Shown: positions 1 through 60,116 of the stretch, one piece after another
Layout of the letters: each line of letters starts with the position of its first letter
Position numbering within the stretch: position 1 is the stretch's first letter
Assembly: GCA_964250915.1 (NCBI GenBank)
Contig: CAXUIS010000002.1
Location: 18,736-78,851 of the forward strand
Source of the DNA: an uncultured Ktedonobacteraceae bacterium
Lineage (GTDB): Bacteria; Chloroflexota; Ktedonobacteria; Ktedonobacterales; Ktedonobacteraceae
Direction of reading: 5' to 3'
Length of the DNA stretch: 60,116 nucleotides
Notes under the pieces: model-generated
What the model saw: only the letters and a program-made list of their open reading frames with translations
Told to the model about the DNA's origin: nothing
The model's database searches: none
Program-made: the position numbers and the translations under genes

Positions 1-207
1 ATAACCATAGAGGAACATGTTTCCTGTCTCAACAGCCGTAGTTTTTCTCGAAGAGTAGTTTTTTGCTTGCATAGAGCATATTGTATCATGTAGATAGCCA
101 CTGACTTTATACTTTCTTTAGAGTTTCTTATTGACATGAGACTACGTTGAAGCTATGCTATTCGCAGAGAACTATCTGATAGATTTTATAATGGTCAAAT
201 GACCATT

Positions 208-327
208 GTAGGGACCACGTTTACGGCGTCCGACGCGCAATTCATTGCGCGAGATACACGTTTCATCTTTTCTTGTTGCAATTATAGGCGATAAATCGCC
301 TGTGGACGCCGTAAACGTGATCCCTAC
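208..327. repeat. Composite inverted-repeat element (family B): 24-nt arms enclosing two small hairpins
   Basis: Arms GTAGGGACCACGTTTACGGCGTCC (208-231) and GGACGCCGTAAACGTGATCCCTAC (304-327) are 23/24 complementary. Inside are 6-bp hairpins at 235-250 (GCGCAA-TTCA-TTGCGC) and 286-301 (AGGCGA-TAAA-TCGCCT). An 18-bp palindrome AATGGTCA-AA-TGACCATT (190-207) abuts the left arm. A degenerate arm recurs at 15628-15652. Confidence 0.7.
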
Positions 328-374
328 GACAATCTGTCATACTCGTACAGAATTTTGAAAAAGAGAGAATACTC

Positions 375-881
375 ATGATAGATATACGACGCTCGTGGGG
401 ACAACTGACGCTGCTGGTTCTGGCACTCGTGGGGGTGAGTATCTCCGTTTACTTAACCTCCGTTCACTATGATAATGCTCCGCTTGTCTGCTCGGCAAGT
501 GGCGTTGTTGATTGCGCACGTGTCCTTGCTAGCCCTTATTCTGTTGTGCCTGGAACAACGATACCCATTAGTGTCCCTGGACTTCTTTGGTGCATTGTTA
601 TGGGTGCGTTGGCATTTACTACATGGCGTATTTTGCCAGAAAGACGAGGTTTGCTAATTGCGGAACTCGTTTGGGCAATATCTGGCATTGTGACAGTACT
701 CTATCTTGTTTTTGTAGAACTTGTGCGCTTACATACAATTTGCGCGTGGTGTACAGGACTACATGTCATCATTCTTGCCATGCTCCTCATCACGGTTATA
801 CAGGTACAACAATCGAGTTCAGAATTGGAAGAGATTGAAGAGGAGGAAGAGAAGCCATCCGTCGTTTCCAGACGTGGATAA
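375..881 (+). CDS. Vitamin K epoxide reductase (VKOR) family membrane oxidoreductase
   Basis: 168-aa ORF with several hydrophobic helices, a loop Cys pair (CSASGVVDC) and a CAWC redox motif inside a late helix, the VKOR/DsbB-like pattern. Acidic C-terminal tail. Confidence 0.75.
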   Translation: MIDIRRSWGQLTLLVLALVGVSISVYLTSVHYDNAPLVCSASGVVDCARVLASPYSVVPGTTIPISVPGLLWCIVMGALAFTTWRILPERRGLLIAELVWAISGIVTVLYLVFVELVRLHTICAWCTGLHVIILAMLLITVIQVQQSSSELEEIEEEEEKPSVVSRRG

Positions 882-986
882 TATGTCTCACGCTCTCCTT
901 ACGTTGTTATTGTAACACGGACCTATAGATAGGCATCGAGCATATGCCTGTCCCGTTTCTTGTTAACTTTGTGAGGAGGATAGAAT

Positions 987-1490
987 ATGAAACGCTGGCT
1001 TCTCTCTATTATAGTACTTGCTATTGTGCTAGCAGGCAGTTTTGTGTTTTGGAAGCCTATACAGCATGTTCTGTTTCCAACATCGCCGCATTCTGGACTT
1101 TTACGTACACCTAATAGCGCATACAAATATGACTTGTGTACAGAGGCATTTGCATTTGCACATGCAGATGCAAGTAATCCTTACAAAACTGAATATAGTT
1201 TTGTCGATCCATTTCGGCACTCTAACGATTCCATTACTCCACGCTTGATGGATTATGATGCATCGACTGGAACCGTCAATTTCGTCGTCGATGTTGTGGT
1301 CAATCAGGTCGCAACCTTCCATGAGTCGATTAGCCATGTACATGAACTTGATGGGATTTCTGTCCTACTACCAGACAAAGAGAACCATACTCAACATTCT
1401 GGCATCCCACAATTCATTGTCAGCTCATTTGGAACAGGTAGCATCGCTGTACTTGACTATACATGCCCTAACCAATGGGTGTGGAAGTAG
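987..1490 (+). CDS. Hypothetical protein with N-terminal membrane anchor or signal peptide
   Basis: GAGGAGG Shine-Dalgarno shortly upstream of the ATG; one N-terminal hydrophobic helix (LLSIIVLAIVLAGSFVF); no family recognised. Confidence 0.55.
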   Translation: MKRWLLSIIVLAIVLAGSFVFWKPIQHVLFPTSPHSGLLRTPNSAYKYDLCTEAFAFAHADASNPYKTEYSFVDPFRHSNDSITPRLMDYDASTGTVNFVVDVVVNQVATFHESISHVHELDGISVLLPDKENHTQHSGIPQFIVSSFGTGSIAVLDYTCPNQWVWK

Positions 1491-1540
1491 TAGGAGTACT
1501 CTTGTCTTCTACTTGACTTTTGTAGTATGATTACGTTGAA

Positions 1541-1613
1541 GTTGGCGTAGCTCAGTGGATAGAGCGTCCGCCTCCGAAGCGGAAGGGCGTGGGTTCAAAT
1601 CCCGTCGCCAACA
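1541..1613 (+). tRNA. tRNA-Arg (anticodon CCG)
   Basis: 73-nt cloverleaf folded by eye: acceptor GTTGGCG/CGCCAAC, D arm GCTC-AGTGGATA-GAGC, anticodon stem TCCGC/GCGGA with loop CTCCGAA, T arm GTGGG-TTCAAAT-CCCGT, discriminator A. CCA is not encoded. Confidence 0.9.
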
Positions 1614-1623
1614 TTATATTTCG

Positions 1624-1665
1624 TCAATAAAAAGCTATGGCAGTTCTGCCATAGCTTTTTATTGA
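1624..1665. terminator. Bidirectional intrinsic terminator
   Basis: Perfect 19-bp stem TCAATAAAAAGCTATGGCA / TGCCATAGCTTTTTATTGA with a 4-nt loop. The GC core is flanked by A5 and T5, so a U-tract follows on either strand. It lies between tRNA-Arg (+) and the DUF2267 gene (-). Confidence 0.75.
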
Positions 1666-1678
1666 CCATAAAACCAGC

Positions 1679-2101
1679 TTACTCTGAAACCTCGTCCCCC
1701 AATTCGGGAATTTCGCCTTCGTTTTGTACATCGAATAGTTTGGCAAAGTCGGGCGGCAGTTGCGCACGTACATCATCTATCTCCCCAACAGAGACAGCTT
1801 CACTTAACAAGGCACAGACGACACGAGCATGAAATGTAGATTCTGTTAGCTCAACACCCTCACGTTCGCTGATACGGTAGAAAAACTCGTCAAGGCCATA
1901 GCTATCACCAATACCAGCATAGGCTGGTTGAAGATACAACGCGATCTCCTGTGGCAGTTGTGCCGCAAGTTGTGTAGCCTCATTGCCTTGCAAACGTCCC
2001 GCTAATGTTTCAAGTGTGGCCTTCGTCGCCTTCTCTGCCTCTTCACTGGTACCAAGACGAGCACGACGGCGAACCTGAGCGATAAACTCTTCGTATTTCA
2101 T
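1679..2101 (-). CDS. DUF2267 domain protein
   Basis: MKYEEFIAQVRRRARL...ATLETLAGRL pattern typical of DUF2267. Start moved to the ATG at 2101, which has a GGAG about 10 nt upstream; the longer ORF to 2155 has no SD. Confidence 0.65.
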   Translation of the reverse strand: MKYEEFIAQVRRRARLGTSEEAEKATKATLETLAGRLQGNEATQLAAQLPQEIALYLQPAYAGIGDSYGLDEFFYRISEREGVELTESTFHARVVCALLSEAVSVGEIDDVRAQLPPDFAKLFDVQNEGEIPELGDEVSE

Positions 2102-2260
2102 ATGATTATACTCCACTGTGTGGTATCGTAGTGACAATATTTCATCTAATAGCACGCCTGAGCACCAACAAAAGTTTCCTTATTTCCCCATTGACAACTA
2201 TCAATTCTTTTGTTATATTTTTGATTGTATATAATATATCGAATAAGCGAGTATGGATTT

Positions 2261-3094
2261 ATGATACAACAGCAACAGTCTGAAAATGATAATCACCAAA
2301 TCGGCCTACGTCGTCAATATATTGCGCAACAGCAAACACTTCCGCAGCCTGTTCCCTTTTCTCCACCACTGAGCTCTGTACTTCCTTCTAATAATATGCC
2401 AAACTTGCAGCAGCCTGTACCTCTTGCGGCACCTATGCCACCCTCACCTCTATCAAAGAAAAAACTTATTGCTCGCATTATCACTGTATCTCTTGTGATA
2501 GGGTTAGCTGGGGCAATTTATGGTGTCTGGCATTCAGCTACACCAACTACGACGACGACAACAACAACGACAGGTTCGAGCGCAAGTGTTACGCAACAAA
2601 ATTTCTCAACCTCTAGCACTGTCGTCTCAACAACTGATGGGATACGAGTATACGTCGTGGGAGCAGTCAAGCATCCTGGAATTTACACATTATCATCAGG
2701 GGCACGAGTATATGATCTTATACAAGCAGCGGGTGGCACACTGCCTAGTGCTAACCTTGTAGCAATCAATCTCGCGGCGAAACTAAGCGATGGACAGGAA
2801 GTGTACATAACACAGGTGGGCGAAACGCCACCAACCTATACGGGGGGAGTCGCTGGTACTACAAGCAGTAGCACACCAGGAGTAGTAAGTAGTAGCACCT
2901 CAAGCGGTCAACTTGTCAATGTGAATACAGCAAGTGTCGATGAACTTAGCCAGAACCTGCATATTAGCAAAAAATCTGCACAAACCATTGTAAACTATAG
3001 AACACAACACGGCGACTTCTCTAGCGTAGATTCATTAGCACAGGTTGTAAGTCGCACCATATACAACAAAATAAAGGCGCAATGTACGGTATAA
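2261..3094 (+). CDS. comEA: ComEA-type competence DNA-binding protein (SLBB + helix-hairpin-helix)
   Basis: TM anchor, Thr/Ser-rich linker, SLBB-like segment (IRVYVVGAVKHPGIYTL...DGQEVYI) and C-terminal HhH (VNVNTASVDEL...IVNYRTQHGDFSSVDSL). ATG at 2261 preferred over TTG at 2225. Confidence 0.8.
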   Translation: MIQQQQSENDNHQIGLRRQYIAQQQTLPQPVPFSPPLSSVLPSNNMPNLQQPVPLAAPMPPSPLSKKKLIARIITVSLVIGLAGAIYGVWHSATPTTTTTTTTTGSSASVTQQNFSTSSTVVSTTDGIRVYVVGAVKHPGIYTLSSGARVYDLIQAAGGTLPSANLVAINLAAKLSDGQEVYITQVGETPPTYTGGVAGTTSSSTPGVVSSSTSSGQLVNVNTASVDELSQNLHISKKSAQTIVNYRTQHGDFSSVDSLAQVVSRTIYNKIKAQCTV

Positions 3095-3135
3095 TATATA
3101 TTGTATTTTCTCTTATAGCGAAATGGGAATGCTCT

Positions 3136-3408
3136 ATGACATTAACAAATGGTTTTGTTTTATTGCTGAGTGGGGTTGTGTGGCTGATTTGTATTCTCCT
3201 GGGTGCTGGCATTGGTACATTAGCCGGAAGACCAGTTGGCACACTATTAGGCTGGATGGTCGCAAACTCGCTTGATGAGAATATTGTCAAAGGGGGACGC
3301 CTTGGTCAACACTTTGGAAGATTTCTAGGCGTTGTAATTGGCGTTGGTACAGGTGTTTATGCTGCGGTTCACATTACGGCGTATGTTACGCAGACGGTGC
3401 ATGTCTAA
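3136..3408 (+). CDS. Small Gly-rich membrane protein, hypothetical
   Basis: Two or three hydrophobic helices. Start set to the ATG at 3136 to avoid overlap with comEA. Confidence 0.45.
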   Translation: MTLTNGFVLLLSGVVWLICILLGAGIGTLAGRPVGTLLGWMVANSLDENIVKGGRLGQHFGRFLGVVIGVGTGVYAAVHITAYVTQTVHV

Positions 3409-3449
3409 TTTTTTATTGTTTTGTATAGTGTTCTTTGTAGAGCGTCATT

Positions 3450-5966
3450 GTGCAACAACAAAAAACAGTCTCCATTGATCTGCACGGGCTAACGCTTGTG
3501 CTACTAGCTGGTGCATGGCTAGCGGGCATACTTCTTGATGCCCTTGCTCCTTTACCAGCACTCGCACTACTTGTAGGTGCAGGAACAGCACTACTTTTCC
3601 TCTTTCCGCTCTGGTATAACCCTCAAGGTCGCCTCATTATGCTCCTCATCGCATGCCTTTTCTTCGGGGCCTATCGCTACACACTCTCTTCACCTCTAAC
3701 TGATACCAAAGCTATCAGCACATATAATGATGAGAATGTCACTATTCAAGGTACTGTCTCTGATGAACCCAAAATACAGGGGCGTAGCCGTGTCCTTATT
3801 ATCTCAGTCACACAAGTTCTTAATCCCAAAACGGCTAGCTGGCAAGACGCCGATGGACAGGTTTCAGTACAAACGTTAGGAACGCTTATCGAAGACCCAT
3901 ATGGAGCAAACTACGGTGATGTCGTTGAGCTACAGGGAAAGCTTCAGAAACCACAACTCCCTGGCTCGCCTAGCATCTTTGCAAGTATGGCATTTCCTCG
4001 TATCACAATCTACCAAAACGAGAGCAATCCGATTATCGCTTTTTTCTACCACCTACGTGTAACGTTAGCAACAATCATCGACCAATCACTACCACAACCC
4101 GAAGCTGCCTTGTTGATAGCTATTCTTCTCAGTCTGCGTACTCCTGCACTGAAACCTCTTATTGCAGCATTTAATGCGACGGGATGCGCCCATCTTATTG
4201 CACCTTCAGGTTTCAAGGTGACGATTATGGCGGGTCTTGTTGTCAACAGCCTAAAAAGGCTATATGAATCACCAAAGTCTTCTCAAAAACTTTTACCTGC
4301 TCAACGACGCGGGAATTGGAGGCGTGGCCTAGTAACATTCTTTGTACTAGTGAGCGTAGTTGTGTATACATTGCTTAGTGGTGCTGGACCTGCTGCACTT
4401 CGTGCAGGCATTATGGGAGCGTTACTCGTTATAGCACCACGTATTGGACGCATCTACAATGTCTATACAGCACTTGCACTCTCGGCTCTACTTATGAGCG
4501 TGTTTGATCCGTTTGTCCTGTGGGATATAGGTTTCTTACTATCGTTTATTGGTACACTTGGTATCGTTCTTTTCACCCCTTTTTTTCAGTTCTATATCCG
4601 TTTTTTAAATCGTCTTCCTCTTGGCACACACCTTACGGAAATACTAGCTGCAACGTTAGCTGCAATAACAGTAACGTTACCGCTCTTTGCCATAAACTTC
4701 CATGAAGTATCATTTATCGCGCCAGTGACAAATATCCTTACCGTTCCCCTATTAGGTCTAGTACTTACATTAGGGCTGTTCATATGCATCGCAGGATTGT
4801 TTTTTTTACCGCTTGCAACACTGCTAGGCTACATCGCATGGCCTTTTCTTATATATATACACGCGGTAGTCACATGGTGTTTCAATTTGCCAGGATCATA
4901 TATAAGCGTTGGTACACTTGATAGCAGTCTTGCATGGATATACTACGCATTTCTTGCACTCACAGTATATGGAGTATGGCAGAGACGAATTTTCCCTATC
5001 TCTGAAATGACGCATGGACATCAACCACTTTTCTCATGGTCACAGCGTACTCGACTCGTCGTACAAGTAAGCATAGCACTGCTTATTGTGTTAGCAACTG
5101 GTACAACAGCTCTTGCGACACGGCCTGATGGTCGATTCACAGTCACGTTTCTCGATGTTGGTCCTGTCGGGCAACAACCGCAAGGCGAGGCTATTCTCGT
5201 ACATACACCTGATGCGAAAACAATTTTAATTGATGGTGGTCTGGATGCTACATCACTCTCGCAAGAGCTAGATAGCCGCCTTCCGTCATGGCAGCGCACG
5301 CTGGATGCGGTAATACTTACCTCGCCACGTTCTGAACATCTTGCAGGTCTACAAGATATCGTGACCCGCTTCCAGATTGGTGAAGTGATTGATGCGGGAA
5401 TGCTTCATCCAAGTGCTGCCTATGCCTTGTGGCGAAGAACTATTCGAGATAGAGGATTGCGTTATATCCCTGTCACACAAGGTATAATTCTTACAGTTGG
5501 AACACAAGTGACGCTGCAAATACTGTGGCCCATGGCTTCGCTACACAAAGGCACAAGCGAAATACGTGATAATGGGCTTGTAGTACGACTCGTTGGACCC
5601 GATTTTAGTCTACTGTTACTAGGATCGACCGCACAAAGCAAGTATGCATTAGCCGGTTTGCTAGCAACACTTCCTCTCAACTATCTGCATACGTCAATCG
5701 TACAAGTAATAGGAGAAGTTGATAAACAGTTTCCCGTTGAGTTGACAGAAGTGTTGCAGCAAGCGCAACCTTCCCTTCTGGTCATCACACCCGCTATACT
5801 GAGTGCGAAATTGCGCAAAAGTGGTGCGACCTCCGTTATCGCATTGCCACCGCCGTTATCATTAAAAACTAATGATGTACTTCATACGCAAGTTGTACAA
5901 ACAGCACAGGTGGGAACGCTGGAAATTAGTGGGAGTGCTGGCAGTTGGAGCATCAATACAACATAA
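3450..5966 (+). CDS. comEC: ComEC/Rec2 DNA internalisation channel with C-terminal metallo-beta-lactamase domain
   Basis: 838-aa polytopic protein with an N-terminal OB-like region, a central competence domain (multiple TMs) and a C-terminal segment TFLDVGPVGQQPQGEAILV...LIDGG characteristic of the ComEC MBL domain. It follows comEA. Confidence 0.85.
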   Translation: MQQQKTVSIDLHGLTLVLLAGAWLAGILLDALAPLPALALLVGAGTALLFLFPLWYNPQGRLIMLLIACLFFGAYRYTLSSPLTDTKAISTYNDENVTIQGTVSDEPKIQGRSRVLIISVTQVLNPKTASWQDADGQVSVQTLGTLIEDPYGANYGDVVELQGKLQKPQLPGSPSIFASMAFPRITIYQNESNPIIAFFYHLRVTLATIIDQSLPQPEAALLIAILLSLRTPALKPLIAAFNATGCAHLIAPSGFKVTIMAGLVVNSLKRLYESPKSSQKLLPAQRRGNWRRGLVTFFVLVSVVVYTLLSGAGPAALRAGIMGALLVIAPRIGRIYNVYTALALSALLMSVFDPFVLWDIGFLLSFIGTLGIVLFTPFFQFYIRFLNRLPLGTHLTEILAATLAAITVTLPLFAINFHEVSFIAPVTNILTVPLLGLVLTLGLFICIAGLFFLPLATLLGYIAWPFLIYIHAVVTWCFNLPGSYISVGTLDSSLAWIYYAFLALTVYGVWQRRIFPISEMTHGHQPLFSWSQRTRLVVQVSIALLIVLATGTTALATRPDGRFTVTFLDVGPVGQQPQGEAILVHTPDAKTILIDGGLDATSLSQELDSRLPSWQRTLDAVILTSPRSEHLAGLQDIVTRFQIGEVIDAGMLHPSAAYALWRRTIRDRGLRYIPVTQGIILTVGTQVTLQILWPMASLHKGTSEIRDNGLVVRLVGPDFSLLLLGSTAQSKYALAGLLATLPLNYLHTSIVQVIGEVDKQFPVELTEVLQQAQPSLLVITPAILSAKLRKSGATSVIALPPPLSLKTNDVLHTQVVQTAQVGTLEISGSAGSWSINTT

Positions 5967-6048
5967 CTCTCTGATACAAGCGCGAATAGTATAACACAAT
6001 AGACTGTTTCCTGTAGGAAACATGCTAGAATAAAGGGATACAACAACT

Positions 6049-6681
6049 ATGTTCTGTGATCGTTGTGGAAAAGAGATAGCTTCTACAGCTACACACTGCC
6101 CCTTCTGTGGAATGCCTGCTGAACACGAAGTGCAGTACACACTACCCTCCACCTATCAGGTGCAACCGCGACCTCCACAGGACGATCTTAGTAGTTTTGG
6201 TGGACCACCTTTGTATCAAGCTGGATATAGTGCTGTTCCACCTCCACTGCAACAGGGCGGATACATACCATTTCCCCAGCAAACGCCAGGATATGCACCA
6301 GTTTCTTATGCTCCTCCCCATCCACAAGTAAATGTCACTGTAGTACAAAATACGGGAAGTGATGGTCCACTTGTAGCAGAGATTTTGTTATCACTCTTTG
6401 GCATCTTTGGTATAGGGTGGATACTAGGTGGAGAGACGACAACTGGCGTGATTCTTTTGCTTTGTAGTATCTTCATTTATTGGCCTATGATGTTTTTAGG
6501 CACATTGTTTACATTTGGTATAGGATTAATTTGTCTTGGGCCACTTGCGATTGGCGCAATTATTCTCAACGCAATTTTGTGTAATCGAGCACTAAAACGT
6601 CGAGCAGCAAGACTTATTGTAGTGCAAACAACACCACCTCCTCATATACCAATGCAACCACCCATGCAAAGACCTCAGTAA
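6049..6681 (+). CDS. Zinc-ribbon domain membrane protein
   Basis: N-terminal CDRCG...CPFCG zinc ribbon, Pro/Gln-rich linker, three or four C-terminal TM helices. AAGGG SD upstream. Confidence 0.65.
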   Translation: MFCDRCGKEIASTATHCPFCGMPAEHEVQYTLPSTYQVQPRPPQDDLSSFGGPPLYQAGYSAVPPPLQQGGYIPFPQQTPGYAPVSYAPPHPQVNVTVVQNTGSDGPLVAEILLSLFGIFGIGWILGGETTTGVILLLCSIFIYWPMMFLGTLFTFGIGLICLGPLAIGAIILNAILCNRALKRRAARLIVVQTTPPPHIPMQPPMQRPQ

Positions 6682-6748
6682 CATACTACGGATATGATTG
6701 ACGATGGATATATCGTGTCCATCGTCAATCATATCCGTAGTATGTTAC
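6678..6748. terminator. Perfect 31-bp hairpin between convergent genes, overlapping both stop codons
   Basis: GTAACATACTACGGATATGATTGACGATGGA (6678-6708), 9-nt loop, exact complement at 6718-6748. TAA of the + gene is at 6679-6681; the stop of the - gene is at 6745-6747. No clear U-tract. Confidence 0.6.
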
Positions 6749-7773
6749 TTTGGAAATGCAAGACGACGATATTTTTCTCTGGACTCTAACCATGCTTCAT
6801 CGGAGAGACCCATTTTTTCACGCAATGTTTCTGGCGTCACTCCTGCTTTCAGTTGCTGCACAGCAAAGGTGTCGCGGAGCAACTGCAATGTGACGCGCTT
6901 CTTGATATTCGCTGCCTTCACAGCTTTTGCTAATATATAGTTCAAATTGCGGTCTGTACAGGCAAACACCTCATCGGTGAGATGATATTTCTGTTGGTAC
7001 GCGCGAAAAATCTGTGTGAACTCGGATGGCAGAGCAAGACGACGCTCCCGGTGCTGTTTATTTGTCGAGGCAGCAAAATGCACCGTTACCAGAGGGACAC
7101 GTTCGTCCGAGAGATCGACCTGATGCACTTTTAGCCCCATAACCTCTTCCTTTTTCAGACCGGCATGTAACACGAGATAGACAAGGCAGTGGCAACGCGG
7201 GTCTTCTTCAGAAACGGTCAGCAAACGTTGTATCTCGTCGGCAAACAATAATTCTGGCAATGGTGGTAGTGGACGCTCAAGCGTCAAACTCGCGGCTGGA
7301 TCCTCTTTTATCACCGATTCGCGATGTAGCCAGGAAAAGAAGTTTTTCAGGAACGTGACACGGCGCGCCATTGTCTTTGGGGCAGGTACCTGTCCCTTTG
7401 TCCCAAACTTGAGTTTCATGAGCCAATCAGTGAGTTGCTCTTTTGAGAGACGCCCAACTGGAGTGTCGTACCCTGTATAGTCACTGAACATCTTGAGGTC
7501 TGACAGGAAACATGTCACAGTATAGTTCGACTTTCCGCGCAACATCAATTCTTGCTGGTAGGGAATGGCACATGCAGCAAGACTCGATTGATCAGTGAGA
7601 GGATTTGTGCGTACCAACGGTGGAAATGGAGTTTCTAATGGGTCAGGAGGTTCTGCTATCACTGTTGGAGCACCGAAAAGATTGCTTTGTAGAACGGTGC
7701 TATCCTCGCTACGTGTTGGCTCTGCTGGCCTTGTTTGCTGAGCCTGATGCTCCTGTTGAATATCCTTCTGCAT
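6745..7773 (-). CDS. Tyrosine-recombinase (XerC/D, phage-integrase) fold protein with degenerate catalytic residues
   Basis: N-terminal SAM-like core-binding region and C-terminal box I/II aligned by eye to XerD. AGLKKEEV replaces GLRxxE, LQLLRDTFA replaces HxLRHxFA, MGLSD replaces LGHSD, and the terminal Tyr (EKY) is retained. AAGGAG SD before the ATG. 70-aa Pro/Gln-rich N-terminal extension. Confidence 0.7.
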   Translation of the reverse strand: MQKDIQQEHQAQQTRPAEPTRSEDSTVLQSNLFGAPTVIAEPPDPLETPFPPLVRTNPLTDQSSLAACAIPYQQELMLRGKSNYTVTCFLSDLKMFSDYTGYDTPVGRLSKEQLTDWLMKLKFGTKGQVPAPKTMARRVTFLKNFFSWLHRESVIKEDPAASLTLERPLPPLPELLFADEIQRLLTVSEEDPRCHCLVYLVLHAGLKKEEVMGLKVHQVDLSDERVPLVTVHFAASTNKQHRERRLALPSEFTQIFRAYQQKYHLTDEVFACTDRNLNYILAKAVKAANIKKRVTLQLLRDTFAVQQLKAGVTPETLREKMGLSDEAWLESREKYRRLAFPK

Positions 7774-7789
7774 ATCTTAAACGCTCTCC

Positions 7790-8050
7790 TTGAGAATAGA
7801 ATGTGTGGTCTGATATCTCCCTCATTTTTCATTATAGCAGAACAGGTCTAGTAGGTGTGACATCCACTCAATACCGTAGAACGATATGAGCTTCCTCGCC
7901 TCACGACAAGGCTTTCCTGCTTCGTTGAGACGTGCCTAGTCGGGCTTTCGCTCTCCCAGGTCTTACAGCCTCTCCACAGGCTGAAACGGCAAGTCCTGCC
8001 GCCAGCACGTTTTTTGCTGCATTGATATCTCGATCATGGAAGACGCCACA
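7790..8050 (-). ncRNA. Expected TnpB omega/reRNA region (3' end of tnpB plus right end); boundaries not determined
   Basis: Placed purely from established knowledge that IS200/IS605 TnpB guide RNAs derive from the tnpB 3' end plus the transposon right end. I could not fold or recognise the scaffold by eye. Confidence 0.3.
7831..7839 (-). promoter_or_regulatory. Candidate extended -10 (TGCTATAAT) for the recombinase-like gene
   Basis: Reverse complement of ATTATAGCA at 7831-7839 reads TGCTATAAT, about 58 nt upstream of the ATG at 7773. No good -35 found. Confidence 0.3.
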
Positions 8051-9130
8051 TTCGGGACAGGTCCATGAACGGATATCAAGCAGTAAGGAGTCGAGAATAT
8101 GCCCACACTCATTGCAGCGTTTGGAAGAGGGATACCACTTGTCTATCTTGACAAGGGTACGTCCGTACCAGGTGGCTTTATACTCCAACTGACGGACAAA
8201 CTCACTCCATCCCACGTCTTGTATGGCCTTAGCAAGGTTGTGGTTCTTGACCATATTCTTGACTTGGAGACTCTCGACACAGACGACTTGGTTTTCGCGT
8301 ATGATGGTTGTCGAAAGTTTGTGCTGATAGTCCCGTCTTCTATCAGCAATCTTCTTGTGGCACCGTGCAACTTTCAAACGGGCTTTGTCTTTATTCTTTG
8401 ACCCTTTGTTCTTTTTCGCATGACGACGTTGCAGTTTTGCCAGCTTCTTTTCGTCGTGAGCAAAGAACTTCGGATTGCCGTAGGTGTGTCCATCACTGGT
8501 GATCACCATGCTCTTGAGTCCTACATCAAGCCCGACCATCTTGTTGACAACAGGCAAAGGCTTGATCTCTTCCTCAACAAGGATGGAGACAAAGTAACGG
8601 TCTGCTTCATCTTTGGTAATCGTGATGGATGAAGGCTTGCATCCTTCGGGCAAGGGGCGGCTCCAGACAATGTCTAAAGGAGTAGACAGACGAGCAGGGG
8701 TTAAAGACGTGCCTTTGAGGGTAAAGGCCGTTCCCACATACGTAGCATGTTGTTGATGGCTCTTTTTCTTGAATGTGGGATACTGTGCATGTCCTTCAAA
8801 AAAGTTGAGCATTGCCCTATCTAGGTGTCGTAGGGATTGTTGGAGGGGAACACTGGCAACATCAGCAAGCCATTCATACGCTTCTTGCTGTTTGAGCAAA
8901 GTCAAACGTTGGGCAAGTCCTTCGTAAGAGAGACGCTCACCACGTTTGTAGTACGCGTCTGTCCGTTCTCGCAATGCCCAATTGTAGACAAAGCGACAAC
9001 ACCCGAAAGTACGGGCGAGGATATGCTGTTGTTCCTCGGTTGGATAAAACCGATATTTGTAGGCTTTTTGCTGTTTCGTGTTCACGTCTACAGGATACCA
9101 CATATCATGTAGAATATCAAGCATTTTCAC
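7901..9130 (-). CDS. tnpB: RNA-guided endonuclease TnpB (IS605 OrfB family)
   Basis: KAYKYRFYPT N-terminus, RuvC-I GLDVGLK, RuvC-II VVCVESL, zinc ribbon CNECG...CPECG, RuvC-III HDRDINAAKN. About 408 aa, like characterised TnpB. GTG at 9130 or ATG at 9124. Confidence 0.9.
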   Translation of the reverse strand: MKMLDILHDMWYPVDVNTKQQKAYKYRFYPTEEQQHILARTFGCCRFVYNWALRERTDAYYKRGERLSYEGLAQRLTLLKQQEAYEWLADVASVPLQQSLRHLDRAMLNFFEGHAQYPTFKKKSHQQHATYVGTAFTLKGTSLTPARLSTPLDIVWSRPLPEGCKPSSITITKDEADRYFVSILVEEEIKPLPVVNKMVGLDVGLKSMVITSDGHTYGNPKFFAHDEKKLAKLQRRHAKKNKGSKNKDKARLKVARCHKKIADRRRDYQHKLSTTIIRENQVVCVESLQVKNMVKNHNLAKAIQDVGWSEFVRQLEYKATWYGRTLVKIDKWYPSSKRCNECGHILDSLLLDIRSWTCPECGVFHDRDINAAKNVLAAGLAVSACGEAVRPGRAKARLGTSQRSRKALS

Positions 9131-9229
9131 AAAAAGATATCCTATAGAAAGAGAACGCTTCCATCCCGTTTCCTAGAACGGGACGGGTACTCTCGCTCGT
9201 TTTTTATAGATAGGAGCATACATATGCCT

Positions 9230-10015
9230 TTAAAAACCCACAAATGCGACAACACCGATGGCGATGAGCACAAGCGAGGTAATGGTGTTTGCGTTGTTTT
9301 CAAGCCACGCACCCTTAACTTGATAGCCAGCAAGCGTTGCAAGTACGGTTAGACCAATAAAGGTGGCAATCGTGAGTGCTGCAAAGACGGCTAGCACACC
9401 GACCACCGCCCCTCCTCCAATCGCACTCGCAGCCAGTGCGACAGGTAGAATGGTTAGATCAGGAGATGCAGCGACTCCAAATGGTACAGCAATAGCAGCA
9501 AGTTTTCCAGCAAGTGTTTGCTGATTAGCAGGTTTTGCTGTTGCATGGAGATGCTGGGAAGAATGGTCATGATCATGCTCTTCATGCTCATGAGAATGCT
9601 CTTCTCTCTGTTCATGATCGTGCATATGCTCTTCATTATGACTGCGAGCAGTTAGAGTGTCGTGGTTGTGCGTATGACCTTCCCCTGAGTGACTATGCCC
9701 ATGTCCACCACCAATAAACCCCCAAAGCAAGAAACCAAGTCCAGTCAGGACAAGAATCCCACCAATGATGTGACCTTGTTGTGTATCTAATTGACGTTGA
9801 AACTGCAATCCGATAATGGCGACAATACCTCCTAAAATAAGAGAGGCGACAACATGCCCCACGGAAGCCAATGCACTAACACGAGTGACTCGTGGCAAAC
9901 TCCAACGCTGTGTACGTGCAACAATGGCAAGTGGAACCCAATGGTCGGGAAGAATGGAATGTAAAATCGCAACGATAGCCGCCGCGCCCAAGAGGAGGAG
10001 TAAAGATGTGTGCAT
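9230..10015 (-). CDS. RcnA/NicO-like metal (Ni/Co) efflux permease with His-rich cytoplasmic loop
   Basis: N-terminal helix with the HSILPDHW motif, a central loop GHGHSHSGEGHTHNHD...HMHDHEQREEHSHEHEEHDHDH, and C-terminal TM bundle. The architecture parallels E. coli RcnA. It lies downstream of an ArsR gene. Confidence 0.55.
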   Translation of the reverse strand: MHTSLLLLLGAAAIVAILHSILPDHWVPLAIVARTQRWSLPRVTRVSALASVGHVVASLILGGIVAIIGLQFQRQLDTQQGHIIGGILVLTGLGFLLWGFIGGGHGHSHSGEGHTHNHDTLTARSHNEEHMHDHEQREEHSHEHEEHDHDHSSQHLHATAKPANQQTLAGKLAAIAVPFGVAASPDLTILPVALAASAIGGGAVVGVLAVFAALTIATFIGLTVLATLAGYQVKGAWLENNANTITSLVLIAIGVVAFVGF

Positions 10016-10143
10016 AGTGTTCGCCTTGCCTTTCTGTTCTTTTAAAATGTTTTTGTAGAAAACGTTAAATGCTTATCTGCTCACTTACTCATATAACAAG
10101 GGTGTATATATGCGGCTCTTCTTAAAATAAGCCGCATTTGGTT

Positions 10144-10557
10144 CTAAGCGTTGTGATGATCAGGCAGATTGTAGTATACGTGGTCGGCATGGTTTTCCGC
10201 TTCTCGGAAGAGGACAGCGAGGTGGCTGTCATCCAGCGAATAGTAGATAGTAGTGCCTTCACGCCGCTGTTTTACCAGCCGTCGATCTTTTAAGAAGCGC
10301 ATTTGGTGCGACACGGCCGACTCCGAGACGCCAACTAGAATAGCGAGGTCTCGAACACAGCATGAGCGTTTCACCAGCGCATAAAGTATTTTTACTCGTG
10401 TTGGATCACTGAGTGCCTGAAACGTACCAGAGACGACACCGATTAATGCATCTGACGGAGCCGAGGCTTGTAGTTCTGCGACTGTATCAGGATCAATTGG
10501 CGTCAAGCCAAGTATCTGTTCTTCCTGTTTCCTATGTATATCTGAGTGCATACTCAT
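10144..10557 (-). CDS. ArsR/SmtB family metal-responsive transcriptional repressor
   Basis: LSDPTRVKILYAL...CCVRDLAILVGVSESAVSHQMRFLKDRRLV winged-HTH with a CC metal-site motif. Confidence 0.85.
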   Translation of the reverse strand: MSMHSDIHRKQEEQILGLTPIDPDTVAELQASAPSDALIGVVSGTFQALSDPTRVKILYALVKRSCCVRDLAILVGVSESAVSHQMRFLKDRRLVKQRREGTTIYYSLDDSHLAVLFREAENHADHVYYNLPDHHNA

Positions 10558-10601
10558 ATAATACCTTATTCTTAATCTTTTGTCAAGGAAATACAGCTTG
10601 A

Positions 10602-11375
10602 CTAGAAGGTTAACTCGTCACCACTACGGAGTACACGTGGCTTTCCATCTCTACCAAATACCTTGACGGTCTGCCTACCCATGACACGCCAGTGTGCCAT
10701 TGTACTAGAGGTTTCGTTTGACTCGATACGTACCAAGGCCGTATCCTCGTCGATGCCTACCACTGTGTATAGCTCGGAGACAGAGTGCATCAGAGACGCG
10801 AAACGTTCTTGATCTAAGAAACCTGCCATACGATCAAAATGAGGGAAGACAATGACGTTGGGCACAATACCCATTGCCTCGACAAAGACCACTGGCTCTC
10901 CCATCATGACCTGCCGTATTGAGATTGTGCGTGCGCTCAGCATCATAGCACCAGCACTACATCCCGCGAGAACTGCTCCACGATTGTACGCGCTTTTGAT
11001 GATATCCCATGCAGGTGAGTCGCGCAGTGTCTCTATTGTATGCTGAGGATTGCCACCAGAAAAATAGTAGAAATCGGCTCCCTGTAGTAAGGCAAGTTGC
11101 TCTGCATCAAAGGCACTGTTACGATCAATAATGCGTGTCGCGCGTATATCTTTCACGCCTAGCTTCTTGAAGTGGTTCATACCAAGATTATTCCACGAGG
11201 TGGGGCCATTTGGCTCTAAACCACTCGCCGTTGGAAGCAGAGCTACTTTCGCTGCACTTGCTCCGCCGACGGTGTTCAAAAGATATGTGTCAGTCTCGTT
11301 CATAACGTCAAGGTATTCTCCTGAGCCTACCAAGGCAACTGCTCCTGGGCTAGGATGTTGGCTATCAGATACCAT
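10602..11375 (-). CDS. Peptidase S51 (cyanophycinase / dipeptidase E-like) family protein
   Basis: FSGGNPQH...GAVLAGCSAGAMML nucleophile-elbow Ser motif and a downstream His (FPHFD). GAAGGA SD. Confidence 0.75.
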   Translation of the reverse strand: MVSDSQHPSPGAVALVGSGEYLDVMNETDTYLLNTVGGASAAKVALLPTASGLEPNGPTSWNNLGMNHFKKLGVKDIRATRIIDRNSAFDAEQLALLQGADFYYFSGGNPQHTIETLRDSPAWDIIKSAYNRGAVLAGCSAGAMMLSARTISIRQVMMGEPVVFVEAMGIVPNVIVFPHFDRMAGFLDQERFASLMHSVSELYTVVGIDEDTALVRIESNETSSTMAHWRVMGRQTVKVFGRDGKPRVLRSGDELTF

Positions 11376-11423
11376 GTGCTGTTTTTTCCTTCTGTGAGCT
11401 ATAGAACAAAATTGGAAGTTGAG

Positions 11424-13028
11424 CTAGCAATCGAGGGCAATACTGATGCCTCCCTGTTCTGCGGAATGTTTTGCGGCTTCCATCACCATGATGTTGCGTC
11501 TCGACTCTTCAGGTGGAACAGCTAGTGCTTCACCTGAATGCAGGTGATTCGCCAGATTTCGATGGAAGGCGTAGAGCGGGGCAGGAGGCAGCACAAGATG
11601 CTGCTGCTGAATTATGCCACTACTATCACGAGTGGAAACTACAAGATCGGGTAATGCTTCCGATGGTGCAAGTTGCTCTTCAATAAGATCGCCAGACCAA
11701 CGGCGTGTCTGAATTGTCTCCTGGCGCCAGTTCCCTACGATGGCTCCTTTTTCTCCTAGAATATACCACTTTGGCTTCATGGCCGCGGCAATATCAGAGT
11801 GCATAAATTCGGCTTCCTGACCACTAGCGAAGCATAAGGAGATGTTCGCTTGATCGGCATTAGTTACATCGTGCCAAACACGCTTGTGTTTCACACCGCG
11901 CACATAGGCTAGACGGTCAGGGATAAGTTGCAATATCCAATCCAGGTAGTGTGACCCCCAGTCATAAAAGACGCCACCAGAGATTGGCTCATGAGAATGC
12001 CAGTAATCGCAGGGATGTGCATAACCGCCAATAAATGTTTCCATGTGGAAAATCGGACCAATACTTCCACTTTTGACAATTTGTTGAATCGCAAGGTAGT
12101 CGGGGTCCCAACGTCTACATTGGTAGACGGTAAGTGTCCGTTGAAAGTCATTAGCTAGCGCAATCATAGCGTCAGCTTCAGCAGTGGTCAAACAAAAGGG
12201 CTTTTCGCTGACAACGTGCTTACCTGCATGAAGCATCTGCATAGTTATTGCAGCGTGCGTATTAGGTGGAGTAGAAATAATCACTACGTCAATATTTGGG
12301 TCCTCTGCCACTTCCGTCAAGTTTGTGCAAGTACGGATGCCAGGAAAGGCGGTTCGTGCCGCAAGCAAACGATCCTCGTTACGGTCACATACCAGCGCGT
12401 ACTCTAGCCCCGGAGTATTACTAATAGCGGTTCCATGTTCTAAACCGATGGCACCATAGCCAATCATTGCCACGCGGGCGGCCTTTTCTGTTGTATTAGC
12501 ACCAGCAGCATAGCGAATAGCACGTGCCATCATTTGTTGAAACATGGGATGTGCTTGCGTCTCTGGTGTATTTCCCAGTGTTGTACAGAAGACTTTACCT
12601 TGACCATAGGAACGGGTATATGCGACAGCGTATGATGCATACTGCCATGTAGTACGCCATAGAACTTCAGCGTCAGGAGGAGTTCTTTCTAGCAGGTAGA
12701 GCGACGCAAGCATGGTGAAGGTGGAGTCAACGCGACGTGTAAGATAAGAGTCGAGGGTTGCCACACGCACAATGATCTCGCAGAGTGGAGTATACATTCC
12801 ACGGACCGAGCCTAGTACAGTACCTAGCATATCGCATTCGTGGTACATCTCCACTGCATTTCCACTGCATACTAATCCACCACCATTTTCGACAAATGTA
12901 CAGAGGGCTTTCTCTTGTCGAGGAGTGAGCGGTCCTGCACTTCCATCGAGCAGAACAACGTGCTGTGGAATGAGATGAGCAAACATCTCCGGGTCTGTAA
13001 CTATCGAGACATCTTCTCTCGCAAGCAT
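11424..13028 (-). CDS. ThuA-like domain fused to Gfo/Idh/MocA NAD(P)-dependent sugar oxidoreductase
   Basis: N-terminal ThuA-like part (LLDGSAG...FVENGGGLVCSGNA) and a C-terminal Rossmann fold (VAMIGYGAIGLEHG...EKPF). Start set to the ATG at 13028, preceded by AAGGAG. The longer ORF to 13202 would overlap cysS. Confidence 0.75.
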   Translation of the reverse strand: MLAREDVSIVTDPEMFAHLIPQHVVLLDGSAGPLTPRQEKALCTFVENGGGLVCSGNAVEMYHECDMLGTVLGSVRGMYTPLCEIIVRVATLDSYLTRRVDSTFTMLASLYLLERTPPDAEVLWRTTWQYASYAVAYTRSYGQGKVFCTTLGNTPETQAHPMFQQMMARAIRYAAGANTTEKAARVAMIGYGAIGLEHGTAISNTPGLEYALVCDRNEDRLLAARTAFPGIRTCTNLTEVAEDPNIDVVIISTPPNTHAAITMQMLHAGKHVVSEKPFCLTTAEADAMIALANDFQRTLTVYQCRRWDPDYLAIQQIVKSGSIGPIFHMETFIGGYAHPCDYWHSHEPISGGVFYDWGSHYLDWILQLIPDRLAYVRGVKHKRVWHDVTNADQANISLCFASGQEAEFMHSDIAAAMKPKWYILGEKGAIVGNWRQETIQTRRWSGDLIEEQLAPSEALPDLVVSTRDSSGIIQQQHLVLPPAPLYAFHRNLANHLHSGEALAVPPEESRRNIMVMEAAKHSAEQGGISIALDC

Positions 13029-13059
13029 GTGGGATATGACTCCTTTTTCTATTTGGCTA

Positions 13060-15459
13060 TTATAGCTCATGAGTATGAGGATGTTCGTGAGAGTGATCGG
13101 GTAAATGCTGATGTGTATGACTATGCATTGTACCCGTGGTTGGAAGTTCTTCTGGTGTGTGCGTGTGCGTCCCTTCAAGATGGAAGGGATGGCTATGACC
13201 ATGCCAGAACTGTTCTGGATTATAATTAGCTACAAGCAAACTCTCGCCATGATGCCAGCGATCACGGAAGATGTCATAGTTCTTTTTGCTTTTCGTGCGG
13301 CGTTCCTCCTCGCTAAGACTATACCATTCACGGTGCGGATGCTTCTCGATGAGCATTTCCACCTCTGGAGTTGTCACTGCACGATAGCCCGCCGCCTTAA
13401 AAAAGAAGCTATAGAAAATGTCCATCAAACGGTAGAAACGGAATTTTTCGTCGATCCAACCTACTTCATGCAAGAGTTCTCGCCGGAAGGCTATAAGATA
13501 GCCCTCAATCGCATCGGCATCCTGTTCCGAAGATTCATGGAATTCACGCAAGTCCTCTGTAACCAAACCATAAGGACCTGCAATACCCACACGTGCATTA
13601 GTGAGTGCTGTAGCTAAGGGTGTCCAAATATCCCCTTTGACCTCGATAGAGGTATCCATAAGTATCACATAATGCCCTCTACTCACACGCATAGTTGCAT
13701 TACGACCCGCAGCAAAGCCCATATTATGATCTGCAAAAAGAACGTGTAGACCAATGGTTTGCCCCTCCTCACTGGTCAAATCCCCCTGACGAGCAAGTTG
13801 CTGAAGATATGGAAGTGTTTCATCAGTTGAACCATTGTCAATCACAACTATTTCTATGGTATGGCTTCCAGCATGACGACGAATACTTTCTATACAACGT
13901 GCTACATCGTCCTTACTATTATGTGCCAACAGATTCACCGAAAACTCGAAGAGGTCGGACAGATACGTGTTGTCTTGAGCATCGGAAGAGTGAGCAAGGA
14001 CAGGAAACTCTTCGTCCAGACGACGCGGTAAGACGAGCGAACCACGCTGAGTATCTCTCACAACATATCCCGTGTGGTTCAGTTGTTGGCGTATAGTATC
14101 GGCCTGCTGGTAGTCGTGCTGAAGACGCAATGCCTGGCGTGTCCGCACTTGAGTAGCAACAGGCGAGGGCACAGCAGCAAGATAGGTAGTTGGTTCGCTC
14201 AAACGTCGAGGTAAGTCACTCTGAAGATACGCTTTGAGACCAAAGCCAAGAATGCGGTCCATGTCAAAAAGGACGCGTAACTTTGTGACGGGTGTTTCTT
14301 GTGAACGCAACATAGCCCAGACAACAGCCATAGCCCGTGGCATATTCAAATCGTTCTCCACCTCGGCAAGAAATGCATCGCGCCACTGGCGTCCCTCGTC
14401 CTGTAGTGGCTTATCAGAAAAGACAGCGTTCTCGTCTGCTTGTGTGAGCAGATGATAGGCTAGATTTCTCAGCCGTTCCAGTGATGTTTGTGCAGCTTGT
14501 AGAGCGCGGAAGGTAAAATTGAGACGACTACGATAGAGTGCAGTTGTATAGAAGTAGCGCAGAGCCATTGGTTCAAAGCCACGCGAAGCGACTTCCGCAC
14601 GAGTATAAGCATTACCAGTAGACTTTGCCATTTTCTGACCATCAGCGAGAAGGTGCTGGGCGTGCAACCAATAGTTGACAAACTGTTCACCCGAAAAGCC
14701 TTCGCTTTGCGCGATTTCGTCTTCATGATGTGGGAAAATGTTGTCAACACCACCTGTATGCAGATCGAAATGCGTACCTAGATACTTTGTGGACATCGCA
14801 CTACATTCAATATGCCAACCGGGGAAGCCACGACCCCAGGGACTCTCCCACGCCATCTCGCGTCCAGATTCGGCTACCTTCCATAATGGAAAATCTTCCA
14901 CGTTATGTCGGTCAGCATCAACACCCTCGTGAACACCTGCCATCATATGTTCAAGTAGGTTGCCAGACAACTTACCATACTCAGGGAAGCGTTTGATATC
15001 AAAGTACACATTGCCATTGACTTCATAGGCAATACCCTTTGCCTCTAATATTGAAATAATCTCGATCATTTCAGGTACGTGTTGCGTAGCGCGTGGAAAG
15101 ATATGTGCAGGTAGGATATTTAATAACGCTTCGTCTTCATGAAACGCTTCTGTATAAAATTGGGCGATTTGAAGCGATGACTTGCCTTCTTTACGTGCCT
15201 GTGCCTCAACCTTATCTTCGCCCTCATCTACCACTTCCCGCCGCATATGCCCTACATCAGTGATATTTTTCACATGTAGGACCTCAATCCCCCGATACTC
15301 AAAGGCTCTTCGTATCCAGTCCGCCATCGTAAAGGTACGCAGATTGCCAATATGTATATAGCGATAGACGGTAGGGCCACAGGAATACATTTTGATTCGT
15401 CCATGCTCCATAGGAACAATCTCTTCTATCTCGCGTGTCAGGGTATTATAAATCCTCAT
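13060..15459 (-). CDS. cysS: Cysteine--tRNA ligase fused to a GT2 glycosyltransferase domain and a His-rich tail
   Basis: One open frame. The CysRS part has CGPTVY, HIGN, WHIECS, FPHHEDE and KMAKS, with a complete C-terminal domain ending about ...VVRDTQRGSLV. The GT-A/GT2 part has VIDNGSTDET and NMGFAAGRN. Tail: HSHTHQHLPDHSHEHPHTHEL. ATG at 15459 with GGAGG SD. Confidence 0.85.
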   Translation of the reverse strand: MRIYNTLTREIEEIVPMEHGRIKMYSCGPTVYRYIHIGNLRTFTMADWIRRAFEYRGIEVLHVKNITDVGHMRREVVDEGEDKVEAQARKEGKSSLQIAQFYTEAFHEDEALLNILPAHIFPRATQHVPEMIEIISILEAKGIAYEVNGNVYFDIKRFPEYGKLSGNLLEHMMAGVHEGVDADRHNVEDFPLWKVAESGREMAWESPWGRGFPGWHIECSAMSTKYLGTHFDLHTGGVDNIFPHHEDEIAQSEGFSGEQFVNYWLHAQHLLADGQKMAKSTGNAYTRAEVASRGFEPMALRYFYTTALYRSRLNFTFRALQAAQTSLERLRNLAYHLLTQADENAVFSDKPLQDEGRQWRDAFLAEVENDLNMPRAMAVVWAMLRSQETPVTKLRVLFDMDRILGFGLKAYLQSDLPRRLSEPTTYLAAVPSPVATQVRTRQALRLQHDYQQADTIRQQLNHTGYVVRDTQRGSLVLPRRLDEEFPVLAHSSDAQDNTYLSDLFEFSVNLLAHNSKDDVARCIESIRRHAGSHTIEIVVIDNGSTDETLPYLQQLARQGDLTSEEGQTIGLHVLFADHNMGFAAGRNATMRVSRGHYVILMDTSIEVKGDIWTPLATALTNARVGIAGPYGLVTEDLREFHESSEQDADAIEGYLIAFRRELLHEVGWIDEKFRFYRLMDIFYSFFFKAAGYRAVTTPEVEMLIEKHPHREWYSLSEEERRTKSKKNYDIFRDRWHHGESLLVANYNPEQFWHGHSHPFHLEGTHTHTPEELPTTGTMHSHTHQHLPDHSHEHPHTHEL

Positions 15460-15627
15460 AGGCCATACCTCCACCGGAAATATTTGCAAACTAGTATTAC
15501 TCTTCTTTAAGAGTCATGAGCAAACGGAAATGAGTAATATGAAAATGCGCAGGACAGGTTATGCAGATTAATAAATATTTCGTTTATCTGCATTATTGCG
15601 TCCTCATAATGGGTAATTTGCTAACGA

Positions 15628-15652
15628 GGACACCGTAAATTGGTCCCTACAA
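15628..15652. repeat. Degenerate solo arm of repeat family B
   Basis: GGACACCGTAAATTGGTCCCTACAA versus GGACGCCGTAAACGTGATCCCTAC at 304-327: same orientation, about 19 of 24 identical with one indel. Confidence 0.4.
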
Positions 15653-15693
15653 GAACACATATGTAACATTTCAGTATACAACAGAACAATAGG

Positions 15694-16170
15694 CTATTGC
15701 TCGTCCACTTCTTGAAGCAGATGCTCCGCCTCTTGCTGTATCTGTTGCCAGCATGCATCACAATAACCTGTTGCCAATAAGCCAAGAGAAAGGGTGTGAT
15801 AGTGGTATTGCTCCTGCAAACGTTCGTGCAGGTCGCCCAAGAGGGCATCATCAAGGTGTATCATCGTTTTGCACTTCTTACAGACAAGGTGATGATGACT
15901 CTTCCCTTGTGACATTTCATAGTGAGGAGGTTCACCAGGCAAGTGATTTTCGTGTATCAGGCCCAGCTCAGTGAGCAATTCTAGTGTACGATAGATTGTT
16001 GAGAGACTCACCCGTGGATTGTATATTTGCACCCGCTCCGCGATTTGCTCAAGAGTAACGTGACCTTTTGCCTCCTGAATCACACTCAAGACAAGGTAAC
16101 GCTGTGGTGTTAAGCGATAACCGCGTTTGTGTAGTAAATCGTTACTCGAATCAACATAGTGATGCATCAT
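15694..16170 (-). CDS. Fur family metalloregulator (Fur/Zur/Nur type undetermined)
   Basis: LTPQRYLVLSVI...STIYRTLELL winged helix, HHHLVCKKC and YCDAC metal sites. Start set to the ATG at 16170; the extended ORF overlaps the upstream permease. Confidence 0.8.
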   Translation of the reverse strand: MMHHYVDSSNDLLHKRGYRLTPQRYLVLSVIQEAKGHVTLEQIAERVQIYNPRVSLSTIYRTLELLTELGLIHENHLPGEPPHYEMSQGKSHHHLVCKKCKTMIHLDDALLGDLHERLQEQYHYHTLSLGLLATGYCDACWQQIQQEAEHLLQEVDEQ

Positions 16171-16243
16171 GCATGTCCTTTTCTCGCTTCCCAACAGTAG
16201 TCTCTCTACAGATATCGTAACATTAGCGTCAACATGACTGTTT

Positions 16244-17419
16244 CTAAAAACTACCTTTGCTTCTTGATACTTCCTCTGACGCAAGTGGAGTTGGAGTACT
16301 TGCAATTCCGCTTACTGCTTTTGAGGGTATGAAAAGTGGTTGTGTTGTTTTCACTTCAAGGTCGTCGTATCGCTTCACCTTATAAATCACAGTCGATATA
16401 ACCCAACTAAGAATAAAGAGGCCAATAATGATGCCTCCTAGAATTCCAAAATCCAGGTTGACCAACGAGTCCCATAAACCACCTGTGAGATGAAACACGG
16501 TTGCGATGATGCTAAGAACTTCAATTCCACCCACGACCACCGCAACAAGCACGGAAACAAGCGTAATATTCAAATTGTAGTAGAGTTTGCGTACAGGTTT
16601 GACGAAAGCCCACCCATAGGCACCAAGCATAAGGATACCATCGGTAGTGTCAAGCAGGCACATACCAGCCGTAAAGAGCATGGGAAAGATCAAGATATAG
16701 AGGATGGGCATACCTTTGCCAACAGCAGTAGCAGCAATGCCTAACAATCCTACCTCAGTTGCCGTGTCAAAACCCAGTCCAAACAGCACGCCCACTGGAT
16801 ACATCTTCCAACTCGCATCTACCATGCGCAACAATGGACGAAAAAATCGACCCATGATCCCACGCTGGTTCAAAAACTCATCGAGCGTTTGTTCGCTATA
16901 CTCTTCACCACGCCTTACTTTCTGGAATGCCTGGAAAATCTCCCACAACACAAGACCATTGATGAGGGCGATCACAAACAGAAAAGTTGCGGATACCGAT
17001 AAACCAATCAACCCACCTGCGTTTTTCAAAGCAGGAATACTGCCCTGAATAAAGGTTGCGGCAAGAGCGATAGCTACAGATAAAGCTACCACAACCGTGG
17101 AATGACCAAGCGAGAAGAAAAATCCGACGCCAATAGGTCGTTTGTTTTCCTGCATCAACTTGCGTGTCACGTTATCAATCGCGGAAATATGATCTGCATC
17201 AACAGAATGACGGAGCCCAAAAGTATAGGCTAAAAGTGCTGTTCCCAGGAGTTCGGGATATCGCACACCAAAACCTGCAAATGCAAAGACCCATGCAAGA
17301 ATGTTAAAAGCGATGAGAAACACATAGATACCTATGATTTTGTTACGTAACTCGCTTGGGCTATCATTGAAGACGCGAGTAATGGCTGAAATACCAAAGC
17401 TATTAGCTCTACTACTCAT
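16244..17419 (-). CDS. HoxN/HupN/NixA (NiCoT) family nickel/cobalt permease
   Basis: Signature HSVDADHISAIDN in TM2 and GLGFDTATEV. AGGAGG SD before the ATG. Confidence 0.85.
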   Translation of the reverse strand: MSSRANSFGISAITRVFNDSPSELRNKIIGIYVFLIAFNILAWVFAFAGFGVRYPELLGTALLAYTFGLRHSVDADHISAIDNVTRKLMQENKRPIGVGFFFSLGHSTVVVALSVAIALAATFIQGSIPALKNAGGLIGLSVSATFLFVIALINGLVLWEIFQAFQKVRRGEEYSEQTLDEFLNQRGIMGRFFRPLLRMVDASWKMYPVGVLFGLGFDTATEVGLLGIAATAVGKGMPILYILIFPMLFTAGMCLLDTTDGILMLGAYGWAFVKPVRKLYYNLNITLVSVLVAVVVGGIEVLSIIATVFHLTGGLWDSLVNLDFGILGGIIIGLFILSWVISTVIYKVKRYDDLEVKTTQPLFIPSKAVSGIASTPTPLASEEVSRSKGSF

Positions 17420-17542
17420 GGAACCTCCTGAACATACTAAGCAGCACGAATTGAAAACGGGTGGGAATTATTCTACTAACGAAGAAACAGGCTGCATTAT
17501 TTTGCGCTACGGGGATGACGTGTATATAGGATTAATTTGGCA

Positions 17543-17611
17543 GAAAACACGTGTGTTTTCTTTAGAGAGTATACCAGCAAAAATACGTAATTGCAAATTT
17601 TTATCATTTGC
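17543..17611. promoter_or_regulatory. Two palindromes in the NiCoT 5' region (candidate metalloregulator operators)
   Basis: GAAAACAC-GT-GTGTTTTC (17543-17560) and GCAAAT-N7-ATTTGC (17593-17611), 124-192 nt upstream of the permease ATG in a divergent intergenic region. Confidence 0.3.
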
Positions 17612-17683
17612 TTCTATTTAGTGCCAAACTTCTCGGTGGTATACTGCTAGCAAATCATATATCTATTCTTGAAAGGTACGTCT

Positions 17684-18826
17684 ATGTCGGAACCCATTCG
17701 TATTCTCGCCGTTGATATTGGTACAGGAACACAGGATATCTTACTTTTCGAGAGCGGAAAAACGATAGAGAACTGTTTCAAGATGGTTATGCCCTCACCA
17801 ACGGTTATTGTTGCTAACCGCGTAAAGCAAGCGACGAAGCAGGGACAACCTATTGTCCTTACGGGTGTAACAATGGGTGGTGGTCCTTCACACTGGGCAA
17901 CGCGCGATCATGCGCTTGCCGGTTATGCTGTTGCTGTTACGCCTGAAGCGGGACGCACGTTCGATGACGATCTCACAATGGTTGAGCGAATGGGCTTCGA
18001 GATTATTGATGACGATGAGGCAATACAGCGTATCACGCATCCTGATGTTGTCCATATTGAACTACAGGACTTTGACGCGCAAGCGATCACAACCGCATTC
18101 AACGCCTTTGATATCAGTCCGCGTGTTGATGCACTCGCACTTGCAGCATTTGATCATGGGGCCGCCCCACCTGATATCAGTGATCGGCGTTTTCGTTTTG
18201 ATTTTCTTGCAAAAACGGTGCACGCAAATCCTACTCCAAGTGCCTTTGCCTATTCCATAGAGGATATTCCGGTTGAGCTAACACGACTACAAGCTCTAGC
18301 AAAGAGTGTGAAACACTATCTGGAGCTTACGCACTCGGATACTCATACACCATTGTTTCTAATGGATACGGGGTCAGCAGCCGTCCTTGGTTCACTAGAA
18401 GACCCGCTTGTACGCAAGCAGCAGGAGAGCCTCTTATGCAATATTGGAAATTTTCACACCCTTGCATTTCACCTTGTGCAAGGACGTATTGCAGGTATTT
18501 TTGAACATCATACAGGAGAAATCAGCAAGACAAGGTTGGAAGAACTACTTGTCAAACTGGCACAAGGAACGCTCTCAAATGAAGAGGTATTTGCAGATAG
18601 TGGTCACGGAGCACTTATTGTGCAAAAATCTTCATCACACACTCATACGTTGCCTTTTCTGTCAGTAACTGGGCCTCGACGAGAACTCTTACGCGGTTCA
18701 CAACTTCATCCCTATGAAGCGGTTCCGCACGGCGATATGATGTTGGCAGGGTGTTACGGTCTCTTGCGCGCTCTTGCCAACCATGAGCCGCGCTTGGCAC
18801 CTGCAATTGAACCATCGCTCTTATAG
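17684..18826 (+). CDS. DUF1786-like ASKHA-fold protein
   Basis: N-terminal ILAVDIGTGTQDILLF phosphate-1 type motif of the actin/hexokinase/Hsp70 fold; overall resemblance to DUF1786. Assignment from memory only. Confidence 0.5.
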   Translation: MSEPIRILAVDIGTGTQDILLFESGKTIENCFKMVMPSPTVIVANRVKQATKQGQPIVLTGVTMGGGPSHWATRDHALAGYAVAVTPEAGRTFDDDLTMVERMGFEIIDDDEAIQRITHPDVVHIELQDFDAQAITTAFNAFDISPRVDALALAAFDHGAAPPDISDRRFRFDFLAKTVHANPTPSAFAYSIEDIPVELTRLQALAKSVKHYLELTHSDTHTPLFLMDTGSAAVLGSLEDPLVRKQQESLLCNIGNFHTLAFHLVQGRIAGIFEHHTGEISKTRLEELLVKLAQGTLSNEEVFADSGHGALIVQKSSSHTHTLPFLSVTGPRRELLRGSQLHPYEAVPHGDMMLAGCYGLLRALANHEPRLAPAIEPSLL

Positions 18827-18868
18827 ATGTTGTAGCATTTTTAGCAAGTCTAGAAAGAAGAATAAAAT

Positions 18869-19582
18869 ATGGCTGGATATATCGTACTTGAGGGCGGGGC
18901 CGAGTTTGGTGGAAAAATGGTGGAACCAGACCAACAAGCTCTAAAACTGGCAGGTGGCCCATCGGCTCGTATCAGTATTATCCCAACGGCTGCCGCACCG
19001 GATAACAACCATCAACGTGCAGGAAGAAATGGTGTGAATTGGTTCGCACGTCTCGGTGCTGCTCATGTTGAAGCACTGCCCCTTGTAGATAAAGCGTCAG
19101 CAAATAATGCGAGTATTGTAACTGCTATTCGTCAGTCTCAACTCATCTATCTCTTGGGTGGCTTCACAGGATATCTTGGTCAAACCCTCGCGGGCAGTGA
19201 TAGCTGGAAGGCTATGCTTGCTGCATACGAGAGTGGGGCAGTGATAGCTGGTAGTAGTGCTGGCGCAATGGTCTTATGCGAGTATTATTTTGATCCAAGT
19301 ACAGGAAAAGTTGTTAATGGATTGGCATTAGTGCCAAATACCTGCGTTCTACCTCATCATAATACCTTTGGGAAAGGGTGGGTATCACGTTTAACACAAC
19401 TGCTTCCCCAAGTAGTTCTCGTTGGTATTGACGAACACACAGGGATGATAGACGATGGAGAAGGAGATAAAAAGAGTACGTGGCATGTTTATGGACAAGG
19501 AGCGGTAACGCTCTATCGCCAGGGGAAGGCAGTAGTGTATAGAACAGGCGAGACATTCACGGATACCTTTGTGACATCGTGA
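18869..19582 (+). CDS. Peptidase S51 (cyanophycinase-like) family protein, second paralogue
   Basis: LLGGFTGY...GAVIAGSSAGAMVL and LPHHN motifs, parallel to the gene at 10602-11375. Confidence 0.7.
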   Translation: MAGYIVLEGGAEFGGKMVEPDQQALKLAGGPSARISIIPTAAAPDNNHQRAGRNGVNWFARLGAAHVEALPLVDKASANNASIVTAIRQSQLIYLLGGFTGYLGQTLAGSDSWKAMLAAYESGAVIAGSSAGAMVLCEYYFDPSTGKVVNGLALVPNTCVLPHHNTFGKGWVSRLTQLLPQVVLVGIDEHTGMIDDGEGDKKSTWHVYGQGAVTLYRQGKAVVYRTGETFTDTFVTS

Positions 19583-19617
19583 ATAAAGAATGAAAAATAA
19601 AAGTAATGAACAAATGC

Positions 19618-21240
19618 TCAGTCTATACGGTGCAGGTGATGTATTTTCAATGCGATCTGCAACGAGAGGCGTAACTCAGCGTCTTCAAGAGAACGTCCCA
19701 GAATTTCCTCGATGCGCTCTAAACGATAGATGAGAGAGTTACGATGAAAATGCATGGTGCGTGCCGTTTGACTAAGGTTGCCATTATATTGAAAATAGCA
19801 CTCTAGCGTCTTGATGTACGTTCCATCATGACGTGCATCATAGTCAAGCAGAGGACCAAGCATCTCTTGATAGAACGTAGTAAGTTCACTTTGACCATCA
19901 AGGTAAAAGAGCAAACGATAGATACCAAGACGCGCAAAGGAATGAATTTTTCCTTCACCAAAGAGGCGACGCCCAATTTCTACCGCACGTTGTGCCTCAC
20001 GAAATGACTGTGGAATACCCTGTACATGTGTTGTCATACGCCCAATACCGCACGAGAATAGAGGAAGGGCAGTATTGCCTCGGTTTTGCTGCAAGCGTGT
20101 AGAGAAGCGTTCTATACGTGAGACAAGCGTTTGCTCTTCCTCAGTCTCACCTTGTTGCTCTTCCTCAGCAAATGTGATAACTGGTACAAGGACAGTAATA
20201 CGCTGTGCATCACTCATAACCCAGCATGTAGGCCACAGACGCACCATCTCCTCCCGAACACGACGCGCCCATAGTGCAAGCATTGCGTCTTCTTCGTTTG
20301 ATGAGGCTTCAAAGAGTACAACGATTTGTGGAATTGTAAGATCATAACCGAGGTGGCGTACACGTGCGAGTATCTCTTCTGGCTGCTGATATTGCCCTTG
20401 TAGCACATTCATGAAGGCTTCTACATGATAGCGGCTCTCTACCTCGCTACGTTCACGCTCTCTGGCGAACTCTATGGAAAAAATAGGCGTAATGTGGTTG
20501 AGAACAAGGCGTTCTGAGTAATCAAAGGCACTTTCATCACCAATAAGTGAAAGATAGCCAACAATTTCATGTCGGATCAGAATAGGCTCAACCACGCGTG
20601 CCAGGCCATGACTACGTAGAAATTCGTCGGTCAAAGGATCAGAGAGAAGCAACGTTTTCGTAGCAGGTGGCGCGGATTGAAAACGTATATGTTGCTCGGC
20701 ATCTTGCATAACCACCCATTTGCCACGACTGATCGCTAGATACTCGCAAACACCTGCGATACCCACACCTTGAATGCTTAACTGCATAAGTTGTTGAGAC
20801 ATCTCCGTCGCTTTGCGCTCAATCTCATCACGAAAACTTACGACAAAGGCAATAACTTCGCGTTCAATCTCTTCAATAGGTGCTAATGGAGGGAGCAAGA
20901 GAAGCGGAAGATGCAGATGATTGGCGAGCATGATCGCCTCTGTATCAAGCGTTTCAAGTGACTGTGCAGCGACAGCGACAGCTGCCACACCTTCTTTATG
21001 CAAACTTGCAAGTAAGTGTGGTAACGTCTCATTCAATCGCCGTAGTTTAGCGAGTGTGAGTAGGGCAAGTTCACCCCCTTGTATGCTATCAAACGCGGGA
21101 AGACGTGCTCGCATACTGCACGACCACGTGATTCGACGTTCTAACCCTTCTGCACCTGCAACTAACGCGGCATCGCGTGAAGCGAGCAGCGTTAGAACAC
21201 TGCGTACAGAAGCAGATGATATAGGTGGTGAACTGCTCAT
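19618..21240 (-). CDS. PucR family transcriptional regulator
   Basis: 540 aa with an N-terminal PucR-like sensor and the C-terminal HTH NGNLSQTARTMHFHRNSLIYRLERIEEILG. Confidence 0.8.
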   Translation of the reverse strand: MSSSPPISSASVRSVLTLLASRDAALVAGAEGLERRITWSCSMRARLPAFDSIQGGELALLTLAKLRRLNETLPHLLASLHKEGVAAVAVAAQSLETLDTEAIMLANHLHLPLLLLPPLAPIEEIEREVIAFVVSFRDEIERKATEMSQQLMQLSIQGVGIAGVCEYLAISRGKWVVMQDAEQHIRFQSAPPATKTLLLSDPLTDEFLRSHGLARVVEPILIRHEIVGYLSLIGDESAFDYSERLVLNHITPIFSIEFARERERSEVESRYHVEAFMNVLQGQYQQPEEILARVRHLGYDLTIPQIVVLFEASSNEEDAMLALWARRVREEMVRLWPTCWVMSDAQRITVLVPVITFAEEEQQGETEEEQTLVSRIERFSTRLQQNRGNTALPLFSCGIGRMTTHVQGIPQSFREAQRAVEIGRRLFGEGKIHSFARLGIYRLLFYLDGQSELTTFYQEMLGPLLDYDARHDGTYIKTLECYFQYNGNLSQTARTMHFHRNSLIYRLERIEEILGRSLEDAELRLSLQIALKIHHLHRID

Positions 21241-21271
21241 AGCTCTCTTCGCTTACACGCGACATGCCGTT

Positions 21272-21403
21272 TTATCTGGTCCGTACTGATGCTGAGGGAG
21301 ATACAGAAGTTGTTGCGTTCGCCTTGAGTGCCTTCTGCTTTTCTTCAAACTTCTTTTTGCCTTTAAGGTGCTTATGCCATGCTACACGTTTTGTCTTGTT
21401 CAT
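21272..21403 (-). CDS. Candidate 43-aa Lys-rich small protein (below the ORF-track cutoff)
   Basis: My translation: MNKTKRVAWHKHLKGKKKFEEKQKALKANATTSVSPSASVRTR. GGAAAGG purine tract 8-9 nt upstream of the ATG. It fills the gap between the TPR gene and pucR on the same strand. Confidence 0.3.
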   Translation of the reverse strand: MNKTKRVAWHKHLKGKKKFEEKQKALKANATTSVSPSASVRTR

Positions 21404-21464
21404 CTCTATTGCCTTTCCTATTTTCAGAGCATTCATGAGAGTGCCCCACTACGTTTGTTGTACC

Positions 21465-22277
21465 CTATTCTTCGGGTTCGTTTGTATTCTCGAAATCAAC
21501 TTCGGTCAGATCGTCACCCTCATCGCCGCCATCAAAGTACTCGTCATCGTTGCCTAACTCGTCGTCATCTTCGCCACGGTCATAACGTAGCATACTATCT
21601 TTGATGTATGCACGAATAGTATCGCCACTCCCTTGTGATGGGAAACTCACTTTGCCAAACATGCTTGGATGTTGATACTCTTCGCGCATGATAAGTCGAA
21701 CCTGCTCATTGTCCTTCGCAAGAATAGCTGCGGCATACCGATTGCCGCCTTCCATAAAGGTAATCAAGCGATTTGCAAGTCTTGGCTCGACCTGTCCAAT
21801 GTCTTCACCTGCGGTATTACGCACGAGCAGAGTATGACCGATACGCTGTAATTGTACACGGTCTCCAACGCCCACCGTCGCAAGGATAGCGGGTGCAGCG
21901 AGGTTCAACAAATCGGTGACGCCTGTTTTACCTGTTTCCTCAATAAAGAGTCGAGGATCGATGCGTTCCGCTACCACATGTGTCGGTGTCGGTGTTTCCT
22001 GAATCAGTGAAAGACGATCCAGGTTTTTCTTGGCAATGACGTTCTTCGGATTATATTTCAGCGTCTGCGAGTACGCCTGGCGCGCCTCTGAATACTGTCC
22101 TAGTTCGCTATGTGCCTTACCCAGCCGGTTCAAGGCTTCTTGCTCCTGAGGGAACAGACTCAAGATATTTTTGTTGGTAGTGACGGCCTCTTCCCATAGA
22201 CCTTCCTGTGCCTGTTTTACAGCCAGATCGGTCCATTGTTTTTTTGTTCGTGTCTTTTCTTCAGCAGACTGCGTCAT
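21465..22277 (-). CDS. TPR-repeat protein with acidic C-terminal tail
   Basis: TPR-like pairs (EEAVTTNKNILSLFPQEQEALNRLGKAHSELGQYSEARQAYSQTLKYNP), unassigned central domain, DDDELGNDDEYFDGGDEGDD tail. GGAGGG SD. Confidence 0.6.
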   Translation of the reverse strand: MTQSAEEKTRTKKQWTDLAVKQAQEGLWEEAVTTNKNILSLFPQEQEALNRLGKAHSELGQYSEARQAYSQTLKYNPKNVIAKKNLDRLSLIQETPTPTHVVAERIDPRLFIEETGKTGVTDLLNLAAPAILATVGVGDRVQLQRIGHTLLVRNTAGEDIGQVEPRLANRLITFMEGGNRYAAAILAKDNEQVRLIMREEYQHPSMFGKVSFPSQGSGDTIRAYIKDSMLRYDRGEDDDELGNDDEYFDGGDEGDDLTEVDFENTNEPEE

Positions 22278-22337
22278 TCAACGCCCTCCATTTTATCGGA
22301 AATTCGGCATACGAGCCTTGTATGTATAGTTTGCCTA

Positions 22338-23834
22338 TTATACCGCAACCATGCAACCCTGTAATGACCAGGGCGTAACGCGCTCAATGCGAACGCTTAC
22401 AAGCTCCCCTGGCTGAATATTTCGAGTCATAGTTGTTTCTATGTGTTCAGGTTGTGGAAAGAAAACGAGTTTATTCGTGCGATTGCGACCACGCCAGCGT
22501 TGCAGTCCATGCGCAGAGTGTTCCTCTTCAACAAGCACCTCCTCAACTCTATTGAGATAGGACTGGTTAATCTCAAGTGCTATCTTTGTTTGCAGGTCCT
22601 CTACAGCATGCAAACGCCGTTTTTTCTCTGCCAATGGCACATCGTCTTCCCAACGGGCAGCTACTGTGCCAGGACGTACAGAATAGGCAGCAACATGCAC
22701 AATATCGAAACGTACCTTTTCTATCAAATCCAACGTATGCTGAAATTCCTCTTCGGTTTCGCCACAAAAACCGACAATAACATCCGTCGAGAGCGAGATG
22801 CTAGGCCATAACTCACGTACACGATCTACACGCTCACAGTATTCAGCCAAGGAGTAGCCACGCTTCATACGCTTTAACATAGCGTCGTCGCCAGCTTGTA
22901 CCGGAATATTAAGATGCTCACATACCTTTGGCAAATGCGCCATACGCTCAATTATGCTATCGGTCATATAGCGTGGGTACGAGGTCATAAAGCGAATACG
23001 CTCCAGACCCTCAATCTCGCTCAGATCGGTCATCAGGTCGGCAAGATTTGGCTTGTTGGGCAAGTCTAGGCCATACGACTCGACAGTTTGTCCAAGCAAC
23101 GTCACTTCTTTTGCACCCTTTCTGACAAGGGAACGAGTCTCAGTGATGAGTTCATCAATCGGACGGCTACGCTCACGACCTCGACGATAGGGCACAATAC
23201 AGTATGTACAGACCTTGTTACAGCCTAGTACAATAGGAAGCCACGCTGTCACGCTAGCTTGAACAGGCTCTATTTTCGTTGGATAGTGCGCGATACGTTC
23301 TCCTGGTTTCGGTGTGATTGCCATTGGCAACACACTCCGTCTACCCCCTCTCTCGAAAGAGGTAGCGTAAGTTGGCATTGCTGGATCCGTCGAGATAGGA
23401 AGATCATTGTCAGGGACGTATTCGATATCCAAACAACCTGCGCCAGAGATGGGAGTCCAACGTTCCTCAAGGAAACGAGGTAGAATGTCGGCTTGCTCGA
23501 CCTTCATGAAGAGGTCAACATGCGGATAGCGTTTGCTAAGTTCATCAATAGTTTTCTGATTGCCAATCATGCATCCCATCAATGTTACAAGAAGGTCACT
23601 TCGCTCTTCTTTTGCACGTCGAAGCTTTGCAAGCAGATTGTGCGCTTTTTCTTCCGGTGCCTGTCGCACACTACATGTATTGAGAACCACGAGATTCGCC
23701 TGCTCCATGCTTGCCTCTTCCCAGCCAAGGTCATCGAGCATAGTCTGTACACGTTGTGAATCAGCTTGATTCATCTGACAGCCTACCGTCCAAATATGAT
23801 ATTTTCCACGTGCAATCGCTGTTGTGGTGGTCAT
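22338..23834 (-). CDS. miaB: tRNA-2-methylthio-N6-dimethylallyladenosine synthase MiaB
   Basis: MTTase N-domain (HIWTVGCQMNQ), radical-SAM CNKVCTYC, C-terminal TRAM. ATG at 23834 preferred over the upstream extension. Confidence 0.9.
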   Translation of the reverse strand: MTTTTAIARGKYHIWTVGCQMNQADSQRVQTMLDDLGWEEASMEQANLVVLNTCSVRQAPEEKAHNLLAKLRRAKEERSDLLVTLMGCMIGNQKTIDELSKRYPHVDLFMKVEQADILPRFLEERWTPISGAGCLDIEYVPDNDLPISTDPAMPTYATSFERGGRRSVLPMAITPKPGERIAHYPTKIEPVQASVTAWLPIVLGCNKVCTYCIVPYRRGRERSRPIDELITETRSLVRKGAKEVTLLGQTVESYGLDLPNKPNLADLMTDLSEIEGLERIRFMTSYPRYMTDSIIERMAHLPKVCEHLNIPVQAGDDAMLKRMKRGYSLAEYCERVDRVRELWPSISLSTDVIVGFCGETEEEFQHTLDLIEKVRFDIVHVAAYSVRPGTVAARWEDDVPLAEKKRRLHAVEDLQTKIALEINQSYLNRVEEVLVEEEHSAHGLQRWRGRNRTNKLVFFPQPEHIETTMTRNIQPGELVSVRIERVTPWSLQGCMVAV

Positions 23835-24110
23835 GCGCAAGCCTCTCTTAGCATCTGTATGTTCTTGCAATGGGATAGAAAAATCGCTACCATCTCTAAG
23901 TCCGCTATTATACACTAAGCGAGGCATGTTGTCACGATATTTTTTGAGATGCTATAGGACATTCATCTAAATTTAATGCCAGAGATACTACACCTTAATT
24001 TATACGTCTAAGTAAGTAGTATTTTATGATAAGCTCTCCCTTATTATTTTGAGGGCTTCGCAAATATCACGCCTCCACAAAAAAATATGTATGAGAAGGA
24101 TTGTTATTTG

Positions 24111-25247
24111 ATGCGTTCTTTAAAAATCTTTGGTCTCAGTACTCTTGTAGTGCTTTGTGTTGCGCTGAGTGTCATCTGGGCGAGTCCGGCGTATTCAATG
24201 TGGGCGAGATCAGCCTCACCGTCACCAAAAACGACATCCATACCACGACAGACAAAGGCTATGGGTCCATATACGGTGAAGGGCAATGCTGTTTTGGGTG
24301 CAGATGGCAGACGTTATTATTTTCATGGTGTTGGACGTGACGGTTTAGAGTATAGTTGCTGGGGCGATGGACATTTTACGCAAAAAGAACTTGCCTACAT
24401 AGGTTCAGGCGCCTCGACCAAAGCAGCAACCTATTGGGGTGCAAATACTGTTCGTTTACCCCTATCAGAAGGCTTCTGGCTCAAAGGACAACCATCTGCA
24501 AAATGTTCTGCCGCGCAATACCATCAATTAGTTAATCAAACTATCAAGGCATTGACAGCTTTGCATCTCAACGTTATGATTGACCTCCAATGGTCGGACG
24601 CAGGTGGTCAATCACTTGGTGCTGGCAGTGCGTGGGCCATGCCGGACGCAGATAGTGTTACGTTCTGGCAACAGGTAGCGACTGTGTACAAAGGCTATCC
24701 GAATGTGCTGTTCGAGCTATTTAACGAACCACACCCAGCACAGTGGTCATGTTGGAATGCGCCATGTACTATGACGAACGATTCATCGAATGCTCAAACA
24801 GTAACGTACCACAGTGTTGGTATACAAGCTCTTGTTAACGCAGTACGCGGTACTGGTGCTAAGAATCTAGCAATTGTTGGTGGTATGGCCTGGGGATTTG
24901 ATCTCAGCCAGATTGCCCATTATACGCTAAAAGGATCGAATATCGTCTATGATACACATCCCTATCCCTATGGAGATAAACAACCACAGTTATGGGATGC
25001 AGCCTTTGGAAATGTGAGCACAACGTATCCAGTGATCTCTGCAGAAAGTGGAGAGTATGATTGTGGTACAAGCTACATGAGTAAGCTTCTCCCATACTTC
25101 GATGCTCATCAGATAGGTTGGGTTGCATGGGCATGGACGGTGCAAGGAGATGCATGTGGCTATCCACTACTGATTAAAGCTTATAATGGTGCTCCGTCAC
25201 AACCAATGGGTCAGTACATCTATCAGCATCTTCAAAGCTACAAGTAA
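24111..25247 (+). CDS. Secreted glycoside hydrolase family 5 (cellulase-type)
   Basis: Signal peptide; FELFNEPH (acid/base Glu) and a later ISAESGEY nucleophile region. Confidence 0.8.
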   Translation: MRSLKIFGLSTLVVLCVALSVIWASPAYSMWARSASPSPKTTSIPRQTKAMGPYTVKGNAVLGADGRRYYFHGVGRDGLEYSCWGDGHFTQKELAYIGSGASTKAATYWGANTVRLPLSEGFWLKGQPSAKCSAAQYHQLVNQTIKALTALHLNVMIDLQWSDAGGQSLGAGSAWAMPDADSVTFWQQVATVYKGYPNVLFELFNEPHPAQWSCWNAPCTMTNDSSNAQTVTYHSVGIQALVNAVRGTGAKNLAIVGGMAWGFDLSQIAHYTLKGSNIVYDTHPYPYGDKQPQLWDAAFGNVSTTYPVISAESGEYDCGTSYMSKLLPYFDAHQIGWVAWAWTVQGDACGYPLLIKAYNGAPSQPMGQYIYQHLQSYK

Positions 25248-25256
25248 AAGATGGTC

Positions 25257-25366
25257 ATAAAAGCCAGGGCACCCGCAAGGGGATGCCCCTCCCATATAAC
25301 AAGGGCACATGGGACGCGAGTTCATGTATGGGAGGGGTATCCCCTTGCGGGTGCCCTGGCTTTTAT
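25257..25366. repeat. Palindromic dispersed repeat, family A, intact copy (40-nt arms, 30-nt loop)
   Basis: ATAAAAGCCAGGGCACCCGCAAGGGGATGCCCCTCCCATA (25257-25296) pairs with 25327-25366 with 1 mismatch. It sits 10 nt after the GH5 stop and overlaps the stop of the convergent ligase gene. Related copies at 58417-58741 and 60101-60116. Confidence 0.85.
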
Positions 25367-26706
25367 TTCTTCCGTCTATCTTCAACACGTGCACTGGCGG
25401 TTTTTGACTCACCACCGCTGGCACGAGGTAAGCTATCAGCAGGTACAAGCTCTACTTTTGGTGAGTTACCTGTAATAGTTTTTACTGCTTCCGCCATCTC
25501 ACGCCCTAGTGTATACGCATAGTCTGAATTGCTCAATAATGCCGAGTCCTTGACTTCGACCTTGAGATCGAAGGTATCCAGATTGTTACGTTTATCGACG
25601 ATGATACGGAAGTTCGCACCAGTCTCAGGAAATCTTACAAGAGCGGCCTCAACCTGACTTGGAAAGACGATGAGTCCACGAATAGAAACAGCATCATCGC
25701 TACGGCCCTTGATTGCACCAATTTTGGGATGTGATCGTCCACAGGCACAGCGTTCCTCCCACCATGTACGTGAGAGATCGCGGCTACGATAGCGAATCAT
25801 CGCGGTACCATCGGCAGAGAGCCACGTCCAGACCAGTTCACCGTCTTGCCTTTCCTCAACAGGTTCGCCCGTTTCGGGGTTGATGCACTCAACCAGAAAC
25901 GCATCGGCCCATGCATGCATGCCATCGCGTACCTCACATTCGCAGGTCATACCGGGTCCAAGAAATTCTGTCATGCCAAACTCATCATATGCCGTAAAGT
26001 TGAAAAGTTCTTCCAGTTTTACACGCGTCTCCCAAGGCCACGGCTCGGCACCAAAAAGTCCTATTTTGAGTTTTGTATTCTTGAAGTTGACCCCTCGCTC
26101 ACGTGCTTTACCCCCAACATAGAGGCCGACAGATGGAGTCATACATACAGCAGTGACACCAAAGTCGAGAATAAAATCGAGCATACGGTCATATTGGCGC
26201 GCATCTGACCCCATTGGAATCGCCATAACATCCATTGCCATTGCTCCATAGTGGAAGCCAAAGCCACCCGTAGCCATACCATAGCCATAACAATTCATTA
26301 ACACATCACCCGGACGCATACCTGTCATCCATAATTCGCGTGCATTAAGGTCTGCCCAGTAATCAATGTCCTTTTTAGTCGCAAAAACAGGAACACTTTT
26401 ACCCGTTGTACCACTCGTTGCATGAATTTCTAAGGCACCACCTGAACCACCAGGAGACACGAAAGCCATACCATAAGGATAGGCGTCCCGCACTGTCTTT
26501 TTTTCCAGAAAGGGCAACTTACAAATATCCGCCAGCGTTTGAATATCGGAGGGCTTTACCCCCGCTTGGTCATATAAGTTACGATAAAACTGATTTTGAT
26601 TGTATGCTCGCTCTACAATCGCTTGCAATCGCTGCAACTGTAGAGCCTGTAGTTTGCTTTTAGAGAGGGCTTCTATCTCTTCATTAAAAAATTTACGATT
26701 CCTCAT
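25363..26706 (-). CDS. Phenylacetate-CoA ligase (PaaK / F390 synthetase) family adenylate-forming enzyme
   Basis: LPFLEKKTVRDAYPYG...IHATSGTTGKSVPVF motif order typical of PaaK-like ligases. ATG at 26706. Confidence 0.8.
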   Translation of the reverse strand: MRNRKFFNEEIEALSKSKLQALQLQRLQAIVERAYNQNQFYRNLYDQAGVKPSDIQTLADICKLPFLEKKTVRDAYPYGMAFVSPGGSGGALEIHATSGTTGKSVPVFATKKDIDYWADLNARELWMTGMRPGDVLMNCYGYGMATGGFGFHYGAMAMDVMAIPMGSDARQYDRMLDFILDFGVTAVCMTPSVGLYVGGKARERGVNFKNTKLKIGLFGAEPWPWETRVKLEELFNFTAYDEFGMTEFLGPGMTCECEVRDGMHAWADAFLVECINPETGEPVEERQDGELVWTWLSADGTAMIRYRSRDLSRTWWEERCACGRSHPKIGAIKGRSDDAVSIRGLIVFPSQVEAALVRFPETGANFRIIVDKRNNLDTFDLKVEVKDSALLSNSDYAYTLGREMAEAVKTITGNSPKVELVPADSLPRASGGESKTASARVEDRRKK

Positions 26707-26871
26707 ACGAGTAACGAGTTCCTCCAAATTTGTACAAAATAATGTGCACCAATACATCCATGTGTGTGACGCATATACCCTATCATACTATAGCTGTCGA
26801 GATTTTAGGGGATGGACGACAAAAAGTGATATGCTGAGGGAAAGAAAAGCAACAAGGAGTATATAGACGTT

Positions 26872-27534
26872 ATGGTACAAAAAAGTGGAGCGGTACAGGC
26901 CGTTATTTGGGACCTCGATGGTGTTGTTATCGACAGTGAAGAGGATCATAAGAAAGCATGGCAACGTTTGGCACACGAGACTGGCAAGGAGTTTAGCGAC
27001 GAGCAGTTCGCCGCAACCTTCGGTTGGCGTAACGATGCTATCGTACCAACGGTATGGGGTACGGTATCGAGAGAAGAGTTACAAGAACTCGCGGACCGTA
27101 AAGAAGCGTATTACCGGAATTATATGCGTCAAACAGTATCGTTTTTACCGGGCGCACAAGAATTGATGAGTGCGTTGCATAAAGCTGGTTATCCACAAGC
27201 GATAGGCTCATCGGCTCCTATCGCAAATATTGAACTTGTAACAGAGGTACTGGGACTGAAACGCTATATTAATGCATTTGTTTCTGGTGAGACTGTACCG
27301 CACGGCAAGCCCGCACCAGATATATTTCTTAAGGCGGCAAAAGAGCTAGCTATTGAGCCGAAACAGTGTCTTGTGATTGAGGATGCGGTTGCTGGTGTTG
27401 CTGCCGCGCGTGCTGGCGGCATGTATAGTATTGCCGTTGCCTATGGGCGTGTGTTACCAGGATTACAGATAGCGACGTTGGTAGTCAGAGACCTGACCGA
27501 GGTTAATCTGAAGCGTATCCAAGGTCTTACTTGA
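26872..27534 (+). CDS. HAD-superfamily hydrolase (beta-phosphoglucomutase-like subfamily IA)
   Basis: Motif I WDLDGVVIDSE, cap helices, GSSAP, GKPAPDIF, IEDAVAGV. AAGGAG SD. Confidence 0.8.
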   Translation: MVQKSGAVQAVIWDLDGVVIDSEEDHKKAWQRLAHETGKEFSDEQFAATFGWRNDAIVPTVWGTVSREELQELADRKEAYYRNYMRQTVSFLPGAQELMSALHKAGYPQAIGSSAPIANIELVTEVLGLKRYINAFVSGETVPHGKPAPDIFLKAAKELAIEPKQCLVIEDAVAGVAAARAGGMYSIAVAYGRVLPGLQIATLVVRDLTEVNLKRIQGLT

Positions 27535-27570
27535 CAAGCAGGGGTATCAATGGCACAATACGTTCCACAT

Positions 27571-27666
27571 GGAGGTGTAGGGACTCCGGTGGGTCTCACC
27601 GTCTTCAAAACGGCTGGGGGGTCGCTCAGCGCGGTCCTCGGTGGGTTCGACTCCCATACACTTCTG
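27571..27666 (+). tRNA. selC: tRNA-Sec (anticodon TCA), 8/5 bacterial type
   Basis: 8-bp acceptor GGAGGTGT/ACACTTCT (2 G-U); 6-bp D stem GGACTC/GGGTCT with 4-nt loop CGGT as in E. coli selC; anticodon loop CTTCAAA; about 9-bp variable arm (27617-27639); T arm GTGGG-TTCGACT-CCCAT; discriminator G. The anticodon stem has only 4 clean pairs. Confidence 0.8.
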
Positions 27667-27922
27667 CCTCCATTCTCATACAATTGCTGTGCCATCTACT
27701 ATAAGCGTGGAATTAATGTGAATTCTCTTACTAGCGTAGAATAAACTCCGCGAAATCTGGACTGAACCCGTGAGATGGCTTCCCTCTCAAAGTCAAACAG
27801 CGCATTCCTTGAAGGATGGTAGCCCCCTGTCAAGTCACATTTTTTATAACACCCCAAACGTCCTAGAAAAACGAGTGTAAGAATATCCCCGTTGAGTACG
27901 TTTTCCATGAAGCATGAGTTGC

Positions 27923-28540
27923 TTATTCGTCGGTCCGAGGGACCAGACCAGACTCAAAGAGCGAAAGGAACTGGTCCGCAATGGCTTCAGGTTGAAGTTC
28001 ACCTTCTTCTTGATACCAATGGGCCAACCAGTTAAAGGACCCAAACAGCGTGAAGGTAACCATTTTCGGGTTGCAGGGTGCAATTGATCCGTCTGTGATG
28101 CCCTCCTCGATGATCCGGCGCACGGCTAGATCAATACTCGCACGGGCAGTACGAAGCACGTGCCGATTCTCTTGTGTTAGTGGCTCGTCTCCCGCGAGAA
28201 TCAGGCATGTGCCAAAATCCTGAACAATAATGCTCGCATAGCTTTTAAAAAAATGACGCACTTTTTCCAGTCCTGTTGTTCCCTGTGCCTGTGCCATCGC
28301 TAGAGCTTCTTGAGCCTGCTCTAGCCCTACTCTACTACACTCAAACAGAATATCGTCCTTACTTTTTATATATAAGTAGAGGGCTGGTTTCGAGACCCCA
28401 AGCTTCTGAGCCAAATCGTCAAGTGTTGTCTGATGAAAGCCTATTTCATTAAACGTGCGTGCTGCCGTTCTCAAAAGTGCCTGACGTTTGAGCCGATGCT
28501 GCTCTTCTTTTCCTTGAACATCTGTAGACCAACGTGCCAT
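27923..28540 (-). CDS. TetR/AcrR family transcriptional regulator
   Basis: N-terminal HTH TAARTFNEIGFHQTTLDDLAQKLGVSKPALYLYIKSKDDI. Divergent from the lipid-type cluster. Confidence 0.85.
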   Translation of the reverse strand: MARWSTDVQGKEEQHRLKRQALLRTAARTFNEIGFHQTTLDDLAQKLGVSKPALYLYIKSKDDILFECSRVGLEQAQEALAMAQAQGTTGLEKVRHFFKSYASIIVQDFGTCLILAGDEPLTQENRHVLRTARASIDLAVRRIIEEGITDGSIAPCNPKMVTFTLFGSFNWLAHWYQEEGELQPEAIADQFLSLFESGLVPRTDE

Positions 28541-28673
28541 GAGTAGTGACTATCCCCTTTCCTCTTTCCTCCTATGCGTGACATAGGAGGAAGGTTCTCC
28601 CTCAACGTTTCGTGTCTCTTGTCTGTTTCTGCGTACATCTTTGTACACCTCCCTCATAACTATATGCTATCTC

Positions 28674-28720
28674 TTGACTTTTTACAAATCGCAAGTTACA
28701 CTTGTTACCAGTGAGTAACA
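28674..28720 (+). promoter_or_regulatory. Candidate sigma-70 promoter plus TetR-type operator for the thiolase operon
   Basis: TTGACT (28674-28679), 17-nt spacer, TACACT (28697-28702), immediately followed by the inverted repeat TGTTAC-cagtga-GTAACA (28703-28720). Confidence 0.4.
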
Positions 28721-28811
28721 TTTATTTACTTTTAGTATTTCCCTTTTCTGATCTTCCTGAGAAGCTAATAGTAAGTCGTTGAAGACCGGAGGAACGCAAA
28801 GGAGCGGCGAG

Positions 28812-29993
28812 ATGAACAACCACGTGTGTGTCGTCGGGGTTGGTATGACCCCGTTCGTGAAGCCTGGAGCCAACGAACCCTATACGATGATGGGTGTCCA
28901 AGCGGTCAAAGACGCATTAGAAGATGCAAGGGTAGACTATACGCTTGTACAGCAGGCATATGTTGGATATGTCTATGGCGATAGCACCTGTGGTCAAGCA
29001 GTTCTCTACGGCCTTGGCATGACTGGAATTCCTGTCTTGAACGTCAATAATAATTGCTCAACCGGATCAAGTGCGCTCTATCTTGCTCGTCAAGCCGTTG
29101 AAGCTGGCATCGCTGATTGTGTCCTGGCACTGGGCTTTGAGCAAATGGTGCCAGGAGCACTTTCCAATGTCTATCATGACCGTCCAGCACCACTTGCCTC
29201 ATTTTTAGAGATCGCTCATGACGTTCAGGGTAGTTCAAAGGCTCCTATGGCGGCCCAACTCTTTGGCGGAGCAGGCGATGAGTATCAAGTCAAGTACGGG
29301 ACGAAAAACGAGACATTTGCGAAAATTACCGTGAAGGCTCGTCGGCACGCGGAGCATAATAAACGGGCTATTTTCCGTACCCAGCTGACTGTAGAAGAAG
29401 TCCTGGCATCCCCTCAAATTTATGGCATGTTGACCCGGCTGCAATGTTGCCCTCCGACATGTGGTGCAGCGGCAGCCATTGTCTGTTCCGCGTCCTTTGC
29501 TCGCCAACATGGTCTCAACGACTCTATCGTCATTGCAGGTCAGGCCATGACCACTGATCTTCCCTCAACGTTTACTGAGCACAGCATGACAAAGATGGTG
29601 GGATATGATATGACGGCACTTGCCACACGTCAGGTCTACGATCAGGCGGGCATCGGACCAGACGAATTGGATGTCGTTGAGTTACACGACTGTTTTACCT
29701 CCAATGAGTTGCTCTCCTACGAGGCACTCGGACTCACACCCGAAGGGACAGCCGAGCAGTTCATTTGTGATGGTCAGAATACCTACGGTGGAAGGGTGGT
29801 GACGAATCCATCGGGTGGGTTGCTCTCGAAAGGACATCCACTTGGCGCGACTGGGCTTGGGCAATGCGCTGAATTGGTGTGGCAGTTGCGTGGGCAGGCA
29901 GGTGTCCGTCAGGTTGAGGGAGCCAAGATAGCTCTACAGCACAATATTGGGCTGGGAGGTGCCTGCGTCGTGACCCTCTATCAGCGCGTCTGA
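28812..29993 (+). CDS. SCP-x / lipid-transfer-type thiolase
   Basis: NNNCSTGS active-site Cys, ELHDCF, HNIGLGGA C-terminus. AAGGAG SD before the ATG at 28812. Confidence 0.8.
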   Translation: MNNHVCVVGVGMTPFVKPGANEPYTMMGVQAVKDALEDARVDYTLVQQAYVGYVYGDSTCGQAVLYGLGMTGIPVLNVNNNCSTGSSALYLARQAVEAGIADCVLALGFEQMVPGALSNVYHDRPAPLASFLEIAHDVQGSSKAPMAAQLFGGAGDEYQVKYGTKNETFAKITVKARRHAEHNKRAIFRTQLTVEEVLASPQIYGMLTRLQCCPPTCGAAAAIVCSASFARQHGLNDSIVIAGQAMTTDLPSTFTEHSMTKMVGYDMTALATRQVYDQAGIGPDELDVVELHDCFTSNELLSYEALGLTPEGTAEQFICDGQNTYGGRVVTNPSGGLLSKGHPLGATGLGQCAELVWQLRGQAGVRQVEGAKIALQHNIGLGGACVVTLYQRV

Positions 29994-30107
29994 TTAGGCT
30001 CTGTGACGTTTTTCGTGAGGAAAACGTATGGACCAAGCCGAACCACGTATGCTGATCACGTGGAAAAAATGCATCTGCCGTTACCATGAGAGATGGGGAG
30101 ATCACAT

Positions 30108-30548
30108 ATGCTCGATAAGCAGGTCATTGGTTGGACGTCACCCGCTTCAACCGTCGAAGTAGAAAAGGGTCGTGTACGCTTTTTCACACACGCTATTGGC
30201 GAAACCAATCCGCTGTATAGCGATGAGGAGATTGCACGTGCGCAAGGCTATCGTTCGATACCCATACTCCCAACTTTTCTTTTCTGCCTGGAGATGGAAA
30301 ACTCCAGTTCTTCTCGCATCCTTGAAATCCTCAACGTTGGTATGGATCGCATCCTTCATGGTGAGCAGTTCTTTCGTTACCATCGGGCTGTGTGTGCTGG
30401 CGATTGTATCACGTTCCAATCCAAGGTAAGCGATATCTACTCTCACAAGGGGGGGACACTGGAATTTATCGTGCTGGAGAGTACTGCAACCAATCAGGAT
30501 GGCGTTCTGGTTGGAGAAATGCGCAGTAGCATTATTGTCCGCCAGTGA
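30108..30548 (+). CDS. MaoC-like (N-terminal type) hotdog-fold dehydratase subunit
   Basis: FAS1-like/MaoC_N pattern (VEKGRVRFFTHAIGETNPLY...PTFLF). GGGGAG SD before the ATG at 30108. Confidence 0.7.
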   Translation: MLDKQVIGWTSPASTVEVEKGRVRFFTHAIGETNPLYSDEEIARAQGYRSIPILPTFLFCLEMENSSSSRILEILNVGMDRILHGEQFFRYHRAVCAGDCITFQSKVSDIYSHKGGTLEFIVLESTATNQDGVLVGEMRSSIIVRQ

Positions 30549-30566
30549 GAAAGTGAGTAGAACAGC

Positions 30567-30986
30567 TTGGAGACACCCGTTTTTGAAGCACTTCACGAGG
30601 GCGACTCTCTCCCACCATTCGTCACAGGGCCGATCTCTCGTCAAACACTTGCCCTATACGCGGGAGCTTCGGGTGATCACAATCCGATGCATATTGATAC
30701 TGACTTCGCGAAACAATCGGGCATGGACGACGTTTTTGCGCATGGTATGTTGAGCATGGCGTATTTAGGGAGGCTCCTCACGAATTGGGTGCCCCAAACG
30801 GCTTTGCGTGAATTTAGTACCCGCTTCTCGGCAATTACTCATGTGGGCGATCAACTCACCTGTCAGGGCATTGTGACGGAAACGTTTGAGCGTGCCGACG
30901 AACATTGTATTCGTCTCCGCCTAACGGCAACCAATCAGCAGGGAGAGATTAAACTTCAGGGTGAAGCAGTAGTCGCATTTGTCTGA
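30567..30986 (+). CDS. MaoC-like R-specific enoyl-CoA hydratase subunit
   Basis: YAGASGDHNPMHID...FAHGM hydratase motif. TTG start 19 nt after the preceding stop. Confidence 0.75.
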   Translation: METPVFEALHEGDSLPPFVTGPISRQTLALYAGASGDHNPMHIDTDFAKQSGMDDVFAHGMLSMAYLGRLLTNWVPQTALREFSTRFSAITHVGDQLTCQGIVTETFERADEHCIRLRLTATNQQGEIKLQGEAVVAFV

Positions 30987-31036
30987 CGACGATACGCCTC
31001 AATAGTGTGTGTCGTACAAGAAAGAAGAACAGAACT

Positions 31037-31864
31037 ATGCCCAAACTTGATGGCAAAGTTGCCCTTATTTCTGGTTCCGGGCGCGGCATCGGACGCGCTC
31101 TTGCGCTCAAACTTGCACATGAAGGTGCGCGAGTCGTCATCAATGACCTGGACGCAGACCCGGCTCAAGCGGTGATCGAAGAAATTCACGGCTTTGGAGG
31201 GGAAGCGGTGACGTGTACAGGAGATGTGACAGCACCTGATTTTGGCAACCGCTTTGTCAAAACGGCCCTCGACAGCTTTGGCACCCTCGATATCATCGTG
31301 AATAACGCAGGCTACACGTGGGATAGTGTCATACAGAAAATGAGTGATGAACAGTTTGAGGCGATGGTTCAGGTTCATCTGATGGCACCATTTCGCATTC
31401 TGCGAGCAGCGTCGGAGTCTCTTCGGGCCGCAGCGAAACAAGAGGCAGCGGAAGGCCGAGAGGTCGTTCGCAAAGTCGTCAATATTTCCTCGGTTGCTGG
31501 TCTCTATGGCAATGCGGGACAAATCAATTACTCGACTGCGAAGGCGGGCATTGTAGGCATGACACGCACACTATGCAAAGAATGGGGACGCTACAAAGTC
31601 ACGGTCAACTGTGTTGCCTTTGGCTACATCAAAACACGTTTGACGCAACCGATTACTACACAACAAGCAACTATCGATGTGGCCGGGCGGGATATCCAGG
31701 TCGGGGTGCAATCGAGTATGCTCAACACCTTTGAGCAGCTGATTCCTTTCGGACGTGCAGGTGAACCAGAAGAAGCGGCTGATGCCGTCTACCTTTTCTG
31801 TTCCCCGGAGTCGAATTACATCAGTGGTCAAGTAATCGTCTGCGGCGGTGGATTGTTAATGTAG
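31037..31864 (+). CDS. SDR family oxidoreductase (FabG-like)
   Basis: GSGRGIGRA cofactor motif, NNAG, YSTAKAG catalytic YxxxK. Confidence 0.85.
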   Translation: MPKLDGKVALISGSGRGIGRALALKLAHEGARVVINDLDADPAQAVIEEIHGFGGEAVTCTGDVTAPDFGNRFVKTALDSFGTLDIIVNNAGYTWDSVIQKMSDEQFEAMVQVHLMAPFRILRAASESLRAAAKQEAAEGREVVRKVVNISSVAGLYGNAGQINYSTAKAGIVGMTRTLCKEWGRYKVTVNCVAFGYIKTRLTQPITTQQATIDVAGRDIQVGVQSSMLNTFEQLIPFGRAGEPEEAADAVYLFCSPESNYISGQVIVCGGGLLM

Positions 31865-31905
31865 ACGTTGAAGACGACCACAGTGTGCTAAGGAGCAAGA
31901 GAACG

Positions 31906-32107
31906 ATGCAGAGAACGTTGTTGACCGAGGAACATTCCCTGTTCCGCGATACCTTCCGGCATTTCGTCTCTGTAATTGCATGGGGGATATGGCTACATGC
32001 TCGAATATCCCATTGCTCATGCATATCTTGATGCCCGTGCACAAAGTATTTATGCAGGCACGAACGAGATTATGAAGGAGATTATCGGACGCTCAATAGG
32101 CGTCTAG
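31906..32107 (+). pseudogene. Acyl-CoA dehydrogenase remnant with an internal deletion
   Basis: AGGAG SD plus ATG gives MQRTLLTEEHSLFRDTFRHFV, an ACAD N-terminus. From 31991, in another frame, GYMLEYPIAHAYLDARAQSIYAGTNEIMKEIIGRSIGV-stop is an ACAD C-terminus. About 330 codons are missing between them. Confidence 0.75.
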
Positions 32108-32120
32108 GAGGAGCCTTTTT

Positions 32121-33701
32121 ATGGACCTACTCTTGAATTTGAGGCGTACGGTGAACAATTTCCCCGACGCGCCAGCGATTATCGACGGCAGTGTTCGCAT
32201 GAACTGGCGCGAATACGACTTGGAAACACGCCATGTGGCAGCTGGACTCGTTGCACTTGGTGCGCGACCAAGCGACCGTATTGCTATCCTGGCACTCAAT
32301 AGCTATCGCTATGCGATTCTTTATTATGCCGTAATACGCATAGGTGCCATTTTGGTCCCACTGAACACACGTTTTTCCCCCGCTGAACATGTGTATACGC
32401 TCAATGACAGTGGTGCTCTCATTCTCATCGTTGATGACACCTTTCTTCCGGTGATCGAAACTCTTGCCCCTCAGTTGCACACCGTACAGCAGTTTCTGCA
32501 TATGGGGAACGACTCTGCCCCACAGGAGATGCAGGCGTATCAGACAGTTCTTGCTACCGGAAGGAACCAGACGACGTATAACGATGTCCAGCCTGATGAG
32601 GATGATGTCATCGGATTGTTCTACACCGGTGGCACAACTGGAAATCCCAAAGGGGTGATGCTAACACACAAAAATCTGATGACAAATCACCTGCAAATCC
32701 TTGCCACTTGCCCATTTCCTACTCCGCTGAATCACCTGCATGTGGCTCCTATGTTCCACTTAGCCGATGGAGTCTTCGTCTTCATGGTCACGTTGCTCGG
32801 CGGCTGTCATACGATCCTGCCGACCTTTGATCCTATCACCGTCCTAGAAACGATCCAACGTGAGCGTATCACGCACATCATGTTGGTCCCGACCATGATA
32901 AATATGATGGTTCAGGTATCCACTATTGAGGACTACGATCTGAGCAGCCTCCAACGGATCATCTATGGTGCCTCCTCTATTCCGCTCGAAGTTCTCAAGA
33001 AAGCAATGAACGTTTTCCCCTGTGAGTTTATCCAGGCATATGGCATGACAGAGGTGAGTCCTATTCTGACGCTCCTCTTAGGGGAGGAGCATCGCAAGGC
33101 AGTAAGTGCTGCATCAGGCTCACCAGAAGCACGCCGCTTGTTGAGTGCCGGTCAGCCGATTGTGGGGGTTGATGTGCGGATCGTTGATGAACAGGGTCAG
33201 GAAGTAGCGGTAGGGGAGATCGGGGAGGTCGTGGCGCGTGGCCCCAACGTGATGAAAGGCTACTGGAATCAGGCAGCAGAGACGGTCGTTGGTCTACGCG
33301 ATGGCTGGCTGCATACAGGAGACCTGGCATCGCGCGATGATCACGCCTTTTTCTACATCGTGGATCGCAAAAAGGATATGATCATTTCGGGAGCCGAAAA
33401 TATCTATTCCGCGGAAGTCGAGAATGCCCTCTACATGCATCCTGCGGTCTTGGAAGCGGCCGTCATCGGGGTGCCTGATCCGAAGTGGGGCGAACGAGTT
33501 CACGCAGTCGTTGCGTTGAAACCCGGTCATCAGGCCACGGCGGAGGAACTGATTGGAACCTGCCGGGAAAGAATTGCTGGCTATAAGGTGCCTCGTTCCA
33601 TCGAACTGACGGATGTCCTTCCCAAAAGCGGGGCGGGAAAAATTCTCAAGCGAACACTTCGAGAGAAATACTGGCAAGGTCATTCACGCCAGATCAACTA
33701 A
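32121..33701 (+). CDS. AMP-dependent acyl-CoA synthetase/ligase
   Basis: YTGGTTGNPKGV P-loop, GYGMTE-type motif (AYGMTEV), C-terminal GKILKR. GGAGGAG SD. Confidence 0.85.
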   Translation: MDLLLNLRRTVNNFPDAPAIIDGSVRMNWREYDLETRHVAAGLVALGARPSDRIAILALNSYRYAILYYAVIRIGAILVPLNTRFSPAEHVYTLNDSGALILIVDDTFLPVIETLAPQLHTVQQFLHMGNDSAPQEMQAYQTVLATGRNQTTYNDVQPDEDDVIGLFYTGGTTGNPKGVMLTHKNLMTNHLQILATCPFPTPLNHLHVAPMFHLADGVFVFMVTLLGGCHTILPTFDPITVLETIQRERITHIMLVPTMINMMVQVSTIEDYDLSSLQRIIYGASSIPLEVLKKAMNVFPCEFIQAYGMTEVSPILTLLLGEEHRKAVSAASGSPEARRLLSAGQPIVGVDVRIVDEQGQEVAVGEIGEVVARGPNVMKGYWNQAAETVVGLRDGWLHTGDLASRDDHAFFYIVDRKKDMIISGAENIYSAEVENALYMHPAVLEAAVIGVPDPKWGERVHAVVALKPGHQATAEELIGTCRERIAGYKVPRSIELTDVLPKSGAGKILKRTLREKYWQGHSRQIN

Positions 33702-33768
33702 TCGGTCTAACGACCTAGCTATGTGAATTGCTTATCAAGATCAGATGAGAAGAAGACGGAGAACAGGC

Positions 33769-35241
33769 ATGAACATTGTGATTGAGAAGAACATCATGGT
33801 TCCTATGCGCGATGGGGTCAAGCTTGCAACCGATGTCTATCGTCCGGCAGAAGGAGGACCTGTTCCGGTTCTCCTCGCACGGTTACCCTACAACAAAGAC
33901 CTGCCATCGATGATGCAGAGAGTCTTTGATGCCCCGCGAGCGGTTCAGTCAGGCTACGCTGTCGTCATGCAGGACTGCCGGGGACGTTTTGGCTCGGAGG
34001 GCGAGTTCACTCCCTTGTTCAATGAAGCACATGATGGGGTTGATACGGTCACGTGGATTACGCAACAGCCCTGGTCCAGCGATCAAATTGGGACGGTGGG
34101 ACGGTCCTACCATGGGTTCACTCAGTGGCTTCTCGCCAGGGAGCATCCAGAAGCTCTCCGGGCGATGGCACCTGTCTTCGCCACGTCAGACTATTATCAG
34201 ACGCCATTGCATTATCAAGGCGGAGTGTTCTCGCTTGGGACGACGATCTTCTAGTCCGTGACAATGGCACTTGAGGAATTGCTACGACAACTGCGACAGG
34301 GCAAGGCCAGCATGCAACAGATGGAGACGCTCATGCAGATGGTGAGTAATCTCCCTCTCGTCGATATGCCTCTGCTGCGCGACTTCGCTCCCTACTATTT
34401 CGAGTGGCTCGCTCATCCGAACTATGATGACTACTGGCGGAGTATTGCTCACAAGGAATACTACCAGCAGATGACCGTGCCAGCACTCAACATCGGTGGC
34501 TGGTATGACGTTTTGCTGGGGGGAACTCTAGAGAGCTACACTGGCATGAAGCAGCACGGCGGTAATACGATGGCGCGGCAGCACCAGAGGCTCCTGATCG
34601 GTCCCTGGTCACATGGTGCGATGACCGGCATCTTCCCAGAACGCGACTATGGCATACTGGCGAGCGAGGATGCAATTGATCTCGTCGGGACTCAACTGCG
34701 CTGGTTCAACCACTGGCTCAAGGGCGAAGACAATGGCGTGGAGCAGGACAAGCCAGTGAAACTCTTTGTGATGGGGTTGGATCAATGGCGTGAGGAAGAC
34801 GACTGGCCGCTGCCCGATACACAGTACCGTCCCTACTACCTGCACAGTGCTGGACATGCCAATACTACATCTGACGATGGGACACTCTCGACTGAGGCAC
34901 CCACAGACGAGGCTGAAGATGTGTATCTCTACGACCCGCGCCACCCCGTTCCGACCGTGGGTGGTGCCATTCTCCTGTCTGTTGCCATAGGCATCGACCA
35001 GGGACCACGCGATCAGCGTAGTGTGGAAGCACGCGAAGATGTGCTTTGCTATTCCTCCCCTCTCCTTGAGAAGTCAGTAGAGGTGACAGGCCCCATTGAA
35101 CTGGTGTTGTATGTCTCCTCGTCGGCACGCGATACAGACTTTACGGGCAAACTCGTCGATGTCTACCCCGATGGTCGTACCGAAATCCTCACGGATGGCA
35201 TCCTACGTGCTCGTTATCGTGAGTCGTTCTCTGAGCCAAAA
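33769..35241 (+). pseudogene. CocE/NonD (X-Pro dipeptidyl-peptidase S15) family hydrolase with in-frame TAG and C-terminal truncation
   Basis: The N-terminus VPMRDGVKLATDVYRP...LPYNK is typical. There is a TAG at 34252-34254 where a Trp is expected (TTIF*SV). The PepX_C domain breaks off after RYRESFSEPK and continues in frame into an unrelated SDR fragment. Confidence 0.75.
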
Positions 35242-35712
35242 CTGGCCGAGAAAAACGTCCGGTCATCGGTTGTTCGTCTGGCGCCGACCGTTCATGGACC
35301 GCTCGATATCTCGGCGGCCTTTATGCCAACATTTATTCGTATCGCTCGCGAAAAGGGTGTCTCGGCCTACATTGGTGAGGGAGCCAATCGCTAGCCTGCC
35401 GTGCATGAACGCGACGCAGCATCCCTGTTTCGTTTAGCACTTGAAGCTGCACCAGCTGGCACCCGACTGCATAGTGTCGCTGATCAAGGCATCGCCTTTA
35501 AAGACATCGCCGAGACGATTGGACACCAACTGAACGTACCAGTAACCAGCATTTCTGCACAGGATGCTCCCGAACACTTTCGCCATCTGAGCACTTTTGC
35601 GGCACTTGATAATCCGGCATCGAGTGCCATCACCCAGGCGACGCTGAATTGGCATCCTGCCCACCCAAGTCTTATTGAAGACCTTCGTGAAGGCGAGTAC
35701 TTCAAAGTGTAG
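35242..35712 (+). pseudogene. C-terminal remnant of an NAD-dependent epimerase/SDR gene, fused in frame to the CocE fragment
   Basis: LAEKNVRSSVVRLAPTVHG...[39 protein letters not shown] matches the C-terminal half of this SDR family. The TAG at 35392-35394 sits at the conserved NRWPAVH Trp. The N-terminal Rossmann half is absent. Confidence 0.7.
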
Positions 35713-35721
35713 CAATCAAAC

Positions 35722-35756
35722 ATGTTAGAACGGGGCTTATAGCCCCGTCCTAACAT
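35722..35756. terminator. 16-bp stem-loop after the SDR remnant
   Basis: ATGTTAGAACGGGGCT-TAT-AGCCCCGTCCTAACAT with one mismatch. No U-tract. Confidence 0.45.
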
Positions 35757-35885
35757 TGCCAATGATGGTCAGCCACGATTTCTAGATTGTTCAGTTCAAA
35801 GTCAAAGATTTGCCTTCGTGTCTGAGGTTGTCCCTGTGTATCCTCCTTTCGAGAGAGGACCATTTGCTTCCTTCGCGTAAAAATA

Positions 35886-36980
35886 TCAAAACGTCGAGGG
35901 GCGGCTCGACGTTCGTACAATCAAGGGCGTTGCTATTTCTAAGCGCAGCGGTTTCCGCGCGGATTCGACGCTTTCACCACGGTAAGTAGAGGTATATTTC
36001 CACTTTGTTTGACCGTCATCAAAAGAATAAGGTGTCTCTATCAAGGATAAAAGCAGAGTAATAGCAACTTGCCCCATCTCGTAAAATGGTTGTCGCACCG
36101 TAGAAAGGGGAATGTGCATATGTGCCGAAGAGGGTAGATCATCGAAACCGACGAGAGCAATATCTTCTGGTAGACGTAATCCATACTCTCTAGCGGCCGT
36201 CATCACTCCATACGCCGTATAGTCACTTGCAGCGAAAATAGCAGTAGGCCGCTCAGGTAAATCAAAGAGAATCTTCGCACCCACCTGACCACTAGCGGGC
36301 TTAAAATCTCCTGGAACAACGAGTGTAGAATCAACAGACAATCCAGCTTCTTCCAATGCTTCACAGTAGCCTTGAAAACGATCCCGAGAAACTTGATAGT
36401 TGAGTGGCCCTTGAATATGAGCAATGCGGCGATGTCCCATTTGGAGAAGGTGATGGGTCGCTTCATACGCTCCCAAGCGGTTGTTGATCGTGATCCAAGG
36501 GACGTTTTCCGGTGGCACTTCCTGATCGTCAAGAAGGACAACAGGGAATTCTGGACTATGCAACGTGGCGAGGTATCGAGATGTCGGGCCAGGAAAAATA
36601 GCAAGCAGACCAGAAGTCAGTTTTGTTTCCAGAATGCGATGAATCACTTCACTCCGAACTTCTTCGTGATAAATATCGCTGATACTATAGAGGAGAAGCT
36701 CATACTGTGTCTGCTCTATCGTTTCAGCAACACCACGCATAATGTCTGGGATGAGAGGCCAAGTGAAAGAAGGAATCAAAAGAGCAATCAATCGACTATG
36801 ACCACCCGCTAAACTAGATGCGGCAAAGTTAGGTGTATATCCTTGCTCCTCTATGATGCGCAGAATCCGCTCTCGTGTCGTGGGGTCTACGTCCGGCTTC
36901 TGGTTTAAGACACGCGAAACCGTAGCTTTAGATACGCCAGCTAGCCGAGCGATGTCCTGGATCGTAGATTTTTCTGTCAT
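35886..36980 (-). CDS. LacI family transcriptional regulator
   Basis: TIQDIARLAGVSKATVSRVLN HTH plus a periplasmic-binding-fold effector domain. Last gene of the GH3/ABC operon strand. Confidence 0.85.
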   Translation of the reverse strand: MTEKSTIQDIARLAGVSKATVSRVLNQKPDVDPTTRERILRIIEEQGYTPNFAASSLAGGHSRLIALLIPSFTWPLIPDIMRGVAETIEQTQYELLLYSISDIYHEEVRSEVIHRILETKLTSGLLAIFPGPTSRYLATLHSPEFPVVLLDDQEVPPENVPWITINNRLGAYEATHHLLQMGHRRIAHIQGPLNYQVSRDRFQGYCEALEEAGLSVDSTLVVPGDFKPASGQVGAKILFDLPERPTAIFAASDYTAYGVMTAAREYGLRLPEDIALVGFDDLPSSAHMHIPLSTVRQPFYEMGQVAITLLLSLIETPYSFDDGQTKWKYTSTYRGESVESARKPLRLEIATPLIVRTSSRPSTF

Positions 36981-37000
36981 GAACTTCTTTTCCAAATGCG

Positions 37001-39628
37001 TTACTTCTTCTCAGGAAGGTGGACGCGTAAGGTGCTGGTAAGACGAATGTCTCGTGAGGAGGCTCCCACATACACCTGATAGTCACCACTCGCAATCTCC
37101 CAACCATTCATGCTAATGCTCCAATAGGACAGGGGACGCAATGTGGAGTTCGGGTCTAGCGTCACACTCACCTCCTTGGCTTCCCCCGGCTTCAGTTCGA
37201 CCTTCACCCAACCCACCAATCGTTTGGGTGGCTCATCTGTACCTGCAGGTAAGCCAAGATAGACCTGTGCAGTCTCAGTACCCTCACGTGATCCGCTATT
37301 GATGATAGTGAAACTTACACGAATGGGCTTCGTGCCGTCGGTCATCTTGGGTTCCACCTGAATCTGAGCATACGTGAAACTTGTGTAGGAAAGCCCATAT
37401 CCGAACGGAAAGAGCGGCTCCAACCCAAACAGATCGTAGCCCCGGTAGCCGACACCAAGCCCCTCGCTGAAACGAGCGACGAGTTCTGTCTTGGAGTACT
37501 GCTCTAGCGAGGAAATCGGAGTATCACTGTTGCTACGTGGGAAAGTAATCGGCAGCTTCCCTGATGGGGTGACATCGCCGAAAAGAACGCTAGCGAGGGC
37601 GTTACCCTGCTCCTGACCACCATACCAGCTCTCTAACACAACCGGAACGCGATCAAGCCACGGCATCAAGGCTGGACCACCAGTAGCAAGCACCACGATG
37701 GTATGTGGATTGACGACAGCAACAGCATCAATGAGTAAATCCTGCTCGTTGGACAACAGAAGACCTGGCAAGTCGGCATGCTCGTTACGGTAGTCGCGCA
37801 CGACGACGACTGCTATATCCGACCGTTTGGCGAGTGCTACCGCCTCTTGCATCGCCAACGGTATCGCGTCCGCTGGGTGTTCCCAGCCGAGGCGTATCTT
37901 GCTACCAACCATACCAACAGTCGAAGGATCTCCGGGAATGGGAGTTCGCTGCTCCGGTCGATCAGCCATATAGTCGATTCGCAACGCATGCGGTTGAGCA
38001 ACGGCTAAGTGCAACGTCACCGACTGGACTTCCAGCGTCACCCCAGGATTGTCGATGAGCAGCACGTCATCAAGATACAAACGCGCTGTCCCTAAATGAG
38101 TAAGTGATAGCGTGTAGTCGCCAGTTGCTGGCACAGTGAGATGGCCCGTCCAGCGCACCGAGATGGCGTTGTTGAGATCCTTTGGTGTTGGTGACAGCGA
38201 GGATGCTGTCATGCTACTATAGTTGAAGAAGCCGAGGTTGAGGTTCACCTGCCAATCTGTGCGAACGAGTCTCGGTTCGCCTTCAAAACGAGTATTTGTC
38301 CAGTATTCGGCGTGCAGCCCGTGAACTTCGGAACCAGAGTCGGTCGATGTGAGAACTGAGGACGGCACTGCTGGTGCACCAGGGAGCAAATCGGCTGCTG
38401 ATGCTGGGTCTACGCCCCCCACATACTCCACCTGGATACCCTCACCCGCACGTCGCCGAATGCCCTCCAACATGCTTACGACAAACATCGGCTTGACGAA
38501 GGCACTTCCCCCACCTGAGATGTATCTATCTGCATCTGCACCAATGACGGCAACCGACCGTACTTTGCGACTTGACAGAGGCAACAGTTCTTCAGCATTC
38601 TTCAGCAGAACGATGGCGCGACTAGCAGTCTCGCATGCGAACGTGCTGTGCTCCTGTACAGGCAACGAGCTGATCTGGACGGGATGCTCGAAGAGTCCGT
38701 GTGCAAACATGGTGCGCAAGACACGCCTCACCTTCTCATCAAGTGTGGTTATGCTCACCTGATTGGTCTGAATCGCCTCCAGCAGGTGGTCGCCAAAAAA
38801 TTTCGCACCAGGCATCTCCTGGTCTAGCCCAGCGTTGGCAGCCTCCACTGTACTATGGGTCGCCTCGTAGTCGCTCATCACCCAGCCTGTAAAGGCTAGC
38901 TGGTGCTTGAGTATGTCAATGAGTAAGTGACGGTTTTCGCAGGAATAGACACCGTTCACTTTGTTAAACGCGCCCATGACCGCACCAACCTGCCCATACT
39001 CCACGGCCATCTGGAAAGGTCGCGTGTAAATCTCCTGTAGTGTACGCTCGTCGATGTGTGCATCTACCCAGAATCGGTTCTCCTCCTGAGCGTTCAGATG
39101 ATAGTGTTTGGCCGTGGCAACGACGGAGTGACTTTGAACACCCTGAATATAGCCAGCAGCTAACTGTCCAGTCAACAGTGGGTCTTCTCCCAACGCCTCG
39201 AATAGCCGCCCGAACACTGGTAGACGGGCGATATCTAGCCCCGGACCCAGCAAGACATTATGCCCTGTTGCCCATGCCTCGCTGCCAAGTACGTCACCAT
39301 ACTGCTCAGCTAGTGCCACATCCCATGTCGCCGCAAGCCCAATTGGCGCGGGCAGTGCTGTGGCCTTCCCCTCATTCACGTCCTGTCTGCTAACACGGAT
39401 GCCAGTCGGGCCGTCGGCCATCGTCAATGCGGGAATCCCGAGCCGAGCAATGGGTGCGCAGTAGAAGCCATAGGGAGCAGGGGACTCTCCATGAACCATA
39501 GCGACCTTCTCCTCCAGCGTCATCTGTGCGAGTAGGAGCGTGGCCCGTTCATTCGGGGACAATGACGTGTTCAGCCACGGCCGCACATATGCTGAAGCTG
39601 GTGAATCTGTACTCCTGTTTTCCATCAT
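37001..39628 (-). CDS. Glycoside hydrolase family 3 beta-glucosidase with inserted PA14 domain
   Basis: GH3 N-domain with the GWVMSDYEA nucleophile region, a PA14-like insert (HAEYWTNTRFEGEP...), and a C-terminal Fn3-like domain. Confidence 0.9.
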   Translation of the reverse strand: MMENRSTDSPASAYVRPWLNTSLSPNERATLLLAQMTLEEKVAMVHGESPAPYGFYCAPIARLGIPALTMADGPTGIRVSRQDVNEGKATALPAPIGLAATWDVALAEQYGDVLGSEAWATGHNVLLGPGLDIARLPVFGRLFEALGEDPLLTGQLAAGYIQGVQSHSVVATAKHYHLNAQEENRFWVDAHIDERTLQEIYTRPFQMAVEYGQVGAVMGAFNKVNGVYSCENRHLLIDILKHQLAFTGWVMSDYEATHSTVEAANAGLDQEMPGAKFFGDHLLEAIQTNQVSITTLDEKVRRVLRTMFAHGLFEHPVQISSLPVQEHSTFACETASRAIVLLKNAEELLPLSSRKVRSVAVIGADADRYISGGGSAFVKPMFVVSMLEGIRRRAGEGIQVEYVGGVDPASAADLLPGAPAVPSSVLTSTDSGSEVHGLHAEYWTNTRFEGEPRLVRTDWQVNLNLGFFNYSSMTASSLSPTPKDLNNAISVRWTGHLTVPATGDYTLSLTHLGTARLYLDDVLLIDNPGVTLEVQSVTLHLAVAQPHALRIDYMADRPEQRTPIPGDPSTVGMVGSKIRLGWEHPADAIPLAMQEAVALAKRSDIAVVVVRDYRNEHADLPGLLLSNEQDLLIDAVAVVNPHTIVVLATGGPALMPWLDRVPVVLESWYGGQEQGNALASVLFGDVTPSGKLPITFPRSNSDTPISSLEQYSKTELVARFSEGLGVGYRGYDLFGLEPLFPFGYGLSYTSFTYAQIQVEPKMTDGTKPIRVSFTIINSGSREGTETAQVYLGLPAGTDEPPKRLVGWVKVELKPGEAKEVSVTLDPNSTLRPLSYWSISMNGWEIASGDYQVYVGASSRDIRLTSTLRVHLPEKK

Positions 39629-39719
39629 CTTCCTTCTTTTCGATACTGCACATTAGATGTATGGAGTGACATCCTCCCTCCATCTTCAGCCTCAAGCGTG
39701 CCAGAATGTGGCACAGGCA

Positions 39720-39787
39720 CTACAAAGCATTGCTCAGGTGGAAGGGAGCACTGAGGTGCTCCCTTCCACCTGAGCAATGCTTTGTAG
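39720..39787. repeat. Perfect 32-bp inverted repeat with 4-nt loop (intercistronic stem-loop)
   Basis: CTACAAAGCATTGCTCAGGTGGAAGGGAGCAC (39720-39751), TGAG, exact complement at 39756-39787. On the transcript it starts 3 nt after the permease stop codon and ends 91 nt before the GH3 start. Confidence 0.9.
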
Positions 39788-39790
39788 TAA

Positions 39791-40714
39791 TCAACCTTTG
39801 ACACTGCCAGCTCCCAGTCCACCACGCCAGAAGCGCTGCAAGATGATACAGCCAATAAGCAGTGGGATCGAGGAGACCAAGGCTCCGGTCACGATCAGGT
39901 TATAGATTGTCTGCGAATTGGCACCCGCATTGGCACCAGTCACATTCCAGCTCTGCAAACCCACCGTCACTGGAAAGAGACTGGGGTCACTGAACATGAC
40001 CAATGGCAGAAAGTAGTTCGTCCAGATGCCTACGAAGCCAAAGAGTAAGACCGTGACCAAGGCGGGCGTCATCAGGTAGAGCGCAATCCGAAAGGTGTGA
40101 AACTCGTTAGCCCCATCAATGCGTGCCGCCTCCAACAGTTCATCGGGAACCGAGGAGGCTGCATAGATGCGCGCCAGATAGACGCCAAACGGATTGACCA
40201 AACTGGGCAACAGCACCGCCCAAACGGTGTTGGTGAGTCCCACGCTACTCATCATTAGGTACAGGGGGAGAGCTAGGGTCGTCGCAGGCACTAGGATGGC
40301 TCCTAAGATCACCGAGAAGACCAGGCTCCGCCCACGGAAGACATATTTGGCGAGTGCATAGCCAGCCATGGCTGCCAGAAAGGTTCCCACTACACTACCT
40401 ACTCCGGCGTACAGCAGCGTATTGAGCAACCAACGTCCAAAGATGCCGTTGTTGTAGGTAAAGAGTTCCGAGAGATTAGTGAACAGATTGAAGTTGGGCG
40501 CGAACCACAGCCCAAAGGTACCGAACAAATCAGCCTGACTCTTGGTCGCTGAGATGACCAACCACAAAAAGGGAATCAGAAAGTAGAGCGTGAAGATGAG
40601 TAGGATGGTCATTGCCCCAACGCTGGCTAGGTTGAAGCGACGGCGATGCTCCTGTCTGGGAACCGCAAGTTCCTGCACAGTTGACAGAGGGACGGAAGCA
40701 GTTTGTTGACTCAT
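39791..40714 (-). CDS. Carbohydrate ABC transporter permease
   Basis: 6 TM helices and EAA loop LEAARIDGANEFHTF. Confidence 0.85.
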   Translation of the reverse strand: MSQQTASVPLSTVQELAVPRQEHRRRFNLASVGAMTILLIFTLYFLIPFLWLVISATKSQADLFGTFGLWFAPNFNLFTNLSELFTYNNGIFGRWLLNTLLYAGVGSVVGTFLAAMAGYALAKYVFRGRSLVFSVILGAILVPATTLALPLYLMMSSVGLTNTVWAVLLPSLVNPFGVYLARIYAASSVPDELLEAARIDGANEFHTFRIALYLMTPALVTVLLFGFVGIWTNYFLPLVMFSDPSLFPVTVGLQSWNVTGANAGANSQTIYNLIVTGALVSSIPLLIGCIILQRFWRGGLGAGSVKG

Positions 40715-40719
40715 GACGG

Positions 40720-41667
40720 TTACACTCCTGCCTGTCGTTGCGTGACACGCAAAACGCTAAACGAGAAGATACACGTGATGATCGCCAACACGACCGAAAG
40801 GGCAGCGGCATAGAAGTAATTGTTGTTGCTAAAGGCCGTGGTGTACGAATAGAAGACCGGCGTGTACGACGTGGAGATGTTGTTGGAGATCGCCGAGAGC
40901 ACCTGGGGTTCCGAGAAGAGCTGCAAGGTTCCAACGATGGAGAAGATGCAGGTTAGGATCAGAGCGGGACCCACCAAAGGAATCTTGATGTTCCAGGCCA
41001 GCCGCCAGCCCGTACAGCCATCGACACGGGCGGACTCGTAGATTTCTTGCGGAATGGCTTGCAGGGCAGCGAAGATGATAAGCATGTTGTAGCCCGCATA
41101 GGTCCAGGTGGCGATATTTGCAATTGACCAGAGCACGGTACCCGGCCCTAGAAAGTCAGGTGCTGGCAAGCCGAGGGCTTGGAAGCTCTTATCGATGGGG
41201 CTGAAGACGGGTTGGTAGAAAAAGGCCCACAACAAGGCAGCGATGATACCCGGAATAGCAAAGGGCACAAAGAAGGCCACGCGGAAGAAGGCTTTCAAAC
41301 GCACCACCGCCGAGTCCAGCAGCAAAGCCAGCAGAAGGGCGACGATGAGCATGACCGGAACTTGCACGATACCGTAGAGCAACACACGGCCTATACTCGC
41401 CCAGAAGCTCTGGTCCCGTACGACATCAAGATAATTGCCTAGGCCGTTGAAGCTGGTTGTAGCCGCTCCCAGCCCTAGGCCACTACGCTTAGACTGAAAC
41501 AAGCTTTGATCGATTGCATAGATGATGGGAACGATATAAAACAGGATAAACAACAACACGAAGGGCAAGAGAAACAGATAGGGGGCCCTATCCTTCGGTC
41601 GCAGCAGCCAGATGGGCCGCCGTGGACGGGCAGAAACAGAATCAAGTGAGGTGATTTTGAGAGCCAT
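40720..41667 (-). CDS. Carbohydrate ABC transporter permease
   Basis: 6 TM helices and EAA loop YESARVDGCTGWRLAW. ATG at 41667 has a GAGGAG SD, preferred over 41721. Confidence 0.85.
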   Translation of the reverse strand: MALKITSLDSVSARPRRPIWLLRPKDRAPYLFLLPFVLLFILFYIVPIIYAIDQSLFQSKRSGLGLGAATTSFNGLGNYLDVVRDQSFWASIGRVLLYGIVQVPVMLIVALLLALLLDSAVVRLKAFFRVAFFVPFAIPGIIAALLWAFFYQPVFSPIDKSFQALGLPAPDFLGPGTVLWSIANIATWTYAGYNMLIIFAALQAIPQEIYESARVDGCTGWRLAWNIKIPLVGPALILTCIFSIVGTLQLFSEPQVLSAISNNISTSYTPVFYSYTTAFSNNNYFYAAALSVVLAIITCIFSFSVLRVTQRQAGV

Positions 41668-41773
41668 ATGCTCGTTCTCCTCTCTGAAACTAGTATTTCC
41701 TACTACATGCCACTCCTTCACGGCCAGTGGACCGTGAAGGAGCCATTAAGGCATTCGACTGATCGTGCACGAC

Positions 41774-41851
41774 GCTCTTGTCGTCTGTAGAGGAGAACAC
41801 CTCAATCCTTGTAGAATGTAGAAGATGTTCTCCTCTACAGACGACAAGAGC
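41774..41851. repeat. Perfect 26-bp inverted repeat with 26-nt loop (intercistronic stem-loop)
   Basis: GCTCTTGTCGTCTGTAGAGGAGAACA (41774-41799) and its exact complement at 41826-41851, between the binding-protein stop (41876) and the first permease start. Confidence 0.9.
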
Positions 41852-41875
41852 AGTCAGAAAAGTGGTGGCACTAGC

Positions 41876-43213
41876 TTATGACGTGACGCTAAAGCCTTGC
41901 TTTTTCATGTAGGTGATAGTACTCTGTTGCGTGGCATTGAGTCCATCGCTTAGAGTGCCTTTCCCGTTGACTGCATTGGCGAAATTGTCCCCCATGTCGT
42001 TGTAGACCTGACCCATCGACGGCCCCCACTGAAAGTTGACATTTACCTGCTTGGCCGATGCGCTGAAGACCTGATTGATCACCTGGTTGCCAAAGAACGG
42101 CTGCGCACTGTTCACGGTGGACGAGCTTAAGGCAGTGAGCAAGGCTGGATATGCGCCCGTAGAAAACTCCATCTCGGCACTCTGTTCGTTGCCACTGATC
42201 CACTGAGCGAACACGCTGGCCTGTTGCGGGTGCTTTGAACTCTTGAAAGCCACGGTCGTAGACCCACCCCAGTTGCTACTGACGTTCTGACCCGCCTGCC
42301 ACTGGGGGAGGGGGGCAACACGCCACTTCCCTGCGCTCTGTGGGGCGTTTTGCTGGAGGATACCATTGCCCCATGCGCCGGAGAGCCATGTAGCAAGCGT
42401 ACCGGTCTGCAAGTCGCTATACCACGAGTTCGTGAAGTCTGGATCGGTCTTGACGAGCTTCTTACTGATTAAATCCTGCCAGTAGGAAGCCACCTGGAGG
42501 GCCTGAGGGTTGTTAATAGACACCTTCCAGGACTGCCCGCTGGTGGTAAACATGTTTCCACCATTCTGCCACACCAGTCCGGTGAACTGTCCTGGGTTTC
42601 GGGGCGGAAAGTCGGTGATGTAGGCTTTCGGGTTGGCGGCATGCAGTTTCGCGGCGTCATCGGCATATATTGCCCAAGTGGTGGGCACTGGGAGATTATA
42701 CTTTTTGAAGATATCTGTCCGGTAGTACAAGGCCATAGGACCACCATCCTGTGGGATAGCATACACTCCATTGCTGAGAGTGACCTGGCTCCACATCCAA
42801 GATGGAAACTGATTCTTCACCGAGTTCGCTCCGTACTGGGAAAGGTCAACGAGCGAACCAGTCGTCTCGAATTGCGGCAAGGTCTGGAACTCGATTTGGG
42901 ACAGGTCTGGCTCATTATTGGCCTTGATAGCAGTAAACAACTTGTTATACTCAACCGGACCGGAACCAACGTTACTCAACGTGATATGGATATTGGGATG
43001 AGTCTTGTTGAAGAGAGCGACCTGCTTGTCCATCCCTGGAATCCAAGACCAGTAGGTCAAGCTTACCGGGCCTGTTGTGGAGGTAGTGTTGCTCCCCGAA
43101 GTGGAACTTCCTCCACAGGCAGCAAGAGGAACCATAATCACGAGCACGGCAGCGACGAAGGCGAACCCAGATGCAAAACGGCGCATCCAAGGAAACGAGG
43201 AGAAAAGCAGCAT
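41876..43213 (-). CDS. Extracellular solute-binding protein (family 1) lipoprotein of the sugar ABC transporter
   Basis: Lipobox PLAACGGSS after a signal helix; conserved SBP_bac_1 layout. AAGGAGG SD before the ATG at 43213 (alternative ATG at 43186). Confidence 0.85.
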   Translation of the reverse strand: MLLFSSFPWMRRFASGFAFVAAVLVIMVPLAACGGSSTSGSNTTSTTGPVSLTYWSWIPGMDKQVALFNKTHPNIHITLSNVGSGPVEYNKLFTAIKANNEPDLSQIEFQTLPQFETTGSLVDLSQYGANSVKNQFPSWMWSQVTLSNGVYAIPQDGGPMALYYRTDIFKKYNLPVPTTWAIYADDAAKLHAANPKAYITDFPPRNPGQFTGLVWQNGGNMFTTSGQSWKVSINNPQALQVASYWQDLISKKLVKTDPDFTNSWYSDLQTGTLATWLSGAWGNGILQQNAPQSAGKWRVAPLPQWQAGQNVSSNWGGSTTVAFKSSKHPQQASVFAQWISGNEQSAEMEFSTGAYPALLTALSSSTVNSAQPFFGNQVINQVFSASAKQVNVNFQWGPSMGQVYNDMGDNFANAVNGKGTLSDGLNATQQSTITYMKKQGFSVTS

Positions 43214-43878
43214 AACCTGAAGCCTCCTTTGGCATATGAAAATAAGAACACGACAACTCCCCTCTCGATTAGATCGAAAGAGATCAATATAATGCTAAGG
43301 TGCTAGAAGCTTACGAATCAAAGAATGAACAAAAAAGTCAAGAGACGTAAAAGCGGGTGAGTGAAGTATGCATCTGGTGCTTCCAGGCAAAGTAGAGTAT
43401 TGCGAAGGATGGGGAAGACGAATCAGATGCGGAAGTGCAAATCCTTCCATTGTGCATAACTCCTTCGTTAGGACTAGCAACTGGTATGACGGATGTTAGT
43501 CTTACGTAGTGGAACAACACTGTTCCCGGATGGATAAAAAATCGTTCCAAACCGCTGTACGTCTATCCTATCAGATGGTTTTTGAAAGCAACTCTCCATC
43601 TGCTCGTAGGAATGGTTTGCGACAATACAGAATATCTGAGCTTAACCTGACACTGAGAGCTATTCTGCAACTCTCATAGGCTTTCAAGGCTTTTCAGCTC
43701 TCAATGCTTCGCCTCAAGAAGCACTCTTTATAGTGAGCCGGTACAAGAAGAAGTTTTTGATGCCACATGTCACGTCCCTTGATGAAAGTACACCTGAATA
43801 GACAGAACATGAAGTCAAAGTCACATGATCCGACTGAAACCCTAACGTTACTTTATACGATAGACGTTAGTGAAATTA

Positions 43879-43939
43879 GGACGTGATACGTGTCACGTCC
43901 CTTGACAAAAGTATACATGCTATGCAATACTTTTGTCAA
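43879..43939. promoter_or_regulatory. Two adjacent palindromes upstream of the second LacI gene
   Basis: GGACGTGA-N6-TCACGTCC (43879-43900) and TTGACAAAAGTAT-N12-ATACTTTTGTCAA (43902-43939). The motif TGTCACGTCCCTTGA.(A)AAAGTA.AC also occurs at 43768-43793. Confidence 0.35.
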
Positions 43940-43995
43940 TATAAGAAAACCTCTGCAAAATCGTTGGAGGACCTTTTATTTCCTCAGGAAGTTCT

Positions 43996-45033
43996 ATGAT
44001 TGAGAAAAAACACGATTCATCGGTGCGAACCTCTCCTACTAGTGTTGATGTTGCCCGTAGAGCGGGAGTATCACGAACAACTGTTTCCTATGTGCTCAAC
44101 GAAAATGGGCATGGGCACGTGAGCGATGAGACCCGGATGAAAGTATTGCAGGCGGCGCATGAAATGAGTTATAACACACACTTCTCAGCTCGTGCCCTAC
44201 GCAAGGGACAGAGCGATGAGATATGTCTCATTGTCGATCTCCCCCTCACTATTCATCGCACTGAACTCTTCGTCTCTTTGCAACAGCATGCTCTGCACTA
44301 TGGTTACCCCGCTGTCGTTTACTTTAGCCATGGTCTTCCCCCCGATCAGGTAGAAAAACAGCTGTTCAAGATATTTGCACGCCGTCCCATAGGCATTTTT
44401 GCTACTGCGGAGAGCATGACAGCCGAACACGTTGCGCTGGCGAAGAGTATGGGCGTAAACAATATTGTTCTGTATTCTGTCAAACCGATTACGTATGCTC
44501 GTACCATTATCCTCCCTACCATGGATGCAGGAAGGCTGGCTGCTCTGCATTTGATAGAGCGTGGGCACCGCCATTTAGGGTTAGTTCATCCTGCTGAACC
44601 TCTCCACCAATATGGATTTCTGCGGCGTCTGGAAGGGATGCGATCAGTCCTTTCTGACATACCAGAAGCGACACTCGACATCCTCCCCCTTGAGTACTCA
44701 TTGCCCTCTGCTCATACCCTTGTCGATAGCACTCTCATGGGAGCTAGTCATCCAACTGGCATTTATGGCTACAATGACGAGTATGCCCTGCTCTTGCTAG
44801 GGGCACTGCTTGACCGTGGGAAACAGGTGCCACAGGACGTAGCCGTGATGGGAACCGATGATATCTCTTTTGATGAGTTTATGCGACCATCCCTGACATC
44901 TATTCGCTTTGACGCTATCACTCTTGGCAAGCATGCAGTTGAGATGCTAGTTACCGAATACAAAGCACAACCACTTCCCGAAGAGTTTTCACGGACACTA
45001 ATGCCACAGTTGATTCCGCGCCGTTCGACCTAA
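43996..45033 (+). CDS. LacI family transcriptional regulator
   Basis: SVDVARRAGVSRTTVSYVLN HTH plus a sugar-binding fold. Confidence 0.85.
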   Translation: MIEKKHDSSVRTSPTSVDVARRAGVSRTTVSYVLNENGHGHVSDETRMKVLQAAHEMSYNTHFSARALRKGQSDEICLIVDLPLTIHRTELFVSLQQHALHYGYPAVVYFSHGLPPDQVEKQLFKIFARRPIGIFATAESMTAEHVALAKSMGVNNIVLYSVKPITYARTIILPTMDAGRLAALHLIERGHRHLGLVHPAEPLHQYGFLRRLEGMRSVLSDIPEATLDILPLEYSLPSAHTLVDSTLMGASHPTGIYGYNDEYALLLLGALLDRGKQVPQDVAVMGTDDISFDEFMRPSLTSIRFDAITLGKHAVEMLVTEYKAQPLPEEFSRTLMPQLIPRRST

Positions 45034-45174
45034 TAACTATGACAACAAACGCTTCGTCAATTTTTGGATTATATTGCAAAAAATCGAAGAATATTCAGTT
45101 TATCCGACGACTAACAATCAATCTCGTTAGTTAGATAGGACTCCGTTAACTGGTAAAACATTTAGCCTTCAATG

Positions 45175-45187
45175 TTGTATCATACAA
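45175..45187. promoter_or_regulatory. 13-bp palindrome TTGTAT-C-ATACAA (candidate LacI-type operator)
   Basis: Perfect palindrome 47 nt upstream of the amidohydrolase ATG and downstream of the LacI gene. Confidence 0.25.
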
Positions 45188-45233
45188 AAATAAATAGCAC
45201 TTGTCTGCAAAAAGAGAAAGCACAAGGAGACCT

Positions 45234-46505
45234 ATGCTAGCAATTACAAATGCAACGATTATTGATGGTACTGCTGAACATGATCCATATGAAAATGGCA
45301 CGATTTTGATTGATGATGAGCACATCCGTGCTGTCGGAGAAAAGAGCAGAGTGTCAATTCCGCGAGATGCTACGGTGCTTGATGCGCAAGGTGCAAGTGT
45401 GTTACCAGGTCTGATCGATACGCATGTTCACATGATGATAGAATACCCTGACCTTGTTCGTTCACTGAATACTCCGCCTTCACTTAGTCTTTTTCAAGCT
45501 ATCCCTCGTCTGCGCGCGACACTTCACGCGGGCTTCACGACGGTACGTGACGCTGGAGGTACACCCGCAGGTGTCAAAATGGCGGTGGAGCGCAGAATTA
45601 TTGCTGGTCCCCGTATGCAAGTGGCGGTCTCCTTGATCTCGCAAACGGGAGGTCACGGAGACGATTACTATCCGTGTTGCCTTGACCTTGGTTTCTTTGG
45701 CTTGAAGCTGCCCGATCTTCCCGCAGGGGTTGCAGATGGTGCAGAGCAGGTACGTCAGAAAACACGCGAGATTCTACGAGCTGGTGCTGATTGGATCAAG
45801 CTAGCAACCACTGGTGGCGTTCTTTCTACAGCAGATGCTCCCACTTCTTCACAGTTGACGGTGGAGGAGATATCAATTGCCGTCTATGAAGCGGCTGCTC
45901 AGGGGAAGCGTTGTATGGCCCACGCACAAGGTACTCAGGGTATAAAAAATGCTTTGCGCGCAGGAGTTGCCTCCATCGAACACGGCATCTACCTTGACGA
46001 TGAGGCAATCGATCTTATGCGTGAGAAGAATGCCTATCTCGTTCCAACGCTCATTGCGCCCATTTGGGTAGCCGAATTTGCACAAGGACATCCTGATATT
46101 ATCTCACCCTTCATGGTGGAGAAATCCTACGCAGTCATGGATGCTCATAAGCAAAGCTTTCGCCGTGCTGTAGAGGCGGGCATTTCGATTGCGATGGGAA
46201 CGGACGCGGGTGTAGGCGCACATGGAGAAAACGCGAGAGAATTACAATTGATGGTTGAAAATGGCATGACTCCACTACAAGCTATTACAGCTAGTACGCA
46301 AAGCGCAGCACGCCTCTTACATCTTCATAAGCAGCTTGGAACGCTTGAAGCGGGCAAAGTTGCGGATGTTATCCTGGTTGACGGACAAGTCCATCAGGAC
46401 ATTCAAAAACTCATCAATCCAGCGAACGTAAAACTGGTGCTGAAAGGCGGTGAAGTGGTGAAAAATCTTACAGAGACAACACTGTCGATGGCAGCAAGTC
46501 TCTAA
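45234..46505 (+). CDS. Amidohydrolase-superfamily metallo-hydrolase (prolidase / imidazolonepropionase-like)
   Basis: PGLIDTHVHM metal motif, later MAHAQG, IEHG and GTDAG motifs. AAGGAG SD before the ATG at 45234. Confidence 0.8.
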   Translation: MLAITNATIIDGTAEHDPYENGTILIDDEHIRAVGEKSRVSIPRDATVLDAQGASVLPGLIDTHVHMMIEYPDLVRSLNTPPSLSLFQAIPRLRATLHAGFTTVRDAGGTPAGVKMAVERRIIAGPRMQVAVSLISQTGGHGDDYYPCCLDLGFFGLKLPDLPAGVADGAEQVRQKTREILRAGADWIKLATTGGVLSTADAPTSSQLTVEEISIAVYEAAAQGKRCMAHAQGTQGIKNALRAGVASIEHGIYLDDEAIDLMREKNAYLVPTLIAPIWVAEFAQGHPDIISPFMVEKSYAVMDAHKQSFRRAVEAGISIAMGTDAGVGAHGENARELQLMVENGMTPLQAITASTQSAARLLHLHKQLGTLEAGKVADVILVDGQVHQDIQKLINPANVKLVLKGGEVVKNLTETTLSMAASL

Positions 46506-46512
46506 ACGCTTC

Positions 46513-47559
46513 TCACTCATCAAGACGGCAAATGTTGACAAGGGCATCACCGGTATTTATGACAGGTATGTCTGTTAGTCCAAGAATATAGCCATTGTAA
46601 GGGGCAGTAACATGTTCCACAATTTCAAACGTGCGTACTGAATAGAGATAGCCTAGGCGTTGACCTTGTTGCACCCGTTCACCTGCCTTCACTTGAGCGA
46701 TCCAAATGCCTCCCTGCTGCGCCCACACTTCATCGAGGTGCGAACCACGCAGAGTCATTTGAGGTCGCTCAGGTGAGACAACCTCGCCATTGAGCATACC
46801 TATGTATTTCAAAACGTTGGTCATACCACGTACACCAAGCACAATATGCTCTTCTTCCAGGCAGTTCACGCCTCCCAATTCAGGAGTGATGGCAGGCACT
46901 CCGCGCTCGGTGAGAACATTGCGTAGCTTACCCGTAAAGCGTGAACGTCTCAGGTTCTCATCAATGGATTCCTCCAGCAGAACCTCTAACCCGAACACCT
47001 CAGCCAGCCTACGGCTCTTCTCATCTCCCTGACCGTAGACGACGTGCAGCAATGTGTTACTGCTGGCAGTATGCAGATCGACGACGTAGTTAGCATGACG
47101 AATCGCTTGTTGATAGAGATGGAAGGCTATTTGCTGGCTCATTAAGCCGCTTTCCTTGCCCGGCCAGACACGGTTCATGTCCTCCTCATCGAAAAAATTG
47201 CGACGGCGATGTTGGATGAAGCCCGGCCCATTTATTACAGGAACAACAATCAACGCACCACTTATAATAGAGGTGGGATCAAGCTCTGTAACCAAGCGGC
47301 GCAGTACTTCCACTCCGTTCACCTCATCTCCGTGGACCGCGGCCTGGACATATAGCACAGGCCCTTCCTGTGCGCCGACAAGAACATGGACAGCACTTTG
47401 CAAAGAAGTACCATCAGCACTACTACCGTGTTCAATGAAGCCTATAGCTTTGCCTGGGGCACGTAATCCTACGACTGTCCCGATCTGCCATTGCCGTTCG
47501 TGCCAAGGAGTCTGTTCGTTCTCAGGTTGCTGCACGTTCCTACCTCCATTGACGATCAT
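46513..47559 (-). CDS. Succinylglutamate desuccinylase / aspartoacylase (AstE/AspA, M14-like) family protein
   Basis: Zinc motif AAVHGDEVNG and a later DLHT. An alternative GTG start at 47535 follows a GGAGG. Confidence 0.75.
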   Translation of the reverse strand: MIVNGGRNVQQPENEQTPWHERQWQIGTVVGLRAPGKAIGFIEHGSSADGTSLQSAVHVLVGAQEGPVLYVQAAVHGDEVNGVEVLRRLVTELDPTSIISGALIVVPVINGPGFIQHRRRNFFDEEDMNRVWPGKESGLMSQQIAFHLYQQAIRHANYVVDLHTASSNTLLHVVYGQGDEKSRRLAEVFGLEVLLEESIDENLRRSRFTGKLRNVLTERGVPAITPELGGVNCLEEEHIVLGVRGMTNVLKYIGMLNGEVVSPERPQMTLRGSHLDEVWAQQGGIWIAQVKAGERVQQGQRLGYLYSVRTFEIVEHVTAPYNGYILGLTDIPVINTGDALVNICRLDE

Positions 47560-48055
47560 CGCTCTGTAACAGAGAGCGTACTGTTTCTAGCAAAGTTTTT
47601 ACATGTTATAGTTGCCAAGCTCTTTATGCGGAGTTACACTGTAACTCTAACAGGTACCCTTTTGCCTATGCAACTGTATAGCACTAATAGGTAGCTCAAA
47701 ACCGTAGAGACACATATGCGTATAGCAAATTGAGTCTTCAGTATACGCGTGCTCATGCTGGAAGAAAACGTGCTCTGGCAAATTTCAGGAATGCTCAATA
47801 ATTTACTTGTACGGATAGAACACTTGCATCAAGACGCAACAGAACTCTATCAAGTGAAACTTGCTCTTCCGCGGGTACGTGAAGAGAAAAAAATACTAAG
47901 AAAGCGGAATGGAAGGTCTATGGCCTAAACTGCTATGATGAGATATTGCTAGCATAACTTGCCAATAGGTAGAAAGTTAAAATTTGAAGTCTAGGTCCTG
48001 GATATTTTGAAAGAGTAGGCCGCTGTAATAGTAAGAGGAAACGACATGAGCATAA

Positions 48056-51000
48056 CTACTCATTCTCTACCGCTCCCAGCGTGCGTAGCATAACTTTTTG
48101 TGCAGATGAAAGACCTGTCACGCCAGTAATGTTCATCTGCTCATACGGTCGCTCTCTACGGAGCGTTCGCACACACGTGCCTGAAGCTACATCCCATAGT
48201 TTGATTGTTCCATCGTAACTACCACTGGCAACAAGCGAGGCATCTGGACGAAAAGCAACCGAGTACACTCTCTTACTATGCTCATATCCTGCCCAGCGTT
48301 GTTGTTGCGTATCCAGTTCCCAGAGACGTACACTCTGATCATCGCCGCCACTCACAAGCGACTTCCCATCGACACTAAACGCTACCGACCATATCCAACT
48401 CATATGGCCTCTCAGAACGCTCACACAACGGCCAGTACTCACTTCCCACAAGCGAATTGTGCGATCATCGCTACTACTAACAAGAAAATGCCCATCGGGA
48501 CTAAAGGCAACTGAACGGACTCTACCTCTATGGTCATATAACAAACGCAAACTGGAATCTTCGTGAAGTTGCCAAAGACGCACTATTTTGTCTTCACCAC
48601 CACAAGCAATTGTCTTTCCATCAGGACTAAAAGCAACCGACCAGATGCGGCTACAATCCTTTTGTAGAATGCCCAGACAAAGGCCAGTGCTGACTTGCCA
48701 AAGACGTACTGTCTGATCGTCACTACCACTCACAAGCAGTGTTCCATCAGGACTAAAGGCGATAGAACGGACCCAGTTGGTATGTCCACCCAACGTTCGC
48801 AAGCAATATCCTGTTTTGACATCCCACAATCGAATCGTTTGATCATCGCTCCCACTTGCAAGTATTGCTCCTGTCGGACTAAACGCGACTGAATAAATCC
48901 ATGTGCTATGTCCCTGCAATATTTTTAGGCATTGTCCCGTCTCAACTTGCCAGAGACGTACTGTTCTGTCATCACTACCACTGATCAGCGTGTTCCCATC
49001 AGGGCTAAAAGCAATAGAGCGTATGCGGCTACTATGACCCTGAATAGTCTTCACGCATTGTCCGTCATCGGTATTCCACATACGAATACTTTGATCGTCA
49101 CTACCACTAACCAACATGTTACTCGTGGGATAAAATGCTACCGACCAGACGCGGTTAGTATGTCCGCGCAGTGTTGTGAGCGTTTCTCCACTATGCACAT
49201 CCCACAATCGAATCGTTTGATCATCGCTCCCACTCGCAAGAAGGTTTCCGTCAGGGCTAAATGTTACCGACCAGATACGGCTGGTATGCCCTCGTAGCAG
49301 TTGAATCGGTGTATCCTTCTCTCTATCCCAGAGATAGACGATTTGATCATCACCACTACTCGCAAGATATTTTCCGTCTGCACTAAAGGCAACAGAACAG
49401 ATAGCGTCTTTGTGTCCCAGGAATGTCTTTACACATACACCCTCTTGCACATTCCACAGTTTCATTGCACGGTCATGACTACCACTTACGACAATATCAT
49501 TCTCGCGACCAAAGGCCACAGACCAAACGCGGCTTGTATGTCCCTCTAATGTGTGAAGGCATTCTGCTGTTCTTATATCCCACACGCGCACTGTATGATC
49601 GTCTCCGCCGCTTGCAGCGAGTGTACCATTTGGAGTGAATGCAACCGAACGTACTCTATTCGTGTGCCCATAAAAAGTTTTCAGACACTGTGTTGTTTTC
49701 ACATCCCATAAACGAATACTTTGATCATCACTTCCACTTAGCACGGTACTACCATCAGGACTAAAAGCCACCGAGCGTACCCAGTCAGTATGTCCCTGAC
49801 ATATACCAAGTGGAGCACCACTCTGCACGTCCCACAATCGAACCTCACCATTTGCTGTTCCCGCCGCCAATTGTGTACCATCAGGACTGAGTGCAACGGA
49901 GAGTACACTCCCGAAGGTGTCACTAAAAACTGTTTGTTTCAGCTCAGAGTACGAGAAATTCACTTTATGCAAATTGACATCCTGCAAATAGCTGTTCCAG
50001 ACCGCGAGATGAGAAAAATCATAGCCTGCGAGATCAACCTTTAGCTGTACCAACAGGTTGAGCAAGTTTCCTGCCGCATATTCTGGTGTATCGGGACGTG
50101 TTTCTTTGAGGATTGCCAACATGCTTTTAAGCTTTGCCTCACACTCAACCTTTCCAAGCGTGCTAAGCAGTTGGTGAATGATCGCTTCAAGAAAGAGCCG
50201 TGTCTGATTGTTCCTAATATGATCCTTTGCCTCTGCCCTGATGAGCGTATGGCTTAATAAGAGCGAAAATTGCTCATGTACAATTTCCTCACAGACACGA
50301 GCAACAAATTCTTCGGTCACGTACTCCATAATCACAGGTTGCAAGGTAAAGTATGTACCACTACTATTTTCAATCATGGAACGCTTACGTAGTGAGTCCA
50401 GCGCATTCAGAAGGTCTCGTTTGGGAACTGGACGTACAATCTTTTTTAGCACATCATTAAAGGAAATAGGCTCACAGGCTAAAGCGAACCAGTAAATAAT
50501 TTCTCTCTCTTGGGCTGATAAGCGATGAAATTGCGTATCAATTAGAGCGTAAATATCGCCAACAACTGTTCCTCTTTCAGCCAAAAATTCCGCTATTTCA
50601 CCGCCGAAGAGTTCTTTAATAGGTGCTGCAACAAGTTTCAACGCGAGTGGATTACCACCGTAGGTTATAGTCAGTTCGTCGCAGACCTTATCCGAGCCAA
50701 GCAGATCTTTTCCACGTAATAGTCGTCGTCCCTCTTCCAGCCCTACTCCAGTCAGAGGTAAAACCTTTACAGAGTTTCCCTCTGTATGTACCACTTCTAA
50801 AGGAAGTTCGCGACTCGTAAGCAGAAGACAGCTTTGATGTGTACCTTCTCCTATAGTAGTTATGAGTTTACCGTAATTTTCGTAACTCGCACGATATTGC
50901 CCCACATTCTGGCTGCTCTCCAGAATTGTCTCAACATTGTCGAGTATGAGAAGGCAGCGATACTTTTGTAGATACTCCACTAGCTGCTTTATTTGTTCAT

Positions 51001-51646
51001 CGGTATCTTCAGATGAATCTACTACCGTCTGCGCTTGACCAGAAAGAAATTGAAGGCATTCTCTAAGTACCTCTTCAAGTAAGGGAGCATTTTGTAAGGT
51101 GTACCAGAAAACATAGGTGAATTGTTCTTTTACGCGCTCGGTTATGATACTGGCGAGCGTTGTTTTGCCAATACCCCCTATTCCCAGGAGTGTGACAACA
51201 TGACAATGCTCGGATTGTATCCAATGCCCCAATATTGCCAGTTCTTGTTCACGCCCATAAAAGACCTCTTTCTGTGGAGCATCCTTCAGATAATAACGTG
51301 TAGTTGGCGGAGAACTCTGTTCCTGTGTTTTCGTTATTTCTGTACTTGATATATGTACTGGTAAAGCTGAGTGACGACGACCAGGTATGTAGGGAGGAAT
51401 GCCTTCTTGTACCCGCATTAATACTCCTGGCTCTAGTCCCAGTTGTTGCTCATATGCCTGTATAAGCTCTAGCGATGGATTGCCATAACCATTCTCTACC
51501 GTCGATAAACGGCTTTTGGTATACCCTATCGCCTCCGACATATCCGTTAACCTGAAACCTTTTTCAATACGTGCGAGACGCATTCTCGCTCCTATTGAGT
51601 GCTGGTTATTGTTCTCTAGCGAAACTATTTTTTCTTTCCGACCCAT
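48056..51646 (-). CDS. STAND NTPase: XRE-type HTH + NB-ARC/NACHT-like ATPase + 14 WD40 repeats
   Basis: HTH (IGARMRLARIEKGFRLTDMSEAIGYTKSRLSTVENG), Walker A GIGGIGKTTLA, Walker B CLLILDNVE, helical arm, then 14 units of GH..V.SVAFSPDG...SGSDDQTIRLWD (two 7-blade propellers). GGAGGG SD. Confidence 0.9.
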   Translation of the reverse strand: MGRKEKIVSLENNNQHSIGARMRLARIEKGFRLTDMSEAIGYTKSRLSTVENGYGNPSLELIQAYEQQLGLEPGVLMRVQEGIPPYIPGRRHSALPVHISSTEITKTQEQSSPPTTRYYLKDAPQKEVFYGREQELAILGHWIQSEHCHVVTLLGIGGIGKTTLASIITERVKEQFTYVFWYTLQNAPLLEEVLRECLQFLSGQAQTVVDSSEDTDEQIKQLVEYLQKYRCLLILDNVETILESSQNVGQYRASYENYGKLITTIGEGTHQSCLLLTSRELPLEVVHTEGNSVKVLPLTGVGLEEGRRLLRGKDLLGSDKVCDELTITYGGNPLALKLVAAPIKELFGGEIAEFLAERGTVVGDIYALIDTQFHRLSAQEREIIYWFALACEPISFNDVLKKIVRPVPKRDLLNALDSLRKRSMIENSSGTYFTLQPVIMEYVTEEFVARVCEEIVHEQFSLLLSHTLIRAEAKDHIRNNQTRLFLEAIIHQLLSTLGKVECEAKLKSMLAILKETRPDTPEYAAGNLLNLLVQLKVDLAGYDFSHLAVWNSYLQDVNLHKVNFSYSELKQTVFSDTFGSVLSVALSPDGTQLAAGTANGEVRLWDVQSGAPLGICQGHTDWVRSVAFSPDGSTVLSGSDDQSIRLWDVKTTQCLKTFYGHTNRVRSVAFTPNGTLAASGGDDHTVRVWDIRTAECLHTLEGHTSRVWSVAFGRENDIVVSGSHDRAMKLWNVQEGVCVKTFLGHKDAICSVAFSADGKYLASSGDDQIVYLWDREKDTPIQLLRGHTSRIWSVTFSPDGNLLASGSDDQTIRLWDVHSGETLTTLRGHTNRVWSVAFYPTSNMLVSGSDDQSIRMWNTDDGQCVKTIQGHSSRIRSIAFSPDGNTLISGSDDRTVRLWQVETGQCLKILQGHSTWIYSVAFSPTGAILASGSDDQTIRLWDVKTGYCLRTLGGHTNWVRSIAFSPDGTLLVSGSDDQTVRLWQVSTGLCLGILQKDCSRIWSVAFSPDGKTIACGGEDKIVRLWQLHEDSSLRLLYDHRGRVRSVAFSPDGHFLVSSSDDRTIRLWEVSTGRCVSVLRGHMSWIWSVAFSVDGKSLVSGGDDQSVRLWELDTQQQRWAGYEHSKRVYSVAFRPDASLVASGSYDGTIKLWDVASGTCVRTLRRERPYEQMNITGVTGLSSAQKVMLRTLGAVENE

Positions 51647-51729
51647 AGCGTTCCCTCCAGTTATACGTAGTATAAAACAAAACGCCTAAGATTTCCAGAC
51701 ACACTTGTAAAACAAAACAATCCATGTTA

Positions 51730-51775
51730 TATTGTTGTTATCAGAGAACAAAATAGTTTTCCAATAACAACAATA
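51730..51775. promoter_or_regulatory. 12-bp inverted repeat in the divergent STAND / sigma-like intergenic region
   Basis: TATTGTTGTTAT (51730-51741), N22, ATAACAACAATA (51764-51775). A candidate operator for the HTH of the STAND protein. Confidence 0.3.
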
Positions 51776-51848
51776 GTAGGATAAGTACAACGAGGCGAGA
51801 TAAAAGACCAAGAGGGCAGTAACCCTAAGCAAAGCAGCGGAGAGAACT

Positions 51849-52499
51849 ATGCAACAATCTTCTTTATCCACTTCTTTTTCGCAGACGTGTGATCTGGACA
51901 CAAACGAATTGCTCGAAGAGTATGACCTCTACATCTGTTCTCAGGCACGAAACTATGTCAATCGTAAACGTAGTATGCTTCACCCAGACACACTGGATAT
52001 GGAGATAGATGATCTCGCGCAACAAACACGTATTAAAATCTGGCAAGGGCAACAGAAGACAACTATCTCCAATCCGAAAGCTTATATTAGGCGTGTTGTG
52101 CATAATGAGTCTGTAACGATGATACGTCAGTCAAAGCCAACCACTTCTTTACCTATGGACGAAGAAGGGGAACTTTACTCATGTGAGGCACTGTTCCAAT
52201 CGACAGCAGTACAGGACCCGTTACGTGAGATCGAGCAACAAGAGGCAGAGCAATTCTATAGACACGAAGCTGTATATGCCATCTCTACTCTGCCTACTCG
52301 TCAAAGGCAAGCGATGCTTTGTGCGCTTAAAGACAAAGTTGATGATCTACTCGCATGGGTAACTATATGCAAAATCTATAATATGGATATGGATGTTGTA
52401 GAGTGGCCGGAAGAAGGGCAAGCGTTACAAAGTATGCGTTCTTCGGCGTCAGCCGCCAGAAAAAAACTCCGTCCAATGCTAGACACCGTTGTTTCTTGA
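51849..52499 (+). CDS. Divergent sigma-70/ECF-like protein (region 2 and region 4 remnants)
   Basis: DDLAQQTRIKIWQ...AYIRRVVHNESVTMIRQ resembles region 2. LPTRQRQAMLCAL resembles the start of region 4, but an insertion follows. GGAGAG SD. Confidence 0.5.
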   Translation: MQQSSLSTSFSQTCDLDTNELLEEYDLYICSQARNYVNRKRSMLHPDTLDMEIDDLAQQTRIKIWQGQQKTTISNPKAYIRRVVHNESVTMIRQSKPTTSLPMDEEGELYSCEALFQSTAVQDPLREIEQQEAEQFYRHEAVYAISTLPTRQRQAMLCALKDKVDDLLAWVTICKIYNMDMDVVEWPEEGQALQSMRSSASAARKKLRPMLDTVVS

Positions 52500-52566
52500 C
52501 TTTCCCCATGAGAGATGATAATCTTGGCCTATTACTCAATAAAGTCATCAGTAAGGCAGCATTTGT

Positions 52567-53904
52567 ATGAAAAGTAGTGGTTACACACTGACAGCAGATA
52601 GTCGGCATACGTCAGTGCTTCTCAAACAAGACCTACAAGTCCTTTTTTCAGAGGCTTCAATGCAGCAAAAACAAGCATTGTTACAGCGTCTAGCACCGAC
52701 GTTCGGTCCTGTTCTGGAACAGGCATTCATGAGGTTTCTAGCAAACGAAGAACAACTGCAGCCCATCGATGAGACAGCATTGATAGCACTTTTCAATAAG
52801 TGCATCGATCAGCACACGCAGGTCGATGCACTTATTGAGGTACTGCATGCTCTGGCACCGGGAAATGGACGAATTGGTTTCAAGCAAGTCAATATGTTAG
52901 CTGATCACCTACGACAGCATGTTGACCGATTTCTGCGACAAGGTAATCATCAATTACAAGACCTTCTTCCGCACGATCATGTCTTCGGAAGTGGTGGAGA
53001 TTTCTGCAAAACTATTCACGCGAGTACTGCCGCCGCAATTATCGTAGCACCGCTCTTACAAATATGTAAAACTGGAACAACAAATGTCACTTCCTATCAT
53101 GGGAGTGCTCAGGTAATGAGAGAATTCGGCTATACCACGCATAATTTGAGTATCGAACAAATCAACGACGAACTTCTTCACTATGGATTTGCATTTGTCC
53201 CTCTTTCCGCGCTTGACTTTCCTTATTCTGATGCCTTGAAAGCGGCAAGAGGGCAACTGTGGTATCAAGCGAAAAGCCTTCTTGAAGAAAAGTGTGCTAT
53301 AGGAACCTCTGGCTGGCAAGATGCAGTACGTAATACAAGAATACCTTTAGACATCTTTAAGATCGTATCACCGAACGCTCAGGTACTTCACCCTCTTCAT
53401 CATTCTACTGGTGTATGCCACATCGACATGATGCCCTATGTCCTTTCGCTTTACCTTCATTTGAATAGCACAGGTATTATCGTTCATAACTACGACACTA
53501 TTGATGAACTGGCGAATGCATCCAGTGATCCTACTCCTAACACTCCCAACAACCTCATTGTTCAGATAGAAGCTGATACCATTCGTATCACAGAATGTTC
53601 ACCTGAAGATTTAGGCTTTGCGCGGGCCGAACTCAACGATATCCAGGAAGTGGAAGATTTGGTTGCTACGAATGAAGACTTTTGGCGCATCATTTCAGGA
53701 GTAGAAACAGGACCGAAGCGAGATTTTCTCGTTGCTAACGCGGCTTTGTTGCTTGTTGCAGGTCACAAAATTCCTACATCTCAGGATGAAGAGCTGATAG
53801 AACAGATAAGAAGTGCTATCTCGGTTGTGGAAGAACTCATTGACTCGCATAAGGTCGGAGAAAATTTTCAACAACTGCTTGGAGTACACAATCACTTAGC
53901 ATAA
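52567..53904 (+). CDS. TrpD-fold (glycosyl transferase family 3 / nucleoside phosphorylase II) protein with altered active-site motifs
   Basis: GSGGDFCKTIHASTAAAIIVAPLLQICKTGTTNVTSYHGSAQVMREFGY aligns with TrpD GTGGD..NISTAAA..VAKHGNRS.SS.SGSADVLEALG. Later LDIFKIVSPNAQ aligns with TIFNLLGPLTNP. Confidence 0.6.
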   Translation: MKSSGYTLTADSRHTSVLLKQDLQVLFSEASMQQKQALLQRLAPTFGPVLEQAFMRFLANEEQLQPIDETALIALFNKCIDQHTQVDALIEVLHALAPGNGRIGFKQVNMLADHLRQHVDRFLRQGNHQLQDLLPHDHVFGSGGDFCKTIHASTAAAIIVAPLLQICKTGTTNVTSYHGSAQVMREFGYTTHNLSIEQINDELLHYGFAFVPLSALDFPYSDALKAARGQLWYQAKSLLEEKCAIGTSGWQDAVRNTRIPLDIFKIVSPNAQVLHPLHHSTGVCHIDMMPYVLSLYLHLNSTGIIVHNYDTIDELANASSDPTPNTPNNLIVQIEADTIRITECSPEDLGFARAELNDIQEVEDLVATNEDFWRIISGVETGPKRDFLVANAALLLVAGHKIPTSQDEELIEQIRSAISVVEELIDSHKVGENFQQLLGVHNHLA

Positions 53905-54018
53905 CGAGTGAGAAATGAAGAACAGAGATTCCGACCTAGCAGTAAATTGACTTCACTGTCTATCCGTTTGTATACTTATATAAAAGAGATTCAGCCACAA
54001 TACAAAGGATAAACGGTT

Positions 54019-55473
54019 ATGAGTAGAGTGCAACAACCTGAGAGCGATCAGGTTGGGTCTGTTGAAATGCATGGCATCGACGCTATTGATCAGCAGGAAC
54101 GTCATGGGCAGCCATTTGAATTGTTTTGGGTCTGGTTTGCCAGTAATATCAGCATTCTGGGTGTCGTCTATGGCGCGAGCTACCTAACAGGGAACGGCCT
54201 GAACCTGTGGCAGAGCTTAGTGGTCGGGTTAATTGCAACGGCGGTATCATTTCTTTTCGTTGGCCTTCTAAGCATCCCTGGCGTCTGGGGTGGTGCACCT
54301 ATGTTGACACTTTCGCGGGCTGTTTTCGGAACACGCGGAAATATTGGTCCGACACTGGTGAGTTGGATTAGTCTGGTTGGCTGGGAAACTATTCTAGTTA
54401 TCGCTTCGACAGAAGCATTGCTTGAACTTTTGCAAGTTTTGCACATCCAAACAAGTCCTGTCTGGACAGTAGTGAGTATTCTTGTCCTGTCGGCGGCAGT
54501 GGTGGCTTGTGGCTATTGGGGACATGCAACACTCGTCTGGCTACAGCGTGCCGCGACATGGGTATTTGGCATCCTGACGATTATCATTATCGCCTTCATT
54601 ATCCCTCAGACTAATTGGCAAAAGCTTTTCAATCAGCCTGCTGCCTCCTGGAATACAGGCGTGATAACAGCCTTTGTCATCATCATGGCGGCAACCGGAA
54701 TCGGCTGGATCAATTCTGGCGCGGATTACGCTCGCTACCTGCCACACAGGAGTTCTGGGCGCACCATCACTTTCTGGACTGTGCTAGGTGGAACCTTACC
54801 TCTCTACCTCTTAATGATTGTTGGTGTCCTGCTTGCTTCCTTCAAGGCTGATACCTTGACAGCGACCGACTCATTCGCTCCTCTTCGGGAAGCACTTCCG
54901 TCCTGGCTGGCTATTCCTTATCTACTGACGGCTATCGGTGGTCTACTAGCTGGTGCCGCACTCGATATTTATTCATCGGGTCTCAATCTGCTAGCTCTTG
55001 GTATCGGCATCAAACGTCAGTACGCGGTACTCATCGACGGTGTCCTGATGATCATTGGCTCCATCTATGTTTTGTTGATTCGCAATGACTTCCAAGGTGC
55101 GCTCACTAGCTTCTTGCTATTACTAGCCGACGGCCTGACTGTCTGGGCCGCGATATTCCTGGTCGATATGATCTGGCGTCGTGGCTATGACACAAAGAGC
55201 TTGTATGTATTGGGTAGCACAAGTGCTTACTATTATAACGGCGGCTTCAACATTCCTGCCTGTATTGCTTGGGTAGTCGGCGTGGTTGTGGGCCTACTCT
55301 TCACTACATCTAGCTTCTTTAATGGACCACTCGCTAAAGGAATTTTTGCGAGCACTAGCTTAGGATATCTCTTAGGTGGTGCAGTAAGCATCATCCTCTA
55401 CCTTGTGTTGAGGCCAATCTTCAAGACTAAGAAGGTGGTTAATGTTGAAGAGAAACCCTCTGTAGAGGTCTAA
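54019..55473 (+). CDS. NCS1 family (purine-cytosine / nucleobase-type) permease
   Basis: 12 predicted TM helices. The N-terminus ERHGQPFELFWVWFASNISILGVVYG is typical of cytosine/allantoin/thiamine-type NCS1 carriers. Confidence 0.7.
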   Translation: MSRVQQPESDQVGSVEMHGIDAIDQQERHGQPFELFWVWFASNISILGVVYGASYLTGNGLNLWQSLVVGLIATAVSFLFVGLLSIPGVWGGAPMLTLSRAVFGTRGNIGPTLVSWISLVGWETILVIASTEALLELLQVLHIQTSPVWTVVSILVLSAAVVACGYWGHATLVWLQRAATWVFGILTIIIIAFIIPQTNWQKLFNQPAASWNTGVITAFVIIMAATGIGWINSGADYARYLPHRSSGRTITFWTVLGGTLPLYLLMIVGVLLASFKADTLTATDSFAPLREALPSWLAIPYLLTAIGGLLAGAALDIYSSGLNLLALGIGIKRQYAVLIDGVLMIIGSIYVLLIRNDFQGALTSFLLLLADGLTVWAAIFLVDMIWRRGYDTKSLYVLGSTSAYYYNGGFNIPACIAWVVGVVVGLLFTTSSFFNGPLAKGIFASTSLGYLLGGAVSIILYLVLRPIFKTKKVVNVEEKPSVEV

Positions 55474-55562
55474 TCGAAGAGTATTCAATTCATTGGCAAG
55501 CAGATGAGCAAGGAGCAGAAATCGTGGTCGCAGACCGTTCACATGGAAGTGATAGTATCTAT

Positions 55563-56129
55563 ATGACTGTTGCACAATATTTGGCCTTAGATGAAGCTAC
55601 CGACGCCAAGTATGAATACGATAATGGCTATGTCTACATGCTGCGTCCGCCTTCTTCCGTTTATGATGAGCACACTATTCTCGACTTAGCGGGTGGAAGC
55701 AATGCACATGCAGCTTTGTGCTTACGCATAGGCTCCCTGCTTGACCAAGCTCTTCCCGATGGACCATGCATAGCGTTCACAAGCGATGCTCGTATGCAGA
55801 TTGCCGAGCGGCAGTATTACTACCCTGATATCACCGTAGCCTGTGGTGAAGGACCAGGAACAAAGCTAACTAATCCTATCGTAGTAATTGAGGTCCTCTC
55901 TCCGGCTACTGAGAAACGTGACCGAGGCGCAAAATTCAAAGTATATAAAACGCTACCAACGGTACAGGAATATGTGCTGGTCGGCAGTGAATACCAAGTG
56001 GTGGAAGTATACCGACGAGAAGGCAGTTTCTGGCGTCAGAACCGCTATCAATCGGGCGATCAGATTGAACTCAGAAGTATCAGTGTCAGTTTCTCCTTTG
56101 ATGCACTCTATCGCCGCATCCCAATGTAG
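55563..56129 (+). CDS. Uma2 family (DUF820) PD-(D/E)xK endonuclease-fold protein
   Basis: EYDNGYVYM, YYPDITVA and VIEVLSPAT motifs typical of Uma2. Confidence 0.7.
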   Translation: MTVAQYLALDEATDAKYEYDNGYVYMLRPPSSVYDEHTILDLAGGSNAHAALCLRIGSLLDQALPDGPCIAFTSDARMQIAERQYYYPDITVACGEGPGTKLTNPIVVIEVLSPATEKRDRGAKFKVYKTLPTVQEYVLVGSEYQVVEVYRREGSFWRQNRYQSGDQIELRSISVSFSFDALYRRIPM

Positions 56130-56140
56130 TTCTTCTAGTA

Positions 56141-56698
56141 TTAGGGCAATGTATCACGATGAAGCTTGAAGAAAAAAGGTTGCTCCATCCCTTTAAGGTC
56201 CATCACCCCTAACAAGGTGTCGGAATCGATGAGACGAAATGTGTCGTAGATTGGTAGATTGTCGTAAATCATCGAGGCACTTACTTTCCCCCGATATTCT
56301 ACCATACGCACACGTGCTTTGGCCTTCCGGGTCTGCAACACAAAACGTACCGCAAGCAATACCCGTCGCAATAGCTTGATGCGTGGAATGGGCAATTTCA
56401 GTGCAAGCGAGAATGGGAGACGTTTAGGATCGAGCGCAAAAAGCTGACCATGACTATCGGAAAACAATAAGGGATGCACGTGGTCGCGGTCAAGAAACTC
56501 TTTCCCATACCAACCGAACGTCTCTAACAACCCATCCAATGGATGATGAGTCGAGATTTCAGTACCATGCCACCTGCCAATCATAGTGTCGATATTCACA
56601 ATAGGAAGTGCATCACACAACTCAAGTGCTTCTTGCATACTCATACGGTTTTTGTTTGCATGCTCTCGAAGCAATGCTATGTACTCAGTGTCTGGCAT
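56141..56698 (-). CDS. GXWXG/DUF4334 domain protein
   Basis: IGRWHGTEI (GXWXG) followed by a DUF4334-like C-terminal half. GAGGAG SD. Confidence 0.7.
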   Translation of the reverse strand: MPDTEYIALLREHANKNRMSMQEALELCDALPIVNIDTMIGRWHGTEISTHHPLDGLLETFGWYGKEFLDRDHVHPLLFSDSHGQLFALDPKRLPFSLALKLPIPRIKLLRRVLLAVRFVLQTRKAKARVRMVEYRGKVSASMIYDNLPIYDTFRLIDSDTLLGVMDLKGMEQPFFFKLHRDTLP

Positions 56699-56850
56699 AT
56701 ATTCTCCTCTAGTAGCGAGACACGATCACCTCTAAAAATACTAAATCGGCTCACTGCCTTATTTTAACACATCGCCATTCTGTGAAAATGTGATACGATA
56801 CGAAGAGATGAAAGTTAAACGAAAATGAGTAACAGAGTAAACTTTCTCGC

Positions 56851-58116
56851 ATGAGTATGAAAAACAAAAAACAGGAACAAGAATTCCCTGAAGAGGAGAA
56901 ACGTAACTCTTATAGTGCCCTGCACCAGCGTGATTTTCGTCTTCTACTTGGTAGCGTCTTTCTTATGATGTTTGGACTGCAAATGCTGACGGTTGCTATC
57001 GGATGGGAGTTGTACAACCGTACTGGCTCCGCTCTCGTACTTGGTGGAATAGGATTAGCACAGGTGATTCCGCTCATTATTCTTTTCTTGCCAGCCGGAT
57101 ACGCAGCCGACAACATCAGCCGCAAGTACATTCTCATTGTCACTCAAACACTCTCACTACTAGCCTCGCTAGGGCTAGCCATACTCTCTTTTCAACGTGG
57201 CCCGCTACTATGGATATACGGGTGTCTCATTTTACTAGGTGCGGCTCAATCTTTCAGTGCTCCTTCCAGTTCCGCAATCGTTTCGCAGGTAATACCTGAG
57301 CATGCATTTGAAAATGCCATAACGTGGCGCAGTAGTGCTACGCAGTTATCCGCAGTCCTGGGACCAACGACCGGTGGCTTTTTGATCGGGGTGTTTGGCG
57401 GTGCAAGTGATGTTTATCTATTCAGTGCTACCTGTTATCTCTTCGTCATTCTATTCCTACTTTTCATGCACGTTGGACCACAGAAAGCGTCTTCTGCCTC
57501 AAATAGAAAGCTGAGTTCGTTAATTGACGGAATTCGTTTTTTAGGACGCACGAAGGTCATGTTAGCAGCAATCACGCTCGACCTGTTCGCGGTCCTGCTG
57601 GGTGGTGCCGTCACGCTACTACCTATTTTTGCAAAAGATATTCTCCACGTGGGACCATTCGGTCTAGGAACTCTACAAGCCGCATCATCAATTGGAGCAG
57701 TGAGCATGGCACTCACGCTAGCACATCAGCCCGCGTTTAAGAGAGCCGGTCCGGTCTTGTTGCTAGCAGTAAGCGGATTTGGAGTTGCAACAATCATCTT
57801 TGGCCTCTCGCACTGGTTCTGGCTCTCATTTTTGATGCTACTCATCCTCGGCGCGTTAGATAATATTAGCGTTGTCATTCGCGCCACACTCATTCTCGTT
57901 CGCACCCCCGACGAAATGCGAGGACGTGTCGGTGCCGTCAACTCGCTTTTCATTGGCACTTCCAACCAACTTGGTAGCTTTGAATCGGGCGTAACCGCAC
58001 AATTGCTCGGCCCTGTTGGTTCAGTTGTTCTTGGTGGAATTGGCACGATACTCATTGTGGTACTCGTAGTTATCCTCTGGCCGGAAATGCGGCATCTTAG
58101 TACCTTACGAGAGTAG
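56851..58116 (+). CDS. MFS transporter (EntS/DUF894-like)
   Basis: 12 TM helices; RDFRLLLGSVFL start typical of this MFS subgroup. Confidence 0.8.
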   Translation: MSMKNKKQEQEFPEEEKRNSYSALHQRDFRLLLGSVFLMMFGLQMLTVAIGWELYNRTGSALVLGGIGLAQVIPLIILFLPAGYAADNISRKYILIVTQTLSLLASLGLAILSFQRGPLLWIYGCLILLGAAQSFSAPSSSAIVSQVIPEHAFENAITWRSSATQLSAVLGPTTGGFLIGVFGGASDVYLFSATCYLFVILFLLFMHVGPQKASSASNRKLSSLIDGIRFLGRTKVMLAAITLDLFAVLLGGAVTLLPIFAKDILHVGPFGLGTLQAASSIGAVSMALTLAHQPAFKRAGPVLLLAVSGFGVATIIFGLSHWFWLSFLMLLILGALDNISVVIRATLILVRTPDEMRGRVGAVNSLFIGTSNQLGSFESGVTAQLLGPVGSVVLGGIGTILIVVLVVILWPEMRHLSTLRE

Positions 58117-58159
58117 TATCCATTTATAATCAGACATTTGTTAAAACTAGGAAAAAGAA

Positions 58160-58416
58160 ATGCAACCAAAACCAGAAAACTTTGGTACCTCTTATGCTGA
58201 GGCATTTAAAGATTCGCATGTCGTTGAAGCATATCGCTTTCGTCCTCCTTATCCTCAGGAGGTTTTTGCTATGCTTGCCTCGCTCATGGTTGATGAGCCG
58301 AAAGCGGTTCTTGATGTTGGCACTGGCTTAGGTGACATCGCTCGTCCTCTCGTGGAACTTGTCGAACGGGTCGATGCCGTTGATTTTTCGCAAAATATGA
58401 TCGAACAGGGCAAGTC
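58160..58416 (+). pseudogene. Class I SAM-dependent methyltransferase, N-terminal 86 codons only
   Basis: VLDVGTGLGDIA (motif I) and VDAVDFSQNMI (motif II) are present. The frame then runs into repeat DNA (GTRKGMLST...GGASPCGCPG), and the rest of the fold is absent before the convergent M20 gene. Confidence 0.65.
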
Positions 58417-58686
58417 AAGCCAGGGCACCCGCAAGGGGATGCTTTCAACAGTAGGTTTTTTGGAGAACGCCCGAAAGGAGCGAATTGCGTCTTTTTCTGG
58501 CATGAAAATGCCAGAAAAAGCAACGGAATTATCGGTATTGCCTTTCTTGTATGCATTTTTGACCATCTTTTGGTACCTTTCCAAAAAACCTACTGTTGAA
58601 AGGCAAGGGGATGCCCCTCCCATAGACGAACTCGCTTCCCTGGTACATCGTTGTATGGGAGGGGCATCCCCTTGCGGGTGCCCTGG
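58417..58686. repeat. Family A palindromic repeat, copy 2, interrupted by a nested insertion
   Basis: Left arm AAGCCAGGGCACCCGCAAGGGGATG (58417-58441). It resumes at 58603 with GCAAGGGGATGCCCCTCCCATA, a 29-nt loop, and the right arm TATGGGAGGGGCATCCCCTTGCGGGTGCCCTGG (58654-58686). Confidence 0.85.
58442..58602. mobile_element. 161-bp MITE-like element with 23-bp perfect terminal inverted repeats and an 11-bp target-site duplication
   Basis: TIRs CTTTCAACAGTAGGTTTTTTGGA (58442-58464) and TCCAAAAAACCTACTGTTGAAAG (58580-58602). Flanking direct repeats GCAAGGGGATG at 58431-58441 and 58603-58613. Removing the element plus one repeat restores the family A consensus. Internal 12-bp hairpin at 58491-58520. 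No ORF. Confidence 0.75.
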
Positions 58687-58713
58687 TCCCTATCCAGTCC
58701 TTAAGTTAACGCT

Positions 58714-58741
58714 TATGGGGCATCCCCTTGCGGGTACCCTG
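58714..58741. repeat. Family A solo right arm (degenerate)
   Basis: TATGGGGCATCCCCTTGCGGGTACCCTG versus the consensus TATGGGAGGGGCATCCCCTTGCGGGTGCCCTG (2-nt deletion, 1 substitution). Confidence 0.6.
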
Positions 58742-58765
58742 AACTCATCAAAAACATCTTTGAGA

Positions 58766-60004
58766 TTATTTATCACTTGTTGTCACTGCGGCGAGCAGAC
58801 CTGCTAGCAACGCTACGCGACTCGGTACGGACGATAGAAGCACGTATTCGTTAGCAGTATGCGCCCCACCTCCTAGAGCACCAAGACCATCAATAGATGG
58901 GCAGCCCTCTGTCGCCGTAGTGCAACAATCTGATGCTCCTCCCCTTGTCTCAGGGTCGAACGGGACCTTGAGCATATGTTCAGCAATCAACTGGACTTGA
59001 GAGGCCATGAACAGGCTCTTTTCAGTCGCTTCCATCGGCTGCATCCAATCCGGTTCGGGACGCAATGTAAGCGTCACATCCGGCACGAGTTGATTGTGTA
59101 ACAACTCGTACCAATAGCGTTCAGCTTCGAGACGGTCTTCTAAACGGAGGAAGCGAAGATCAAAGATAATCTCGGCGAAATCGGACACGATATTTGCTCG
59201 TGAGCCGCCCGTTATGGGACCCGCATTGATCGTCATACTCTCACGCCATCCCATTAATTGCTGAGCCTGGACAATCTGCTGTGCAAGTTCCAGCACAGCA
59301 TTACGTCCACTCTCAGGACTGCTTCCCGCGTGAGCTGCTACGCCGTGGGCTGTAAGTCTGTAGTGCACACATCCCTTACGTCTCGTAACCACATTTCCAA
59401 TGGAACCTGCCCCTTCCAACCCTAGCACAAGAGGAGAATGCTCCCTGACGATTTTCCGAATCAGCTCAACGTGATAACGGGAAGAAATTTCTTCATCTGG
59501 TACGGACACAAAGAGAATTTTGTGAAAATTTTTATAGCCCTGTTGTTTAAGAATTTCTAAGGCATAGACACCTTGGAGTAGGCCAGCTTTCATGTCTACC
59601 GTCCCCGGACCATAGAACCTTTCTCCTTCAATACGCGTACGTGATAGCGCGACACCGACAGAGTGTACAGTATCATGATGTCCAAGCAGAAGGCACACAG
59701 GAGCATTGGAGTTATTTCCGGTAAGAGTTCCCATAACAGCGTTGCCACGTGAGTGTTCCACAATTGATGTCTGCATGCCCACCTGTTGAAGTAGGGTCGC
59801 AAGATGGTTTGCCATCTCATTCAGTCCGTAGAGATTGTCTGACGGCGATTCGATGAGACAGAGTGTTTGTAAGTCCTGAAGAAAGCGCGGCATAGCATCT
59901 TCCATAGAGGGAATGCTACTACTCACGAGTGTATGAATAATTTCGTCTGATGCATCCTGAGACTCTTCAAGAGATGGGTGCTGATTTTTATTTGGATGGT
60001 GCAT
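58766..60004 (-). CDS. M20 family metallopeptidase (carboxypeptidase G2 / ArgE-like)
   Basis: LLLGHHDTVH, GPGTVDMKAG, VPDEEISS and C-terminal GGGAHTANE motifs. ATG at 60004 with GGGAG upstream (GTG at 60028 possible). Confidence 0.85.
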   Translation of the reverse strand: MHHPNKNQHPSLEESQDASDEIIHTLVSSSIPSMEDAMPRFLQDLQTLCLIESPSDNLYGLNEMANHLATLLQQVGMQTSIVEHSRGNAVMGTLTGNNSNAPVCLLLGHHDTVHSVGVALSRTRIEGERFYGPGTVDMKAGLLQGVYALEILKQQGYKNFHKILFVSVPDEEISSRYHVELIRKIVREHSPLVLGLEGAGSIGNVVTRRKGCVHYRLTAHGVAAHAGSSPESGRNAVLELAQQIVQAQQLMGWRESMTINAGPITGGSRANIVSDFAEIIFDLRFLRLEDRLEAERYWYELLHNQLVPDVTLTLRPEPDWMQPMEATEKSLFMASQVQLIAEHMLKVPFDPETRGGASDCCTTATEGCPSIDGLGALGGGAHTANEYVLLSSVPSRVALLAGLLAAVTTSDK

Positions 60005-60100
60005 AAAGTTTGCTTCTCCCTCTTCCACGCTCGCAGTCGCTTCGAGTATTTTTCACAATGATTGTAGTAGTCTGTCAAACTCAATGTGTCACCGAAACGA

Positions 60101-60116
60101 GGGCACCCGCAAGGGG
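60101..60116. repeat. Start of another family A repeat, cut by the window edge
   Basis: GGGCACCCGCAAGGGG is identical to the left-arm core at 25267-25282 and 58423-58438. Confidence 0.6.

Follow-up and report, generated by a model that had tools for sequence, protein, structure and literature searches.

Why a bacterial cysteinyl-tRNA synthetase (CysRS) should carry a glycosyltransferase domain is the question raised by a gene on the minus strand of the window analysed here, that is, the whole 60,116-nucleotide stretch of Ktedonobacteraceae DNA. The gene has 799 codons plus a stop codon at 13060-13062. The stop-to-stop open reading frame spans 13060..15489 and opens with TTG, but translation probably begins at the ATG at 15459, since a GGAGG sequence lies upstream and homologues open with MRIYNTL or MKIYNTL at the same methionine. 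The initial annotation had described a three-part protein (CysRS, GT2 glycosyltransferase, His-rich tail) in a single frame of about 800 codons, and the length, Pfam and structure alignment bear this out. The gene, its parts and the two genes downstream are as follows.

13060..15459, minus strand: whole fusion gene, CysRS + anticodon-binding mini-domain (ABD) + GT-A/GT2 domain + His-rich tail (open reading frame, Pfam, homologues)
15468..15472, minus strand: Shine-Dalgarno-like GGAGG, 8 nt 5' of the ATG at 15459 (direct reading)
14485..15459, minus strand: CysRS catalytic domain (Rossmann + CP), residues 1-325 (PF01406, structure alignment)
14176..14484, minus strand: CysRS helical region (stem-contact, helical-bundle), residues 326-428 (aligned with 8qhp and 3sp1)
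14026..14175, minus strand: ABD (Pfam CysS_C), residues 429-478 (Pfam, 1li5 profile, residue mapping)
13951..14025, minus strand: conserved acidic linker (PRRLDEEF..SSDA.D), residues 479-503 (homologue alignment)
13225..13950, minus strand: GT-A/GT2 glycosyltransferase-like domain, residues 504-745 (PF00535, AF2, Foldseek, conservation)
13063..13224, minus strand: His/Thr-rich tail, presumed metal-binding motif, residues 746-799 (composition, invariant His columns)
11424..13028, minus strand: ThuA-like + Gfo/Idh/MocA oxidoreductase fusion (ThuA-GFO), 534 aa, conserved downstream partner (Pfam)
10602..11375, minus strand: peptidase S51 (cyanophycinase/PepE-like Ser hydrolase), 257 aa (Pfam)

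An assembly or frameshift artefact joining two genes, a possibility that the initial annotation had raised, is ruled out. A genome scan with the GT2 module finds the fusion in each of the 80 best species-representative genomes (80/80, all Chloroflexota), as one open reading frame of >690 aa in 78 and as a cut or frameshifted one in 2, and full-length homologues form >120 protein clusters of ~800 aa. Carriers include isolates and closed chromosomes, the cultured ones being Thermogemmatispora carboxidivorans, T. aurantia, T. tikiterensis and Dictyobacter kobayashii. CysRS+GT2 is a design common to the phylum. The module tree tracks taxonomy: Ktedonobacteria and Chloroflexia modules share 59% identity, and identity to Dehalococcoidia falls to 39-41%. 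Databases name the homologues simply 'cysteine--tRNA ligase', NCBIfam holds no model specific to the CysRS+GT2 form, and the papers reached by full-text searches, including work on tRNA-Cys and Chloroflexi, do not mention the architecture. The initial annotation's claim that it was undescribed stands to that extent, and the design appears never to have been studied before.

The results indicate that the synthetase part is canonical. Residues 1-474 match the CysRS structures 8qhp, 3sp1 and 1li5 end to end (E 1e-97 to 1e-85), and the score against the NCBIfam cysS equivalog model TIGR00435 is 434.1 bits (cut-off 340). Pfam places tRNA-synt_1e at residues 14-324 (PF01406; E 5e-95, 318.7 bits against a cut-off of 27) and CysS_C, weakly, at 434-471. 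The class-I signatures HIGN (36-39) and KMAKS (276-280) align with those of CysRS structures, and the motifs that hold the putative Zn ligands C27 (in CGPTVY), C219 (in WHIECS) and H244 and E248 (in FPHHEDE) read the same in 8qhp and 3sp1; we take the E. coli counterparts to be C28, C209, H234 and E238. Each of the motifs quoted in the initial annotation, from these five to VIDNGSTDET and NMGFAAGRN in the GT2 domain, was found in the protein and is invariant across 18 homologues. The helical region (326-428) is more variable among homologues, with insertions. The protein has a GH..D.GEDK insertion in common with the Borrelia enzyme. The fusion protein thus resembles E. coli CysS (1LI5/1U0B), Borrelia 3SP1 and 8QHP in class-I motifs, Zn-ligand positions and anticodon contacts, and differs from canonical CysRS in ~325 extra C-terminal residues, that is, the acidic linker, the GT-A/GT2 domain and the His-rich tail. 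When the CysRS and GT2 parts were run by tblastn against the 60-kb window, only the fusion gene matched, with no second copy, and many fusion loci have translation-type neighbours (e.g., YqeY and an EF-G-like gene). We conclude that the fusion is very probably the cysteinyl-tRNA synthetase of the cell, vertically inherited in Chloroflexota and predicted from its sequence to charge tRNA-Cys in the canonical way; it is probably also the sole cysS of this organism.

The initial annotation had cited MshC, the CysRS paralogue of mycothiol synthesis, as precedent. In the form stated, the analogy is not supported: the protein has a full canonical CysRS with an intact ABD, and scores 204.6 bits against the MshC model TIGR03447, below the threshold of 485.1. 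MshC (Cys:GlcN-Ins ligase; 3C8Z, 8HFM) likewise has a CysRS-derived Cys-activating fold tied to sugar chemistry, but its chains (413-414 aa) align to fusion residues 2-333 only, so that nothing in them corresponds to the ABD. In mycothiol synthesis glycosyl transfer falls to MshA, an enzyme of its own with another fold. In contrast to the MshC/MshA arrangement, the GT2 domain of the fusion is joined to the tRNA-binding part of the synthetase, not to the activating part.

The ABD by itself gave too little signal in single-sequence PDB searches, and it was compared by a profile and alignment analysis instead. The E. coli CysRS C-terminal sequence used as reference for contact mapping is one that we take to be correct, its register being supported by a profile match of the ABD to 1li5 residues 413-460. 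Its numbering is consistent with that of the anticodon contacts and GCA-reading residues (R423, R427, W432, D436 and R439) described for the E. coli enzyme (PMC12684709, PMC13449415). Fusion residues R441, R445, Y450, D454, R457 and D469 occupy the positions of E. coli R423, R427, W432, D436, R439 and D451, and these contact positions are invariant. The GT2 domain has its closest relatives in CysRS fusions and in ~300-330-aa proteins consisting of CysS_C and GT2, and the ABD accompanies the GT2 domain in every architecture: the CysRS fusion, free ABD-GT2 and S51-ABD-GT2. (Five proteins of ~360-520 aa that start in the CysRS helical region, P0135, P0139, P0280, P0282 and P0125, were treated as truncated or frameshifted fusions and not as a separate architecture.) Among 113 free ABD-GT2 proteins, the residues at E. 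coli positions R423, R427 and D436 are each kept in 106 and that at D451 in 109, with an aromatic residue at W432 in 107 and K or R at R439 in 107; anticodon-reading residues are retained in all three architectures. At 34-39% identity to the fused forms, the free proteins are, as judged from sequence, old paralogues and not fragments. We think it likely that ABD and GT2 constitute one evolutionary unit and, since the residues that read the anticodon persist throughout, that the GT2 domain is an enzyme delivered to tRNA-Cys. The free GT2 proteins retain the ABD and not the Cys-activating core, which argues that the partner of the GT2 domain is tRNA-Cys, not the CysRS active site.

In the GT2 domain, Pfam matches Glycos_transf_2 at residues 510-640 (E 2.6e-16, 60.4 bits against a cut-off of 23.3). 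An AF2 model with the domain has a mean pLDDT of 82, and >90 over the core, and Foldseek retrieves with it ppGalNAc-T2, the Leptospira glycosyltransferase 6p61, WrtF and K4CP (E 1e-11 to 1e-10, probability 1.00); as modelled, the fold is GT-A. The residues that stand out are D541-N-G-S-x-D546, N587, D602-T-S604, E606, D610, D680 and H707-x-H709. D602-T-S604 occupies the DxD position, aligning with DSD/DCD of K4CP and DAD of 6p61, and has lost the second Asp, as has the entire family (fusions, free forms and S51 fusions). The first Asp is present in 76/76 CysRS fusions, 54/65 free forms and 0/9 S51 fusions, so that about 15% of the free forms and all 9 S51 fusions have no DxD Asp at all. An acidic/polar set (D546, N587, E606, D610, E671 and D680) is invariant through all three architectures; E606 and D610, just past the DxD position, could substitute for it, to judge by their conservation. 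D680, a candidate for the acidic catalytic base expected past the acceptor loop (the 'ED' region) and conserved in 149 of 150 sequences, aligns with acids of K4CP (GED) and 6p61 (EDKD) in a part of the alignment that has low confidence. The GT-A/GT2 assignment of the initial annotation stands, and the DxD motif that it asked to check is degenerate.

The degenerate DxD raises a non-catalytic reading, in which the GT-A domain would be a nucleotide-sugar or metal sensor, a store of metal for the Zn-dependent CysRS together with the His-rich tail, or a structural or oligomerisation domain. Loss of the second DxD Asp everywhere and of the first in part of the family fits this reading, as do the conserved tail and the metal genes around the operon in the window and in its nearest relatives, with NicO and a Fur-family gene to one side and ArsR and an RcnA-like gene to the other. 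However, about a dozen polar and acidic positions never vary among 150 sequences, which represent three architectures just 34-40% identical to one another, a nucleotide-sugar synthase gene lies in the operon of the paralogue, the metal genes are adjacent only at loci L004-L009, and Dehalococcoidia keep the GT2 domain without the tail. We consider the non-catalytic reading unlikely.

The tail itself is conserved. It has 15 His within the last 49 residues, and in an alignment of 18 homologues with 73-90% overall identity 13 of these His columns do not vary, which indicates a conserved motif and not low-complexity drift. Its AF2 confidence is low. It is seen in Ktedonobacteria and Chloroflexia and is missing in Dehalococcoidia. 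The initial annotation had offered a metal-linked form of CysRS as an alternative; the conserved tail and the Ni/Co genes beside the operon speak for it, but these genes adjoin the operon only in the closest relatives (L004-L009), for which reason a Ni/Co link was rejected as a general explanation. A Zn-sparing or stress-induced CysRS paralogue under Fur/Zur-type control, with a normal cysS elsewhere, was rejected likewise: a Fur-family regulator is encoded on the same strand, 235 nt before the fusion gene, and the tail is His-rich, but every Zn-ligand position is retained, the Fur-family neighbour occurs only in the closest relatives, and the gene is vertically inherited across three classes, all of which make this alternative highly improbable. 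Rfam finds no T-box or riboswitch (gathering threshold over the whole window; permissive E-value over the 235-nt leader), the leader folds unexceptionally (z = -1.6), and neither the inverted repeats of the leader nor scans for promoters and terminators gave anything interpretable.

The initial annotation had also placed the gene at the head of an operon. ThuA-GFO and S51 do lie downstream, but the same strand also bears NicO and the Fur-family gene upstream, across the 235-nt spacer, so that the fusion need not be the first gene of a transcript. The downstream spacings were as first reported: ThuA-GFO starts at 13028, with an AAGGAG Shine-Dalgarno site, 31 nt after the fusion gene, and S51 starts at 11375, 48 nt past ThuA-GFO. 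ThuA-GFO has only sub-threshold NCBIfam matches, to sugar and inositol dehydrogenases, and the S51 gene scores 79.6 bits against PF03575 (cut-off 23.9). In counts inflated by many closely related Ktedonobacteraceae, ThuA-GFO occurs in 33 of 77 related loci (nearly always on the same strand, median +87 nt) and S51 in 18 of 77 (Ktedonobacterales and Chloroflexia; within a few kb of the fusion, mostly immediately downstream). Thermogemmatispora, Dictyobacter and Dehalococcoidia loci have neither within 10 kb of the fusion. The S51 link recurs as gene fusion: nine metagenomic Chloroflexota proteins of 580-675 aa consist of an S51-like domain, a Pro-rich linker, an ABD and a GT2 domain, and their N-terminal domain matches the fusion-linked S51 (hhalign 99.8%, E 3e-28). 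Ten fusion-linked S51 proteins share S140, H179 and D209-E210 without exception; aligned to the fused domain, these columns fall on S126, H169 and D207-E208, which are invariant there too; following PepE, we take these columns to hold a Ser-His-Glu triad. The conserved linkage to the downstream genes thus held across classes and, for S51, also in fused form.

The free paralogue has neighbours of its own. The ~315-aa ABD-GT2 protein sits in a ManC-GGT-[ABD-GT2]-PepF operon, with GGT (gamma-glutamyltranspeptidase) directly upstream in 40 loci and a ManC-like nucleotidyl-sugar synthase in 31; a class-I pyridine-nucleotide disulfide reductase occurs in 13 loci and G6PD in 14, and glutaredoxin, DsbA and VKOR in single loci each. 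A tRNA deaminase-like gene adjoins it in one locus. Its best NCBIfam matches (MftF and other GT2 enzymes) are weak and sub-threshold. No tRNA-Cys gene was found near the fusion or its paralogues in 53 loci.

These neighbourhoods bear on the undescribed cysteine-sugar or thiol pathway that the initial annotation had proposed, which gains circumstantial support from the thiol-type neighbours of the paralogue; in its MshC-type form it is only partly supported. Taken as mycothiol-like, tRNA-independent thiol synthesis, it would have a GT2-made glycoside converted to an amino sugar, Cys-AMP ligated to it at the CysRS site as by MshC, and S51 as amidase. The linkage of sugar-oxidising ThuA-GFO and S51 to the fusion agrees with such a route, as do GGT, the disulfide reductase, G6PD, glutaredoxin, DsbA and VKOR near the paralogue, and the literature searched contains no description of a low-molecular-weight thiol of Ktedonobacteria. 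Against it, the CysRS core is canonical and under the MshC cut-off, with MshC alignable over residues 2-333 only; retention of the ABD in free GT2 proteins that have no activating core goes unexplained; and the neighbourhoods show no recurring deacetylase or aminotransferase. We regard it as quite improbable.

The best explanation overall, to which we give a little less than an even chance, is a vertically inherited CysRS with a tRNA-Cys-tethered GT2 enzyme and chemistry on tRNA-Cys as carrier. Our tentative proposal is that Cys-tRNA-Cys is the carrier for a glycosylated cysteine derivative that the S51 hydrolase releases. The CysRS core would make Cys-tRNA-Cys; the ABD would grip the anticodon while the GT2 domain glycosylates the cysteinyl moiety, or a derivative thereof, from a nucleotide sugar; the S51 Ser-His-Glu hydrolase would free the product from the tRNA; and the ThuA-Gfo/Idh/MocA oxidoreductase would work on the sugar. 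A divalent metal is the probable ligand of the His-rich tail, and GDP-mannose is a candidate for the nucleotide sugar, given the ManC-like gene in the operon of the paralogue. The S51 gene, both linked and fused, the invariant acidic set, the GT-A fold and the ManC-like gene in 31 loci are observations in favour. On the other side, no sequence feature pinpoints the GT2 acceptor; the GT2 domain follows the ABD at the anticodon end, by a linker of just ~25 residues that is partly ordered (net charge -7; AF2 pLDDT ~70-75), and the anticodon end of a tRNA lies roughly 70 Angstrom from the aminoacyl end; the DxD is degenerate and the GT domain acidic; and S51 and ThuA-GFO are missing near the fusion in some lineages. 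Precedent exists for an amino acid chemically changed while on its tRNA (review PMC2330236): in Sep-tRNA-Cys to Cys-tRNA-Cys conversion, Glu-tRNA-Gln amidation and the Ser-tRNA-Sec route, the amino acid is altered on a tRNA recognised by dedicated proteins. Those systems are not known to include a glycosyltransferase or S51 enzyme, and their product stays on the tRNA for translation, whereas release is proposed here; we infer the likeness.

The position of the GT2 domain directly behind the ABD, by a short conserved linker, suits another reading, in which it glycosylates a nucleoside in or near the tRNA-Cys anticodon loop presented by the ABD. Retention of the anticodon-reading residues in free forms and the tRNA deaminase-like gene at one locus point the same way, and QTGAL/B3GNTL1, whose GT-A fold serves to glycosylate queuosine-34 of animal tRNA, is a precedent. 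But the GT domain has a pI of 5.5, which does not suggest direct RNA binding; the conserved partners (peptidases, GGT and a sugar oxidoreductase) include no RNA enzyme; this reading hardly accommodates the S51 fusion; and to our knowledge tRNA-Cys has no queuosine and no other sugar-accepting base. We assign this reading a low probability.

Set beside known systems, the carrier proposal has partial parallels. SunS and ThuS of glycocin synthesis are GT2/GT-A S-glycosyltransferases that place a sugar onto a cysteine thiol of ribosomal peptides; they have no tRNA-binding domain, and no specific sequence relationship to the fusion GT2 was found. GluQRS/YadB and QTGAL resemble the fusion in that a synthetase part or a GT-A fold has been put to new use on a specific tRNA, close to its anticodon; QTGAL has no synthetase domain, and GluQRS keeps the catalytic core without an ABD, the opposite of ABD-GT2. 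Bacterial aminoacyl-tRNA synthetases, as far as we know, rarely acquire whole enzyme domains. A bacterial synthetase gene fusion that added ancillary domains is described for Mycoplasma penetrans MetRS (PMC13215547); the domain added here differs in being an enzyme fold with free-standing, ABD-bearing and putatively tRNA-binding paralogues.

ABD-GT2 could represent a new class of enzyme system in which an anticodon-binding domain taken from a synthetase steers a glycosyltransferase to one particular (aminoacyl-)tRNA, with charging by CysRS, glycosylation by GT2 and release by S51, and with a Chloroflexota thiol or protected-cysteine pool perhaps as product, a generalisation that we regard as doubtful. 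CysRS+GT2 has become fixed in three classes of a major phylum of soils, the sea and the subsurface, and the copying of ABD+GT2 into free proteins and S51 fusions implies that tRNA-Cys recognition is used beyond charging. Because cultured Thermogemmatispora and Dictyobacter carry the fusion, the question is open to direct testing. If the GT2 domain is active, it would be the first glycosyltransferase targeted via an aminoacyl-tRNA synthetase domain and would provide a concrete entry into the cysteine and thiol biochemistry of Chloroflexota.

The gene lies on the minus strand, in an ORF that extends from a TTG at 15489 to a stop codon at 13060–13062; the start codon is likely the ATG at 15459, since a GGAGG lies 8 nt upstream and this Met is also where homologues start, and counted from this ATG the gene has 799 codons. 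The ORF and Pfam bear out the initial annotation's description of a single-frame protein comprising a CysRS, a GT2 glycosyltransferase and a His-rich tail (15 His within the final 49 residues), and all the motifs it quoted are present. The ThuA-Gfo/Idh/MocA and S51 genes follow at the spacings it gave, 31 and 48 nt.

Features of the fusion gene and of its surroundings in the window
Residues 14–324 of the fusion (−): CysRS catalytic domain (Pfam, E 5e-95)
Residues 434–471 of the fusion (−): CysS_C anticodon-binding mini-domain (ABD; Pfam, weak match)
Residues 510–640 of the fusion (−): Glycos_transf_2 (Pfam, E 2.6e-16)
Start at 13028 (−): ThuA + Gfo/Idh/MocA fusion (ThuA-GFO), 534 aa, past the fusion stop, AAGGAG site ahead
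10602–11375 (−): peptidase S51 gene (Pfam), beyond the ThuA-GFO gene
9230–10557: ArsR regulator and RcnA-like His-rich membrane protein, downstream of the S51 gene
7901–9130 (−): IS200/IS605-type TnpB-like ORF, mobile element at the downstream end of the cluster
6745–7773 (−): phage-type integrase, mobile element at the downstream end of the cluster
15694–16170 (−): Fur-family regulator, upstream of the fusion across a 235-nt spacer
16244–17419 (−): NicO Ni/Co permease, upstream of the fusion, beyond the Fur-family gene
17669–18826 (+): DUF1786 gene, divergent, upstream of NicO
18869–19582 (+): second S51 (cyanophycinase-like) paralogue, divergent, upstream of NicO
22338–23927 (−): MiaB/RimO-type radical-SAM methylthiotransferase (UPF0004 + Radical_SAM + TRAM), ~7 kb from cysS
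27571–27668 (+): tRNA-Sec gene, anticodon TCA (Rfam tRNA-Sec, 64 bits)
48056–51646 (−): 1196-aa protein, C-terminal half a long WD40 array (13 stretches matched)

The metal genes on both flanks of the operon (NicO and Fur; ArsR and RcnA-like) are kept only in the closest relatives (loci L004–L009 from related genomes), and an upstream S51 gene comparable to the second paralogue also occurs at L002 and L004–L010. MiaB enzymes make ms2i6A37, a modification that occurs in tRNA-Cys among other tRNAs. The tRNA-Sec gene suggests that the organism probably uses Sec; at the related locus L071 another tRNA-Sec (1718–1815) lies ~4 kb upstream of the fusion gene. Window positions 28000–42000 form a block with G+C of 0.50–0.55, vs. 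0.45–0.48 elsewhere, that carries genes for a thiolase, an acyl-CoA synthetase, an S15 peptidase, a GH3 glycosidase with PA14, a LacI regulator and a sugar ABC transporter.

Residues 1–474 match solved CysRS structures end to end (E 1e-97 to 1e-82), the NCBIfam cysS equivalog scores 434 bits against a cut-off of 340, and 18 homologues show no variation in HIGN, in KMAKS or at the Zn-ligand positions (C27, C219, H244 and E248); that the protein is a Zn-sparing paralogue is effectively excluded. The residues of E. coli CysRS that read the GCA anticodon, R423, R427, W432, D436 and R439 (PMC12684709, PMC13449415), have as counterparts in the fusion R441, R445, Y450, D454 and R457. From the structure alignment, the cysS score, the invariant motifs and the anticodon-reading residues, we regard the fusion as a working CysRS that is probably the housekeeping one; no second cysS copy was found within the 60-kb window, and translation-type neighbours (YqeY, an EF-G-like gene) occur at many fusion loci. 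All testable defining features place the protein, as judged from its sequence, in the CysRS family and not with MshC, the precedent that the initial annotation invoked: MshC aligns with residues 2–333 only (E 5e-46), and the NCBIfam MshC equivalog scores 205 bits, far below its cut-off of 485.

A protein search yielded >120 clusters, 73–90% identical, each of ~800 aa and of the same Pfam architecture; the named clusters come from Ktedonobacteria and are labelled 'cysteine--tRNA ligase'. A genome scan with a profile of the C-terminal module, against one genome per species (GTDB), returned at least 562 matching stretches, the best 80 of which are all from Chloroflexota: Ktedonobacteria, among them the isolates Thermogemmatispora carboxidivorans PM5 (NZ_JNIM01), T. 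aurantia, T. tikiterensis T81 (NZ_MCIF01) and Dictyobacter kobayashii Uno11 (NZ_BIFS01); Chloroflexia (Roseiflexaceae, Kouleothrix, Herpetosiphonaceae and Chlorohelix); and Dehalococcoidia, two of them as closed chromosomes (OZ252018.1 and OZ251531.1). In 78 of these best 80, the GT2 and a full CysRS occupy a single ORF of >690 aa, and the remaining two are cut or frameshifted. The single ORF and the >120 clusters rule out an artefactual joining of two genes, which the initial annotation had considered, and an assembly artefact is effectively excluded, with next to no probability left to it. The C-terminal module of Ktedonobacteria is 59% identical to that of Chloroflexia and 39–41% identical to that of Dehalococcoidia, and the CysRS cores of Ktedonobacteria and Dehalococcoidia are 58–63% identical; identities thus track taxonomy, the pattern expected from vertical descent. 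We conclude that the fusion is, on these comparisons, real, old and vertically inherited.

Two MAGs, SMAG_U1932 (L017 and L022) and CTOTU3122 (L045 and L059), each carry the gene on two contigs, which means that the genome has two copies or that the bin mixes strains. On the nanopore-derived contig L086 (6539–8987) frameshift errors have probably broken the gene up, leaving a CysRS fragment of 168 aa and a second piece of 328 aa; a glutaredoxin gene lies directly upstream.

The initial annotation had raised the possibility that the GT2 module lacks catalytic residues; the fold is supported, and the metal motif is atypical. An AF2 model of residues 429–799 (core pLDDT >90, mean 82, pTM 0.70, tail poorly predicted) gave GT-A matches in Foldseek to ppGalNAc-T2, a Leptospira GT2, the fucosyltransferase WrtF and K4CP (E ~1e-11). 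In profile alignment the family's 'LDTS' falls on the DxD of K4CP and 6p61, so that the motif here is D602-T-S604, with the second Asp lost. In a conservation table of 150 sequences (76 fusions, 65 free forms, that is, ABD-GT2 proteins without the synthetase core, and nine S51 fusions), the first Asp of DxD is present in 76/76 fusions, 54/65 free forms and 0/9 S51 fusions. R521, S544, D546, G581, N587, E606, D610, G628, R660, E671, D680, N727 and W735 vary little or not at all across the three architectures; that acidic and polar residues persist in sequences only 34–40% identical speaks for a conserved site of catalysis or binding. The appended domain, which is acidic (pI 5.5), fits the GT2 sequence and fold criteria with an atypical metal motif, and its catalytic competence is, given the degenerate DxD, only putative.

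An exhaustive search with residues 479–799 showed that the nearest relatives of the GT2 form two groups, CysRS-GT2 fusions of 709–818 aa and proteins of ~300–330 aa with CysS_C followed by GT2 (Pfam), beyond which lie only distant multi-GT2 giants. A second search returned hundreds of free ABD-GT2 proteins from Chloroflexi, Dehalococcoidia and Ktedonobacteraceae, the last being the family to which the window's closest homologues are assigned. The free forms occupy their own clades and are old paralogues, not broken fusions. For residue mapping we used a C-terminal reference segment of E. coli CysRS. Its numbering agrees with published usage (PMC12684709, PMC13449415), and a profile match to 1li5 residues 413–460 supports the register. 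Among 113 free proteins, R423, R427 and D436 are each kept in 106, an aromatic at W432 in 107, K/R at R439 in 107, and D451 in 109. Where the synthetase has been lost but a reader of the tRNA-Cys anticodon persists, the GT2 is most simply read as an enzyme acting on or with tRNA-Cys, and we consider it probable, as a general claim, that the GT2 is tethered to tRNA-Cys. An MshC-like, tRNA-independent thiol pathway would agree with thiol-flavoured neighbours but leaves unexplained why the ABD, instead of the activating core, is retained; we rate it improbable. The initial annotation's interpretation is supported in part, as to the fusion and its partner genes but not as to the MshC analogy.

At one locus from a Chloroflexi MAG (L003, 744–1814 and 2855–4488) a free ABD-GT2 gene has a FemAB-family gene immediately before it, and VKOR and Pyr_redox_2 genes follow on the opposite strand; this single arrangement may be chance. 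FemAB enzymes are aminoacyl-tRNA-dependent transferases.

Among 77 non-redundant fusion neighbourhoods, a ThuA-GFO gene is present at 33, almost always on the same strand and with a median offset of +87 nt relative to the fusion, including in Chloroflexia (L035, L047, L051 and L054); at L041 and L044 a GFO gene is directly upstream instead. At 18 of the 77 an S51 gene is no more than a few kb away, mostly directly downstream, and at L061–L065 it overlaps the fusion stop codon. Neither gene was found within 10 kb of the fusion in Thermogemmatispora, Dictyobacter or Dehalococcoidia loci. Scanning metagenomes with the free form yielded 84 loci that could be used, most of them one group, 59–100% identical, sharing a tight operon in the order ManC-like nucleotidyl-sugar synthase/NTP-transferase (31 loci), gamma-glutamyltranspeptidase (GGT; directly upstream at 40), ABD-GT2, and M3 oligoendopeptidase F (PepF; directly downstream at 51), with G6PD nearby at 14 loci and a class-I pyridine-nucleotide disulfide reductase at 13. 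A third architecture, at 9–10 loci, is a protein of 580–675 aa with an S51-like domain, a Pro-rich linker of ~30–45 residues, ABD and GT2; a DUF1684 gene often comes next.

ABD-GT2 paralogues and S51 fusions at metagenome loci
L084/L085 8001–8954; L087 8001–8948; L092–L171: free ~315-aa ABD-GT2 paralogue in operon
L092 6068–7900; L094 311–2143; L103 2273–4114: S51-ABD-GT2
L104 955–2898; L114 7107–8906; L115 921–2945: S51-ABD-GT2
L117 5508–7247; L121 7173–8912; L136 3701–5527: S51-ABD-GT2

The fused S51-like domain shows a specific relationship to the S51 genes adjoining CysRS-GT2, the window's included (hhalign probability 99.8%, E 3e-28, 244 columns), with Ser, His and Asp-Glu columns invariant in both alignments. 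The joining of S51 and ABD-GT2 in one protein is a textbook gene-fusion ('Rosetta stone') link, and this link points to the window S51 gene as a functional partner. These partners bear on two further readings of the GT2. Glycosylation of a nucleoside of the anticodon loop, which the geometry would allow, is at odds with the peptidase, GGT and S51 partners and seems unlikely; a non-catalytic sensor or metal-handling domain, consistent with the degenerate DxD and the His tail, conflicts with the invariant pocket and the ManC linkage and seems equally unlikely.

The firm ground, as read from the sequences, comprises a CysRS of canonical type, a GT-A domain whose pocket is conserved, and a conserved unit of GT2 and tRNA-Cys ABD; the fusion is genetically linked to a sugar oxidoreductase and to the Ser hydrolase S51. 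The placement of an enzyme domain N-terminal to ABD in two architectures, CysRS in one and S51 in the other, suggests a cycle on tRNA-Cys. CysRS acts on A76, and the anticodon is ~70 Å from the acceptor end of tRNA, a distance that the Pro-rich linker of the S51 fusions, if extended, would be long enough to span. CysRS would charge tRNA-Cys; the GT2 would modify the cysteinyl group, or a derivative of it, with a nucleotide sugar, perhaps GDP-mannose, as suggested by the ManC gene of the paralogue's operon; and S51 would hydrolyse the ester and free the product. Further processing would fall to ThuA-GFO in the window operon and to GGT and PepF in that of the paralogue. GT2 enzymes that glycosylate Cys thiols include SunS and ThuS. 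The weak points are a GT2 held at the anticodon end on a short linker, the degenerate DxD, the acidity of the GT domain, and the absence of nearby partner genes in many lineages. Precedents for chemistry on tRNA-bound amino acids are known (PMC2330236). We offer charging, glycosylation and release on tRNA-Cys as a tentative model, possible but short of probable.

No description of the CysRS-GT2 architecture was found in the literature searched, and NCBIfam holds no model specific for the fusion. A bolder claim, with a realistic but less than even chance, is that ABD-GT2/S51 represents tRNA-guided biosynthetic machinery of a new kind. A specialist in aminoacyl-tRNA synthetases would not expect to find CysRS fused to a glycosyltransferase throughout a phylum, with free paralogues that read tRNA, and, because cultured strains carry the fusion, the question is open to direct test.

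Follow-up and report, generated by a model that had tools for sequence, protein, structure and literature searches.

We found that in Ktedonobacteraceae the genes for a STAND protein, an ECF-like sigma protein and a TrpD-fold enzyme form a module of three, which is conserved and accessory. In the window, the whole 60,116-nt stretch of DNA that was analysed, the STAND gene is divergent from the sigma-like gene, which is followed by the TrpD-like gene. The invariant back-to-back order of this triad suggests a signalling cassette of three genes that has not been described before and that might serve in defence. We tentatively propose that the STAND protein is a transcription switch that drives a cascade from the sigma-like to the TrpD-like gene, probably as a conflict or stress module, which we hold to be plausible, if a little short of probable. 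The genes and domains of the triad are as follows:

48056..51646, minus strand: STAND gene, 1196 aa, with XRE-type HTH, NB-ARC NTPase, 14 WD40 repeats and conserved C-terminal tail (ORF and Pfam)
51425..51580, minus strand: XRE/Cro-type helix-turn-helix, residues 23-74 (HTH_3, E 2.1e-9)
49937..51271, minus strand: NB-ARC NTPase including the helical and winged-helix region, residues 126-570 (NB-ARC, E 2.3e-12)
48188..49951, minus strand: 14 WD40 repeats, presumed double-propeller sensor, residues 566-1153 (PF00400 and repeat register)
48059..48151, minus strand: conserved C-terminal tail, residues 1166-1196 (identity to orthologues)
51849..52499, plus strand: sigma-like gene, 216 aa, a divergent, marginally supported ECF-type two-domain sigma (Pfam, TIGR02937, AF2/Foldseek)
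52567..53904, plus strand: TrpD-like gene, 445 aa, apparently altered at the acceptor site of its anthranilate-phosphoribosyltransferase fold (PF00591, AF2, Foldseek, motifs)

Distribution and synteny of the triad

In all 12 Ktedonobacteria genomes with a TrpD-like gene, the STAND gene lies divergent from a sigma-like and then a TrpD-like gene, with differing flanks; the lack of conserved synteny that would have spoken against the earlier reading as one locus was not seen. Across genera the triad proteins retain 55-60% identity while every flank changes. The arrangement is also present on three metagenome contigs, another ends with a sigma-like and then a TrpD-like gene, and two more are repeats of counted genomes, as judged by identical ORF coordinates and identities. 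The TrpD-like gene is patchy, occurring in 6 of 60 relatives, in 3/12 within the genus and in 1 of 400 other Chloroflexota sampled, with none outside the family, and the queries used detected no copy on plasmids or viral contigs. Exactly the six relatives with the TrpD-like gene also have a full-length STAND orthologue (57-94% identical over residues 1-570), the next-best match beyond these having 46% identity, and the presence and absence of the two genes coincide in 60/60 relatives. The carrier family consists of soil bacteria.

The triad is part of a larger segment with one further gene of relevance:

47575..56739, no strand: accessory segment bounded by conserved flanks, containing the triad, NCS1, Uma2 and a GXWXG/DUF4334 gene
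54019..55473, plus strand: NCS1-family permease gene, 484 aa (Transp_cyt_pur, E 2.6e-49), a lineage-specific passenger

The preliminary description had proposed the whole group at 51849-55473 as the target of the STAND protein; the sigma-like and TrpD-like genes are indeed conserved, but including the NCS1 gene drew the group too wide. The permease gene directly follows the TrpD-like gene in 2 of 11 other genomes, both sister genomes, has a promoter-like site of its own (53947-53976, 10/12 in a consensus scan) and is not part of the conserved triad. A contig of a sister species (G008:C40) has flanks collinear with the window at 87% and 82% identity, homology ending at 47574 and restarting at 56740, and there the segment is replaced at the same site by 3.0 kb of other genes, a metabolic cassette (aminotransferase, glycine-oxidase-like). 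The locus itself is flanked by genes of amino-acid and peptide metabolism.

Proteins and regulatory sites

Upon examining the STAND protein, we recovered the 1196-aa HTH-NB-ARC-WD40x14 architecture that had been claimed for it, from an open reading frame with an ATG start (48056..51646, minus strand), Pfam and the repeat register. A Pfam run on residues 1-570 alone gave HTH_3 (PF01381) at residues 23-74 (E 2.1e-9, 37.7 bits, cut-off 23) and NB-ARC (PF00931) at residues 138-262 (E 2.3e-12, 47.2 bits, cut-off 23.5), and the whole protein gave 14 WD40 stretches (PF00400, E 4.1e-173). The closest solved structures to the HTH by profile are SinR, HipB, P22 C2 and the 434 repressor; a conserved N-terminal arm, MGRKEK, precedes it, and both arm and recognition helix (GYTKSRLSxVENG) are kept in orthologues. 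The NTPase has PDB profile matches to PH0952, plant CNLs and AfsR, and its motifs GIGGIGKT, LLILDNxE, TSRE and GGNPLAL fall in invariant columns (13 orthologues and paralogues). Each WD40 repeat is exactly 42 residues long, with ends running from 607 to 1153 and a mean pairwise identity of 45%, which is consistent with two seven-bladed propellers; at the DNA level, neither tandem repeats nor repeat homogenisation were found in this region. Orthologues in 11 other genomes are 55-95% identical. When comparing with other genera, the sensor (56-72%) is not more variable than the NTPase (51-56%), and the C-terminal tail (64-87%) is conserved at least as well as any other domain; this conservation makes the sensor appear unlike arms-race sensors. 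The likeness to Avs-type immune sensors in the preliminary description was not borne out by PADLOC, which matched the STAND protein to no Avs or other named defence family, only to generic HTH and repeat models, and returned nothing for the sigma-like and TrpD-like proteins.

The sigma-like protein scores 25.4 bits for Sigma70_r2 in Pfam (cut-off 24) and 33.9 bits for TIGR02937, under the cut-off of 42.9, and the Pfam search gave no region-4 match. When its AF2 model (pLDDT 79.6) was searched with Foldseek, ECF sigmas filled all the top rows (best E 3.9e-3), the top neighbours being sigmaH, sigmaE, EcfG-type RpoE, SigW, CnrH, sigmaL and AlgU. Given the TIGR02937 score, the absent Pfam region 4 and a Foldseek E above 1e-3, its identity as a sigma factor is marginal. 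Relatives are annotated by JGI as 'sigma24 family', and the named family members come from Ktedonobacteria or Chloroflexi only.

The TrpD-like protein matches Glycos_transf_3 (PF00591, E 1.5e-14) and reaches 102.8 bits for TIGR01245, under the cut-off of 199, and its AF2 model (pLDDT 93.2) finds 4owo_A in Foldseek (E 3.5e-14, TM 0.80 on the target). A sharp score gap separates its family from canonical TrpD (at least 310 against at most 67 bits), with PF02885 absent from 53/53 close family members and present in every canonical match. The fold and the GSGGD and D313-E314 motifs are present in 36/36 family members, and the protein appears to have kept its 5-phosphoribosyl/diphosphate and metal motifs and to have lost the anthranilate-site residues. 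YbiB is not among its PDB profile matches at E <=0.01. The canonical trpD and a second PF00591 gene lie elsewhere in the same genome.

The STAND and sigma-like genes share an intergenic region of 202 bp (51647-51848); the candidate regulatory sites there and downstream are:

51730..51775, no strand: inverted repeat overlapping the -10 of P1, a predicted operator for the HTH
51669..51697, minus strand: STAND promoter-like site, TGGAAA-17-TATACT (9/12 in the consensus scan), putative function
51705..51733, plus strand: P1, promoter-like site of the sigma-like gene, TTGTAA-17-TATATT, its -10 preceded by TG (9/12), putative function
52496..52524, plus strand: P2, between the sigma-like and TrpD-like genes, TTGACT, 12 nt, GATGATAA, with -10-like TAATCT

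The inverted repeat had been reported earlier with 12-bp arms, and we find these perfect, as TATTGTTGTTAT (51730-51741) and ATAACAACAATA (51764-51775), and extendable to 20 nt at 85% complementarity. None of 2000 dinucleotide-preserving shuffles of the 202-bp region reached 12 nt, the shuffle maximum being 11, seen twice. The repeat is kept within the genus, with perfect 20-nt arms in one genome and a compensatory double change (G>T / C>A) in another, and beyond the genus it is left only as short words. Eight orthologous regions together contain 16 copies of the half-site words ATTGTT/AACAAT, where 2.3 would be expected, a statistic that is optimistic, as is that of TGTTCT, since ATTGTT and TGTTCT were picked after viewing the sequences. 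In the orthologous intergenic regions inspected, the STAND -10 word (TATACT or TATAAT) holds the same position, and the P1 arrangement TTG-N17-TAT is visible in seven. P2 is shared between genera and close to unique in its own genome: the word TTGAC[AT]...GATGATA stands at the matching place in seven other genomes or contigs and with different spacing in three more, and of its four matches in the own genome the three others look intragenic.

From these elements we infer the steps of the cascade. The WD40 propellers would bind a trigger, and nucleotide-dependent oligomerisation, as the family of the protein suggests, would gather the HTH domains. Judging by the position and conservation of the palindrome over the P1 -10, the HTH domains would occupy or vacate it, and this change in occupancy would switch the sigma-like gene. 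The sigma-like protein might then guide RNA polymerase to P2 before the TrpD-like gene, whose enzyme would act on a nucleotide or PRPP, either as end effector or as signal maker.

Sister modules and alternative readings

Among 57 sigma-like genes examined, 26 adjoin divergent HTH-NB-ARC STAND genes, 3 more adjoin weaker STAND matches and 4 adjoin RelA/SpoT-STAND fusions. The identities of STAND and sigma-like proteins co-vary (rho 0.31, with 20/2000 permutations at or above that value; 10 cluster representatives). Where the sigma-like family adjoins other STAND paralogues, what follows downstream is a gene for a defence-type PNP nucleosidase, for a TIR-STAND or for RecQ. In three sister modules (L090, L093, L096) a PNP_UDP_1 protein occupies the TrpD-like slot, with matches ranging from 1e-16 to 1e-21 (CBASS PN-effector model 1e-16 to 1e-19, PDC-M60C about 1e-21), and the genome's two housekeeping PNPs have no PADLOC match; one sister module carries TIR-nSTAND1 as cargo. 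In the tree of the sigma-like family, the PNP-type members lie in the other deep clade. The TrpD-like enzyme is accompanied outside Ktedonobacteria by DUF5919 proteins with TIR or the same HTH, its neighbours beyond the triad being TIR-DUF5919 (L107) and HTH-DUF5919 (L114). In the L114 protein, the N-terminal part aligns colinearly with the STAND HTH (34% over 98 aa, E 3e-12), and the L114 contig links the same HTH type and TGTTCT words to a TrpD-like gene without any sigma-like gene. The PNP and TIR cargo, together with the TIR-, HTH- and membrane-DUF5919 partners, makes a conflict or stress role, as an NLR-like sensor whose output is transcriptional, likelier than housekeeping metabolism. 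The sigma-like family is also paired with STANDs without a detected HTH, MerR-GAF, DnaJ-WD40 and others, with ordinary-looking cargo, and further members precede an M20 peptidase, a PBP or an ABC transporter; these pairings indicate that regulation of the sigma-like gene by an HTH is not a general rule and that the family is not defence-specific.

It is rather unlikely that the STAND protein acts like MalT/AfsR, integrating signals to activate or repress a small operon for salvage or specialised metabolism, in which the TrpD-like enzyme would transfer phosphoribosyl groups to some base, NCS1 would import that base in this genus and the sigma-like protein would be a mere amplifier. The nucleobase-type permease after the TrpD-like gene here and in two sister genomes suits this reading, but 9/11 other triads lack it, and it comes with a promoter-like site of its own. 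That the enzyme keeps PRPP-type and metal motifs suits the reading too, whereas the genome already has a canonical trpD and a second PF00591 gene, and the patchiness of the TrpD-like gene within the genus marks it as dispensable, which counts against such a regulator. Similarly, the metabolic flanks and G008 cassette, the peptidase, PBP and transporter genes behind other family members, the conserved rather than diversifying sensor and the absence of a PADLOC defence match have to be set against sister modules in which this slot is taken by genes for a defence-type PNP or a TIR-STAND, and the link of the TrpD-like enzyme to TIR-DUF5919.

We also consider it doubtful that the wiring runs through the sigma-like protein, which would either regulate both STAND and cargo genes, the STAND protein being an output, or be bound directly by the STAND protein in an anti-sigma-like or activator-like manner, with the HTH secondary and autoregulatory. 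The palindrome on the sigma-like -10 in TrpD-type triads, a classic XRE-type repressor or activator position, argues against this, as does the L114 contig. In its favour are the co-divergence of STAND and sigma-like proteins, a triad in which no anti-sigma gene is visible and the divergent large sensor partners, including four RelA/SpoT-TGS-ACT-STAND and two DnaJ-WD40 proteins without a Pfam DNA-binding domain. Furthermore, a direct repeat of A[AT]TGTCC, two copies about 11 nt apart, is shared by intergenic regions in one clade of sigma-like genes, irrespective of whether the partner is STAND (six loci, including the three PNP modules), a periplasmic-binding protein (one locus) or another; this independence indicates that some cis-elements track the sigma-like gene and speaks for such wiring.

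It is very improbable, and already close to refuted by synteny, that the STAND gene, as a member of a large set of WD40-STAND paralogues, lies next to these genes through descent alone: the genome does hold at least five paralogues of similar size and NB-ARC core (up to 10 in relatives), as the preliminary description had allowed, and gene order is common among kin, but the gene is no orphan, given a triad preserved across genera amid changing flanks, coinciding presence and absence, and conserved intergenic elements.

Comparison with known systems

The proposed switch shares a P-loop STAND NTPase, a DNA-binding domain and a repeat sensor with AfsR (SARP-NB-ARC-TPR, Streptomyces) and MalT (E. 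coli), the former being a profile match of its N-terminal part (8k60_I, E 6.9e-6). In these families, ligand- and nucleotide-dependent oligomerisation controls promoter occupancy, and the same logic would be expected here. It differs in that the DNA-binding domain is an N-terminal XRE/Cro HTH instead of SARP or LuxR, the sensor consists of 14 WD40 repeats instead of TPR or SUPR-type repeats, and its target would presumably be a sigma-like gene, giving a two-step cascade.

With Avs/AVAST and bNACHT systems, whose typical outputs include PNP and TIR, the protein has a three-part build in common: output at the N-terminus, then the STAND NTPase, and a repeat sensor at the C-terminus. However, its NTPase is of the NB-ARC and not the NACHT clade, its sensor is not hypervariable, and the putative enzymatic effector is a separate gene reached via transcription and not a fused domain. 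For bacterial NACHT proteins, domains of transcription regulation and DNA binding have been counted among the N-terminal 'adaptor' outputs (10.1101/2022.07.19.500537).

The sigma-like protein resembles group 4 (ECF) sigmas in its two-domain size (216 aa), its region-2 match lying barely over the Pfam cut-off, and departs from them in its sub-threshold TIGR02937 score and lack of a Pfam region-4 match. Its region-4 part is presumably longer than a typical ECF sigma-4. Some ECF groups are described as being regulated transcriptionally, with no anti-sigma (review PMC8999054).

The TrpD-like enzyme has the whole fold (4owo_A) in common with TrpD (PF00591/PF02885, TIGR01245) and the TrpD2/YbiB branch, and it keeps GTGGD as GSGGD and the metal-binding D-E pair as D313-E314, but it is about 100 aa longer and reads KTGT for KHGN. 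The stretch that by eye aligns to what we take to be the anthranilate-site arginines reads H-H. YbiB, of the TrpD2 branch, binds nucleic acid.

Finally, the PNPs of the three sister modules match the Cap17/DtcC-type PNP effectors, a clade reported to act as ATP-nucleosidase effectors in CBASS, Avs and Detocs (10.1101/2023.01.24.525353). This likeness concerns the paralogous modules only, the TrpD fold being unrelated to the PNP fold, but the two kinds of enzyme alike form or cleave the N-glycosidic bonds of ribose phosphates.

The STAND switch protein and its conserved neighbourhood

We found that the STAND gene (48056-51646, minus strand) is an intact open reading frame of 1196 residues on translation, and that the HTH, NB-ARC and fourteen-fold WD40 architecture proposed in the preliminary description is recovered with Pfam. 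When residues 1-570 were scanned alone, HTH_3 was placed at residues 23-74 (E 2.1e-9, over the curated cut-off) and NB-ARC (PF00931) at residues 138-262 (E 2.3e-12; 47.2 bits against a cut-off of 23.5), and a scan of the whole protein returned 14 WD40 stretches (E 4.1e-173). The 14 WD40 units are each exactly 42 residues long with a mean pairwise identity of 45%; at the DNA level they are too dissimilar for Tandem Repeats Finder, which gave 0 rows for this region. Across 13 orthologues and paralogues, the motifs GIGGIGKT, LLILDNxE, TSRE and GGNPLAL are invariant or nearly so, and we take them to be the Walker A, Walker B, sensor-1 arginine and GxP (GLPL-like) motifs, respectively. Within LLILDNxE, D236, N237 and E239 are invariant, the second acidic Walker B residue being N in this protein, and the TSRE arginine is R279. 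Profile comparison placed the archaeal TPR-sensor STAND PH0952, plant CNL resistance proteins and AfsR as the solved relatives nearest the NTPase part, and SinR, HipB, P22 C2 and the 434 repressor as those nearest the HTH. Judged by its Pfam match and motifs, the protein is a member of the NB-ARC/AP-ATPase clade of STAND NTPases. The architecture is already known as a class: HTH-fused STANDs of bacteria are recognised in work on STAND classification. Filamentous bacteria commonly encode STAND/NLR proteins with a DNA-binding head, which have been listed as possible transcription-output immune sensors, none, to our knowledge, with a defined target. Transcription-regulatory outputs are also listed for bacterial NACHT proteins in a preprint (10.1101/2022.07.19.500537).

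Features of the STAND locus in the window
48056-51646, minus strand: STAND gene, 1196 aa
51647-51848: intergenic region, 202 bp, with an inverted repeat of perfect 12-nt arms at 51730-51741 and 51764-51775 (20 nt at 85%)
P1, within the intergenic region: promoter-like site toward the sigma-like gene, TTGTAA-17-TATATT; the palindrome begins within its -10 hexamer
51849-52499, divergent from the STAND gene: sigma-like gene, 216 aa
52496-52524, between the sigma-like stop and the TrpD-like start: P2, TTGAC[AT], about 12 nt, GATGATA
52567-53904, divergent from the STAND gene: TrpD-like gene, 445 aa
54019-55473, divergent from the STAND gene: NCS1-family permease gene

The preliminary description named conserved synteny with the divergent neighbours as a check whose failure would refute it, and we observe that this triad is kept in 12 of 12 genomes with the TrpD-like gene, counting the window, whose own genome is a 5.77-Mb draft of 518 contigs, 89.9% complete. 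The TrpD-like gene occurs in six of 60 relatives, all of the same family (0/24 in other families of the order), with the same divergent STAND, sigma-like and TrpD-like order in all six; the genes beyond the triad are unrelated in G011 and in the three genomes that belong to other genera. Scanning species-representative genomes yielded 11 loci, of which six appear to be contigs already counted, and the triad was present in all five new carriers (one Ktedonobacteraceae MAG, three Ktedonobacter species and Thermosporothrix). The related loci belong to Ktedonobacterales and Ktedonobacteraceae MAGs, Ktedonobacter racemifer, K. robiniae, Ktedonobacter sp. SOSP1-85, Ktedonospora formicarum and Thermosporothrix hazakensis. 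Full-length matches to STAND residues 1-570 (57-94% identity) occur in exactly the six of 60 relatives with the TrpD-like gene, G032 counting as one genome in this tally; the next best match is at 46%, and most paralogue matches start only at about residue 120. Eleven metagenome contigs carry the TrpD-like gene: five with the full triad (L108 and L112 are apparently second copies of the G018 and Thermosporothrix loci), one with the sigma-like and TrpD-like genes at the contig end, one flankless and four in other contexts. Sampling across the phylum gave the gene in 1/400 other Chloroflexota and in 0/372 outside the family. The idea of a self-contained sensor-regulator-effector locus, put forward in the preliminary description, survives this refutation check with a sigma-like step added, and without the permease, which follows the TrpD-like gene in only 2/11 other genomes.

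G008, a sister species, is collinear with the window on both flanks (87% and 82% identity). Homology ends at 47574 and restarts at 56740, and between these points the 9.2 kb of the window is replaced by 3.0 kb encoding one aminotransferase-like and one glycine-oxidase-like protein, which places the triad in a replaceable segment. The surroundings of the triad are metabolic, with no recognisable defence island. A tblastn search of plasmids with a cyanobacterial TrpD-like protein gave no match, and a scan of viral contigs with the TrpD-like family alignment gave 23 pattern matches, of which 0 were confirmed. The accessory segment also holds a Uma2-family (putative restriction-endonuclease-like) gene at 55524-56129, absent from this place in G002, and a GXWXG/DUF4334 gene at 56141-56698. 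Elsewhere in the window, an 809-aa frame (13060-15489, minus strand) combines a class-I cysteinyl-tRNA-synthetase catalytic domain with a family-2 glycosyltransferase domain, and a phage-integrase-family gene adjoins an IS605 OrfB/TnpB-type gene (6745-9130, minus strand) about 40 kb from the STAND locus. Separately, the TrpD-like gene is directly followed by an AhpC/TSA peroxiredoxin gene, for the most part in convergent orientation, in at least four genera-level lineages, and this may be where the triad lay ancestrally.

AhpC/TSA peroxiredoxin genes beside the TrpD-like gene in other loci
L013:8861-9346
L018:10349-10876
L021:10852-11454
L024:10394-10864

Intergenic elements and the sigma-like family

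The inverted repeat reported in the preliminary description was found in the shared intergenic region, and its 12-nt arm length was equalled in 0/2000 dinucleotide-preserving shuffles of that region. A promoter-like site of the STAND gene itself lies on the strand opposite to P1. Among genomes of the genus, G005 has the palindrome as a perfect 20-nt pair and G002 matches at 19/20, and in G011 a G>T change in one arm is matched by C>A in the other. Across genera only half-site words last, ATTGTT/AACAAT occurring 16 times against 2.3 expected in eight non-redundant regions, for words picked after the sequences had been seen. Position and comparative conservation make the palindrome on P1 a candidate site for regulation by the HTH. 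An RNA hairpin is less likely, since the left arm overlaps the -10 hexamer and would mostly not be transcribed. The P2 element is found at the same place in at least seven other loci, with different spacing in Ktedonospora and Ktedonobacter, and its pattern matches four times in the whole own genome; a regulon search with it gave no further target there, the three remaining matches looking intragenic. We infer that the two conserved elements correspond to P1, with a candidate operator, and P2, the latter being a candidate target of the sigma-like protein.

A k-mer search across all 50 non-redundant upstream regions of sigma-like genes found no motif common to all, only clade-specific words, and from these a TGTCC direct repeat was recognised. 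This repeat consists of two copies of A[AT]TGTCC about 11 nt apart, in many cases with GCGGTTTTCA after them; it is intergenic and lies beside sigma-like genes of one clade (L090, L093, L096, L097, L102, L095, L098 and L069) irrespective of the type of partner gene.

The sigma-like protein has a marginal match to Pfam region 2 (PF04542, residues 51-96; 25.4 bits against a cut-off of 24), the corresponding score of its own-genome paralogue on contig C149 is 23.3 bits, under the cut-off, and no match to Pfam region 4 was found. Its AlphaFold model (AF2; pLDDT 79.6) has two helical domains, and the top Foldseek rows were all ECF sigmas, aligned over about 200 columns with a best E of only 3.9e-3. 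The protein shares region 2 marginally with ECF (group 4 sigma-70) factors and misses the cut-off of their family model TIGR02937 (33.9 bits against 42.9). Its relatives are labelled 'sigma24 family' in the sources, and the named ones are all from Ktedonobacteria or Chloroflexi. Two 379-aa proteins (P0137, P0141) cover 89% of the sigma-like protein at 41% identity and have extra Pfam region-4/GerE-type matches; they could represent a fused or extended version of the family.

The sigma-like family profile detected 69 places in 31 of 61 genomes, G032 included, corresponding to 30/36 genomes of the same bacterial family and 0/24 of neighbouring families. Flanks were taken for the best places outside G032, giving 57 sigma-like genes, 12 of them from triads, and for 47 of the 57 a divergent gene encoding 250 aa or more lies no further than 1.6 kb away. 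By BLASTP, 29 of these 47 partners are STAND proteins, of which 26 are HTH-NB-ARC proteins (at least 500 aa at 30% identity or more) and three are weak. The others are four RelA/SpoT-TGS-ACT proteins fused to a C-terminal STAND NTPase, six MerR-type proteins (mostly with GAF), two DnaJ-WD40 proteins, one each of an HTH_3, a GAF, a periplasmic-binding and an M20-like protein, and two without a Pfam match. The 12 triad sigma-likes group as a single clade (96/84) by maximum likelihood. STAND and sigma-like identities co-vary (Spearman 0.31; 20/2000 permutations at or over that value, ten cluster representatives). These findings describe a Ktedonobacteria-specific sigma-like family systematically paired with large sensor proteins, possibly a general signalling design rule, which would then concern a little-studied, actinomycete-like lineage.

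The four alarmone-enzyme fusions, each divergent from a sigma-like gene, are about 1100-1160 aa long (L073 and L084 in G030, L083 in G014, L091 in G013) and join an HD/RelA_SpoT/TGS/ACT part to a C-terminal nSTAND1/AAA_16 NTPase; they look like NLR-type proteins with a (p)ppGpp-type output. A further observation concerns the C149 paralogue module and two orthologues, in which an ORF of about 140 aa with no Pfam or PADLOC match precedes the sigma-like gene on the same strand.

ORFs of about 140 aa before the sigma-like gene
L032:7270-7716
L066:5509-5925
L067:6779-7198

The TrpD-like enzyme and the cargo of sister modules

We next consider the enzyme of the triad, whose AF2 model (pLDDT 93.2) gave only AnPRT structures as top Foldseek matches (E 3.5e-14, TM 0.80 on target). 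The TrpD-like protein shares its fold with canonical TrpD (TIGR01245) and differs from it in scoring 102.8 bits, below the equivalog cut-off of 199, and in PF02885, a domain that canonical TrpD matches carry and that all 53 close relatives lack. Compared with the M. tuberculosis enzyme, GTGGD becomes GSGGD, KHGN becomes KTGT, and the D-E pair is kept as D313-E314; GSGGD and D313-E314 are invariant in 36/36 family members. As KHGN is replaced by KTGT, the substrate is probably not anthranilate. The own genome has a canonical trpD and another PF00591 gene elsewhere. In a collection of 5.8 billion proteins the family comprises 53 clusters (42-92% identity), followed by a gap down to canonical TrpD (67 bits or less), and its named members come from Ktedonobacteria, the cyanobacteria Scytonema, Mastigocladopsis, Nostoc, Dolichospermum and Fortiea, and Sorangium cellulosum.

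Outside the triad, DUF5919 adjoins the TrpD-like gene in three of the four metagenome contigs with flanks, the context in the fourth (L116) being uninformative.

DUF5919 genes next to TrpD-like genes
L107:2626-3681, with TIR
L114:542-1390, with XRE HTH
L113:2914-3228, fragment

On L107 the TrpD-like gene is followed by the TIR-DUF5919 gene, and on L113 a split TrpD-like gene and the DUF5919 fragment adjoin chpX. The HTH protein of L114, which precedes its TrpD-like gene, is homologous in its C-terminal part to the DUF5919 region of L107 (E 3e-14), and its first 98 residues align colinearly with the STAND HTH (34% identity, E 3e-12). Upstream of this HTH-DUF5919 gene we found no inverted repeats; the word TGTTCT/AGAACA, picked after the sequences had been seen, occurs there five times against 0.19 expected, 13 times against 1.8 in the triad regions, and twice in all in ten paralogue regions. 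DUF5919 has no match in the own genome at its 89.9% completeness. The STAND, TIR and DUF5919 partners of this TrpD-fold family, which is sharply set apart and occurs in Ktedonobacteria, filamentous cyanobacteria and Sorangium, suggest a new nucleotide-based chemistry.

In sister modules, where other sigma-like genes are paired with STAND paralogues, the gene following the sigma-like gene (the cargo) differs. In three same-genus genomes it encodes a PNP_UDP_1 protein of 407-423 aa, and elsewhere a TIR-nSTAND1 protein or RecQ; some STAND-paired modules have no same-strand cargo, and twice there is a convergent receiver-TCAD9 gene. The idea that the TrpD-like protein is an anti-sigma factor was set aside because of this variation between modules. 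For the PNP proteins, hits were obtained to the effector model 'PN-superfamily' of CBASS and to PDC-M60C, a candidate system (1e-16 to 1e-21), with no PADLOC match for the two housekeeping PNP genes of the own genome. According to a preprint (10.1101/2023.01.24.525353), PNP domains of that clade cleave ATP and act as effectors in CBASS, Avs and Detocs, and PMC7159879 and PMC8195603 list PNPase and TIR among the effectors of NTP-dependent conflict systems of multicellular bacteria. Two caveats apply to the cargo argument: the PNP-type sigma-likes fall in the other deep clade of the sigma-like tree, and MerR-GAF-partnered modules precede ordinary-looking genes. The RecQ cargo of L025 (PADLOC DpdF, 762 bits) was given no weight, as such models are expected to pick up RecQ-like helicases and, in L027, RecQ is found close to a STAND gene where there is no sigma-like gene. 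Among other neighbours of the family, the two convergent genes (L095:6716-8347 and L104:6709-8343, two genera) encode receiver-domain/TCAD9 ('ternary complex associated domain 9')/APH-like proteins of about 543 aa, and a family-B DNA polymerase with an exonuclease/RNase H-like domain (L098:6805-9300) follows a sigma-like gene whose divergent partner is periplasmic-binding-protein-like.

A proposed cascade, its rivals and known systems

Taken together, we tentatively favour a transcription cascade, possible though short of probable, that leads from the STAND protein through P1, the sigma-like protein and P2 to the TrpD-like enzyme. The STAND switch would act via its HTH on P1, the sigma-like factor would then be made, P2 would fire after its appearance, and the enzyme would act on a 5-phosphoribosyl compound. 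Comparative genomics narrows the candidate target of the STAND HTH to a 200-bp region with the palindrome, a private sigma-like factor and one enzyme gene. The most likely role of such a cascade would be a conflict or stress response. A more specific reading, which we regard as rather unlikely, is a new NLR-like immunity layout in which a STAND sensor without its own killing domain signals via its HTH and a dedicated ECF-type sigma to a separately encoded nucleotide-targeting TrpD-fold enzyme, wired in cyanobacteria and other phyla to DUF5919 receptors with TIR, membrane or HTH outputs; if true, TrpD-fold phosphoribosyltransferases would be an unrecognised class of immune effector or signal synthase.

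Several findings count against defence. The PADLOC check suggested earlier assigned none of the three triad proteins to a named system, the STAND protein matching only generic models (HEAT-ARM_XIII on the repeats; HTH_VI, RmrA and capH on the HTH); the WD40 sensor is conserved to the same degree as the rest of the protein; the neighbourhood is metabolic; and no plasmid or viral copy was found with the queries used. That the STAND protein is instead a metabolic regulator is, in our estimate, unlikely, with the conserved sensor, the metabolic flanks and the PADLOC result in its favour and the CBASS-type PNP and TIR cargo of sister modules against it. We give an equally low probability to wiring that runs through the sigma-like protein: the family also pairs with STAND and other sensors that have no Pfam DNA-binding domain, and the A[AT]TGTCC repeat accompanies one sigma-like clade whatever the partner, both of which count against a simple control of sigma by the HTH, and on the other side stands the palindrome placed on P1. 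The absence of any functional link between the STAND gene and its neighbours is very improbable next to the conserved triad.

Within a literature search of limited coverage, we found no paper linking TrpD to phage defence, no occurrence of 'DUF5919' and none of ECF sigma, WD40 and Ktedonobacter together; nor did we find an account of the triad as a conserved unit, of the family of STAND/sigma-like modules or of the TrpD-like proteins and their partners. Among known systems, the STAND protein has no match to the family models of Avs/AVAST or bNACHT systems in PADLOC. It resembles the MalT/AfsR-type STAND transcription factors in that a DNA-binding domain is fused to an NTPase and a repeat sensor, whereas its HTH family is neither SARP nor LuxR. 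Finally, the TrpD-like and DUF5919 genes, neighbours on three of four contigs, may correspond to the layout of CBASS or Thoeris signalling, in which a signal-making enzyme is encoded beside a protein with a ligand-binding domain and variable effector domains.
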